From positions 29,016,001 through 29,080,000 of the forward strand of contig CM060732.1 of the NCBI GenBank assembly GCA_030704615.1: DNA of 64,000 bases. Direction: 5' to 3'. The notes beneath the pieces are model-generated. The model did not search any database. It had not been told where the DNA came from and worked only from the letters and a program-made list of their open reading frames with translations. Position 1 is the first letter of the stretch; every line of letters starts with the position of its first letter. The position numbers and the translations under genes were made by a program. The DNA is from Takakia lepidozioides. Lineage: Eukaryota > Plantae > Bryophyta. Shown here in pieces: positions 1 through 64,000 of this stretch.

Positions 1-7
1 CCAGTGG

Positions 8-2024
8 GTGACAATGGTTGCACATGTCTACGAAACCCACTACAGGATGCTAATGACAATTGTTATTTGTGAGATGAAAGAAGAGGACACACAATCGGAG
101 ATGCTTCTTTGGCAGAGAATAAACGAACAGATGGCCAGGGCGGGATTGCCCCCTCCCAATTTCCGTGGTTTCATGGCGGACAACGCACAAGCAAATTGGG
201 CTACCATCCGAAGGGTGTACAGGGAAGACCCCAATGTTCCGATGGAAGGCAATGAGAGATCTTGTGGGTTCCATTTTCTGCAGAGCTTGTCGCAGTACAC
301 AACCCGGCCCGTGGCGCCAGATTTCAGAGAGGAGCACCGCTCTATGTGTCTTGCGTGGAAGCGTGCTCCCACCTTGGATGATGCAAGACACAGTTTGCAT
401 GTATACGGGCTTGGTGGACAACGTTAGGTGCTGTAAATAAATCAGACGAGGGAGCAATGGTCAGTTGGCTAGCATGGTGACATTATCGTTTCCTCCAGTT
501 CGGCGACTATATGCGGGAGGTGAGTTGGACGAATTCGCGTCCCGTTGAATATTATGCTACTCATTATTTGCAACTTGCTTATAACCTCAACATGTGCATG
601 TGCAGGAAAGGTATCTCGACTCCGACACCGACATGCCGACAACAAACATGGCCGAATCAGTGCATTCTTCCTGGCGTGCCTTCTCTGCGGCACATCTGGT
701 GGACATCCTCACTGCCACAACGGAGGACATTGTGAGGTCAACTATGCAGCAATGCAAGTACAACGAGTTCTTGAAAGGGAAACAGTGGGGCTTGGGGCCG
801 GACAGGCAGGAAATGCTGATGCGGACTGCCTCCAAATCGAAGAATCCTCGCAAGTGGGCGGCAGCCTTGCGAGAAGGCCTTCAGGACACGCCATTGCTTC
901 GAAGAGGCCAACACTTGGAAGGAGATGTTCACACCTGTCCAGTGAAACAAAGACTTGACGAGGCACCTGACGGAGAAGAGGATTCATGGCGAGCTGACAA
1001 GAATATTCGCACGCTCCCTCGTGGTCCCGTGATGTTGCCCGAGGAGGTCTCGTCGAGCACCGCAAGTCCTGCACGTTCAAGATCGCCATCTCCTTTGAGC
1101 ACAGGGCACGTGCCCGAGGAACAAAATGAGCCATCTGTAGTAACGCAGTACAACATACCAATTGTGGAGACAAGAGTGTCGGAGTCACAGTGGAGAATTG
1201 CAAAGACATTGTCGGCATTTCGAGGGAAGTGCTGCGCCATCCGGGTGGATACCAGAGCACGGTGTGGTGAGATGATTCGGAGGAACCCACACGGAGCTGT
1301 ACCTGTACCTTGTTTCAGCGGCAAATTTTTGACTCCCACATTCTCTCACGCCACAACGCAGACGTTTTGGTTATGTAGGCATGACATAATGACCTGTGTA
1401 TTTGGCAAGCCCAAGTACGGGATTCAGGGAATGCCGGAGCCTCCGGGCGTCTGGCCTGTTGCACCGGGTTGCAACCTCTCTCAGAATGAGGCGGATGCTC
1501 TTTCTGCAGCAGGATTTCAAATGGTGCAACGCACAGACGTCCCGGCCCACTCGTTTCCAGTTCCTCAGACCCAACCATTGCAGACTGTTCAGTCCAGTAG
1601 AGACGGATTGGACAATTCTGCACATCCCACAATGCGATTCGGAAGAGTGAAGAGACGACACCCTCCCAACAAGTTGAATGAGACTCGGATTGCCAATGCT
1701 CTTGGGATGACTTGCACTATTCAGAGCTCCGTGGACGTACCCCCACCCGGCCTTGGGCGTGTTTATCGGATGGCAATGGCCGGCTCAGCTGTACGCGACG
1801 ACGTATACACAATTACGATTGGAGTGGAGCCGACTTGCAATTGTACGGACTTCTCGTTGATGGAAGCAAATAAGGGGTCAAAGTATTATCCGTGCAAGCA
1901 TCTGTATTACATTTACCTGAAGAGGTTGAGGATGAACTTGACTATTGATGACTTTATTCATGCACTAGCGTTGAGCGTGAACGAGCTGCACAAACTCCTC
2001 CGCCGGGATTCCATAAATCATTGA
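8..2024 (+). mobile_element. Mutator-like (MULE) transposase gene with C-terminal SWIM zinc finger, 5'-incomplete, damaged
   Basis: MULE-type segments GFMADNAQAN, ERSCGFHFLQSL (CxxH) and TTNMAESVHSSW (catalytic E). SWIM finger CNCTDF...PCKHLYY. Predicted phase-0 GT-AG intron 520-605 (GAG|gtgagt...tgcag|GAA). Frameshift near 395 and a TGA near 478. Confidence 0.8.
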
Positions 2025-2289
2025 TGGGGCAAAGGGAATCCACCATATGGATATTTGCAATTGCATTTTGATGCATTAGACTTTGTTTTGCAGTGTAATG
2101 AAATGCACCCCAAAACTCCTGGAATGAGACAGACAATATTAAAGTGATGTCCTTTCAACACTATGGACTGCTGGATATCCGTTGACGTCCAGTGGCAATT
2201 CAATGTCGAAACAGAATCAATACAAAGATGGCATCAGGAAAAATTTGCAAATCTTCCAGAAAACTGAGTTCCAACAGTTGCAGTTGTGG

Positions 2290-2830
2290 GGGCCATTTCT
2301 GGAAAAATGGCGCCGAATTTCCCTATTTTGGGCCGAAAACTGGCTAAGTCCCAACATGTACGGGAACGATGTCTGAACAAATGGCGTCGAATTTCCAGTT
2401 ACATGGCCCAGAACTGCCCCGGCACCATGTACCGAAATTTGGCGCCACATTTGGGCTTACACTTGAATCAGGTTGGGACCTATAACCGTGAAATTCGGCA
2501 CCATTTTTTGGCGGAGACACCTATTACCGCGCAATACGTCGCCGATTTCTCCGCTTGCGAAACCTATTGCCGCGAAATTCGGCGCCACTTTTGCAAATGT
2601 CGCTCGGAATTCGCATGAGCGGAAGACAAAATATCATGAGCACGGCTCTCAAAACTACAATTTCTACTTCAAACAATGAATATTATATTGGATTTTTTTT
2701 TTTGACACATTCTATTAAAATAATATTTTTTATATTTTTTATTTCCAAAATTTGTACTTCTGCTCATGAAAACCGATTGTCTTACTACTCCGCTCATGCT
2801 GCTCATGCTCATGAAATAGCTAACCTCCCT
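2290..2830. repeat. Subterminal repeats and probable right terminus of the first MULE
   Basis: Repeated GGCGCC/GAAATT motifs at 2290-2610, then GCTCATG repeats ending GAAATAGCTAACCTCCCT. A similar end (GCTCATGGAATAGCAACCCCCC) occurs at ~14660-14680. Confidence 0.5.
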
Positions 2831-2933
2831 GAGTTGCTTAAAAGGTATCCGCTGTGGTGTAGTAACAGCAACACCAATTGAGGGTGAAACAAGCAGTTAC
2901 CCACCACATTTCTATGAGGAAAGAGAGGGGGAA

Positions 2934-4600
2934 ATGGAAATCCTAGAAGAACCAGCCACTGTGAGTTTACAGGATGAAGTAGTGACTGGATGGACAATTG
3001 CAGCTGATGAGCAAGTGAGAGGAGTGAATGTGGGAACGAAGGAGGAACCAAGAATGGTGAAAGTGGGAGCTGACTTGGAGCCAGAATTCTTTGAGGAAGC
3101 TAAGAGTCTGTTCATCAAATACAGAGATGTATTTGCTTGGAGCTATGAGGATCTAAAAGGGATACCACCTGAGATCTGTCAGCATAAGATTGAACTGGAA
3201 CCAGGGTCAGTACCAATTAAACAGGCAAGGTACATGATGAATCCTAACTGTGCACAGAAGGTTGGGGAAGAGATCAAGAAGTTGGCTAAGGCTAAGTTTA
3301 TATACCCGATAGAGTATACAACTTGGCTGTCACCCATTGTGATAGTTCCCAAAAAGAATGGTAAATTAAGAGTTTGTGTGAACTATAAGAAGTTGAATGC
3401 TTGTACAAAGAAAGATCTCTTTCCCTTGCCATTTACAGAAGCTGTACTGGACACCGTGGCAGGCCATGAGATGTACTCATTCATGGATGGCTTCAGTGGG
3501 TATAACCAAGTGCAAGTGGCAGAGGAAGACCAGGGAAAGTTAGCTTTCATCACAGACTGGGGTGCTTATGCATATAAAATCATGTCTTTTGGACTTTGTA
3601 ATGCACCAGCAACTTTTCAAAGAGTGATAAGTGAATCATTCCAGGAGTATCTGGATGATTTTATGCAAGTGTTTTTAGATGACTTTAGTGTGTACAGCTC
3701 TAAGAATGAGCACTTGCATAAGCTGGAGTTATGTTTTGGCTAGATGCAGGATGAGAGGTCTCGGCCTGAATCCAGAGAAGTGTACTTTCTGTGTGAACTC
3801 AGGGGTAATTCTGGGACACGTTGTGTGTAAAAGGGGCCTGCTTGTGGATCCCAGAAAGACAGAGGTCATTAAAACCTCTCCACCACCAGGAAATGTTAAG
3901 AGTCTAAGGAGATTCCTTGGACAAACTAGCTACTACAGAAGGTTTGTCAGACGGTATGCACAGATAGCAGCACCATTGAGCAAGCTTTTGAAAAAGGATG
4001 CAGTGTTTGCATGGACAGATGAATGTCAATGGGCATTTGAGGAACTTACATTGTCAGTAACAACTACACATGTGCTGATTAATCCACATTGGCATGTAGT
4101 ATTTCATGTACACTGTGATGCCTAAGGAGAAGCATTGGGAGCAGTGTTAGCCCAAAATGTCACAGGAAACATAGATTCACCTGTGTACTATGCTAGCAGG
4201 TTGTTGAACAGTGCTGAAAGGAACTATAGCACAACTGAAAGAGAAGCATTGGCAATGATTTATGCAGTCAAGAAATTCATGCATTACTTGTTGGGACGGA
4301 AGTTTATGTTTTATGTGGATCATTAGGCTTTGATTTATCTGGTGAATAAGCCTTTGATAAGTGGCAGGATAGCGAGATGGTTAATAATCTTGCATGAGTT
4401 TGAGTTCGAAGTTGTTTACAAGCCTGGCCGTTTGCATCTTGTGGCAGATCACTTGTCACGCCTATCAACAGGAGAGCCCGCCACGGGAGTAGACGACCAA
4501 TTACCTGATGCGAGTCTATTTGCAATGGAGGTGCAGGGAAGTGCAGATGATTGGTTAGATTGGCAGTGGCCAATCAGATACTATCTTACTCATGGTCAGT
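2934..4600 (+). mobile_element. Ty3/gypsy pol fragment (RT, RNase H, start of integrase region), degenerate
   Basis: RT motifs WLSPIVIVPKKNGKLRVCVNY, FMDGFSGYNQV and VFLDDFSVY. RNase H HCDA...YYASRLLNSAERNYSTTERE...YVDH. One frameshift (~3740) and stops at 4125 and 4326. Confidence 0.93.
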
Positions 4601-4625
4601 GCTGTTGCAGAAGTGTAGGATGGTT

Positions 4626-4970
4626 GGGTATAACGGCGCCGTAAATGGGCACAAGAAAAGAAATAGCCAGCTGAAGGCTCGGGAGTGAAGCCAATAATGG
4701 TGCCGAAATTGGGCTCCGCCAACCAAATACCCGGCTGAAGCCTCCGGAGTGTAGCCAATAACGGCGCTGAAATTGGGGTCCGGAAACCAAATACCCGGCT
4801 GAATGCTCGGGAGTGCAACCAATAACGGCGCCGAAAATTGGGCTCCGGAAACCAAATTCTTGGCTGAAGCTTCCGCAGTCCATCCAATAACGACGCCGAA
4901 ATTGGGCTCCGGAGAGCAAATACCCGGCTTACGGTGACGGAGTTTTACCAATAACGGCGCCGAAATTGAG
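4626..4970. repeat. ~60-bp tandem subterminal repeat array (about 6 copies)
   Basis: Unit AATAACGGCGCCGAAATTGGGCTCCGGAAACCAAATACCCGGCTGAAG... is repeated and shares the GGCGCCGAAATT core with the arrays at 2.3-2.6 kb and 9.4-10 kb. Confidence 0.8.
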
Positions 4971-5169
4971 GATAGGGCCGACAAGTGCCAGATGCAAACT
5001 GTCCTGAAACTGGTGCGGATTTGTCTAATAAAAGCACACATGTCGGAGGAAATTCAAGTTCTGCCGCATACGACATTGGCAATGCAACAATGATATATCC
5101 CTCTTCCGCCGGCCTCGCTCTCATTTTGCTCTTCACTCTTCTCTTCTGTGCCCATCTCCTCCTTGCTCT

Positions 5170-5973
5170 GTGTTCTTGCTATGTCGTGAGGCCATGTCAT
5201 GCCCGAATCACATCTATCGACGCCAGATGGGACTCATTGTCCCGAAAGCAGACGACATCATTGTCTTCCTAGATGTTTACAGGGACGATCCTCGACTTGT
5301 CCAGGTGAGAGCAATGGAGTTTCTTCCAGGATTGCACGATTCTCCTGGACCCCGACTGGGGAGCAAGTGGTTCCTGCGCATGATGGACCTGGACTTTCCG
5401 CTTGACTGAAAACCGAACAGATCACGCACAACGTTGCTGTATCGCTGGAACTGTTGCGAGTGGACGTATGATGAGTGCATAGGTGAAAACTTCACGCGTG
5501 GACGGACTGGCTCGGAAAGTGGGGACATTCTCTTCAGTTATGAGGATGAGGAGGAGGGGAACACAGGGCCCACTGTGAAAATGTCCTTCCACAAAGGGGG
5601 CGCTATCGATAAACATGACATCCTCGTTAGTTTCAACCGGGCGACAAAAACCGCTGACATTTTGTTCAAATATCGGCACCCGGTCACTCAGGAGGTCCTT
5701 GAGAGGCCAGTTCGAGTTCCTTCTTCTTGGGCGAGGGGACCATAGGTCTTGCATGCTAGAGTAGACATGTTTCGACTCGCGGACACTCATGGCACATACA
5801 TTTTGCTTCAGAAATCAAGTAGCTTCCCTGTGCCATATGGGGAATATACATGCTTGGATAATCTTCTGTTAAGGTTTTTTGCAATTCACTTCCAGTATGC
5901 TGGGACGTGTCCTTTGTCGTATGGATTGCTGTGTGCACAAGGTGCAGTATGCGAATGCTGGAATGTGCAGTAG
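5170..5973 (+). pseudogene. Unknown ~265-aa reading frame (ORF-X) broken by two stops, MULE-associated
   Basis: ORFs 5170-5409, 5434-5745 and 5749-5973 are in one frame, separated only by TGA and TAG. A homologous segment lies at 31813-31960. Confidence 0.55.
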
Positions 5974-6405
5974 GACCCTTCCCACTGGGACACGGAACTT
6001 GCAATCTTGTAAAGGCATCACATTTGCAGAACAGTGTCAATGTAGCAAATCGGAGTCTTCTCATAAAGGTGGTCAGGATGGGCTACGAAATCACCACAAA
6101 ATGAATGAAGAACAGTAACAAGGAAGCACTATGCAGTATGCAGACCAATAACGACGCTGAAATAGGCCACAATGCCCGTGTATCTCCACACAATGTATGT
6201 TTTCCTCGGATCCATTAATAGACATAACCAAAATAAAAAATGTCATTCACGGCCAAAAACCACATTCTCATGTATTGTGGCACCAAAATGCACCTGAAGC
6301 CATGGCGGTACGACACCACCAAGTGTATAATTCCTCACAAAAAAATAGGGTGCAAGAAGATGAATGTAATATAATTGCCACTTTCTCCTTCCCGAATGTG
6401 GAATG

Positions 6406-9322
6406 TCAAGCAGTCCGACCTGTATCATGCCGTAGGGCCTTGTGAAGCTCGTTGAAGCTCAGTGTTGGAGCATGGATGAAGATGTCCACTGCGGATATGC
6501 AACTCATGCGCTTCAGAAAAATGTAATAAAGGTGTTTGCAGGGGACGTATGCTGCATTCTTGGATTCCATAACAAGGAAGTCCTCACAGTTGCAGGCTGG
6601 GTACTGAGAAACCGTGATTGCATACACGACACTGCGCGCAGCAGATCCGGCTGTTGACAACTGAAATATGCGCCCCATCCCAGGGTGAGGAACATCCCTG
6701 CAACCTTGCACTATGCAGGGCATTGCAAGAGCGTTGGCCATCCTGGTGTCGTTTGCCTTTATTGGTGGCCGCCGTCTTTTCAGTTTCCCCCACCGACGGG
6801 TGGGCCAAGCTGCGGGGTCACCCACCGGTATGCGGGGTGAAAAGCTTCTCGTGGGAGGAGGATGACGACTGGGAATTGGATTTCGTGGAACGTCTGTCCT
6901 CTCCACCAGTCAAAACCCTGCACATCCTAGAGCGTCTGCCTCCTCCAGGGTAAGATCTGTACCAGTTGCCACAGGCCAGACTGCTGGTGGTTCACGCATG
7001 CCTTGTACACCATACTTTGGGCTTGCAGAACACACACTGCCTGCAGAACCAGAACTCCTTCAGTGTGGCCTCCACAAACTTTGCGCACAGAAATCTCCCT
7101 GTGAAGCAAGAGGCAGGCACACCGCCCTGCGGGCTCCTCCGAATCAACTCATTGCATCTCTGGTTGGTGTCGACACGAACAGCACAACATTTGCCACGAA
7201 ATGACGGACGGGTCCGTGCAATTCTCCACTGCGAGGCCGACACATCTCGCTCCACGATTGGAATGTTGTATTGGGTAACGATAATATGAGCAACATACTC
7301 ATCCTCGGGATGCTGTCCCGAGTCTGGCAGCGATTCCATGGAAGCTGCAGGAAAGGGGGTACGAGTCCTGCTGGGAGGAGGCATGGGATGCAACATCGTT
7401 GCGCCCCGAGGTTGAGTGCGGATGTTCATATCTGATCTCCATGAATCGCCGTCGCCTCTGGGCATGTCCTTTATTCTTCTCTTCACCGGCCGGCTGCGGA
7501 CATTGCCCTCGAGGCAGTTCCCCCGACTGTGTAATGGCGCAATCGTGGTTGGTAATTCGCCTGATGTGGTCAAACATGACCCTACAATTTGAGAGGCCTC
7601 CACTGGTCATCCACCAAATCGACACCGCTCCCCGGTCCGCACGTTGACATCTTAAATATGAAACACATGTCCGTCTCTGAGCCTTGATCATGAAAAAAGC
7701 TGCCCTGGATGAAGTCGTAGCCGCATGTGCGCTTCACTTCCAAGATGGAGTGCATGTCTGATCCTCTTCCGATTCGTTTTTTGCAGCCGACAATGTGGTT
7801 CCTGACATTGGGGCTGCACACATGGGAGATAGCTTCCAGCAGCTCTTTCATGTCCCCCTCGCCCAGCTTCTCTCTTGTGCTTCTGTCCTCCGACATTATT
7901 CTGCCTATTGCAATTCTATGTGCGGATGCAAGCTGTATCTGCTTTGGTTTTGCTCCCGGCCTCAACCTCACCTCCTCCTTGATAATATCGTGGGCTTGTT
8001 GAAAAGCGACTCTACAATTGCCTCTGGCGACGGGGTGGTCATGCTTTCCGATGTGAATGCATGCTCTGGTGCAAGCTCGGCCGACGGTCCCGAAGTAGTA
8101 TTGCTTGGCATTGCACACTGCCATGCACGTAGGGGTTGCATTGCGATGGGCACACTTGAAAGTCCCTGCATGAACTCTAACTTGAGGCCAAAATGGGGTC
8201 GACGAATTGCCAATCCAGTCTGTCTCATTCTGGGTGTCTTTGCTCGTGTAGTGGTAACATGTGCTCGAGAAACATTTAAGATTTCCAGCATACAATACAT
8301 ATCTGACTCGAACTCCATCACCCAGATTGGACGATGAAGTTTTGGTGACACACCATGGGTGGCTGTCATGTTTCCTGTTCATTCCTGCCAGCATGCCGTC
8401 TGGGCCTGCGCCTGGCGGTACTGGAGGGAACTCGTAGATAGCATTCCCATCCACAACTTTAGGCAAAGTTTCCACAGAATGGATTGGAGTTTTGTTGTAA
8501 TCAAGCCTAAGAAGGTCACTGGAGCGGGAACCCGTTGTCTTTATCCTCCGAGCGGACGGAAGTTGAGTCCGAGGGTGTGTGCTCATTGTCTGCCGAGATC
8601 TACACACTCCTATTGACAGACGACTTCGAAACATATGATGGAAGGACCATACAGTCTTCATCGTCACTGGATAAGTTGTGGACGACTATTTCCCTGGGAA
8701 GTGCACCCACCGACGAGGTATGGAGCGGCAAATCCTCGATTTCCCTTTTCACATGTTTGGGCTTCTCTGCTTGTGAAGAGGTGCCCACATCCCTCATGGA
8801 TGACTTCACATATTGCATGCCAGACCCTCTTGTGGAAGGAGGATCAACCAAGTTCCAGCGTGGGAACTCTTTAGGCACGATTTCACCAATTGCACTGTAC
8901 CGGATGGATTCAGAAGCTGGGAGCCGCCACTCTTTGCCCTTTCCAAAATCTGCATGCAGAATGACGGCACTTTCCAGAAAATTCCTATAAGCATCATTCG
9001 TCTCCTCTTCCAAAAACACCGTACCCGGGCGGAGCCCGAACTTCACATACAAGTACTGCTCAGTGACAATCGCAAATCCTTGGTCGCAGGGTATTTTAGC
9101 TTTCAGAGAATCAGGATGGAAGTACAAGTTCACCCAAACATGGGAGTCCATGTTGAAGACAACAACTCTCAGTAGGCTCCGCACCGAAGTCCTGCAATGA
9201 GAAGAGTGTGTCCTACATAATACCACAATCATTTTCTGGAGGATTCTGTATCCAACAGGATGGGTGACCAGTGCACGTGTGGATGAAGGTGTGTAACGTA
9301 CGTGACAAATACGGACGACCAC
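6406..9322 (-). mobile_element. Second MULE/SWIM transposase-like gene, internally deleted (DDE core missing)
   Basis: Homologous to 594-2024: VTQYNIPIVE..SQWRIA..FRGKCCA.RVDT and SWIM CNCEDF...PCKHLYYIFLKRM. The Cys/His-rich N-terminal region (7582-8667) jumps near 7600 directly to the post-catalytic region. Confidence 0.75.
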
Positions 9323-9394
9323 AACAAATTCACATCGGAAATTGGGTGCCTGAATTGCGATGTACCACCAGTTGGGTTACAATAAATCAGGCCT

Positions 9395-10050
9395 TCTCAT
9401 AAATTTCGGCACCGAAATCCGGATGAACATCTCTATACTGTAACAGATATGGAAGCCACGGGATGAATTCCGGCGACAGAATTCGGAATTAGTTCACCTC
9501 ATGAAACTGAGCTAGCACCCAACGGATGGATTTCGGTGCCGAAATTCGGATGAACATGTTCTCCATGAAATTGTTTCTGCACATAAGGATGAATTTTGGC
9601 GCCGAAATACGGATGAATGTGTTCGTCATTAGAGTGATGTTTCACCACGTGTACGGATTTCGGTGCCAAAATCCGGATGACAGTAACCCTGAATGGACAG
9701 TAAGGATGAATTTCGGCACCGAAATTCATCGTTCGCATGGAAAAAATATTATTGGAGGGAGGAGGGTGGATGAATTTCGTTGCACTACCATGATACACTA
9801 GATGTAGGTCATGACTGATTGTTCTGAACGGGCCGAGTGCTTAGAGATATCCAACTCTTCTATCTTGGAGTTCCCTCCTCGGATAGCGAAGGGATGAGTG
9901 AGTAAAAGCCGTTCGACACATCGCTCGCAAAGAAAAATAAATATTGGAGGGAGGACTTTGGATGAATTTTGGCGCCGAAATTCCGCGCTCGCAAGGGAAA
10001 AAAATAATGGAGGGAAGACTTCGGATTAATTTCGGTGCCGAAATTCATTG
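9395..10050. repeat. Array of palindromic ATTT(C/T)GG(C/T)(G/A)CCGAAAT motifs upstream of the MULE gene
   Basis: About 7 copies, e.g. GATGAATTTCGGCACCGAAATTCATC near 9705, a near-perfect 26-bp palindrome. Confidence 0.75.
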
Positions 10051-13000
10051 GCATGACAACAAAAGACTTTCGAAAAAGCATCCACCAAGTCCTGTGTGGC
10101 ACCCCTGATAGCTTGCTCCTCCTTGCCGCAGTCAGATTATTGGCTTCCTTCCAAGCCTTGGTAGTCACAAAAAGCTCATTCTTTCGTGACGTGAGTGTTT
10201 GGTGCAATTCCAGGATGTATATGTCATTCTCAGCCTCATTTCGACTGTACTGTTGAAATGTATCCTCATTGTGACAAATAGTAGCCTACAAGTCAGCAAT
10301 GAGTTTCCCTTGTTCCACTGTTTCAGCCTCCACCATCATACATCTCTCTGCTTGCTTATTAACTTCTAATGTGGTTTGCTGCAGAGCAGTTGTTAGTGTG
10401 ACACATTGGATGGTCATTTTCTGATGAACTGCCTCCAACTCTATATGAAGCAACTTTACTTCTTGTAACTCGCCCTTATGCTTCCCTTGCAACTGGTGTA
10501 ACTGGTGCTTGTGCACTTCATGCAACTTTTCGTGCTCCAGGCCTGCTTCAATCAGGTTTTGCTTTGCAAGCTGTAGGGCAGCCTTCGTGTCCTCCAACTC
10601 TTTCTGCAAGTTGAGGTTGGCCTCCACATCTACCTTGCTTGCACACTCAGTGGCAATTCTAGCCTCAAACTCTTGCTTGAGTTCCTCCCTCAAAGCTGCC
10701 AACTGAGTGGAAGGAACATGAGATTTTACATAGTGCCCAACAAATTGAGTGTCCTGCTTATAGAGCTCATAAGCATGGCCTGCTGTGGGTCTTCATGGTG
10801 AACTTGCTGCTGCTCTCCCTGATCCTCCACAGTTTGATGTTTCAAACCAATCAAGCCATGATCCCACAAGATCTTGTTCCTGAGCTACCTGATCCTCCAC
10901 AGGTGGTGCAGTGCCCTTGCACTCTACCCCTTGAACCTCCTCCACAGGCTTGGATGCAACTTGCACAACAAGAATTTTATTAGTCAGATTCTGCATCTTT
11001 GGTGCTACTGGCTCTCCAACCATGCCATAGTTTTCATAGAGAAGGTCACCTTTCTCAATTTGTGCCACTACCTGCTCTGTAGTGGGGATGTCCAACCCTT
11101 CTCCTTCCACAGCAATAGGCTCTGGTGTGACAGCGTGCACAATGTGAGTTACCCCTGGAGTAACCAAGTCAATTGGCTGTGGTGGCTGTGGTAGTGAGGT
11201 GACTCCTTCCTCCCTCACCAAAGGTTGTGCTTCTAACAATAATAGCCCCTTGTGCTGCTGCTCCTCATCCTGCACCAGAGCTATGGAAACATCATCTTGT
11301 GGTTTTCTTGCGGCTAGTGGGTCTGCCACTACCGTCACATCTCGCTTCTGCCTCTTGGACTAGTGTTGACCTTCCAATCCCCCTTCACCTTGTGAAGAGC
11401 CCTGCTCCTCAATTGCAGTCGTGGCTGTCTCAAACATTCTCATCTCCTTGCGTTCTCGCGCATCAAGCAAACAAGAGTCCAGGATAATTTGCGCAATTAC
11501 TGGGCTAGACACAATGATTGAAGACTTAGCAGCAGTGCCTCGTAACTGCTTCATGTCTTCCACCAGAGCATTGTACATTAACTCCGCCCAAGCCACATCT
11601 TCTCCCCTCAAGGCTTTCAGTATCTCCTCCGTGAATGATCTGCTAAGGTATTGTTGGTTCTGTTTCATGGCAAACAGAACGTTCAGTACTTGGCCAACTT
11701 CTTTTAGCCCTGGGTACTCGGCCTTGGTGCAGGTGTATCCCTAAGTCTTAAAGAAACTCGTTTCTTGGAACAAATTCCCAATTTGCAATCTTGCCATGTG
11801 CTCATCCACATTCACACGGTCTGATGGCAATTCAAACAATTGCTGCAAGTATTGGGGAGTAATCACTATATCTACTCCCCTCACCTTTGTAACTCATGTC
11901 TGAGGTTCAAAGTTCTGAATGAATTGCAGCATGAACCCCCGATGATGCAAGGTCCATTCCTTGCATAGCAGCCATTCCAACTGCAGCTCCTTCAGCAGCT
12001 GCATTGCCTGTGGTGTAGCAATTGTCTGATTCTGCAGAATCGTGGTGCTCTTCACCCTGATATCCTCCATTCCCCTAATTCTCTTCATCCCAGACAAACA
12101 AGAAGGCCTTGTCTGGAATAGCTGTAGGAAAACTTGCAAGACGTAGAGCATAAAGGTATGGTTGGCACAGAAAGGAACGGGTAAGTGCGTGTAAGCCTGT
12201 GGGGCTTGCAAGTGTTGAGTGAGAGAGAATGTACTCTCAACCTGTCCGTCCTTGCGCCACTGCGTAAGAAGTAAATGGAGCGTATAATCTGTGATATCTG
12301 CCATAGCTACAAAACTATAGCTTTGATTGCCCCTTCCATCGAGACGCTGGCTATTCGGAGCAACCCCGACTCTTCCGCTCATAACTTTTCTAAATTCTTG
12401 TTCTTGTTTCTTGGAGGGAACCACTGCACGAAATTCACGTCCCTGGTTGGTTGTTGCCTCTTCAGGTAACTTTTCAATTTTTCCACCATCTTCTCACATT
12501 CCCACTTGGAATGCCCACTAGGACAGCACATGTGGCAAAGGTTCCCCTTTGCCGGACTCATGAAGGGTTGCGTTACCTGTCCCTTGGATGCATTAATGGG
12601 CCCGCAATTAGTTTCGGCTGCTGTACTGGGTAAATACTTTGACGGCCTTGTTTGTCTTCTTGTATGATGGTACCCGCTACCGCGGTACATGCAATACAGA
12701 GCGCTTCGCCCCTTAGGCTACGTGTCTGCATTCAAACAGTCTTCCGTCTCCTTCTGTCCGCATGGCTTTTTCTCCGCGTTTGACTTCCACACCGCCTTCA
12801 CTTACCGGCCACGTTTCTGATGTTAACCCACATCCACATGTCACTGATCCTATGGACTGTGCAACCTGTGTGGGCTGCGTTGGGCTGTGACAAGCTGTAT
12901 CAAACTGTGACGAGTTGTGATAGGCTGTGTCACACTGTGGTGGGCTGTGATAAACTGTGTGACACTGTGGTGGGCTGTGATAAGCTATGTCACACCATGG

Positions 13001-14340
13001 TGGACTGTGATAGCTGTGTGAACACCTGTATTCTCCGCCTTGGTTATACACACTCGGCTTTATGACAAGTGCTCCATGCTCCATTGGTGTTACTGATGTA
13101 GTTTGTGTCTGCATCTGTGTTTCAAGATGCAAATCATGCAGTAATGGTTTATCATGAATACCACTGTATCCCTTCAACTTATTAGCATTGACTCTTCCAA
13201 GCATCTCCTTGTTAATGGTTTGTAACATGGCTGTGTCGTTATCATACATCTTCTGTATGACATAAGGTCCTTTCCATGGCGATTTAAGCTTAGAAGCTGT
13301 AATCTTTCCCTTTTTCTGCAACCACAGTACCAGATCACCCGTCTTTAAAGTCTTTAATTTACCTTCATCAAACTGACCCTTCTTCTTCATCTAAATTTTG
13401 GTCATGTTATCTGCTGCATCAGTCCGTACTTCTTCCATGTGATATAACTCATGTTTCCTTATTTTAATTGAATCCTCCAATTCCATTCTCTTTCCCCATT
13501 CAGTTCTTATGGTAGGTAATAAGAATTCCACTGGAAGTAAAGCTTCCATACCATAAACTAATTGGAATGGTGTATACTTGGTTGTGACTTTATATGATGT
13601 TTTGTATGACCACAAAGCTGTCAGTAGCTTTGTATCCCAATCTGTTCTGTTTGCATTGACTATCTTAGCCAAGATAGTGCATAATATTTTGTTGGTGGCC
13701 TCTGCCTGCCCATTACCCTGTGGGTAATAGGTTGTACTCTTCCTGTGCACAATCATGAACTCTTTAGTCAATAGTTCTATAGTCTCGTTAATGAAGTGAC
13801 TTCCCTGGTCACTGATAAATTCAGAGGACAGCCAAATCTTGTGAGTATGTTCTCATACATGAACCTTGTTGTGGACTTAGTTGTGTTGTCCCTCAAAGCC
13901 TTAGCTTCCATCCACTTTGTAGTATAATCTGTGGCTGTGATTATATACTTGTTATGTGTATTTCTGGCTGGTGGGTTAATTGGTCCAACAAAGTCTAGTC
14001 CCCATTTCTGAAATGGTTCAGTAGGCATCGTAGGATGCAAATCCATCTTCCCAGATCTCTGCAATGGTCCTAACCTCTGACACTCATCACAACTCTTGCA
14101 ATACTTGTGTACATCCTTGAACAAAGTAGGCCACCAGTAACCTGCAAGTAGTATCTTTCTACTGGTAGTCTCCTCTCCAAAATGACCTCCGGCCACTCCT
14201 TTATGAACTTCCTCCAACACTTTATTTACTTCATGGTGGTACAAGTATCGTTTAAGAACTCCATCAGGTCCTAGCTTATACATTCTGCCACCTATCATAG
14301 TGTAAGGTAAAGCTTTGATAGCTATTCTCTTCCTCTGCTC
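10050..14340 (-). mobile_element. Ty3/gypsy 3' portion: integrase plus long downstream extra coding region
   Basis: Integrase HHCC (H..VAGGHFG...CKSCDEC), core WGLDFVGP and PQGNGQAE, GPY module (PWKGPYVI). Downstream are a CCHC-like knuckle (12379-12690) and fragmented ORFs to ~10060 ending in a coiled coil. Confidence 0.85.
12880..13020 (-). repeat. 30-bp coding tandem repeat (YHSPPQCDTA-like) in the integrase C-terminal tail
   Basis: About 5 copies of TGTGACACTGTGGTGGGCTGTGATAAGCTG variants within ORF 12713-13390. Confidence 0.8.
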
Positions 14341-14681
14341 CTTCCCACGGTTATAGGTCGCCATTGCGTTTTCGGAGTCTGCAAACCCGGATCCTAATTC
14401 CGCTTCCGTCCCTTCCTCTGGGGTAATTTCGGTGCCGTTACTGGCCAGAATTCTATTTTTCTATGAGCGGTCCATGAGCTTGGGCTGCAAGTCATCAGCG
14501 GAGTGCTTCCAGCATGAGCGCGGAAATCTTCGAAAACCTTATCTTCTTATACTATTTTCGATTATTTTATCATTTTGGGCCCGAAAAAAATCTGCCGAAA
14601 TTCGAAGTGTGTTACTTGGCGGCTCATGGGTGAGCCATGCCCGCTCATGAACTCATGAGCTCATGGAATAGCAACCCCCCT
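14341..14681. mobile_element. DNA transposon terminal fragment related to the 2.6-2.83 kb end
   Basis: CATGAGC repeats and the terminal ...GGAATAGCAACCCCCC resemble the end at 2830. Confidence 0.45.
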
Positions 14682-15162
14682 TGTGGGCATGCTGGTGGTG
14701 CCGCAACCATGCTGGTGTGTTACGAATGCTCAAGGGGGTGACACATGGGATGCTTGACACCGCCACTTGAGGTGGTTCCTAGTGGAGAATGGTTGTGTCC
14801 ATGATGCCTTGGACAGAGGTAGTTGGGCATGATAGTGGTGAGGTTGACAAGTGATCCAAGGTCTAGCTAACGGGAGTTCAATGCCATGACACCCAGTTGA
14901 GGCCATGGATTGCAGGAAGGCGAGTAACAATGGGACTACTTTTGCACCCAACCTCTTGATCCATATACTTTAGAATTGGGACATGTGCGATTGAAGACCA
15001 AATGATGATCTTATTGAGATGGATACTTGTCAGTTATCTAGTGTTAGAGAGACCTAATTACCAGTTAGGGGGGTGATTGTGGCATAACTTTCTAGGATTG
15101 TGTGTTTAGAATGTATGGTGGACAGCGATGTATGTTGTGGCACGATGCTTAGGTGCACGACA
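14682..15162 (+). mobile_element. 3' end of a second PHD-gypsy element (PHD finger, PPT, 85-bp LTR)
   Basis: Translates CGHAGGAATMLVCYECSRG*HMGCLTPPLEVVPSGEWLCP*C, close to the PHD at 50715-50870. PPT AGGGGGGTGAT is followed by LTR TGTGGCA...CACGACA at 15078-15162. Confidence 0.85.
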
Positions 15163-15164
15163 GT

Positions 15165-15531
15165 TGTCATGGTTTTAGTCATGATTAACTAGAATTACCT
15201 ACTTCTAGTTAACTATGACATTTTGGATATTTATATTTGTATTTTGTGTGTTGGGACTTTATTTGGTCTCACATGCCAGGTGAGGTGTCAAACCTCACTT
15301 GGGACACGGGGATGGGTTTTCCCCTTGTGAGTGTTGAGGAGGGCTTATCTTCTTATAGTTGAGCCTCCATGAGCCTCTCTCACCTCCATAGCTCTAGGTA
15401 TTGAGAGGGAGTGTGTTGAGGGCTTTGTAGGGTGGATTCCCTTAGCAAGGGTGCCCTTGGCTTGTCTTAGTTTATGTGATTGAGTGGATTCATGAGTGGA
15501 GTGTTTCCATTGTGTTCATTTTCATTATCAT
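15165..15531 (+). mobile_element. 5' part of a long LTR (TGTCATGG family)
   Basis: Starts TGTCATGGTTTTAGTCATG. Matches the reverse-complement copy ending at 21047 and the copy starting at ~30572. Confidence 0.7.
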
Positions 15532-15616
15532 TGTGGCATAGCTTTCTAGGATTGTGTGCTTAGAATGTATGGTGGACAGCGATGTATGTTGTGGCACGAT
15601 GCTTAGGTGCACGACA
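15532..15616 (+). repeat. Second copy of the 85-bp LTR
   Basis: Near-identical to 15078-15162, with TG...CA ends. No PBS or matching TSD seen. Confidence 0.8.
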
Positions 15617-17960
15617 CTTACTTTGCAATGCATTCATCACAAATTGACAAGTTCCTCTTGATCTCCTTAGAACTCATAGCAAGCTAATGTGCCCAATGAC
15701 AAGCGCCAAGCCTTGCTTCAATTTGAATTTTGTATACCATATTCCATGTGCTTTCCCTTGCATGGGCTAGTCACACATACTTCCACCTCTTGACCTAGGT
15801 GTTGTCTTCATTCACCATAATGTGTATCCACACCTCTATTCAAGAGCTCATCTTCTCAAACTTGAAGTCACAAGCCCTAAAGAGCATGCTCCACATAAGC
15901 ATCACTTGTTTGATCAACCATCCATCACAAAACTTAAGCAAAAAAAGAATGAATACACGAGCTTCACCTTCCCCTTCCTTGTCTTGTCACATGCTAATGT
16001 ATGGTTGAAATTGTTATGCATGCCTTGAGCCACAATCTCTTTTCTTCATAAAGACCACCTCCAATAATCTCCCACATGTGCTCCAAGCTCTTCAATACTC
16101 TAGGCTTGGTTTCACATCATCGTGGATAGAATTCTCACCCACATGCTTCCCTTTGGAGTCATCTTGAGCTTCTTGATGCTCTCCAAGTGGTTGCTTTTGT
16201 TGTCTTTAAGCCCTAGCCTATGTAGCTCCTTGGCTTTTCTTCCACAACATGCACCACCTCATACACAAGGAATGAACTTGCTCATTTTACCTTCTAGCTC
16301 TCCTCAAGCTTGAATTGGAAGCCACACTTGGAAAGCGTGCTCCACACATACGTCACTTGCTTGGTCAACCATTATTTCACCAAGAGCAATCCAAGAACTC
16401 ATAGAACTAGCAAAATACTCCCTTCTAGCGCTTGCTTGTTTGTCAACCAAATGAAATCTCACTTGGCTTCATTTCACCATGGATAGAACAACCACTTCTT
16501 AGCTTCTCTTGAGCTACTCAATGCTCCTCAAGCTACCCTTGTTGTCATCCTTCTATGGTGTTTCCAACCCAATCATGTGCCGCTCTTTGGCTTCTCTTTC
16601 ACATCATGAACAACTAGAGCTTGCTCTTGAAACCCGAGTGTCTATCTTCTCCACACACAAGACGCTTATCTTGTGATGCAAGAGTTTTTTTCTAAGCTCT
16701 CCATCTCTATAGAGCAAAATAATGCTTCTCAAACCCTAACGTTCTCCACGCCACAAGGATTTTTCAACACCTGCAACACCTTGCAACACAAGAGCTCTCT
16801 ACCAAGCTCTCTCCAACACAAAAGTACTAACATTACAACAGATGAGCGTTTTTATGACTGCACATATGACTATTTTTTCAGTCCTATATGCGTTCATGAC
16901 TATATCACTCTGCAGTGAAAAAAGCCCTGTCATAGCGACTAGTCTTTAGGACTGCGTTTTGCAAGTCATAGCCGTGACTGCGTGCGTATAACCTGGAGTC
17001 ATGCTGTAGAGAGGATGTAGTCACAACTATATGATTTATATATGACTAACTATATTACTACATGTCTACAAAGTATAACTCCATTGGAGAGGCGTCAGAG
17101 AGACATATGTAGCACTCCGGATGTGACACGTGTCCACATGGACAACATATATAACCCACACGTGGGAAAGAATATCGTATCATATAATGCCACGTTGCCA
17201 TGATGTAGTCATGAGTATATAACTTCATGACTAAAGAGGTTTTTTAATAATATTTTAATTTAATAAATTAAATCGTAAATATTTAGATTATTAATTGATT
17301 TAAATTCTCATTAGGTATCTAGGAAAATAGAATGGAAGCCATTGTTGTCTTTATTATTATTATTTATATTTTTGTTAACAAAGAGGGACAGTGGGGGACA
17401 GTGGCCTCTAGAACTTTATAGGTAATGGACATAAAATGTCCTTGGATACAAAGAGGAAAAATAACCTCTGGATAGAGTGCCATAGAGGCTGAAAGAGGAA
17501 GACATAGCTTCGCGTACCAAGACAAGAAAGAGTAGTAAGAAGGAAGGCAAGCAAAGAAGGGGGTCTGCATAGAGCTAAAGAGTCTAGCAGGAAAAGAGAC
17601 TGCAGCCAGAAACTACTGCCATAACTTGGAAACAGAAAGGCACCGAGCTAAGGATAAGAACTGAAAATCAGCTAACAATGTCATAAGAAAGCTGGGCCCT
17701 AGGCCTAGCCTTCCACTTCCTATAAGATCTACAGATGGAGAGACATCCCTGCAGGGGTCGTGCTCTTCAGCTCAAGACCAACCAATTGATCATCTATCCA
17801 TGCAGGTTTCTTGTAGCTATCCTTCCACATGGAATCATATGTAATCTGGAGATTGAAATCCGGCCCTCTTGGATGAATCTGGACCCATGCACTTTATCCC
17901 TGCTCCTTCAGCTATCCATGCCTCTGCACAAATCATGTATATATGTATCATGTATCAGAG

Positions 17961-17963
<3 letters not shown>

Positions 17964-18000
<37 letters not shown>
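17964..18000. repeat. (GA)n microsatellite
   Basis: Direct GA run. Confidence 0.95.
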
Positions 18001-18002
<2 letters not shown>

Positions 18003-19769
18003 TCATTACCATGTCACATTCCCAATTTCTGGGGGGAGCTTAAGAATACAGTTCGTAATAAAAAAAGCCCTTTAAAAATACTGGCTTGGTAATTCTTGGG
18101 TTCAAATAGCTTAAACAAGTATGTTGTAAGCTCAACAGGTCTTTGAGAAAACCATTCCAGCAGGCCTAAGAGTGAGAGCTTTGATAAAAACAATTCCTAT
18201 TACAGCTTTAAAGGACTTGTATGTTCCTAAAAGCACAAGCTGAACTGATTGTACTTCCATAAGTAGATGCAGGGCTATGGTATGTATCCCAGGGCCATAT
18301 CCAGTCACTCTGCCAAGTTTTAGAGAGATCCTCAAAAATACTAGTCTGTAATCAGGTTATAATCTCCATGGGGGAGCCTGAAAGAATGTATGTGTTCTTA
18401 AAAAGGCTTACCCAATGCCTTACTTAATACATTCTAAACTGGTGAGGCATAAACAGCACTGTCTGACTCTCCAAAAGGCCAGAAAACAGGTCTGGAAAAA
18501 TGCATCCAATGTCACACTTGCATCACCAAACCCTTGTCATCACAACCAGCCCGAACCTTCACAATAAGGTCTGATTTCTAGGAGGCCCAGCCCATTTACT
18601 TCCCTGACTTAATAGATTTGGTTACCAAGAACCAGAAATCAAAGTAAAGGTTTAAGGCATATCCCCCTTGAAGCAGCTTTGAAGCAGAAAATTGCAACAA
18701 CGGCAGCTTGCAGCATATCCTATCTCTCTTGCAGTAACCAGATCATCTGCAAGCCAAAGAGTTCATGCCAAGTGAAATCCCTCACCTGCGCCCGTCCCAA
18801 AAACAAACAAACAAAAAAGTTTTGTGCGTTAGTGAGGATGCGCGAGGTGAATTACAAGATTTCACAGTTGCTATCCATGTCAGGTATGAGCCATAAAGCA
18901 TGCAAAGATCACAGAACCAGCAGAAGAAAGCATAGATGTGACACCACAAAGAACCTCAATCTTTCGTGGAGTAGGACGCTGCAGTGTTCATCATCTGAAT
19001 TTGAACGAGCACAACAGAATGCAGAATGCAACGGGAGGAGAGTTGAGGACAGGTTGTATCTTGTAATACAGGCCGCTTCCCCACCTCCATAACCGCCGCT
19101 GCTTCATCAATGAGGAAAAAACGTAGGCAAACATAACAGTATGTCATTTGCCATCGCGGGAGATGAAAATGTCTGCCGTCATCGCGCGTTCAAAAAACAA
19201 GAACACACCCGTTCGGATCTTGCTGCTCGGGCATTCAGCCGCCATCGAGCATTTGTCCGCCATCGCCCTCTTCCAGAGAAAAAAAACACGCATGATATCG
19301 TGCTGTGTCTAGGGCAGAGAGACACTTGAAGGAAAACCACCCGCGATTTCATCACCATCCAGTATGGATGGTATCAGACCAGGATGAAAAATGGGCATTC
19401 AATAGGTTTAAATCAAAGGAGCATAAACCTAAAATGCATTGAAATGCATATCTGCCTGTAAATCATCCAGTTATGGTTATAACAGAAATTTCATTCAGTA
19501 TGGATGAAACCTTAAAAACCCTCTTGGATGAACCTGGACCTCTATCCCTGGTCCTTTGTATCTGTAGTCAGGTAATGTTGGATTGGTATGTGAGATCGAA
19601 CCACCACGGTGCAGCTGAGCAGGCAGAGATTGAAACACGGCCTGCTAAGACCAAGCTGACTCTCCCAAGAACGGTGAGCGTCTCCTCGTCTCGTCTCTCT
19701 CCCAAAAACGGCGAGCTCACAAGAATGTTGGGATCTTCTCCTCGTCTCCTCTCCTCCTCCTCTTCTCCT

Positions 19770-19880
19770 TCCTGCATCATTTGCTCAAGAGTAGGAAGGT
19801 CTGCAAAGCCTCCATCCCACGCCCCTGCATATCCTACGATCATCGCATTCCATGACACAACATCAAATAGATGGTGAAAC
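19770..19880 (-). pseudogene. PLS-class PPR motif fragment inside the CACTA element
   Basis: LFDVVSWNAMIVGYA...LEQMMQEG matches the plant PLS PPR consensus DVVSWNAMI.GYA. Confidence 0.6.
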
Positions 19881-22129
19881 ACAGGAGACAAAAAAGCCTA
19901 AGTCCCAGCCCGGTGTAAAGTTCGGCGGTGTAATCTTAAACCGTTAGATCTTAAACAATCTAGACCGTTAGATCCTGTAAAATCTAACGATTCAAAATAA
20001 TTTCCATCACATGATCTAACCTTGTACAACAACGTATTTTAATCTCATATATCTTGCGATCCTTGTTAAGCCACGTCCATCCAGGTCCAATTTATTGAAT
20101 AGATATCAAATCGACACACCGTATAGGCGGATGGATGAACCCATCCATTGAATGAATTCATTAATGTATATGCCTTTTAAATGACATGTGTAGTGATGTA
20201 GTCATATATATAGAGTTATGAAACAATTTGCAGTAAGGGACTCATAAGTTTACATGCCATGTCATCGATGGATAAACTCATCCAATGGATGAATACATTC
20301 ATGTATGTGCTTTCAAAATGACACGTGTAGGGATGTAGTCGTATAAATAGAGCTGTAAAACCATCTTCAGTCATGGAGTCACAAGATTCCATGAAACGTC
20401 GTCCATGTCTAGTCAAACATATCACACTAGTCATAAAACCATCCTTGTCATCATGGTCAACAATGTTTGACCAATGCTCCCTAATTTTCCGGAGTCATGT
20501 AGTGATATCCATTACTATAAAGTGATAAAACTATGACTGCAACGCATTTCAGCGCTCTGTAGTCGTGTACCTAGTGCCGTTTTTATGACTCCGCCAAATC
20601 CGTAGTCCTAAAAACACTCATATCTTGTAGTGTAAACTAACCCTTACACTCCGCACTCACAAGCATAAAAAGATCTTCTTGTGATGATAATGAAAGTGAA
20701 CACAATGGAAACACTTCACTCATGAACCACTCAATCACATAAACTAAGTCAAGCCAAGGGCACCTTTGCTAAGGAAATCCACCCTACAAAGTCCTCACCA
20801 CTCCCTCTCAATACCTAGAGCTATGGAGGTGGGAGAGGCTCATGGAGGCTCAACTACAAGAAGATGAGCCCTCCTCGACCCTCACAAGGGGAAAACCCAT
20901 CCCCATGTTCCAAGTGAGGCTTGACACCTCACTTGGCATGTGAGACCAAATGAAGTCCTGACACACAAAATACAAATATAAATATCCAAAATGTCCTAAT
21001 TAACTAGAATTAGGTAATTCTAGTTAACCATGACTAAAACCATGACAATATTAACGTTCTTGTTTTATTCCAACAGTCACTTAGTGATGAGGTTGTTATC
21101 CTAAGCTTCAGTAATCTCTGGATGACTTGGGCTTGTATCTGGACAGCTAGTTGTATGAGGACATGTGTCTTGATGATTAGCCATTTGGCATTCTTATTTA
21201 AACAAGGGCTTTGGGCCCTGGAGCGGTGGTGGATTAGTATACTAGTGTGGTGTAGACTTCGACCGTCTTCTTGGCAAAGCCCGCTTTATAGATTATATTC
21301 CTACGTTTCTAAGCTAAACCGGTAGCGGAAGGGGAATAAAACCCCGACGTCGGAATACCGTCCTTGGACAACCGTTTAGGCGATAACTAACTCAAAATGA
21401 AAGTGCATAACGCATTCTAGGAATTTTTCAGATTTTGGCCTAATTGTTCGGAAAATACCCAATCTTCACGACATGACCAAAGAAGTGATCATGTTTTTTA
21501 TTCATCCATATCCACTCACCCGGATCGAATTGAAGCAACCTAATGGGGGCAGAGATGAACCAAATGAAGCTATACTAATTATGATGCTGAATTTGAACAG
21601 GAGGGCAAAGGTTAGACTTCCCAGAGCGGGAGCAGAAAACCCTGATTGTGAAAAGTTGGGTGTTCAGAGGCAGAGAGAGACAAGAGGGATCAAAGAGGGC
21701 CCCTCCCTGTCAGACTTTAAAGCAAATCCCAGATAGACTATGCGGTTGGGCAGAGTGCGCGTAGAAAGCCATCTGAATCGAATTCTCAGAGTAGCCCAGC
21801 CAGAGAGGAAACTTGACACTGTAGTACTACGCACATGAGGGGGCGGGCAGGGCTGATCACTGAGCGGATCAGCCCTGTGGGACCCAGCGGATGTGGGGGC
21901 GGATATCTGCCGTGACCACGCACATGGGCAGATGAAATCCCACGATTCATCCGCTGGGTCAACTTGGGCAAGAATTCGCCGTAGATAACTCGGTTGTCTC
22001 TCTCTTCTCGACGCCACACACGCCAGTACTCCTCGTAGTGAAAGCTTTACATGAGGGAGCGTTAAACCAGGTCTAAACCAATATCACAGAGCTGGGAATC
22101 AAAGTGAGCTTTCCAACAAGCTATTACAC

Positions 22130-23700
22130 ACTGAAGCAACATGCAATCAGAAGATCCTACATGTCAAAATGTGATAGAAGGTCACATTTCCAAGGAAAAC
22201 AAGTGCTTCAAGTTGGACCTCAGTTTTCTGGCCATAACTTCTTGTGCTCTTATTCAATTGAGGTGAAACAAAATCTCAGAGCTGTAGAATCAAGGAATAT
22301 TTCCAAAATGATATTACAATCTCATATAGCCTGAATTCACAACATCCCACAAGCCCAAATGTGAGAGGAGGTCACATTTTCAAGGAAAACCAAAGTACAT
22401 CAAGGTGGGCCTCGGTGTTCTGGGCATAACTTCTTGTGGTCTTATTCAATTGTGGTGAAACAAAATCTCAGAGCTTTGAAATCAAGCCCTATTTCCAAAA
22501 TAATATTACAATCTCATATAGCATGAATTCACAGCATTCTACAAGCCCAAATGTTAGAGGAGGTCACATTTTCTAGGAAAATGCAGAGTACATCAAGCTG
22601 GGTCTCGGTTTTTTGGGAATAACTTCTTGTGGTCCTGTTCAATTGAGGTGAAACAAAATCTCAGAGCTGGAAAATCAAGTCAGTTTTCCAAAATGATATT
22701 AAAAATCCTTTCTTCATAATATCTCAACATTTTACAAGCCCAAAGGTGGATGCAGGTCACAGCATGAAGAAAATCAAAGTACTTCAAGCTGCACCTCAGT
22801 ATTCTGAGCATAATGTCTTGTAGTCTTACTCAATTCAGGTGAAAAAAAATCCCAGAGGTGCATAATCAAGGCAGCTTTCTGAAATGATATCACACCTCAT
22901 ACTGCATAAAATCTCAACATTTTACAAGGCCACAGGTCCCAGGATGAAGAAAATCATAGCACTTCAAGCTGCACCTCCGATTTTTGGGAATTACTTCTTG
23001 TGGTCTTACTCAATTCAAGTGAAACAACATCTGAGAGGTGTATAATCACAGCAGCTTTCTGAAATTATATCATACACCCATATTGCATAAAATCTCAACA
23101 GTTTACAAGGCCACAGATCCCAGTATGAAAAAAAAATCAAAGCACTTCAAGCTACACCTCGGTTTTTGGGAATGATTGATGTGAAACAACATCCCAGAGT
23201 TGGAGAATGAAGCCAGATTTCCAACACGGTATCACACACACTTACTTACTACATAAAATCTCAACATTCTACAAGCCGCCATGTCAATGCATGTCACAAT
23301 ATGAAGAAAACCAGAGTACTTCAAGCTGCACCTCGGTTTTCTGGGCATAGCTTCTTGTATTCTTACTCAATTGAGGTGAAACAACTTCCCTGAGCTAGGG
23401 AGTTCAGCTACCTTTCCAAGAAGCCATCACACAAACTGCATAAAATCTCAACATTCTACAAGCCCAAATATGAATGCAGGTTGTTGTATGAAGAAAAACA
23501 AAGTACTTAAAGACCCACCTCGGTTTTTTGGGCATAACTTCTTGTGTTCTTACTCAATTGAAATGAAACAACATCCCTGAGCTGGGGAGTCCAGCTACCT
23601 TTCCAACAAACCATCGCACACCCAACTGCATAAATTCTCAACATTTCACAAGCCCAAATGTGAATGCAGGTTGTTGTATGAAGAAAAATAAAATACATGA
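22130..23700. repeat. ~190-bp degenerate tandem repeat, about 8 copies
   Basis: Recurring AGGTCACATTT...CATAACTTCTTGTG...TCAATTGAGGTGAAACAA...TTTCCAA...ACAAGCCCAAA near 22179, 22370, 22561, 22753 and onward. Confidence 0.85.
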
Positions 23701-24703
23701 AAAGTAACCCTAACATGGATTCCCTCTCCATGATTAAGGTAGGGAAGCTTCCCTGTCGTGTACTTCGTGCATTTCCGTACTGTTGAGTATGATGTGCGCA
23801 CGGCAAAGATCAAGCTGACATTTGTTTTAACATGAAAAATCACTTTTGGTTTTCATCTGAAAGGTTATTTTTTTCCATCTACTTTTATCCGGCGGATCAG
23901 CTTGGAGGCTGAGCAAATCGCGCTGGGTGAATATCGCTATCAGCGCGGGGAAGGAGGGCGGATCAGCCCACTTTTCCAACGGATCAGCCCCGTTTTTCGG
24001 TCATGTGCGCAAGACTTGTGAGGCTGGGATACAAGGTGAGACCACCACAGAAGCAGGTTCCGATAACCGTGTCCCAACCCAAAGTGACTCTCCCGGTGGT
24101 AAGACCATTATGCGCCGCTGCAGCAGGGGAGATCAGGGTCTCAGCCACTTCATCCCAGAAGTGAAGTAAATGAGAGAACCCCACGGACGCGAAAGGTGAT
24201 TCCGAAGAGAGCACCAAGCGGTCCAAATAGATCGCCAAGCTTGGTATCCACCAGCAGATTTGTGGTTGGAGGTGCCATATTGAATTTATTTTCAAGATAA
24301 CAATTCATTTTCAGCCTTGTCTTTGTGCTATGTCTAGTTTGATCACAATCTTGTGGGAGCACAAATAAAGATTGCTATGCATTCAAACTTGCATTGGGTT
24401 TCCGGATTGGACTTGCACAAACCATCTTCACCACTGGTATCATCCCCTGTTTGGTTCGTCCACAATTTCCACTTGTTTCTTGATACAAACTCTTGCCTAA
24501 CGTATTTGGAGTGCAATGACCCAATCTATAGCCTCACATCTCCCTGAGTGCACCTCAACTCTCTTTAACGCTGCCAAGTTGAGTTGTAATGAAACTTCTC
24601 TATGCAGCATGGTCGCACATCTTGACCAGCCATTGTTGTCACAATCTTCACCAAGATCTGAAGTGTGGTCTCTTATTTAGTTCACAGTACTTAAATGAAG
24701 GAC

Positions 24704-25291
24704 CAACTAGTGATCAAGTTATGGTGGCCTCATGAGCTCTGAATTTTCTTAAGGGGTTGTGGTCTAGCCCCGAACGGATCTGCACTTGTTGTTCACGTTT
24801 TCGGATGTTCAGGTACTCAGATGGGCCTATCTCCTTGCCAATTGCTCCAATTGTGGTGTGCTATGGCTTGAAACATTTCTTACAACTAGTGTGATCAAGT
24901 TATGGTGGCCTCATGAGCTCTGAATTTTCTTAAGGGGTTGTGGTCTGGCCCCGAACGGATCTGCACTTGTTGTTCACGTTTTCGGACGTTCAGATACTCA
25001 GATGGGCCTATCTCCTTGCCAATTGCTCCAATTGTGGTGTGCTATGGCTTGGAACGTTTCTTACAACTAGTGTGATCAAGTTATGGTGGCCTCATGAGCT
25101 CTGAATTTTCTCAAGGGGTTGTGGTCTGGCCCCGAACGGATCTGCACTTGTTGTTCACGTTTTCGGACGTTCAGGTACTCAGATGGGCCTATCTCCTTGC
25201 CAATTGCTCCAATTGTGGTGTGCTATGGCTTGGAACATTTCTTACAACTAGTGCGATCAAGTTATGGTGGCCTCATGAGCTCTGAATTTTC
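24704..25291. repeat. 181-bp near-identical tandem repeat, ~3.2 copies
   Basis: CAACTAGTG...GATCAAGTTATGGTGGCCTCATGAGCTCTGAATTTTCT recurs at ~24704, 24883, 25064 and 25245. Confidence 0.95.
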
Positions 25292-27358
25292 TTTGGTTCC
25301 AAACAATCATGTCGGTATCTAAACAGTGAATGAATGTCATGTTTCTAAACTCATCTTTCAATCACGACACTAGCTAGCACAGTATAATGAATACTTGTTG
25401 AGACTTCATCAGCACATACATCAATTAGATTGGCAAGAATTCTGTAGTACATTTCGGTCTTGGACCAAGAGGGTCAAAGCATGCATAATTTGGGCTGTTT
25501 TTGCCACCTTCGCAAATAGGCTCTTCTCACCATCTGCACAACACTGTCATCCTGTTTGAGTACAGTAGTAGAAAGACACGGGATGCCCCCTCCTCCAATG
25601 CACTCCCCATAAATTGTTGGTGTCAATGGAACGTCCACATGAATCACACGAAGGAGAGTTGCTTTGCATGTGGTTTAAGAAGGTCAAGACGCAATTGCGC
25701 CTCAGCCCTCCATTGACATATTGAAGGGGCTGGTACTCCCTCATACTCCAGCACTGCATCAAGCACCACTTCCATTCATGACATGATTTACAGGGGGTGA
25801 GGAAATATTACAGGGGCCCCTGCACTGAATTCAAGACCAAGCCCTCAAACAGGCCTGACAATCTCTGTACAAAACAAGAGGGCTAATGGGTGGGTGAGTC
25901 CCCCGTGCAATGAACAGACTTCAGCACCAGAATAGTATGATAGTTCATCCATGACTCGGAGGCGTGGCATAGTTCCTGTGCATCTTGAGGAGATCGCCAA
26001 AGTTCACTTATGTCTTCCAACCATGCTGATTGTCCCAAACAAGATGCAACTCCTCCTACCAGAAGTGCTACATTTATTTACTCAACGATGGTAATCCGCA
26101 GAGTGTGAGACAATGAGAGCTCCATTAATGATCCTATTAGCTTCAGTGTTTGAACATGGAGAACATACTCACCTACTTACATACCAGCATGGCAAATGCA
26201 GAGAGATATATGGTGAAGTTAGTTATTGACCAATGCCACCAATATTCACATTGATGCACAACTCCCCACGGGCATCAAACGATCTACGAGTGTGTACATC
26301 TCAGCCTGGAGTTCCCAGGGCACAGCAGCAGCCCTCACAGCAAAGGGCTGGAATTAACATCATGAAACCAGTGTGTTGATTCCTACACTACTGATGCAGT
26401 GGTAATCCCAGCCACAATGCAGAGAATGTACACTTCCTAGAGCCTGCTGGCCAAAGACCTCTCGGCCAGATTGGGCACTGCAGACAGAGAGAGAGAGGGA
26501 AAGAGCGAGCTTGACCAGTCTCCCCTGATGTACGTGTGTTTATTTGTCCCTGGCCCTGACAGTGGCTTCTCTTCACTTGCCAAGAAAAAATGGAGACCGA
26601 TAAATGTTTGTATCGCCAAGGTTGTGTTCGAGCTTTTGTGAGTTCAGACCCTTTCTCCCTTAAAAACGAGGAAGAGAAAGAGAAAGAGGGACTTACTGAA
26701 ACTGGCCGAAATGCTACCCCAGAGAGCTGCTGTCAAGAGATTGTGAGTCTTATACCAGCCCGCCAGAAAACCCCCACAAAACGTGTTGCCGCAGCCCGTC
26801 GGATCCAGTATCTCTTTGATGTTCACTCCCTCAACACCTTGGCGTTGTATTGCATTTTGCCCCTGGCAATCAGTATTTCTCGGACGTCGTGCTCTGGTTG
26901 AAAAGCTGTCCAAATGTTGGCAGGTGCCCCAGCCGAGAGAAACAGAGAGTGGAATGCCAGCACATACCAAGTCTCTCTGGTATCAGTCCTGGTAATTGAC
27001 ATAATCAAATCCTAGTCAGTTCATGATATCATTTCAAGAAAGGATTTTCCATTTACCCAATCTCATACGCATAACAATGACTTGGCACAGAAAGATAGGT
27101 TAGGTTAAACGATTGCCTGTGCACAATGCAGCCTAAGGCTCCCCGCCTCAACACCACAATCTGCAAGCATCAACAAAATCAATGAAAAATGCTACATTAA
27201 TTCACATCCTGTCACTTCAAATAATCCCTTCCAATGTCCCAAGGGTGTGCTTGTGAGTGGAGTAGAACAATACTGAGCAAGTCCAGGGTTCTTACCTCAG
27301 CACCAAGCTCTGCAAGTCGTTCTATCAATTCCAAAGGAGGGCCAGGACCCACCAAAGA

Positions 27359-28832
27359 TTGTACTCATAAGACGTTGTTTGCCGTAGCCTTGTGGCCATT
27401 GACCCCGCGCCCAGTTTGAGCGGGAACAAAAGGGACAGAACCTACCTCTGTCAGGGGCTGACGTTGGTAGTAAGACTTACCTCCATATAAAGAATTAATC
27501 CGGGTTTTCCAGATATCCTCTAGAAATCCCTTCACACAAGCATCAATCTGCTGTGTGTGATTTGCCCAAAAATTAGGCCTCAGGAGGGCCTGGGCTTTTC
27601 ACTCAGCCTCGAGACTTTCAAAGTTGGTAAACAGGGGTACAGGCACAATTCCCTTGATAGATTTGAAGAGAGCGTCTCTTTGGTGAGAGAACCCCGGACA
27701 GTCTATCAGAAAATGAATACTGTCTTCAGATTGCCCACACAACGGGCAATTGCACTCTCCCTTTCCTCTCTGCTTCTGTTTGCTGTTCAAAGGTAGGCTT
27801 CCTGCCCTGAGTTTAAATTTCAGTCTAGTGCCGAGAGTGGGTAGACCCTTGAGGTCATCCAAGATGTCCTCCCCAATGTCACAGACTGGAAACAAGTTCA
27901 GGGAAGTTTTCTGCCTAACTTCATTTTCATCAGACAATCTCATGGCAACAGACATAGCTGAGGACACTACAGCCTCTAAGTCAGATTTATCCAGCAGGGT
28001 CAAGACTTGCGGATCCAGGTCCAGGTCCTTGAGGATCTCTTCTACTCTCTTCTGCCAGGACTTAGCCTGTCTGACAGGGCGGTCCTGTTTCCAAGATATA
28101 GAGTCGATTAACTTAGGATATCTGGTGTTGGGCATATGTTGCAGCTGACCCCACCATCTGACCTTGAATTCATCTCGTCGGGAGCTTAAGGACGGAATGC
28201 CAAACTCACCCCGAACAGCCACATTGGCTGTTTTGGAGCATGCTGACATACACTCCTTAAGCACCCCCACTTGAATGGATTCTAGAGACTTAGCCTGGTT
28301 GGAGTTATCAACCCATATAGCAGATCCGTACTCCAAGGCAGGTCTAATAACGCGACAAAGCATGGTTTTCTTAACCTCAGAGTTGACCCCTCTGCAGTGG
28401 AAAAATTTAGTGAGCCCCAGAGCTTTGCCCTTGCCAGTTTGAACAACTTTCCAGATATGTGCATCCCAATTACAATTGGAGGAGAACTCAACGCCCAGGT
28501 AAGTGTAGGAAGGGAGGACCGGGATCTCTTGGCTACCCCACTGCCACTTAAGATCACTTCCTCCCTCTCCTCTGTCGTTGAATGCTACCACTGCACATTT
28601 GCTGACATTAGCCTCTAGCCCCCAAAGATCAAAGTATCTCTTTGCGCAATCAATCAATTCCTGGAGATTGGTTGGAGTCTCCCCTATGCCTGCGAAGTCA
28701 TCCGCAAACATAAGGGCTGGTATGGTGGTATCACCCACACTTAACCCAAATCCCTCACTTTCCACATCCTCGAGGAGTTGATTGATGAAAACATTGAAGA
28801 GCAGAGGGGAGAGAGTACATCCTTGAGCTACA
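27359..28832 (-). mobile_element. 5'-truncated non-LTR retrotransposon (LINE) with 17-bp TSD
   Basis: RT motifs QGCTLSPLLFN, FADD and YLG; C-terminal CPLC...H...C. TSD CCAGGACCCACCAAAGA at 27342-27358 and 28833-28849. Confidence 0.93.
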
Positions 28833-29161
28833 CCAGGACCCACCAAAGAGATAGCCTCCTTCTCATTTGGGGAGAAAATGTGGCCTGCAGAAACCAACCC
28901 CCTGTGACAGAGTTTAATCACTTTGGATTCAGTGTTATGATGGTGATCTGGTATGCCCAAGTTCTAACCACTGTAATAAAATATCATGTTCCAAGTTTCT
29001 GTATCTGTCCTTCCTCCTCTGTTTTCAAGGTCACTTACTTTCCCTCTCTGTCTCTCTCAACGGTTGCAGAACATGAGGTGAGAGTTAAATCTGTACTGAA
29101 GCTCAGATCGTGTCACGATGTCTTTTGTGCAGGGAAACAGGCTGGGAGTTAAGCTAACGAC

Positions 29162-29974
29162 ATTACCGCGGAAACACGACAAACATGGCAAACCGGGGAA
29201 ACACTGCAAATCGTAACCCCAAACCAACCCTAACCTTAACCCTTAGCGAACTGCCATGTTCGTGGAGGGAAACAGGGCTGGGAATTAAGCGGACGTCCGG
29301 CACATGAGAATTCAAAAAATTATATATATATATATTCCCCGGCATTTGGGTAGATGTCGTCGATGATCATCGTGAAATCTCCGCGAGGGGGGAATTCAAA
29401 ATCCCTAAAAAAAACCCTGGTTAGGGTCCGGATTACCTATCCGGATCCGGACCCGTGCCATCACCAAAAACTCGGACCCTGACCCGGGTTCATTTTTAAA
29501 ATGAACCCGGAACCGGACCCGGACCCGCCAGCTAGGTCCAGAACCCGTTAAACCCGCTACTCGCGGGCCAGAGTTGGTATAGCCATCTTTCCTAGTTCAC
29601 TAGTTGACATTCTAGAGAGTTTTACTTTCTAGATAGTTCTACTATTGTCGGTGGGTTGAAAAGCAACTCACTAGTGGGTGTGGCTGCTGCAGGAGTATAC
29701 TTATAGGAACAGTGACCAGAGAAGGTTAAAGCTTGGTGAGAGTGGGGCCAGGTGGGATTGCGGCTTGGGGCTCGTCTTCAAGGTGGAGCGCTTGGGGTTG
29801 GTGGAGGGTGGGACCAGCTGCGTGAAGTGCTTGGGGTGGGAGTGCTTGGGGTTGATGAAGTAGGGCTGGGGGAATCGGGATCGTCGTGCTTGGGACTCAA
29901 TATTGCCGTGTTTCCGTGTTTGGAAGTTTTGCCGTGTTCACCTCTTCTTCCAAAATATTCGCTTCCACGGTAAT
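29162..29974. mobile_element. Possible non-autonomous DNA transposon
   Basis: Terminal inverted match ATTACCGCGGAA / TTCCACGGTAAT plus inverted GAAACAC/GTGTTTC subterminal motifs. Confidence 0.4.
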
Positions 29975-30571
29975 AGGATCCCCTCCAAACCCTGTCCTCG
30001 GTTATAGGACTTGCTTTTCCCTCCTCTAAACCCTGTGCTCACACTTAGAGGGCAAAGCGTGAGCCGAGCTCCTGGGCTCACGCGGCTAGGCTCACGCTGT
30101 AGCTACGTCTGGCGAGGTGCAGACACAAATGACCCGCCCGTGCATGCCCAATGATCATGAGATTGATTCGCATCGTGTGGATGACCCAGATCGACGTTCT
30201 CTTGCATGTTTCAACCGTGTTCGACAGTTGTTTGCCAACCATGTTTCAAGTTCTCATAGGCAGTGAAGCTCGGCATAGGTATGTTCGAACGTCGGCCCAT
30301 GCCCTGCTAAGTGTTGGATCTCTCCTATTTGGCAATAGGCCAGACCTCATTCATGCAAAGGCAGAGCTGGACAAAGATGTCGCAACTCTCACTGGAGATT
30401 GTGAAATCAAATGGAGCCGTGCATTGCAGAAAATACATTACATTATTTCTGTGATAAGAATACGAGCAGTCGGAGACATGGAAATATCATATCCCCATCA
30501 GTTTAGGGCGCTGTGCTGCACTTGCCCATGACCCTATGCCTTTTATGTCTTGCAATTATGACTTTGTGCAA

Positions 30572-31630
30572 TGTCATGGTTAACTAGAATTACCTACTTC
30601 TAGTTAATTAGGACATTTTGGATATTTATATTTGTATTTTGTGTGTTGGGACTTCATGGGGTCTCATATGCCAAGTGAGGTGTCAAACCTCACTTGGGAC
30701 ATGGGGATGTGTTTTCCCCTTGTGAGGGTTGAGGAGGGCTCATCTTGTTGTAGTTGAGCCTCCATGAGCCTCTCTCACCACCATAGCTCTAGGTATTGAG
30801 AGGGAATGTGTTGAGGGCTTTGTAGGGTGGATTCATTTAGCAAAGGTGCCCTTGGCTTGACTTAGTTTATGTGATAGAGTGGATTTCACTTGGAAGGACT
30901 AGGTTCATTTCACTAGCAATCTAGGGTTAAGCAAGTTCAAAGTGTGGATGTTGTGGAGGAGAAGCCAAGGAGCTACATAGGCTTGGAACAAGTACAAGCA
31001 CTTGGAGAGCACTAAGAAGCTCAAGAGGTTTTGAAAGGGAGCATGTGAAGAAATCTTCCAATCATGGTGGTGTGGAGCCAAGCTCAGGGCATTGGAAGGG
31101 CTTGGAGAACATATGGTGGGAAACCCTTGAAGGGAGATCATCATTCAATGTATGCATAGCTTCACCCTAACTATGTAATGTGACAAGAAGGGGAGACAAT
31201 ACTTGGCTATTCATGCTCTTGGTAGTGTGAGTTTTGTGGTGGATAGTTGACCAAGCAAGTGGTGCATATGTGGAGCATGCTCTCTTGAGTTTACAAGTTC
31301 AAGTTTGAGAATGGGAGCTCTTGGACTAGCAAGAGGTGAAGGCCTTGATCCATTTGTGTGTAAAGTGGAGAGGTGTTGATTCATGTTACAATGAAGGAGA
31401 ACAACACATAGGCCAAGTGGGTCATGGAACATGCATTCAAATGACCAAGGGGAGCACATAGATGATGGATTGATGCAAGACCCCAAAGGAGGCATATGGC
31501 GTGAGAGTGGGATCCAAGGCGGATTGCTTGGGAGCATTATTGTAAGTGACAAGCATTGCTCCTACACATTGAGATAATTTGTGTTGATTTGGAGCAATTG
31601 TCAAGTGATGAGGAGACAAATGCATGATTA
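30572..31630 (+). mobile_element. Partial long LTR (TGTCATGG family)
   Basis: Strong match to 15165-15480 and to the reverse complement of 15.8-16.4 kb. Confidence 0.7.
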
Positions 31631-31990
31631 ATGTTCGGCAATGGAGATATGGTAGTTTGCAATCAAACAAAATTCTGCACCTACATAGAGACAGAGTGGC
31701 TTCCAAAAGCCAAAATGTGGATGAAGGGATCCCGGAACATACCTCATGCCTCTCAAGACACTAATGCTGCCATAAAAGATTACCGCTTTGAGCGAGGTGA
31801 GGGCGAGGGTCAATGCGGTCCGTGGGTCCTGAAATTGTTGACCTCGATATACCAAGTGGAATGGGATGTCGAACAGATCACGCACGGCCTCGCTTTGGCG
31901 CTGGAACTGCTGCCAGTGGACCAGGGAGGACGGCACCGGGGAAAACTATATTTGTAGAGTTCACTCCGCTCTTCCAGTGTACGGAGACAT
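31631..31990 (+). mobile_element. MULE transposase fragment fused to an ORF-X homologue
   Basis: FCTYIETEWLPKAKMW...HASQDTNAAI resembles the MULE segment before the catalytic Glu. It is followed by DLDIP and NRSRT..RWNCCQWT..GENY, matching 5383-5490. Confidence 0.6.
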
Positions 31991-33567
31991 TCGGCTGAGT
32001 TGCGAAGACGAATCGCACGGGCACATGAGGCCCACAGTGACCTTGTCAATGTGTGATGGTGTCCACTAGGGTGCACCCCAGCATGGTACGCATTTGCCTT
32101 CCTGCTCTTGCTCACAAAAACATATGGTGACGTTAATCACCTCTTCAAATCCTTGAAGCCAAAGTCCTTGCCTAATCTTTTGTCTGCAGGAAGATTGGTT
32201 GAGTTAACGCTGGGTTGTCAGTGTATACCTTACAGTGACCATTATCAGAGAATGCATTTACACCTTGAACACACGACCTTAGCTCACATATCCTGCATCC
32301 ATACTGTCGATGAAACATAGCTCTTCACGTTTTGGATCCAATCCGATGTAACTTGGCTGCTTGGCATGTCCAGAAATATCTATTGCACATCAAAGCGGCC
32401 CGCCACCTCCAATTGAAGCTCCAGTATCAAAAGACTGGCATGTTGACCTGACATGATGCTTCAAATGAGAGGGAGTAGGCAATGATCCATTGCAAGTCAT
32501 GGATAGTTCCCACACCCAAGGGTTCTCTAGGTTGAGGAAGCTCACGAAAATGGTGTTAAGAGGTTTACTGGTAGGGTGCAGGGAGTGCACTCATAGAAGG
32601 CCGCAGCATGTCCCAGACCTCATCTCCCACCGCTACCCTCCAAACCTGCTTGTTCATGAACAAGACAAATATAATTCTTAATATTTGCAAGAGAGAGAGA
32701 CAGTAATTTAAACAAGAGCCTAAAACAAACCCATAATTGGTTGCTTGAGGTGGTTGTAATCTGTGTAATCTGTGTAACCTCGATGAGTGGGTCGAGGGTT
32801 GCAAGTTTCATTTTTGCATAAAGGAAATACAGATCTTCAATGAGACTGGAAGAAATGAAGAATGGGGAATCCAAACCTGTGGGCGTCGCCCATCTTCCTC
32901 CAGTATCTGCCGCATAAGCCCACCATTAGTGATCCATCTCAGAACCCCTCTCTCGCTGAGAAATCAGAGTCAATGTATAGTATGTCATTCGATGATTTGT
33001 GCTGGACTTCTGGTACCTTTTCTCCTGCTGAACAAGTTGTCCTTCATTTTCCACTTGCTTTTAAATTGAGGGCATATTTTGCAGTGTTCAGAGAAGGTCG
33101 CTCTTAAGCAAGAGGGGCTTGTACCTCTAAATACTCTAATTTTTTCTGAAGGGCATGGTTCAAAAGCAAAAAGAAGATGCACAGAGAGACAACTAAACGA
33201 CATCTTAGATCATGGACAAGAATGAGCACATTTAACTCACCTGACCTGCCAGGCTCTGAGTGTCGATAAAGGCCATTGTAAAAGTCCCTCTGCGTCAATA
33301 CCCATATCTTCCAGCCAGGCCCTACAAGATGCAGGAAAGTCCGCTCCTATTCCAGCCGCTAGCCCAACCCTGAACATACACAAACCAAAATATAGTGCTA
33401 GAAAGATGTGCTGGAATGTATGCAGCTACTGCTACATTACACTTCCAAGCTGCTGTGATTTCTTAGAAAAATACACTTGGCGCAATACCGGATCAGTCTG
33501 AAATGATAGAAAGGGCCGCCCAGATGGTCGTCTGAAAGGGACTGAACTTTGAATTGAGACCAAAAGA

Positions 33568-34086
33568 GTGTACTCATAAGACCTTGCCGCGCCCAGTTTG
33601 AGCGGAACACAAAGGGACTGATACCTACCTTTGTCAGGGGCTGACGCCGGTAGTAAGAATTACCTTGGAATAAACAATTGATCCGGGTTTTCCAGATATC
33701 CTCTAGAAATCCCTTTACACAAGCATCACCCTGCTGTGTGTGGTTTGCCCAATAACTAGGCCCCAAAAGGGCCTGGGCTTTTGGCTCAGCCTCGAGACTT
33801 TCAAAGTTGGTAAACAGAGGTACAGGCACGATTCCCTTGATAGATTTGAAGAGGGCGTCTCTCTAGTGAGGGAACCCCGGACAATGAGTGAAAATGAATA
33901 TTGTCTTCAGGTTGCCCACACAACGGGCAATTGCACTCTCCCTTTCCTCTCTGCTTCTGTTTGCTGTTCAAAGGAAGGCTTCCCGCCCTGAGTTTAAATT
34001 TCAGTCTAGTGCCGAGAGTGGGTAGACCCTTAAGGTCATCCATGATGTCCTCCCCCATGTCACAGACTGGAAACAAGTTCAGGGAA
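33568..34086 (-). mobile_element. 5'-truncated LINE copy in PfkB intron 2
   Basis: Matches the 3' end of the 27.4-kb LINE. Degenerate 17-bp TSD (13/17 identical) at 33551-33567 and 34087-34103. Confidence 0.9.
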
Positions 34087-34887
34087 GTATGGAGATCCAA
34101 AGAGACAATCGACAGGAAAAGATGGAATAAACCTCTCATCATCCGAAAACCAAAGCTTTGCTCCAAAGGCAGTCTGCGGCCCTGCATTGCATCCACGCCC
34201 CATCTCTGGTGATCAACAAACCAGAGGCCATAGAAACGGCAAAAGACCCAACCACATTCCAACAATAGATTTACAGCATATCTCCTTCCAACAAAACCAG
34301 AGATTCGTGCCGGTGCAACTGCCAGCCTGTTTCTAGTTTACATACACCCCCAGCGCTCTCTCCTCCGCAAAGACGCAAATATTAAAAGATTAACACACTG
34401 ACCTCCACCACCAAGGCAGGCCATGGCGGAATGGCTATCAGGGTAGACAATGTCATCCACTATAATTGTGAAGGTCACCACCTCCATGGTCAGTGCGCCA
34501 CCCCCCAGACAGCTTACCTCCGTTATACAATATCTTCCCCTGCACCATCCGTGCTGGGCTGGCTGTCCTGATTTTAATAAAATAAAATCAATAAATATTT
34601 AAAACATGAAAATCAAATCGTAATTTTTATTTTATTTTATTTTTAGTGAACAGGGGACTAGATTAGATTTATTGACGGGAAAAAAATGAAAACCCCTGAT
34701 TACACCATGAGGCACACACCGTAGTCAGTGAGGAATGAACCAACCTCCTGAATAGGAGCAGAAAGAGGCACCTAGGGTTGCGAAGCCTTGTCCGAATCAC
34801 CGGTCCTAGGGGGTAGAGAGAAACCTAGGCAGTACTGCCAAGAACCGTAAAGACCACGAGAAGATCGTTTGGAGCAACAGCAGAGAA

Positions 34888-35068
34888 GATTAGACTGAAG
34901 CTAGTGTATGGAACTTGGGAATCTAGCGAAATGTCAATCTAGCAGCTGATTTGATGTGGCGCCAGTTGACAACAAGCTACAGGCGATTAGACTGAAGCTA
35001 GTGTATGGAACTTGGGAATCTAGCGAAATTTCAATCTAGCAGCTGATATGATGTGGCGCCAGTTGACA
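34888..35068. repeat. ~96-bp tandem duplication
   Basis: GATTAGACTGAAGCTAGTGTATGGAACTTGGGAATCTAGCGAAAT... occurs twice. Confidence 0.85.
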
Positions 35069-35906
35069 TCTCTATCAAACTCTAGGGACACCATGGAGGG
35101 GCGTGTTGAGGTCTCTCCATCGAACTGGTGGGAGATGTGTGCATTGGGATGGTGACGCGCTAGTGCAGAGAAGACCGTTTCGTGCCCAGGTACTGGCGAA
35201 TTGCCCATGAATTGCTGCGGCTTGCTGGGGCTTCCTCTGGACATCTGCACACAGTTTGGCCCATGCTTTCCTCCCCTCAATCTGCAAAAAGTCCCAAAAA
35301 ACTCGCAACAGCAAGGTAGACAGTGTGCAGGTCGTACCAGATAGGGTCCATGCACATCTAACCTTCCAAAAATGCCAAAGAGTGGAGCTTCTAAGACAAT
35401 CAAATATCGGACAATTGGATACTCTGTTTTTAGATGTCATGTCGTAATTGAGTAGCAAGAGGATAACCGACATGTCTTGAGTATCCCACTCTCTGTGCCC
35501 TGACAAGGGGCCAGACTTTCATTGGTGTGAGACAGCAGATGAGACAGTGTTCCAGTGTCTCCATCTGACCAGAACAGCAGCAGGAACATAAGAGGAAGGA
35601 ACATCTTCAAACTGAAGCCATCGTAATTGGTTGTAGCTAGTCATTCCAGGGTTACTATATGATTTATTAACTAGCAATCACGTAAAGGTAATGCCGCTCC
35701 CGGGCGCCATTCCCTAGTACATTATTAACTTGAAATAAGACCTCCAAGTATGAATGGATCAAATTCTATCATTCTCTTGGTTCGTTGCTGATCTCTGGTA
35801 CAGCGCGATGACCGGATAATTTGGTTGCTGCTTGGAGGACCATGCCCCCAAAGTCAAGCATACCCACAACTCATTTTTCTTGTCCTCACCTTATGTACGA
35901 GTGCTT

Positions 35907-37619
35907 TGAAAAGGATCTGACTCTCTTTCCTCAGTCCAACTACAGAACAAATTCAGGCCCTTTGCTTATCTTGCCGTTCATAGGGAATCTATCATGATCC
36001 CAAGAAATCTGCTTGCTTGAATCAACGTCAATATGGACTCATGTGACCATCTTCTTTTATTCCAGTCACCGTTCATTGACTCAGACCGTAACAGAGACCA
36101 CACCAGTCCAACGATCGTTCACCCCTGTTCTTCACGGAAGTGTATTCACAAGCCTTAAGCAGATCTTTCTTGTCCCAAACAGTAACTAGAATCAAATCTG
36201 CATTGTCACTCTTCAAATCAACACCTGATGAAGCCTAAGTCATAGGATTTACACTTTTTCTCTATACAAAGGAGAAATCACAGTCCTTGCCGCTGCAAGG
36301 CACCAAAGTCCAGTGACAACTATTCCAACATCAACCTACACTCTAAAAGCACAACACCGGCTACAACATCCGGTCCACCCAGCCACCATGCCATGCTACA
36401 CACAGATTTTCTGTCGATGCAGATCTGCTCTAGACGCCTGTACGCCGTCATCCTTTCTTCAACCCTCTTGCCATCTCCAAGCACCCCTCAAAAATCCCTA
36501 GTCCTGGATCTCTTCATGCACGCGAGCCTGCTCCATTTTACCTGCTGTCAGTTCGGCGATATTCTAGCAGTCTCTTGTTATTCCAAACTGGTTGACAGGT
36601 TGATCTTCGTTCTTGGCACCTAACAAATTCCCCCTCCCAAAGACAAGTCATTGTCCTCAATGAGGGGTAACTCAATGTCAATTCATTTTCCTTCTCCCAA
36701 GTAGCTTCTGTCTCTGGGTAATGCAACCACTTAATCAAATGTTCTTTCCAAGAACGGTTGCGCAGGTGCTTCACTCGCGTTTCTAGAATCTTTTCGGGTT
36801 CAGCCATCAGCTGACCATCATTCATGGCTTGAGGCAACGTCGGCAAGATGTGTGATGGGTCTGACATATACCTCCGGAGAAGGCTGACATGGAAAGTTTT
36901 ATGGATCTTCCATGTTGGAGGCAGATCCAACTCATAGGCCACTATGCCATGGCATTCCAGGATTTTAAACGGGCCACAAAACCTTGGTGACAACTTATAA
37001 CACTTGCCCAGTGTTAGATTGCTTCTTTTAGGTGTAACTTTCAAAAACACCATATCACCAATGGCAAATTCACGAAAAGTCCTGTGCTTATCAGCAAAGA
37101 ACTCGGCCCGTTCTTGTGCAGCCTGCATACTACGCTTCACCAGATCTAGGACAGAGTGGATCTCTTTGATTTTGTCATTCACACTCTGCACATTTGATGG
37201 TGGTGTAATAAGCGAAGCAGGAGCCAAGCAATCTCGTCCATATAAAGCTTCAAATGGGCTCATGCCAATGGCACTGTGGAAATGCTTGTTATAAGCAAAT
37301 TCCACCATATACATTGTTCCCAAGGAGGACTGTCTTTCACCAACGTACATCCTCAACATATCTTCTATTGTACGGTTGGTCCTTTCTGTTTGAGCATCTA
37401 TTTCTGGGTGAAATGTCGTACTCAGTTTCACCTTGGTTCCCAATTTCTTGAACAAGTCAATCCAAAAATGACTTGTAAACTTTGAGTCCCTGTCACAAAT
37501 AATCTCCCGAGGCAGACCATGGATCCTGAATATCTCTTTCATGTACAAGGATGCATTCTAGCATTCTCTTGTTATTCCAAACTGGTTGACAGGTCGATCT
37601 TCGTTCCTGGCACCTAACA
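35907..37619 (-). mobile_element. Chromovirus (Ty3/gypsy) deletion derivative: 5' LTR stub, integrase C-terminus, chromodomain, PPT, 3' LTR
   Basis: Integrase core end (CDRD..FTS.FW, QTERTNR), GPF motif and chromodomain (PEKIL...HLIKWLHYPETEATWE). PPT GGGAGGGGGAAT. 3' LTR 36625-35907 (TGTTAG...TTCA); 5' LTR stub 37619-~37555. TSD TGCTT at 35902-35906 and 37620-37624. Confidence 0.9.
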
Positions 37620-40600
37620 TGCTTCGAGAGAGAGATGCTGTGAGACGCATATGCGAGAGAAACAATGAGTGGCAACTCATTAGAAAGAGGAGAAGAGAGG
37701 GTGATTGTGTTTGTTCTGTGTCTTACACATCTGTGTCTTACACAGATTTAGATGGACTTAGTGGCAACAGCGCAAGCGACATTGACAGCATGGGACAGCA
37801 GCATGAGCCAGGCGTGGCGAGAAGAGGAAACAACATGGCACGAGTACGCCCAAAGCCGCCGTGCCGAAGTGTAACCTTCATGAACACACAGCGTGCTCAC
37901 ATGTTTGAGGACGACGAGTTTCGGAAGAGAAAACTAAGGTGATAGCCTGTCTGTATACCTGGAAGATGTTGGGAGTGTGCAACGAGAGCTTGGGGAAGGT
38001 TGTGAATAAGTTTCTTTGACGATTGTGTGCTTGTGTGGATACGAGAGGTTAAGAGAGTGTAAGCTCTCCATGTAGCTATCCCACAATTCGTAATGGGACC
38101 AGTCTGTTTATGATTGCAACCACCAGAAGAAGCGGCCCTATCGACACAGTTCAGAAGGCACTTTGTTCATACACAAGACTTCATACAAGCGTGTTTTGAT
38201 TTACGGTAATTATTTACGAAAAACAGACGTTGAGAAATAGCTGGAGCTCAGAAAGCCACAGCTCTGATTCCCGGGACATGGTGAAATGCGGTGAAACTTG
38301 CAACACATATAAGAACAACGTAAACTAGATATCATGCCTGTGTAGGTCTAACCCCTCATCAGTTTGCACAGCAGTAGAGCTTTCCAACAAAGAAGCGGCA
38401 AGGACTTCACCTGGCCCCATTACATTCAAAACAGACGCGAAGTTGGTGGTTGCATGTGGAGCTTTGAGCTGAAAAGAATGCACAGACTCTATCGAAGTCC
38501 ACTTTGTCAGTCATCTAAACTGTGGTTAAGCAAATCAAAATGAGAGGCAATGCAAATCATTTTGTGTATCTACCTAATATTGGTGAGAGACAAACCATTG
38601 AGAGCCTTCGGAGCTTTGAGTGGGGCTCTCTCCTACAGCAACCTATTGTACCTTTAAATAACAAAGCAATGCATTTTCTGTTATTTTCCCCTCTTTTTTA
38701 GGATCGGGTGCTTCCACAAGACATTGATAACCTACTTTACTTGTGACATTAGCATGGAATAACGTGGTAGGACTCTGGTCCTGTTGTTTTGGTCTTCCAA
38801 GTCCCTAGGATTGCTTTGAATTAGGCCTTGTTATTGTCAATGTTCAAATCAGGTGGAGGGATGAGGACATGGAGCAACGCAACTTGGAAAACGCACGATC
38901 TATTTGGCTTAGGTAAGCATCTTTGCCACCTCTCGCTGAAATCATCATACACATTGCAAGTCTCCCTGCTGCCTTTGCAAGATTTAGTGCTGATCTTCAT
39001 CTTACTATCGCTCTTGCCCACTGCTGGTGCAAGCCCAATATTCACTCCCATTTCACTTTCTTCTTGTCCTGAACCCCCTGTTCTCTTCCATTGTGTTCAA
39101 CCCAAGATCTGCAAAGGGTTCTTGGTCAAAAGACTCGAGCATTGTGGTGCAAGTATAGTTTCTGTTTCGCTAGTTCACTCCTTATCACCTCTCCAACATA
39201 ATTGTTTTCTCTAAAATAAGACGAGGGTGATTACCCTCCTTGGATTCGAACCTTTGTCTTTTCAAATGACTCGAGCAACCACACAGGAAGGGTCACTAAT
39301 TCATTTTCTATTGAAGTTATTAACCTGTGCCAATGCAGATTTGTCAAGAGGAACCGTAGAGATGTTGAGGAGAAGTCAGAACAATTGAAGGCCATCTCCA
39401 ATCTGGCAGCTATTTTTGCTGGCTTTGCAGTTGTCACATTGACGCAGTTCACTCTTATGGATAATTTCTCCAAGGTTTGGTTAGTAGTACTACCTTATTC
39501 TTTCTCCCCTGTTGTCATATAGGGACGGATGCTCGGTTAGGCATGTACTGCATTTCATCCCTGAGAAATGCAAAAAATTAAAACATATGATGGCCATGAC
39601 ATGTTTTTATTTTTGGGAGGAGGAAACAGAAATTCCACAGCGTTGACTAAAGCTTTTTGTGACAGGTATTGATTGGTATATATGGTGTTCTCACTGCTCT
39701 TGTGGTAAGCCCGACCTTCCTCTCCTTTTTCTTTGTTGGCTGGCAAGGAAAGGGCAACTTAAACCTCAATTGCAACCTTTACAAGGCAAGAAATGCTGGC
39801 CCTGGCCCTCTCTCTCATGCCCCCTCTTGCTTTGTTCAAACTGTGCACAGCATCTATGGCTACAAGGCTATGAGAGGAAATTTCTGATGGTAGGCAACTA
39901 ACTCATTAATGTTATCCTTGAATCTAACCTCTCCCGGTGTGCAGGAAGGCTTGATGATAATATCACTGGTCACATGCATACTCATACTTGGGACCATATT
40001 GAAGGTAGGCAAGCTGTATGTGAATGAGGATGCAGAAGAGGAATTCATGTTCGAATGTCGCAACTTTTGTCACAATTATGAGCTTGGCCATCGGCCCCCT
40101 TGCCCCAAGCGTACATTGGGGGCCTTCTGGGAGTTCAGGTTTGTGATAATATTGGGGCCTTGTGGAAGAGTTAAAAAGTGGAAATGTTTCTCAACATGGT
40201 CATCGCTAATCACTTCTAGGAGTTTAGGTGTTTGACAATATAACCATCGAAAAATAGTTATGTGTCTTTGTACTTGTCAACCTTGATCGTGGCAATTTGA
40301 TGTACATGTGTTGAGACTTCAATACTTGCTTATTCCTGGCATGACATGGGTCCATTGACAGATGTGAACCCAGCTGGCAGCAAGCTTTCCTTTGCTTCTC
40401 ATTTGGTGAGGGCTCTATTTTAAACTAGTAAGATGCAGATAGGACGTAATCTTCACTAGCGAATACTGATTCTTTCTCCTTCTCCTTCTCTCCTCCCTGA
40501 TATATCCGTTTGTATGACTTTATCCGAGTTTGCTTGTTGAAGTTGAGATACTCAATACTTTTCAATGAATCTTACAAAGTGTAGATGAGTTTCAGACTGT

Positions 40601-40932
40601 CATATGCTTGTTCCTTTATTGGGCAGAAGGAATTGAACGCACTTAACATTAACGACAATGACATAAGCATGTCGTGTTGTGTCTTGCCTTGCAGGTACTT
40701 CCGCTTTATTGTTATTGGGTATGTGACTTTTTCCCTCCCCTCTCTTTTAAGCGATTCAGACCAGCGACATTAAATTGGAATTCTGCAGTGAAAGTTTTTC
40801 TGAGCCCATAACTTGTAGTGTGATGGATGATTTCTGGGAATCCCAGGGCTGCACCTGCTGAAAAACAGTACCACTGGCCTTGAAAATGTTCATTTTTTTA
40901 CTTGCTTTTAACCAGTGTTTGTGATGATGCAT

Positions 40933-42061
40933 CGGCAAACAAAGTCTTGTGAGTACATTCTCTTCCTTGGCAGAAGAGAGTAGAAGAGATTCTCAAGGAT
41001 CTGAATCTGGACCCGCAAATCTTGACCTTGCTGGATAAATCTGACTTAGAGACTGTAGTGTCCAAAGCCATGTCTGTTACCAGAAAATTGTCTGATGCAA
41101 ATGAAGTTAGGCAGAAAACTTCCCTGAACCTGTTCCAGTCTGTGACATGGGGGAGGATATCATGGATGACCTGGTCTACCCACTCTCAGCACCAGACTGA
41201 AATTTAAACTCAGGGCAGGAAGCCTACCTTTGAACAGTAAACAGAAGCAGAGAGGAAAGGTAGAGTGCAATTGCCCGTTGGTACTCTCACCGGAGAGAAG
41301 CTCTCCTCCAATCTATCAAGAGAATTGTGCCTGTACCTCTGTTTACCAACTTTGAAAGTCTCGAGGCTGAGCCAAAAGCCCAGGCCCTTCTGAGGCCTAG
41401 TTTTGGGCAAATCACACACAGCAGATTGATGCTTGTGTGAAGGGATTTCTAGAGGATATCTGGAAAACCCGAATCAACTCTATGTATAATGGTAAGTCTT
41501 ACTACCAATGTCAGCCCCTGACAGAGGTAGGTTCTGTCCCTCTGGTTTCCGCTCAAACTGGGCGCGGGGTCAATGGCCACAAGGCTACGGCAAACAACGT
41601 CTTATGAGTACATTCTCTTCCTTGGCACTAGACTCAAATTTAACTCGGGGCAGGGAATCCACCTTTGAACAACAAACACATGCAGAGAGGAGAGGGAGAT
41701 TGTCAATGCCCGAGGTTCGGGCAGCCTGAAGACATCCATTTCCTGATACAATGTCCGAGGTATTCTCATCAGAGAGCAATCCTCTTCAGGACCATCAAGA
41801 ACATGTTCCCTGCACCTCTGTTCAGCACCGCTCAGAATCTCAAGACTAAAGCCCTGGCCCTGTTGGGGTCTTGGGCAGCTCACTCACAGCAGATCAATGC
41901 TTGTGTGAAGGGGTTTCTAGAGGAAATCTGGAAAGCCCAAACTAATTTGCTTATATCAGGGTAAGTCCCACTACTGGAGTGGGCCCCTCACAAAGGTAGT
42001 GTCTGTTCCCTCTCGTTCTGCTTAAACTGGGCTGGCGTCTATTGCCACAAGGGTATGTACA
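40933..42061 (+). mobile_element. Stack of three 5'-truncated LINE copies in an ORAI intron
   Basis: 3' ends (GAGTACA/GTACA) at 40957, 41612 and 42061, each followed by TTCTCTT. TTCTCTTCCTTGGCA is duplicated at 40958-40972 and 41613-41627. Confidence 0.85.
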
Positions 42062-42534
42062 TTCTCTTAGTTTGTGGTGTCTGGATTGTTGGCTGTATGT
42101 AGGCATTAAAAGTAATGGTAGTTGATGGTTCTTAGGGTGGAAGCAGGTGGGTGAAGTATTCATCAACATCAGTGGTGACTGCAGGGCTCTTTATATCCAT
42201 CTGCTGCATTGCTATCTTTGTCTGGTGTGTACATATTAATTGCTAGCAAATAGGAAATGGGAACAATTGCTCAGGATTTCGTTTGAAGTTTGCAAACCAA
42301 CTCAAGTGCTGCCATAGGCAGTCTCAGTCTTTGGTTTAGACTGTTGACTATTGCTTCTATCTATGCAACAAGATGATCAGTTGTGGTTATTTTATGGTTT
42401 TACCATCTGCAGGATGATAATACAGTACACATGGGGTACTTACATACGAAAGCGATACATGCTGCACTATCAAGGAAATCAGTGCGGGGACTATGCTGGC
42501 CTCCCTTTCGATTGGTCTCTGGCCCCTGATCAGC

Positions 42535-43434
42535 GTTATTAGACCTGCCTTGGAGTACGGATCTGCAATATGGGTTGATAACTCCAACCAGGCTAAGTCT
42601 CTAGAATCCATTCAAGTGGGGGTGCTTAAGGAGTGTATGTCAGCATGCTCCAAAACAGCCAATGTGGCTGTTCGGGGTGAGTTTGGCATTCCGTCCTTAA
42701 GCTCCCGACGAGATGAATTCAAGGTCAGATGGTGGGGTCAGCTGCAACATATGCCCAACACCAGATATCCTAAGTTAATCGACTCTATATCTTGGAAACA
42801 GGACCGCCCTGTCAAACAGGCTAAGTCCTGGAAGAAGAGAGTAGAAGAGATCCTCAAGGACCTGGACCTGGTCCGCAAGTCTTGACCCTGCTGGATAAAT
42901 CTGACTTAGAGGCTGTAGTGTCCAAAGCCATGTCTGTTGCCATGAGATTGTCTGATGACAATGAAGTTAGGCAGAAAACTTCCCTGAACTTGTTTCCAGT
43001 CAGTGACATGGGGGAGGACATCTTGGATGACCTCAAGGGTCTACCCACTCTCGGCACTAGACTGAAATTTAAACTCAGGGCAGGAAGCCTACCTTTGAAC
43101 AGCAAACAGAAGCAGAGAGGAAAGGGAGAGTGCAACTGCCCGTTGTGTGGGCAATCTGAAGACAGTATTCATTTTCTGATAGACTGTCCGGGGTTCTCTC
43201 ACCAAAGAGACGCTCTCTTCAAATCTATCAAGGGAATTGTGCCTGTACCCCTGTTTACCAACTTTGAAAGTCTCGAGGCTGAGCGAAAAGCCCAGGCCCT
43301 CCTGAGGCCTAGTTTTTGGGCAAATCACATACAGCAGATTGATGCTTGTGTGAAGGGACCCTTTTGTTCCCACTCAAACTGGGCACGGGGTCAATGGCCA
43401 CAAGGCTACGGCAAACAACGTCTTATGAGTACAA
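42535..43434 (+). mobile_element. 5'-truncated LINE copy with 17-bp TSD
   Basis: Near-identical to 27.4-28.35 kb. TSD TCTGGCCCCTGATCAGC at 42518-42534 and 43435-43451. Confidence 0.93.
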
Positions 43435-43810
43435 TCTGGCCCCTGATCAGCAAACCCAAATGCGCGCCTCTCATTGACAAAAGAGCAGGCTGGATTTAGC
43501 TCACCCTGGCTTTGGAAGGCGACACATGCTGCCCTATCAAGGAAATCAGTGTGGGGACTATGCTGGCCTCCCTTTCGATTGGTCTCTGGCCCCTGATCAG
43601 CAAACCCAAATGCGCGCCTCTCATTGACAAAAGAGCAGGCTGGATTTAGTTCACCCTGGCTTGGAAAGCGACACATGCTGCACTATCAAGGAACTCAGTG
43701 CGGGGACTATGCTGGCCTCCCTTGCGATTCTGGCCCCTGATCAAAAAACCCAAATGCGCGCCTCTCATTGACAGAACAGCAGGCTGGATTTCGCTCACCC
43801 TGGCTTTGTC
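43435..43810 (+). repeat. ~150-bp tandem repeat derived from the ORAI terminal exon
   Basis: CATGCTGC(A/C)CTATCAAGGAA(A/C)TCAGTG...CCTCCCTT...TCTGGCCCCTGATCA repeats about 2.5 times and also occurs at 42458-42534. Confidence 0.85.
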
Positions 43811-45154
43811 GACAGCCTGGGTGGCCCACAGATTATCAAGTTAATTACAGATGGGGACTGCACATATACCTTCCAGAATAAGTATTGAAAACAAAGTCCC
43901 GCATGAACTTAACCCAACAACTCCATATACAGTCTGACTGTAGTTTCTCAACAAACTAAAATGGACTTTCAGAAGTTTCGAGGACTTCAGAAAGTCTCTT
44001 TTCCCTGCACCAAGCTCCCAAGGAAGGTGGAATGCATGTGTAACCCTGCAGAAAACTGCAGTACCCTCCTAGTTCCGAGGTTTCTTGTCATCATTCATTC
44101 ATTCAACCTGGTCCATGACTTTCTTTTGATGATCTTGCATTCACCTTATCTTCCTCGGAGCATCTTATTACAGTTCTTGGTTCTTTCCCTAGCACTACAA
44201 CAATAAACTCCCCTTAATGCAGGACTGCAACAGGAGAATGGATAATTTCTATATCTGTTTGGAGACACAAGATAGTTGACAAATCGTAACATTTCTTCAA
44301 AATGAAGCAAGTGCAGGATCAATTTTGTTCGAAGCAAGTATGATTGGAATTCAACAAACAATGTTGATCCAGAATGATCTGATTAAACAAGGACGTGTCT
44401 ACTCCATTGGTGGAGACTAATAACCATGTTGGGGAAGGCTTGTTGGGAGCAGGCCACTTGGGGGACCTTACAAGGCAATTCTGAGGAAGATGAGATCCAA
44501 CATGGGTACCATTCTGTGCTGGAGGAATTCGGTTGAGATGATGGGTATCCATTTAGTACTGTAGGCATTGGTTCTCCACATTCGCAAGAACTTACTTTCT
44601 CACCAGAGGCGTCTGACCACATTTCAGACTTGCAGCCGGAAGCATTGTGGAAATTCGGGAGGATTTACTCAACAATCACTAGGTGCAGTTTTGATTGTCC
44701 AACTCTCGTACTCTGGCGGAATGATCATATGGAAGTTTGAAAGATTGGCCATGGAAATAATGTGGAAACCTTCCCAGCTCCACTTCAGTAGTAAGACCCA
44801 CGAGATGAATTCAGACTATTTCTTATGGCTTGAATACGTAGGTTTCGAATCCACGGAAATTTCTACTTCTCAAAACTCAAGTTATACCTAGGAACCTCGA
44901 GTTGATTGAACTTAACTTACTAGTGCAATCCTGTCGATCACTATCTCTCTCCCCTTGAGCAGGTAGCCCAGTGGTGGGGTATTTGTTCCTTGCCTGTGCA
45001 TTTCCTGGGTGATCCTGGGTTCAATCCTTCAATATGTGCCTCAATCGTCCATTGGCCCCTTGGTGGGCTGTGAGTTGAGCAGTGTAAATTCACTGGACGT
45101 TAAAGAAACTTCTTTATCTTTATCTCTCTCTCTCTCTCGCCCGACTCGTAATCT

Positions 45155-46870
45155 ATGGTCATGGCACTCTCGGTCACGAGTGCATTCAGCAAGCATTCTG
45201 TGTACCTCACGAAGATCCCTGCAGGCCCAGTTCCATCACCGAAGTTGGCTGGCTCACTCGTATTCCTTTCTTCAAAACTTCATTCGAGAATCTTGTCATC
45301 TTCACCCTACCCTGTACAGAATCTCTCAGTGTCTCTCAAATGCTCTGTAACTGCTGACAACAGCGAGCCGTTTGATTCTTCAGCCGATGGTCATAAGCAA
45401 GCCAGCTCATCTCTAGGTGGTGAGAGCTTGGAGCTGCCTATATCCGATAGTGAGGTTGCAAACGTCGTTTCGAATTGTGAACCCGGAATAACGAGTCCGT
45501 CTACAGAGCCACCTTCTACTAAAAACCCATCTTTGAAGACTTCTGGAATCCAACACCCATCTTCAGAGAATGATGGAAATTCAAACCCAGAGCAGGCCAT
45601 CAGTAAGCAAAGCTATGACCCAGCTGGTAACCAAGGTCAACATCCATCGGTGGTCGAGGAGAGTGGGCTAGACAATCAACAGCTGCAATCATCTCTCTCC
45701 GCATTATCACAATCTCTGGCACTACTCTCCGCAACACTTAATGAGGTGTCAGCTGCAGTGCAGCTGGTTGCTAGAGCCGTGGAGTCGAGGACCTCGCCCG
45801 CGAAGGCACCACGCTCTGTACTGGAAAGTAGATTACAAGGACCTGCACGACCGGACATCTCTTCTCCGCCGGAGCCCTGGGACCAGCCAAAGTCTACAAA
45901 TGGTCAGGTACACACATGTTTTCCTCATATTGTGTTGAACGGGGATTATTAATACTACCATGGCCTGTCAGCGCTTATTTAGTGTTATCTTGGAGTTGAT
46001 GCTCCTTCAGTGAGCGTGATTTCGCCATAGGACTGGCAATGAAGATTTTCGGAGTATGCTCCAGGTAAACTTGAATTTCAAGATCTTAACAAGTTTTGAT
46101 GCAATGGACATCTACATATACATTTCTTGATACGCGTATGGCCTTCGGATCAACGACCTCCCACTGCTGTCCGCTCATCGTACTCGCCTCTACAAGAGTG
46201 TCCAATCACTAGACTGTTTGGAAAGGCGTGAGTGTTGATACGTTTTGCTCTTATAAGGAAAGTGATTTTGGCAGGCCTCTGCAAATGTCGTAGAGAGATC
46301 AGGACGACCAGACGACCATGTAATGGAACAATTAGCAGATCAAAATGCAAAAGCTCACAAGCTCGCATACCGCGTGCAGCAAGCTTTTATTCAGGCTCGA
46401 ATTGATGGCCTGGGTAAACCCTTCGAGGTTTTGCTCTCACTTAGTTCATTGATCAATTGCTATCTCCGTTTGTTATTTATTTTCCATCCCCTTCTCTTCC
46501 TTGAGGTTGTTACTTGTTGCTCACGGTTTGTCTTCCTTGCATTCTATGTGATTTGTGGGTTCATTGATAGTGGCCTGTCAGCAACAATTGATCTGCGTGC
46601 AGCACGGAGAGAGGAGAGGTGTATTCATAGACCTTTGCGGGGCATATGGCCATGGATTTTACCCTTCTATGAGAGTCAAGGCAAGCATATATCAAGGGGG
46701 TGGTGGGGTTGCTGGATTTTGTTTTTGCCCAGTATTAGAGTCTGATAAGGAAGGTTGGCGGTTTGGACTGGGTAGCTTGCACTGGAAGACTTTGCATTGA
46801 CGTGTATAGAAGCACATGAGGCTGGTATCGGACTGAAAGAGCTTCAGCTTCAACTTATATTGGCAGAGGG
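45155..46870 (+). CDS. Putative plastid-targeted protein of unknown function, multi-exon, possibly pseudogenised
   Basis: 265-aa Ser-rich ORF with a transit-peptide-like N-terminus. Candidate GT-AG exons at ~46031-46064, ~46275-46427 and from ~46603. In-frame TGA/TAG in the last segment and a phase conflict after exon 1. Confidence 0.5.
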
Positions 46871-49800
46871 AGCCTTGTCTGGTGCATTTGCAGTACACTC
46901 CCTGCGCTCCACCACAGACCCCTTCATGAGAGAGGTGAGCAATTTGAACAGTAGAGAGTTGGTATTAACTTGCTAATCAAGCAGGACCCACTCAAGAGAA
47001 CCAGTAGCAGTTGCTCTGCCAAGATGTCCAGAACACTGCATTGAAATTGTTGTGTTCAAGAAGTTCAAAGCAAATGAGGACTTTTGGGAAGCTTTTGTGT
47101 TGGATTTCATGGCTGGAGAGTAGAGGGAGAGGGAGAACAACAGAAACTGGTGTGATCATAAGAAGGTTTACACAGGATTCTTCTGCTTGCAGGAGGGTAG
47201 GATCCGGTCATCGTGGGTCCGTTTGGTCTACACAACATTGGCTGAGGTAAACCTCTTCATCTTTATTGATATCAGTGGTATGTATGATTTTATGAAGTAT
47301 TCTTTTCATCATTGTAATGGGGGACTGTTTATCATTAGTCTTGAGTTGAGACGTGGGGGTTTCTGACCCACTCAAATCAACTTAAGTGGCCTGATAGTCG
47401 AGATAACTAACAAGGTCTGTTATGGCACCCCCGGAAGGTTGAAGACATGAGTCGGACAACTGACCAAGCCAGCATCTTGGGAGAGAACAAGGAGCAGCCT
47501 GATCCTTCAGACCTATTTGTGAAACAGGTATGCACATAGAGGAGCTTACTCATATAAGGCGCACTGGGTTGCAATCTCCTCTGGCCATGTAACTAACAAA
47601 AAAGTAGGGGGTGGGAATATTACGGAGATAGCATCAAAGGAGCCTATCACTATGGAGTCAGACACCGGGATGTTTGGTGTGAAAGTCATCATCAATCTCA
47701 GGGCTTGGTTTTTGGTTTGAGGAAATGCTTTGTTGGGCTCTAAGCCAGCTCGGAATTCTGACCAATTTACACACAGAAGTGCATTACGGGTTCTAGACCT
47801 TTTTTGTTTCAGAATTATCATGTGACAATGAGCTTGACCTTTGTATGGTTAAAGTCCAGCATTTATTAGCAATCAGAATGCACATATGGGTGATGAGTTT
47901 GCGTGGTACCCTGTGTTAGGTGATAAAGATGGCACAAGAGGGGTTGGATCTTGAACAAGTCAGGTTGGAGCAGGTACAGTCTTTAGCACTCATTTCATAT
48001 AATCAGGTTGATCACTACAGTGGAGTAGCGAGAGTAAGAAGTAGAGTTCTGGGTCCAGGTCTCCAGGAAACCCTTAATCAAGCGTCTGAGCAGGATTTCT
48101 AAAGTTCCTGCATAATTTAGACCCAGGAAGCCCACAGATAACAGCATCGAAGGAAAGTCTTTTGGATTGAGAATCGAAAAGCCCTCTTCTCAGGAGGCCA
48201 ACTGCTTTACTGTATTATGAAGTGGTACTCAGTTAGTCATGACATAAGCATGACATTGATTCCAGGAATACTTGCTGGAGCCCTCGTTCCTTGCCAGAGA
48301 TGTGAAACTGGGATGTGATTGCACTCCTGATTGAAAGTTTAGACAGCCAGAAAAAGATCTGACTTTATGGTTGTCAACCTGCAGATCAAATCAGGACCCA
48401 CAACCTCAGGATCAGTGAAGGCCATGAGACAATGCCACTACTTGATTCTTTTAACGTACGGGAAGGCACTGGAGAGACGGCAATCTTGATTCCAGTGTCA
48501 TGTACAACACTACCTGATAGCTTGGTGTTCTGCTATTCATGTGCAGAACATGTTGTAACATGAGGACATGAGTACATGTTTTGTCCACGAAACATGAAAA
48601 TGCAGGTGCTGGTGGATGACATGCAGTAGATTGCACTGCAGGGTTGTGTGTGATTCCCAGAGGCTGTTGTCACAAAGACTTTCTCAAGTAGTCTCAGGTA
48701 TGGAGACTGTCGTACCATGAATCCCTCCAAAAAGCTGTGATAAGGAACTGGAGCAAATATCAGCGTAGCATTTTAAGCCAGCCCGTAACCATCTCTGTGT
48801 CTGTTTGGAAGCTTGTCAGTGTGTTATTGTCCAGAACTCTCACATCTAGTGTTCTTGCCAAGTTTCCCTGATAAACCTCCCATCCAGAAAATAGGAACAA
48901 TGCAACCGACATTCAAGTTTGGTGGTGCCAACAAGGCAGAAAATTTGGAAACCAGAGAATGTTAGGTGCAAATTTTTTGTCTATTCTACAATTTGGCAGA
49001 TGTCGCTACCTGCATCAAGATGTGAGTTCGAGTATATTCTTCCAGTTTTCATTCTGATATCTATATGGTGGCTCAAGATTCCCAATTTATCAAACTTGTA
49101 AGGCACTTGGTTTAGTCCTTAGTGCATTTTGGTTTCATGTTAATGCATGCATTGCTTTTCTTGGAATATTCTGTCCTCTATCCTTTCCGAATTCCAACTA
49201 CCTGAGCCTCCTCAACCCATTCCCCACACCTAGAGTGGGGCTCATCATCTCACTTGACACATGGGACCAAATAAAGTCCCAATACTTCAAAAATACAAAA
49301 ATGTGAATATAGGAGATAAATCAATATAATATTTTTACTTGGCCCACCCCTGAAAAGAACAGTAACAGTAAGGCGTAGTGGCTCCTAGTTACGTTGGCCC
49401 CGGCCGGAGTATTTTCTTTCTCTCTCTCTCTCTCTAATTTGTTACTAACCATGCATAAACACATGAGAGTCATTTCTTTTATTGGAGAAGGATCTTTACC
49501 TCTGGAAATAGTCCTTAAGAAATAATCCTTAACCCTTAAGCGATGAGAGCTGTTTTCGCTTTAGCTTGTTGGTAAGGTAATTGCAATGTAGGCGGCAGAT
49601 TCTGGGTTTGATTCTTGATGGGAGACTATGGTAGTGGGACCCGGATACGGGTACCCCAATTGGTGTAATCCTCTTGCAGTGTAGCCCAGGTACTGGTATC
49701 CCAATCGGTGTAACCCTATGTAACCCCAGTCTCTCATGTAACTCTTCCTAGTCCATTTTATACTTAGTCAAATTTGGGCTGAGTCAAATTTCGAGATGAA

Positions 49801-50369
49801 CCCTTCACCACATAACCCTTCACCACATAATATTTCATTGCTTTTCATATGGAAAACAGGTATGTGAGCTAGGGGAGGCCACTTCCAAATATTCCGGTAT
49901 TACGTGCAAAACAAATATGGGGTACAATATATTATTGGCAGATAAAATTTATAAAACAATTACAAATAAATATGGGTACCAATAAATCGTGGTTTCAAAT
50001 TTTTAAATTAATGTAGGCTGTGAAATATAGAAGCTTTTTATTTTTATTTTACAACTACCACTAAGGGTCTTGATAAATACCTGGGACACATGTCGTCTAG
50101 TTACTGGTTTATCAGGTGGACTAGACTAGTCATATGTGTACAATTTCTAAGTTCTAGGATGAAAATTGCGAACAAGGGCAGATGTTCATCTAGTTTTTCC
50201 ATATGAGTAGGGTTGCGTGAAGAAACGAGAGAGGGTAACATGTCGTGTGGTGTTGATGCTCTCAGTTTGACACTGAATTTTTTTCTTGGCAGATCGCGTT
50301 CTCTTGTTTTGTGCTTGTAACGGCGTACTTAGGTTTCTCCTGCTCATTGTGGCAACACAACTTGCTTTA

Positions 50370-50454
50370 TGTCGTGCGCATACATATCGCTACACAACTA
50401 CATCGCTGTCCAAACCACACCATACATATATGCACAATAAAGTAGTCTGCCACA
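50370..50454 (-). repeat. 85-bp 3' LTR of the DNMT/PHD gypsy
   Basis: PPT AGGGGGCGAT is followed by TGTGGCAG...GCGCACGACA, homologous to 15078-15162. Confidence 0.75.
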
Positions 50455-50714
50455 ATCGCCCCCTAGCTGGTGGGATAGGTCCCTCTACCTCCAGATAGCT
50501 ACAAGATGTAATAGCCACAGCCGTACTAAGTCCTCTATCACTGTCCCTATTGTACTCAAACTCTATAGACCAAGAGGCCGGGTACAAGAGTAGCCCCATC
50601 GTTAGTCGCCATCTTGCAATCTGTGAACTTGAGCCAGGACCTCGTGTGTTCAAGGTCTCCTAGTAGCTGGGCCTTGCGTTGCTTGTTAGTCTCCCATGGT
50701 TGTATCCACTCCCA

Positions 50715-50870
50715 CTATCCAATGCATTGTGGACATAACCAATCCCCATCTGGAACCATCTCAAGAGGTGGAGTCAAGCACCCCATATGCCAACCTCTAG
50801 AGCATCGATCACACACCAGCATGGTGGCTGCCCCTTTAGCAGACCCACACAACATGCACCTCAAACCTGC
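50715..50870 (-). CDS. PHD finger at the integrase C-terminus
   Basis: CMLC...MLVCDRCSRGWHMGCLTPPL..VPDGDWLCPQC gives the C4-H-C3 pattern. Confidence 0.92.
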   Translation of the reverse strand, partial: AGLRCMLCGSAKGAATMLVCDRCSRGWHMGCLTPPLEMVPDGDWLCPQCIG

Positions 50871-52338
50871 AGATACCACTGCCAGGTTTGGGTCAATCCT
50901 GCCATCGACATTCGGAAGGTGACATGGCGCACAATTACGCACATGGTCCTTCCAAGTGATGCCATCCCGACCCTCCAAGACCAAGACGCCTGAGGGCAAG
51001 ACCTCTCGAACCCTCAAATAACACGTCCTGCAGTCACATCCAGGGTCGTAGGAGCAGTCTGCTGCAGATAGACATAGTCACCAGGGTTGAATCTCCGAAC
51101 CCCAGGACGATAGCCCCCACCACGTATGGTAGCATACCTCAACGTATCACGGTGTTGTGCAATGGCAAGGTTCTCGAAAGCCATAGGCATGACTCTCTTG
51201 AACAACTCTGCACGCTGCTCACATGCACGTGCCCCACACGTCCGGATCGTCAAGGTTAAGAACTGTAGCATAGCAGCTTCTCTGCGAATGGATGTAGGCA
51301 AATCCGGCTCTCGGCCAAGAGAAGAAAGTATGGTGAGAAGAGGCAAGTGATGCTTGCTTGCTGAACCTGTAGCCCATGGCTAACCAGGGTAACTGAAGGT
51401 CCCAATCTCCTAGGTGTCCCTTCTGCAAGCCATACTTGCGCAAACCCCTCTTCACTGTCTGAACAACTCTCTCTGCCAAGCCATCAGGCTTCAGGATGAT
51501 CCCGAGAAGTGGTGCGGTGGTCTATCAAGGCCTTGTCACACAAAGCCTGAAACTCCCCCAAGAACTCTCTCCCTTGGTCCGTGAGTACCTCAGCTGGAGC
51601 ACCGAATCGGCTAAGCACACAATCCAGGAATGCATACGCAGCTCCCTCACTAGCCTTATCAGGCAATGGAACCAATTCAATCCACTTGGAGAAGTGCTCC
51701 ACCATCACCAACACGTACTTGTTGTGGCGCATGGTCAGTGGCAACGGCCCTGCGAAGTCAAGACTCCACCTGTAGCCCAATCCCATGATCGGAAGAGGGT
51801 GCAATTGTGGAGTAGGGGCGTTGAATGAAGCACGCACCCTGTCACACACCATGCACCTAGCCACAAATTGTTGCACCTCTGTGTGCATACCACGCCACCA
51901 ATACTGCCCCTGCAGTAGACTATGAGTGCGTCGCACCCCAAAATGCCCCAACTCCTCATGGGCATGCCGCACTAACCGTGCCCGCTGTGTTGGGTGAGGC
52001 ACAATCCTCACTCGACCATCCTCCCACACTCGGAGCAGGTGTGTCCCCTCCCACCTGAACCTCTTGGCTCGTTGTAGGATCCGATCCCTCTCCTTGGCAG
52101 TCATAGTGGCTGCCGTGTCTCCACTGCGGAGGTAGTCCAACACAACTGAATCCTCATGTATATCTTTGGCGCCACCCTGCTCATTGCTGGCCTCAGGGTC
52201 CTCAGACACTTGATCTACAGTCATCCCTGTTGTAGGTCCAACCTGGCCTTCCGCTGCCAAGATACACAGAAATGCAGATGCATGCCATCCGGGCACCATC
52301 TCCTCGTCCGTCTCACCATGCCCGAGCTCCAGTGTCAT
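50870..52338 (-). CDS. Integrase (frameshifted)
   Basis: HHCC motif H..LGHFG...CMVCDR, plus WSLDFAGP, LTDQGREF and AERVVQTVK. Confidence 0.92.
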
Positions 52339-53720
52339 CCTGCTGGCTCGTGCATGGATTGCGACTCAACCCATCTGCATTTCGATTGACCAAACCCGGT
52401 CGATGCACCACCTGAAAGTCATACTCTTGAAGGATGAGTGCCCACCGTGCAAGCTTCCCCGTAAGCTTGTCTGACTCCATCAACCACTTGAGTGGTTGGT
52501 GATCCGTGACAAGGGTGAAGAGATTGCCGTATAGATAGCACCTGAAGTGTGCCACGGCCCACACTGCAGCTAAGCATTCTCCCTCATATGAGCTATACTT
52601 AGACTCTGCAGCATTGTTCGAGCGACTAGCATAAGCCACTACGAACTCTCTTCCCTCATCATCCACCTGTGTGAGCACCGCTCCAAGCCCCAGCATGCTC
52701 CAATCTGTATGCAGCTGAAAAGGACGCCCCCTGATAGGTCGTCTCAAGATAGGCGCCGAGGTCAACCTCGCCTTGAGCTCTTGAAAAGCTTGTTCTTGCT
52801 CATCTTCCCACTGCCACTCCTGGTCCACCTTGGTCAGCTTGGTTAGAGCCTTTGCAATGGCACTAAATCCCTTAACAAACCGTCTGTAATAGTTTGCTAA
52901 CCCCATGAAAGCTCGAACTCGGCTCACATCCGTGGGGTGGAACCTGTGCAATGGACTCTACCTTAGTCTGCTGTACCCCCAATCCTCCAGGATATATCAT
53001 GTGACCCAGGTACTCAATCTGGTTGTGGAAAAACTTGCACTTGCCCGGATGTAACTTCAATCCGTGCGTCCTCAAGCGCTCAAATACCCCTGAAGGTGTC
53101 TCTCATGCTCCTCCACCGTAGCACTAAAGATGATGATGTCATCTATGTAGCACCGAGCAAACTCCACCCCTGCTAGAATCCTGTCCATGACTCTTTGAAA
53201 CTCAGCGGGAGCGTTTTTAAGCCCAAATGGTAAGAATCGCCACTGGTATAGGCAATCCTTCCGTGCTCATTGATCCCCCAGAATGCCGTCTTTTGCTTAT
53301 CCGCCTCCTTGATCGGCAACTGGTGATATCCGGATCGTAAATCCAACGTGCTAAAGACCTTGGAATGCCCAATGGCATCAAAGATCTCCTCTGGTGTTGG
53401 CATGGCATACCTATCGGACTTGGTCTGACGATTTACAGGCCGGTAATCACCGCACATACGTCTCTCCGTCCAATTGCCATAGACATCCTTCTTAGCTGGC
53501 ATCACTGTGGCTGAAGCATACTCTCCACCAGAGAGCTCCACCAAACCTGCCTCCCAGAGATCTTGAGTCCTCATCTGAATCAAAGACCTCTCCATGTCAC
53601 TGTATCTATAGGGTCTCCGAAAGATTGGCGTGTCAGTGGCCAACTCAATACGGATCTCTTGACCCTTCAGTGCTCCCAAGTCCTTCAAACTGAAGGCAAA
53701 GCAATTCCTGTAAGCCCTCA
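52313..53720 (-). CDS. Reverse transcriptase and RNase H (frameshifted)
   Basis: RMCGDYR, LDLRSGYHQ, YIDD near 53140, LHTDWS and YASRS...YEGECLA...TDHQPL. Confidence 0.93.
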
Positions 53721-54149
53721 GGAACCGCCGTATACGTCGTCTCTCTCCTCCGGTGACAATGGGTCCAATATCAGGCTCCCAATTGTCCTCCGTAACTGCA
53801 ACCTTAAGTCCAGTGGGCTTAGAGGTAGAGGACGCGTCCCGTGGTTGCTATGCTGCAACCTCTTGAGCAGTACCCCTTCCTGCTCAGTCAATGACAAGGC
53901 CTCATCCTGCCCCATCATCTCATCATTGAGAACCTCCTCATCCCGAGAAGAATCCCCAACCTCATCCATCACAGCTGCCTTCGCTGCCAACTCCCTCTGA
54001 ACCTCGAGCACCTCCCACATGTGCCATGGATGTCTACACCTCGTGGTCCTCACCGGCTCGCCCCCACTCGCTGCCTGTACCGTCTCGGTAGGCAGAGAGA
54101 CCATCAAGGGAAGTGCACTCCGCACTCTACGTTGCTCAGCCATAGCCAA

Positions 54150-55100
54150 GCTGACAATCCAGGTCAAGCAATTGAGATCCATTGCTTGCCCCAACACCTG
54201 ACGACGTGATGCTTCAGAAAGAGAAGGCACCGCCGTGGTCCCAGTGGAAAACCCCATAGCCCGCTCTCGCTCGTCGGCATTAGGCTCCACTAACTGCTGC
54301 AACTGAGCATCCCACAGGAGGCCAGGTCCACCATCCCGAAAAGCATGGGATCCTGGGAAGCTGAGCAGTGTAGGTAATGCTGCTCGTGGTTGACCCACCC
54401 TATTGACCACTGCCAAAGGCGAACGGTCATCGTGTCTCACACGTTGAGACTGCCTTCCTGTGTCCAAAATGCCATCCACGGTGAGGTGTGCTGGCCGCTG
54501 CACCCCATCAAATGCACGCTTGAGCAGTGCGGGTGGCATCAAGTTAGTCCACCATAGTCGTGGACGATGAGCCCGTGACCCCACTGCAGCTGCATCCAGC
54601 AACACTGCTGACCCAAGCCACGACCGGACTTGATGCACACTGGCCATCACCCTGGCCCGAGAATCACCATCAGTGGTACATTCTCCAAGATGTATGCTGG
54701 AGATACAGCTTGATGAAGCTGCAAGCACGCAAAATCCGCACCATCTCCCAAAACAGACCCGTCCTCGAGTCTCGTAATCCATTGCCATGCCCGGCTGATG
54801 AATGCCCTTGGCAGGGCCAACCTGCCACTATCAGATCAATAGAGCCAACCTGCTCCAAATCTTGCGCCCCCAACAAGGAAATGTCTGCTGGCAAGGCTTG
54901 TTGGTATCCACGAACTGCAGACACAGGCAACAAGTCAGGGTACTGCTGTACCAACTGAGCCACATGGCGCAGTGAGACGCGTCGTGCAGTCTCATCCCTC
55001 TCCACATACAGGTAACGCCTTACCGCACACCTGCCTGTAGCACAGCAGCCAATCCGGTGCTGATCCCGCCAAACAAGTCCAGAAGGCAAATGCCTTCATC
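54150..55100 (-). CDS. DNMT3-like C5 cytosine methyltransferase domain within Pol (frameshifted)
   Basis: Motif I LDLFGGISTG; II YVERD; IV AGWPCQG (54808-54816); VI ILENVP (54677-54685); VIII AHRPRLWWTN; IX ERERAMGF; X RRQVLGQA. Confidence 0.88.
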
Positions 55101-55453
55101 CGGCCGCTGCCATACAAGAGGTGTGGTGTCCAATGGCGACAACTGAGGTGGCCCTGGTGCAATCACCGAACTCTCCTCCTCTCCTGACGGTACAAAAGCT
55201 TCTTCCCAAGCTTGTTGCACCCGTCCATCAGCAGCTTGCTGCAAATCTTTGCTCGTACCCCACAACGGGGTGTGAGCAACCATGGCAGGCAACTCCGCCG
55301 TACCATGCATGTCATCCTGCTCTGCTGGAGGTGGCACATCCTCTGCATGGACATTGCCTTCCAGCAACTCTCCAGGCCAACTAACGGCAGCTGTGAAGGC
55401 GGCTAGTGTTGGCATCTGGCCCCGCTGGGCAGCTGCAATACCCCCAATGAATG

Positions 55454-57852
55454 TCACAGGGAGCTGTGCACGGCGACCATCCCCTGACTGCCATCCAGGC
55501 CTGTAGGATGCTGACTCCTCCCAGAAATCCAGGGTGAAGCCCATGGGGTATAACACTGCCCACCAACGAGGACATCGTAAGAGACCGCGTCTGTCACAAT
55601 GGCCTTGGCTCGCATCACTGAGCCATCTACAGGATGATCCGGCTGCAGTCTAATAGCCAACTGATGTCGTGTCATGCCGCGAGCCTGCTCTGATCCTCCC
55701 AGAGATGTCTGTATCTGGAAAGGACAAGGCTCCATATCCGCCTCCATGAGGCCCAAACCTGCAATAGCAGCTCTGCCCAACATCAGTGGCTGAGCTCCTG
55801 AGTCCAACAAGACCCGCAGTGGCCGGTACTTCTTGCCTGCCGGTCCACTCAAAGTGAAAATGCCTCCCTGGTTGTCTAACAAGACAACTCCAGGTGTCAC
55901 CATGGCGCGCTCAATGGCTGGCCTAGCTGGCAGCTCCGTCAACCTAGTAGCTGCAGCTTGCCAGGGCGCTGCCGTGGCAGTCTTGACCCTCAAATCCGAG
56001 GATCCCTCTGCCACTACACCTTCCACTAACTCCGCAGAAGATGAAGTGACCTCCCACTCTCACAGAGTGTTGCTGCTAGTCTGAACACTGCAGCTGGTCT
56101 CACCCCCGGCGTCGCAATCATTGTTGCCGAGAACAGTGGGGCCTGACACACAGAGGTGGCTGCCCCCAATAACACACCGGCCGCACTAGCCTTGGCAGCA
56201 GGAGTCAATGCTGCACGTGTAGCTCTCCCCAATGGCATAGTAACCTCCGCCTCGGTAACAGTCGGGCGAGAACTAGGTGCCATGGATGGCGTTGACACAG
56301 TCTCCGCCAATGTGAATGACTGAGGAAGCCTTGCCTGACGGCTTGCCTCCCCACGCTGTGGATCCAATTCCACCTCTGCACCTCGTGGCTCAGGAACTCG
56401 TGCTGCTCCTCGAGTCACGGCTGCAGCAGACTCCACCTGCTCTAGTGGTAGTGCTGCTCCGCACATAAATCCCATGCCTCCCATATCTCCTCCCTCAGGA
56501 GCAGGAGGTGGACCATCCCGCCTGGGAGCCGGTACCGCCTGAGCTATAGCCATGGCAGCGAGCCTCTGCTCTAGCTGCTGAAGCCGGTTGGCCATGCCTT
56601 GATCAACGCCCTGACCTCCGCGTCCTTGGCCATGTTGAGCTTGCCCTTGGCCTGCACCTCGTGCCCGACCACCTCGTCCTCTCTGGGCTGGTCCACCTCG
56701 CCCCGGCCACCATTGTTCCCTTGGAACTGGCCCTGGGCGCAACTCAGGATGTAAGTCAACACTGGGCATCTCCATGCCATATTTGCCACAATGCCCACAC
56801 TGCAACTGTGCAGGCTGTGCTTGTGCCGGCCTTCTGCCACTCTCTGGGCAATTCTCTTTGACATGGGGTCCTCCACTGTCCAACATATCACCCCTGGTTG
56901 CTGTTGGCCTGCAAAAGATGCACGGGCCTTTGCACCTGAGGCCCCCTGTAAGCTCCATGGAACTTGGGCTGGGCAACCTGCCCCCCTGTCCCGCTGTTGG
57001 GCAGTCCCTTGTGCTTGTGGGCTGACAGCTGTGCCCCGTACAGGCATGTCCTTGCCAAATCCAATTGTAACAACTCGTTCCTCCACCATGTTGAGCTCAA
57101 TCCGCTCAGCCAGCAGAAACACATCTGCTAATGTGGGTTGGGCTGCTTGTAACAGGGTTGCATCTCGCACCCTTCTCTTGAGCTCCTTGTCCAGAATTCC
57201 ATACCAAACTGGATTGCCTGAGCTTCAGTAACCCCTTGGGTCACACTTATCAAGCGCCTCATACGAGTGTACGCCTCTCGCAGGCTCTCACTGGGTTTGC
57301 GCTGGAAGTCTTGCAAACTTCGTAGCTTCTCTGTCCGTACACCTTGGTAGTTCCTCCGCAACTCCTGGAAGAACTCCACCACCGGTTGAATCTAGGCACA
57401 TGTGTTGTAGCTGTGGCAGGAGGAGTAGTAGCACCTTCTGAACTGGTACCACCTGCAGAAGTACCAGCACTACCTGCTCCACTACTAGTGCTGGCAGTGG
57501 GAGCTATTGGTACTGATGCAGCTACTGGTCGCGTCATGCCTCGAGTAATGGAGATGTAGTCAGGTGACCAATACATCCTCCACTCCTCAATCTCTGCTTC
57601 ATGTCCTCGCCTGAACTCGTGGTAATCGTCCATAGGCGGGCCTTCCAAATGCTGGAACAGTCCCTTCCACGCCATGAATGGGGTGAATAGATGTGGATTG
57701 CGCATCTGCTGCAAATCACACCAGCTGTCGAACTCCTGGATAAAGTCATCCAACTCGATTGTGCCCACAGCTCCAGAGTACCTACGAGGCCCCTTGGTAG
57801 CTCCATACATCTCCTCCATGTCGTCCCACAACAATGGCGAATGAAAGTGCAC
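55454..57852 (-). CDS. Gag (capsid, Zn knuckles) and aspartic protease (frameshifted)
   Basis: RRYSG...LDDFIQEFD, LQDFQRKPSESLREAYTRM, CGHCGKYG and VLLDSGAQ...DVLVG. Confidence 0.85.
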
Positions 57853-58548
57853 ACCTGTGATGAAGCCTCCGAGCCTGTGTCTGACTCTACAGTAATTGAG
57901 GGGGGCGGTGAAGGTGGTCTGAACCGAATACCTCGTCTTGTGAACCCACTCTCACTGTTACTGCCTGTAGCCGTACTCCCCTCAAAACCCTTGGTAACTC
58001 CGTAATGACACTCACAATGTGCACCTCCTCCAGTGACACTATAAGGCTCTAGTACTAATCTAATAGTGACACGGGTGGGCACCTGTTGCAGTCTAAGGGT
58101 CATATCCCAATGGCTCAGGGCACCTGCACCTGCATCCACCGCAAGAACTCCTATGGTTGGCTGGTCATCAACCCAGCCTCACCATAGAAGAAACACTGGT
58201 GGTCTTGCTGGTCATCACTCCAGCCTCACCACCGACAGCATACTCTAGGATTGACCGGTGATCAAATCCGGCCTAATCCCTATGAAAGCAAGCGCCCACA
58301 CAAAACCAACATGGCGCACAGTCAAGCATGCAGGTGTTGGGGGGATCCAACACAAGAAATCAAAACATCAACACCCCCACACCAAAATCCAGCAGCAACG
58401 TTGATCCTGCAGAATATCCCAGCCCAAGACCCCGGACTGACTGGCCTCCACCAGAGAGGCTTTGGCAACTACAAGTACAAGGTAATGAAAATAGTACAGA
58501 GATGGAGGGGAAGAATAGAAGCCCGCCCCAGCAAGATCTAACCCTGAT

Positions 58549-59387
58549 CTATGCTATCAACTTCCAGACTTCTCTCAAAGTACCTCGCTCTGCTTGATGG
58601 TAAGGTGTAGGAGGTATATCTATGTCCAGAAACCTGCCACTAACCTTGTCCCAAGCTACAGTAGCTCGCTCTAACCAACCCTCCTCCTCTTTCTGCCAGG
58701 TAGAGACAAAGCAACACTCTGCTATCTCCCGCTCACTGAACACTAAAGAAAACAAAGGTAGGGTCTGATAGTCTCTCAACTCGAAAGCTTTGAGACGGTT
58801 GCGGGTGTCTTCATTGCGAATGACTGCATCGCCTTCAAACAGAACAAACTTGTCCTCGCTAATGAACCCCCGCTCGTGGTTGCCTTGTGCAGAGCGTGTC
58901 CGACTGCAACACTGTCTAATTGCACAAACTTGTGCAGCTCCTGCTCCTCTGCTCCAGTACACGGCACGGCCTTGTGGCTGAACACCTTGGTCCCCGGTGC
59001 TGTCTTTGGCTGTGTTCCAAGCCTAGCTTTCACCCACTTTGGTATTTCACCTACAGCTGCAGAACTGCTGGCTCCAACAGAGTTCTGACTGTCCAAGGCG
59101 ATATTGAGGCCCTCAATGCCAACTACAGCAGTCTGTTGTCTACTGCTAATGCCTGACTCCCAGTATGCAATCAACTCGTCCAACTGTTCTCCACTCAAAT
59201 CAGTCTGAGTTCCTTGGGAAACATAAATCCTGTCCCCTTGTGTGCACAGGCTAAGAGAAGAGACCTGCCCTTCAATTACGTCCTCATTTCCCCCAGCCAT
59301 GCAAGGAGTACATCCACAGGTTTGTCTCTCATATAGGCCAGCACAGGTTCTAGAAACATGATTGTGGATATTTCGTGGCACACTCAC
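58549..59387 (-). CDS. Unknown ORF0 upstream of gag (two overlapping frames)
   Basis: 203-aa and 137-aa overlapping ORFs co-oriented with gag-pol. No recognised motif. Confidence 0.45.
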
Positions 59388-59713
59388 ACTCTAAAAATTC
59401 CATAGATTTTTAGCAGAGTCCCAAAAAACAAACCAGGTCTAGATAGGTAGATTTCCCCTTTCTGCAGCTATCCCCTCAAAAACTGTGTCAAACAGAGTTC
59501 ATTTGACAAAGATATGACCAATTTGGCTTTACATCATTTAAATTAGATCAAAATGCCCTGTTTTTTTTTTTTGAAGGTTTTCAAATTTAAAAATTTAAAG
59601 TTACCCAAACTATCTGGTAACTGGTTCCCAGTTCCCTACGTTCTATATGGTTTCCCAGGTTCCCTGGCCACGTGCCCTATAATTCGCACCTTGCTCCAGT
59701 CTTCTGCATACCG

Positions 59714-59738
59714 AGAGTGAGAGAGAGAGAGAGAGAGG
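59714..59738. repeat. (GA)n microsatellite
   Basis: Direct GA run. Confidence 0.9.
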
Positions 59739-60125
59739 GAATTGTGGCACTCAGTAGTGTCTTGTTGTGAAAGAGAGTGGATTCCGTGATTGCTTGCAGG
59801 CTTGCGCACCAAGAGAGGGGAGGAAAGACATGTTTATGGACATGTTTATGGACGCCATGTACAGGCGAGGGGTCACTCACAGTCTGCTCGAGGCCTTGGT
59901 GGCTAACGATAAATCACTGAGGAGGATTACCAGCGGGAAGCACTGGACTTTGTGCTGGAGCTTGCGGGTCCCGGCCCATTCCAGTTACGGGGGAGAAAGC
60001 CCTGGCTCCTGAATCGCCCGTCTATCCCCAGCGTAGCTCGGCTCCGCCGTTCCCAAACCCGTCGTCTCCATCCTGCAGCTGAAACTCTAGCACTTTTGTG
60101 AATGTGAACTGCTTACTGCAGGGAA

Positions 60126-60870
60126 GTGGTGTATGGAGCATTCGAGTCCATAGATGCAACACCGCTTGATCAGGTCATCAACGATGCAATTGACTGGAGT
60201 TTCCGTAAGCAGAATCCAGAGGACTATTGGGCGGGCCAGGTCGAATCAAGCTGTACAATGGAAGCGGAGTGGATTCTGGCTATGCATTTCCTGGGCGTTA
60301 CAGATGACCCAAAGAAAGAAAAAGTCGTGCGTTGCATTCGGAGCCTGCAAAGAACTGACGGATCCTGGGACACTTATCATGAAGCTCCTGCAGGTGACCT
60401 TAGCACCACCGTCAAGTGTTATGTGGCCTTAAAAGCGTCAGGATCCCAACCCAATGAAGCATCCATGGTAGCAGCTCGAAAATGGATTTCTGAACATGGT
60501 GGACTTCAATCTTTACGACTTTAGCTGCTGGGCAAGGGAAACAGTCATCCCCCTGACCATCCTTTCTGCTCGGCGCCCAGTACGTCCGCTGCCGCTCGAC
60601 TTTTGTTGTCATGAGCTCCATGAACCAGAGGACATGAAACAACATCAAAGCAAGAAAACTACTCTTTCAAATCTCGCCAGACATGTCTGTGAAAGTTTAT
60701 TCCTCTACTTCGACAAGTTCCTCATATGGTATGGTAAGAGCCGTTCCAAGCCTGGCCGTGAGGTGGCCATCGTATGCTGCTTGGCCTGGATCCTTTGGTG
60801 ACAAGATTCTGACGGCACTTGTTGTGGTGTACAACCTCCTTGGGTGTACTCGTTGATGGCGTTGAGCTAT
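60126..60870 (+). pseudogene. shc: Squalene-hopene cyclase N-terminal remnant
   Basis: Q..EDYW, ESSCTMEAEWILAMHFLG, QRTDGSW..Y..AP.GDLSTTVKCY.ALK, FNLYDFSCWARETVIPLTIL and QDSDG..CGVQPPWVYSLMAL. Internal deletion/frameshift near 60505; the catalytic C-terminal half is absent. Confidence 0.88.
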
Positions 60871-62428
60871 ATATCGCCTGCTTACTGTAGGGAATCAGGC
60901 CAGAATACGTTCGTCGTTCGTTTCTGCTGAATTGGTCAGAAGACAATTCCAAGCCCGGAACCTAGGGCGCATACAATGCAGCAACCCCAAGAACGGAAAG
61001 CGCAAAGTTCTGCTGTTGCGAGGCTCCATAGCAACCATATACACGGAACTCCATCCTCTGCGCATTGCGAAGAGGATGCCGCTTTTCTGCTCCATAGCCC
61101 TGCCCCTTAACCGCTGCATGGCGCTCTTGCATGATCAAAGCAAATGATTGACAAAGAAGCTGAAGCTAAATTTTGGTCCAAGACCAACCCCGATACAAAA
61201 ATCAATTGCAACAGCAGGCTCCTCTATAGGCTTACTGGTGAAACGATCATCCAGCTTCAAGGATCATGCATAGGTGCCAACTAGCATTTGCTGCTGCATT
61301 TTTAAGTATCTCCTTGTGTACCCCAAAGCCTCTAGTGACTTGGTAGCTTCAGCGACTGCAATAACAATGGCGGCTCTGGCATCGTCATCCTCCAGGCGTT
61401 TCAGGGCACGCTGAATCTTGTGGTCACATTCAATGATATGCTTCTCAAACTAATCACTACTTATACGCAGGTAATCTTGCAAGTGCTAACCCTCAACTCC
61501 TACCTTGCACTCACAGGTAAGAGCTCATCTTTCTCGAGTGATAGAAATCCATCGAACACACTGTGACACAAAACATGAAAACCAAACCATCACTCTTAGA
61601 AAATAGTAGTCGAGCCAGGGGCACCCCAAGCTATGGGGACTCCACCCCACAACAACCTGTACCCCTACATACGCACACTCAAATCTAAACACATGCAGGA
61701 GCTCGGTCGCGCAGGCTCAACTCGAGAAAGATGAGCCGCGCGACTGCCGCTCTCGTGAAGATAAGACGGACCAGGTGTCAAACTAAACTTGACACCTGAT
61801 TTAACACTTGACCTAAATCCAAGTGTTAAATACAAATAACTAGTTTTATTCTAGCTGTTTTCACACTGTGCTTATTTAACTTGACAGTTAGGTACCTGCA
61901 ATGGAGGCAGGAGGTCAGTTTGACAGCATAGGCCGATTCTTATTTTTTATTTTATTTCTAATATAGCGTGCCTAAAATTTGCTAGCAGCAATTATAATTA
62001 ATATAGCCTGCAAGAAAATATAGCATTTTATAAATTTATGTAAATATAGGGTGGCCGATAAAGACCAAAATTAAAATAATACCCCCCTATAAAACATTTT
62101 TTTTGCACGTGGTATATAAAAGATATAGGGAGTGACCTCCTCGAGTAGGTGAGCCATCATCATGGCCCATAGACCTTAGGTTCGGTTCCCAAAAATTAGA
62201 CTCAATTATTTATTTTACGTGGAATATTATGCATTGGCCAATTAAAGGAGTAGTCGCCAACAACTACAACGATTGCGGGGAGTGGGAAACCGTTGCCGCA
62301 CCCATTTTCGGGCTCGTGCATAGAGACAACACAATAGAGAGGAGGCAAAGTGATGGCAACGTCTATTTAGGGCTACGTTTTTGTTTTGACAGCTCACATT
62401 CTCAACATTTTCTCTGTTTAGCTCATAC

Positions 62429-63038
62429 GATGGAAACAGCCCATCTTGACGCAGGTAACGGCAATCCTCTGGCGCAGGAAACTGAGGAAGGCTGGTTTAG
62501 CGGTCTCCGAATGATGAGGGGATAGCTACGGAGGAATGTACGACTGAAATAGGCGATTCGCATGATGTTAATGTTGAAGCAGCTGACATTCCTGCTGTGG
62601 AGGGCGACATGGGGGCAGGCCTGCCTCCCCTCAGCTGCTATATATCTCCAAATACGCCAAAGCGATCGCCGAGTGCATTGCATTTTCAAAATGTGGAGTG
62701 CCTTGGATTCGGAGTCGTCAGAAGACTCCTCCGACAATAAGGACCATGAGGAAGCTGGGAAGTACCCTGTAGATGCCTTTGAAGAATTGGAGGTTGATGA
62801 GCAAGACGACTTCCATTGGATCGGTGCTTCCATGGACTTCTTTCAGACTTCTGCTCCACAGTTTGTTTTGACGGCGAAAACAGACACATCGGACTCATGC
62901 ACTATCTGCCTAGAGTTGGCACAATCGGGAAACTCTATATGCACGCTCAGTGTATGCTTCCACTCCTTCCACAGTACATGCATAGACATCTGGGTTCAGC
63001 TGAACGGCACATGCCCTCTGTGCCGGCGTACATTGTGA
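62429..63038 (+). CDS. RING-H2 zinc-finger protein (E3 ligase-like), possibly pseudogene
   Basis: CTICLE...CFHSFHSTCID.W....TCPLC. The same frame has two TAG stops upstream (~62523, ~62550). Confidence 0.8.
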
Positions 63039-63359
63039 GAAAGAAGTTCGAATTGCATTTTTATGTTGAATTGTGTTTCCCGGCTGTTTGTTGAGGGCCT
63101 CACTGTCTTGTTTACAGCTTTCCTTTGTATGAAAGCTTCCCACAACCATTATACATTATATTTAAAGTCTATGGCTCGGGATTTTGTGGCCTCTGGCTAA
63201 AGCACCATTTCATTTCATTTCTGTCGTTTGTTTTCATTTTGTCCCATCAGCTCTTTGCACTTTCCGCGCACGTTATGAGGTAACAAAAGAGAAAAGTAAC
63301 TACCGGCAGTGGCATGCACACGTTGGATCTCTTCAACTGCCACAAAAGTGTCTCTCTAT

Positions 63360-63660
63360 TTCGGGCATTCCACGATGTTATCAGCGAAGATCTGGTTCGG
63401 AACATGGTGAGAGCGGATAGGCTGCACAAATGTCAAGATGGGTCCTTCCTACGGGGGGCACAGGAGAAAAGCCCCTGATTCGTGCAGACGTTCATGGAGC
63501 TCTGTTCACCAGAAGGAGGAGCAGTGGTGGATCTGACATCGGGATGCGGGGCGTCAATAGTCGCTCCAAGTGTTTGCCGTAGGCATTTGCTGGCGATGGA
63601 GGGGGATGAGGAGCTCCTTCGAGGGAGGCTTTGTGGATTACAACGGGTCGCACCAACGAT
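63360..63660 (+). pseudogene. Fragment resembling the SAM-binding part of an N4-C/N6-A DNA amino-methyltransferase
   Basis: RGAQEKSP*FVQTFMELCSPEGGAVVDLTSGCGASIVA..CRRHLLAMEGD resembles the beta-class pattern KP..L...S..GD.VLD.F.G.GTT..A...GR...E.D. Confidence 0.5.
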
Positions 63661-64000
63661 GGAGATCCACACAGACACTAGCATGGTCCAAATTACTCCA
63701 ATTATATTTTCTCTTTGAAATCGACTGGTTTATAATAGACATTCCACAGTTTTTTCCAAATATAAATTTCCTCTTCGAAATCGGTTGGTTTAGGTCGGTG
63801 CCGACTATGCACTCTTTGACCATTGATTTTTACATGTGCACTAGTTTTTCTCACTTAAACTTGGAGCTCACATGAGCTCATATTTAGTTGGAATTCGTAT
63901 TAGTGTCTACTGCATGTCATACGATCCCAAGCATTTCTTCAAAATCGTGAGGGTCCAGTCGTTGGCATTTCTGTGGCTTTTGTGTTCATGTAACAATGAT

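Follow-up and report, generated by a model that had tools for sequence, protein, structure and literature searches.

The reason for which retrotransposons take up DNA methyltransferases has been a standing question since 2018, with examples from algae only. The closest described system is KnitGypsy-Dnmt3 of Klebsormidium nitens (PMC5890265), which, according to the available text of that report, joins gypsy domains to an intronless, non-permuted DNMT3-type domain under purifying selection and is bounded by DIRS-like A-coding-B-A-B repeats. All these traits recur in the family described here. The Klebsormidium methyltransferase produced no methylation in a yeast assay, a result its authors call inconclusive (PMC5890265). 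The EpiLTRs/DAM-LTRs of Cymbomonas and Euglena (bioRxiv 10.64898/2026.05.21.726589, available text) likewise are LTR elements in which a chromatin reader accompanies a DNA methyltransferase, in their case a chromodomain beside DAM and a DNMT4-related domain, as opposed to a DNMT3-type domain with a PHD finger. A gypsy PHD finger, proposed to lessen harmful insertions, is shared with Gypsy-7a_cRei and REM1 of Chlamydomonas, for which the available text lists no methyltransferase (bioRxiv 10.1101/2022.06.16.496473). As far as these texts go, gypsy PHD fingers and writer-plus-reader retrotransposons are already known, from Chlamydomonas and the 2026 preprint, respectively.

The locus analysed here lies in a stretch of 64,000 nucleotides from the moss Takakia lepidozioides (the window), and represents one dead member of a gypsy retrotransposon family. 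Its features, all on the minus strand, are as follows.

50370..59505, minus: decayed Ty3/gypsy element with a DNMT3-like domain, from the domain map; numerous stops and frame breaks
59487..59505, minus: 5' limit motif, resembling the sequence after the 5' A repeat in relatives, at the primer-binding-site position; boundary inferred
57069..57950, minus: Gag capsid-like region, broken (tblastn with relatives)
56740..56874, minus: zinc-knuckle region, broken (tblastn E 7e-8; CGHCG at 56,799)
55446..55894, minus: aspartyl protease (LLDSGA at 55,810-55,793)
54126..55094, minus: C5-cytosine methyltransferase, DNMT3-like, motifs I-X in canonical order; breaks near 55,025, 54,725 and 54,670
53851..54125, minus: linker closing the first reading frame; frame break of the window copy near 53,872, where copies vary in length
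53842..53850, minus: in-frame stop and hexamer, TAG CAA CCA, a CAR-YYA readthrough context (TAG at 53,850-53,848)
52989..53781, minus: reverse transcriptase (RT), broken (YIDD at 53,149)
52358..52741, minus: RNase H (Pfam and tblastn)
50900..52165, minus: DDE integrase with H2C2 zinc finger, broken (Pfam and tblastn)
50718..50870, minus: PHD finger, final domain of the second frame, with Gly in place of the cage Trp of H3K4me3 readers
50457..50467, minus: polypurine tract, at the equivalent position in relatives
50370..50456, minus: terminal B repeat ending in CA, the exact 3' end of the window copy

The domain order (Gag, zinc knuckle, protease, C5-methyltransferase, RT, RNase H, integrase, PHD) contains the Gag-PR-RT-RH-INT succession with a DDE integrase that defines Ty3/gypsy elements, in agreement with the class assigned by an earlier sequence-only reading. 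Pfam searches of the open frames returned DNA_methylase (E 1.6e-11) and PHD (1.2e-11), the two profile checks that reading had called for, together with RT_RNaseH (3.8e-37), rve (1.3e-14) and Integrase_H2C2 (7.4e-17); RVT_1 (3.3e-5) and the aspartyl protease (0.005), matched in fragments of the window copy, fell under the curated cut-offs. The window's Gag region gave no Pfam match in the open frames; the Gag part of an intact relative, P0141, lies nearest to Retrotrans_gag clusters (score 0.94). No match was obtained for a tyrosine recombinase, the DIRS/Ngaro trait, the integrase being of the rve type, nor for a chromodomain after the integrase, where the frame ends directly past the PHD in the window and the loci shown. 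The cover of public-run contigs rises about a thousandfold across 50,370-59,505, summed depth not being equal to copy number. Of the span first proposed, 50370..59680, the 3' end at 50,370 is exact, while the recognisable 5' boundary lies near 59,505; the motif marking it follows the A repeat directly in 9/80 loci and occurs once within window positions 48,000-62,000.

In the relatives, two identical full LTRs are absent. The termini are split, A standing at the 5' end and either B alone or B-NN-A-B closing the 3' side, so that an element reads A-coding-B or A-coding-B-NN-A-B. Among 21 loci with a forward B match, B-NN-A is present in 8, whereas 12, like the window copy, have B as their last repeat; other copies in the host runs extend beyond 50,370 with common sequence. 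Relatives with TG...CA ends carry an exact 4 bp target duplication at five of seven distinct two-ended sites, and three of four bases agree at the other two. Repeat searches within the window found neither a terminal repeat pair nor a 5' repeat belonging to the window copy. An A-type repeat at 61,886-61,539, whose flanks match at 3/4 bases, was considered as that 5' end and not assigned, because of its own following sequence and its mismatch with the host copies beyond B. As to priming, position-restricted self-complementarity beat shuffles in no more than 8/15 cases and duplex energy over whole repeats did so, weakly, in 2/7. Under a symmetrical two-LTR-circle model, some copies should carry B ahead of the 5' A, an arrangement seen at 0/16 loci; the simple model is therefore incomplete. 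Self-primed reverse transcription followed by integration at an internal CA-NN-TG, rather than ends set by a primer site and a purine tract, is put forward tentatively, as a prediction somewhat short of an even call.

All methyltransferase motifs announced by the sequence-only reading, including the catalytic PCQ, were located in the announced order on the minus strand: DLFGG (55,079-55,065), VERD (55,005-54,994), GWPCQG (54,822-54,805), ILENV (54,691-54,677), HRPRLWWTN (54,569-54,543), ERERAMGF (54,272-54,249) and RQVLGQA (54,203-54,183). Because they are spread over four pieces in three frames, the window copy is broken. The proposed resemblance to DNMT3 was borne out twice. In a PDB sequence search the best 16 rows were DNMT3A (best E 1.3e-11), followed by DNMT3B, with the first non-DNMT3 row at 4e-5; for the structure predicted from a relative that is intact (pLDDT 87.6), DNMT3 chains made up 32/32 of the matches listed (best E 4.5e-19). 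The domain is thus DNMT3-like by sequence and, as modelled for the relative, by predicted fold. In distinct copies covering the site, the catalytic Cys is kept in 61/64 and the ENV Glu in 62/64. Between subfamilies pN is 0.18-0.34 against a pS of 0.68-0.75 (saturated), similar to RT and integrase; comparisons inside the decayed subfamily give a ratio of 0.5-0.8. Judged from these comparisons, the domain is under purifying selection, and the conservation that had been proposed as a check across the family holds, the same domain order recurring across loci. None of the three outcomes that the sequence-only reading had named as refuting it arose.

The C-terminal half of the methyltransferase has 72 relatives, the best 79% identical (Calypogeia fissa), with many from Marchantia and three from Sphagnum, which places the gypsy-DNMT design in land plants by name; at 50% identity there are 595 clusters with E up to 1e-30. 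The one named Klebsormidium protein recovered, P0108, shares 32% identity over 54% of the query and falls outside the window's group in a quick tree of 83 rows, which has an open backbone and no host DNMT3 outgroup, 75/110 algal-type rows having been randomly omitted. Our literature searches turned up neither bryophyte gypsy-DNMT3 elements nor the conserved stop discussed below; subscription papers, preprint supplements, and the 2018 paper's figure 4c and FigShare deposit fall outside their scope and may contain such data. The available texts of PMC12344493, PMC6317226, PMC6453930, PMC10952607, PMC9406493, PMC11982613 and bioRxiv 10.1101/2021.02.12.428880 describe neither, and those of the 2025 and 2026 papers mention 'streptophytes', land plants being unnamed.

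The PHD finger that had been noticed at the end of the integrase is confirmed by its Pfam and PDB matches. The cage position is Gly in 79/84 copies and Trp in 1/84, and the top PDB matches are CHD4, PHF12, KDM5A/B, ATXR5, DPF3 and PHF21A, whose PHD fingers read unmodified H3K4. The bryophyte-type PHD is without acidic residues that are present in the algal type, so that its histone binding is unsure. Whether it binds H3 tails lacking K4 trimethylation, and would thereby direct insertions off active promoters, is a sequence-based prediction that we consider evenly balanced.

The sequence-only reading had placed the methyltransferase inside Pol. This calls for a correction: the domain closes a Gag-protease-DNMT frame, and RT is reached only past a conserved stop. 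An in-frame TAG or TAA followed by [C/T]AR-YY is present in 47/54 distinct copies, which are not independent because most come from one subfamily; CARYY follows 10/1,150 decay stops used as a control. The context is TAG CAACCA in the window and L013, TAA CAATCA in three copies, and CAACCC, one base off CAR-YYA, in 37/47. In the remaining 7/54 the in-frame motif is missing through one deletion, sense codons replacing the stop, or frame breaks. The stop persists in subfamilies that share only about 49-69% methyltransferase identity with the window and have different flanking residues. Positions 53,842-53,853 show zero variants at or above 3% in 4/4 runs, non-significant when taken alone (36 variable places in 301). 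Among stored proteins that share 48% identity or more with the window domain and extend to its end, 113/117 terminate within the next 200 residues, some of them being fragments; for copies assigned by name to Marchantia, Calypogeia and Sphagnum, the evidence for the stop consists of such protein end positions. The distant relatives P0076, P0114 and P0061 run from methyltransferase to RT in a single frame, so the design can do without the stop. One contig, from a run that is RNA by guess only, spans the junction continuously; it is not counted as evidence.

Given an in-frame stop in a readthrough context, Gag-protease-DNMT would be the main product, and RT, integrase and PHD would likely need readthrough. 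From these sequence patterns, we consider it probable that the stop is read through occasionally to yield RT, RNase H, integrase and PHD. It is less probable, at long odds, that the stop is genuine and circumvented, not through readthrough but through splicing, re-initiation or an internal promoter, the methyltransferase still belonging to the Gag-protease product. The commonest subfamily (CAA CCC) has an in-frame ATG two codons past the stop, where re-initiation is therefore possible, and two others have one at four codons; the gene models of Marchantia and Sphagnum fuse the methyltransferase to RT over the junction; and the gag-pol stop of Tca2 can be bypassed without a local readthrough signal (PMC2194720, available text). 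Against this, the first in-frame Met past the stop lies 84 codons downstream in the window and 47 in L013, within RT, the five gene models shown use five different join sites, as predictor guesses would give, and the hexamer is constant while adjacent codons vary. A more radical doubt, that a methyltransferase gene of the host or some nested insertion ended up in this single copy, could draw on the annotation of the Marchantia and Sphagnum relatives as hypothetical proteins or DNA methyltransferases, but it is refuted by the family data and practically negligible. The nested-insertion test proposed earlier found RT directly downstream of the methyltransferase, in the same position, in 61/80 (metagenome) loci; the methyltransferase and RT are covered to the same depth in the host runs, which yield dozens of variant contigs; and the DUF3444 that follows the methyltransferase in host DNMT3 of non-flowering plants had no match in P0007 or P0153.

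With occasional readthrough as the preferred reading, the first frame would carry Gag, protease and methyltransferase up to the stop, and the methyltransferase would be made one-to-one with capsid, in large excess over RT and integrase; this holds provided that readthrough amounts to a few per cent, in line with the 5% of MuLV gag-pol (PMC2194720, available text). The bulk of the enzyme, released by the protease, would be packed into the particle and methylate the element's own new DNA, and the PHD would steer the DDE integrase towards sites without H3K4 trimethylation. That new copies arrive pre-methylated by this route is a prediction we lean towards slightly, and we lean no further towards the model as a whole, in which the window holds a dead copy of a family that packs its methyltransferase in bulk via a leaky stop and methylates itself. 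A domain kept for nucleic-acid binding or particle structure instead of cDNA methylation is improbable. A capsid-level amount would suit a structural or chaperone job, the Klebsormidium domain showed no activity in yeast, ECQ replaces PCQ in 46/128 algal-type relatives, and CG depletion matches the window background (observed/expected 0.50 in the element, 0.51 in the rest of the window), so that no added self-methylation footprint is seen; yet the window's clade retains the SAM loop, PCQ, ENV and the motif VIII-X residues, needless for binding alone, and the modelled fold matches active DNMT3. It is also rather unlikely that an active enzyme chiefly acts in trans on genomic DNA, be it old copies, insertion sites or host chromatin, curbing the family or shaping the host methylome. 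Bulk production would leave much enzyme outside particles, and in moss the host DNMT3 methylates CG and CHH sites de novo; both host benefit and accidental host methylation are options raised by de Mendoza et al. (PMC5890265, available text). However, the first frame has no targeting domain (Pfam on P0007 and P0153 gives DNA_methylase only), and the PHD is encoded beyond the stop.

These observations extend the gypsy-DNMT3 design to liverworts and peat mosses, including the genetic model plant Marchantia. The conserved stop predicts the enzyme at capsid level, not polymerase level, and, with its termini split, the element would be expected to integrate from an unusual substrate. The annotation of such frames in bryophyte genomes as hypothetical proteins or DNA methyltransferases may inflate host DNMT counts. 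The fullest version of the proposal, a bryophyte lineage with a virus-type leaky stop, an active DNMT3 at capsid level, cDNA self-methylation, tRNA-free priming and CA-NN-TG circle-junction integration by a PHD-guided DDE integrase, is doubtful as a whole. Should such a leaky-stop, self-methylating lineage exist, Marchantia would be a tractable system for it, its products being annotated there as host methyltransferases.

Compared with KnitGypsy-Dnmt3, the window family resides in a land plant in very many copies, and has a conserved stop before RT where the Klebsormidium domain is described inside the Pol frame; the PHD, target duplication and priming mode go unmentioned in the available text of PMC5890265. 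Compared with known recoding systems, as given in the available text of PMC2194720, the window's TAG and CAR-YYA are exactly the readthrough signal of TMV, with the next frame in phase, and, as in MuLV gag-pol, SIRE1 and Tca2, one in-frame stop would set the structural:enzymatic ratio. This family differs in that no stable RNA structure was found 3' of its stop (8/8 folded; z -0.3 to -1.4). The stop here also differs in sitting after the protease and the captured enzyme, which puts the enzyme on the abundant side.

The main element is a decayed minus-strand Ty3/gypsy copy whose domains can be followed in order, and it shares the window with several other remnants.

Features of the window (A and B are the split terminal repeats, at the 5′ and 3′ ends of elements, respectively)
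~57,950 down to 50,718, minus: coding region of the main element, with Gag, zinc-knuckle region, aspartyl protease, C5-cytosine methyltransferase, RT, RNase H, integrase and PHD finger, in that order
53,850–53,842, minus: in-frame stop and hexamer of the main element, TAG CAA CCA
14,682–15,617, plus: 3′ end of a related element, with PHD remnant, purine tract and B-GT-A-B
20,685–21,047, minus: A-type repeat
30,573–30,885, plus: A-type repeat
49,246–49,302, minus: A-type repeat
61,539–61,886, minus: A-type repeat
36,538–37,557, minus: chromodomain-bearing gypsy integrase remnant
27,599–28,963, minus: LINE-type RT remnant, with an inverted copy near 42,500–43,500
585–2,024, plus: SWIM-finger frame, with an inverted relative near 7,000–8,700
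22,190–25,300: diverged tandem arrays with units of ~180–193 bases
59,687–60,800, plus: broken squalene-hopene cyclase 5′ fragment (Pfam E 3.7e-37)
62,553–63,038, plus: RING-finger fragment

All the methyltransferase motifs listed in the sequence-only reading are present, each at its expected place. The domain is split into four pieces, RT, integrase and Gag are broken too, and this copy is dead. Its Gag carries no Pfam name; the corresponding segment of a relative that is intact lies closest to Retrotrans_gag clusters (score 0.94). The cyclase fragment, flanked by the main element and the A-type repeat at 61.5–61.9 kb, may be a piece of a host gene that a related element carries; in run X3 its contig depth is ten to thirty times the depth of the contig at 48,500–49,520.

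The methyltransferase is a trait of the whole family. Used as a query, the domain's C-terminal half recovered 72 relatives, including a Calypogeia fissa protein (79% identity), many Marchantia proteins (62–75%) and matches in Sphagnum. A profile search of 1.84 billion representatives gave 595 clusters with E no higher than 1e-30. RT lies immediately downstream in 61 of 80 metagenome loci. Among public runs containing the element, more than 80,000 contigs were matched in each of two runs from one sample; cover, which is summed depth and not copy number, is equally deep on the methyltransferase and on RT but drops away outside ~50,370–59,500. When 83 domains are placed in a quick tree, that of the window clusters with Calypogeia, Marchantia, Sphagnum and three other rows (support 96). 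On these grounds a bryophyte host is likely. One family member, P0164 (52% identical), has its NCBI entry under a bacterial metagenome-assembled genome and is probably plant DNA that was binned with a bacterium.

As judged from sequence and a predicted structure, the domain is DNMT3-like. A related locus, L013, encodes it unbroken at 69% identity to the window domain; its best match is DNMT3A (E 1.3e-11), DNMT3B comes next and DRM-type and bacterial enzymes rank far lower, and its model (pLDDT 87.6) finds DNMT3 chains only among the 32 matches listed. The domain looks intact across the family: of 64 distinct copies, 61 retain the catalytic Cys and 62 the ENV Glu. Between subfamilies, pN is 0.18–0.34 against a saturated pS of 0.68–0.75, and RT and integrase behave alike; the ratio climbs to 0.5–0.8 inside the decayed main subfamily, as expected of dead copies. 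No self-methylation footprint was seen in CG observed/expected (0.50 in the element versus 0.51 in the remaining window).

Two other arrangements were encountered. An algal-type group of relatives (P0053–P0382; 85 of 134 new representatives, a Monoraphidium protein being included by domain order) has the methyltransferase between RNase H and integrase, not before RT, together with a PHD; all 35 of its rows fall together in the tree (support 97), and ECQ replaces PCQ in 46 of 128. P0113, from Tetraselmis, is a Copia-type polyprotein (RVT_2) with a weak DNA_methylase match (E 9e-4).

The methyltransferase had been read as lying inside Pol; instead, a conserved in-frame stop, 16–27 codons upstream of the RT core, separates it from RT. 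Because of this stop, many relative proteins terminate 70–140 residues past the methyltransferase. Among 117 close proteins, some of them fragments, 113 end within 200 residues of it and four run on, three of these being Marchantia or Sphagnum gene models; the distant relatives P0076 and P0114 have a single open frame. TAG or TAA followed by [C/T]AR-YY occurs in 47 of 54 distinct copies, compared with CARYY after only 10 of 1,150 decay stops, and the hexamer is retained across subfamilies despite different residues before the stop (VAA, VFA, HFA, GIT). Across 53,842–53,853, four runs, one of another organism, gave no variant at 3% or above, which chance alone could explain. RNA structure 3′ of the stop was looked for and none was found. 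In the available text of PMC2194720, tobacco mosaic virus has CAR-YYA as its only readthrough signal, and MuLV readthrough is put at 5%.

We lean, with modest confidence, towards a scheme of readthrough in which most ribosomes would yield Gag-protease-methyltransferase of ~1,300 residues (as in P0007, P0141 and P0153) and a few would continue into RT, RNase H, integrase and PHD. This would bring the methyltransferase to the level of the capsid; the protease would release it, and it would methylate cDNA during synthesis, such that new copies arrive marked, while the PHD would bias where they land. The anatomy behind this scheme is shown, whereas readthrough, enzyme activity, its substrate and the targeting are inferred. 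Passage of the stop by splicing or re-initiation seems unlikely: past the stop, the first Met in frame already falls within RT in both the window and L013, which argues against re-initiation, although the commonest subfamily, with hexamer CAA CCC and an ATG two codons further, makes it possible there. It is similarly improbable that the enzyme acts in trans on genomic DNA, and slightly more so that its role is non-catalytic; a one-off insertion in a single copy has almost no likelihood beside a domain found throughout the family.

The PHD finger is the last domain of the second frame. At the site two residues ahead of its zinc-binding His, where we take Trp to be part of the H3K4me3 aromatic cage, family PHDs have Gly in 79 of 84 cases and Trp in one, and H3K4me3 reading is thus unlikely. 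The top PDB matches are CHD4, KDM5, ATXR5 and PHF21A, presumably readers of unmodified K4. The finger may bind unmodified tails, although the bryophyte-type PHD has none of the acidic residues found in the algal type. The aromatic cage is described as required in H3K4me3 readers in part of PMC8166343.

The termini are split. Relatives open with A at the 5′ end. Of the 21 loci in which a forward match to B was seen, 12 have B alone behind the purine tract and 8 have B-NN-A, NN being two joining bases; a second B follows B-NN-A where the contig extends far enough. A begins TG and B finishes CA. Target duplications of 4 bp accompany both forms, exact at five of seven distinct sites and matching at 3 of 4 bases in two. 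The window copy ends with B at exactly 50,370, where other host copies continue; its own A is missing, and at 59,505 there is a motif resembling the sequence after A in relatives. Bases just 3′ of A pair with a stretch ~150–162 bases inside A, beating shuffles in 8 of 15 cases, which suggests self-priming of reverse transcription, as predicted for Tcn1 elements in the available text of PMC6317226. The 16 bases after the A-type repeat at 61,539–61,886 are the exact reverse complement of an inner stretch, as expected for self-priming. The LTR defined by primer site and purine tract would be B-NN-A, whereas actual insertions start at A and finish at B; thus the site on which the integrase acts seems to be the inner CA-NN-TG, a hint that the intermediate is circular. 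A symmetrical circle predicts a mirror form, and 0 of 16 loci have it, so we keep this model as a hypothesis. The related 3′ end at 14,682–15,617, with two 90-base B copies 97% alike and ~69% identity to the main element's 3′ end, is a second family with equally split termini in the same host.

In the openly accessible article text that was searched, no paper on the bryophyte copies, the stop or the target duplications was found. Partial texts describe gypsy elements with PHD in Chlamydomonas (bioRxiv 10.1101/2022.06.16.496473) and, in a 2026 preprint, elements with methyltransferase and chromodomain (bioRxiv 10.64898/2026.05.21.726589). The closest comparison is KnitGypsy-Dnmt3 of Klebsormidium nitens, which in the available text has the methyltransferase in the Pol frame and DIRS-like repeats, and whose domain was inactive in yeast, inconclusively (de Mendoza et al. 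2018, PMC5890265). In the quick tree of 83 domains, with its backbone left open, the one named Klebsormidium protein found (P0108) falls outside the window domain's group, and the two elements may still share descent. The two would work alike, but in KnitGypsy-Dnmt3 the methyltransferase shares the open frame of RT, and in the window family it does not.
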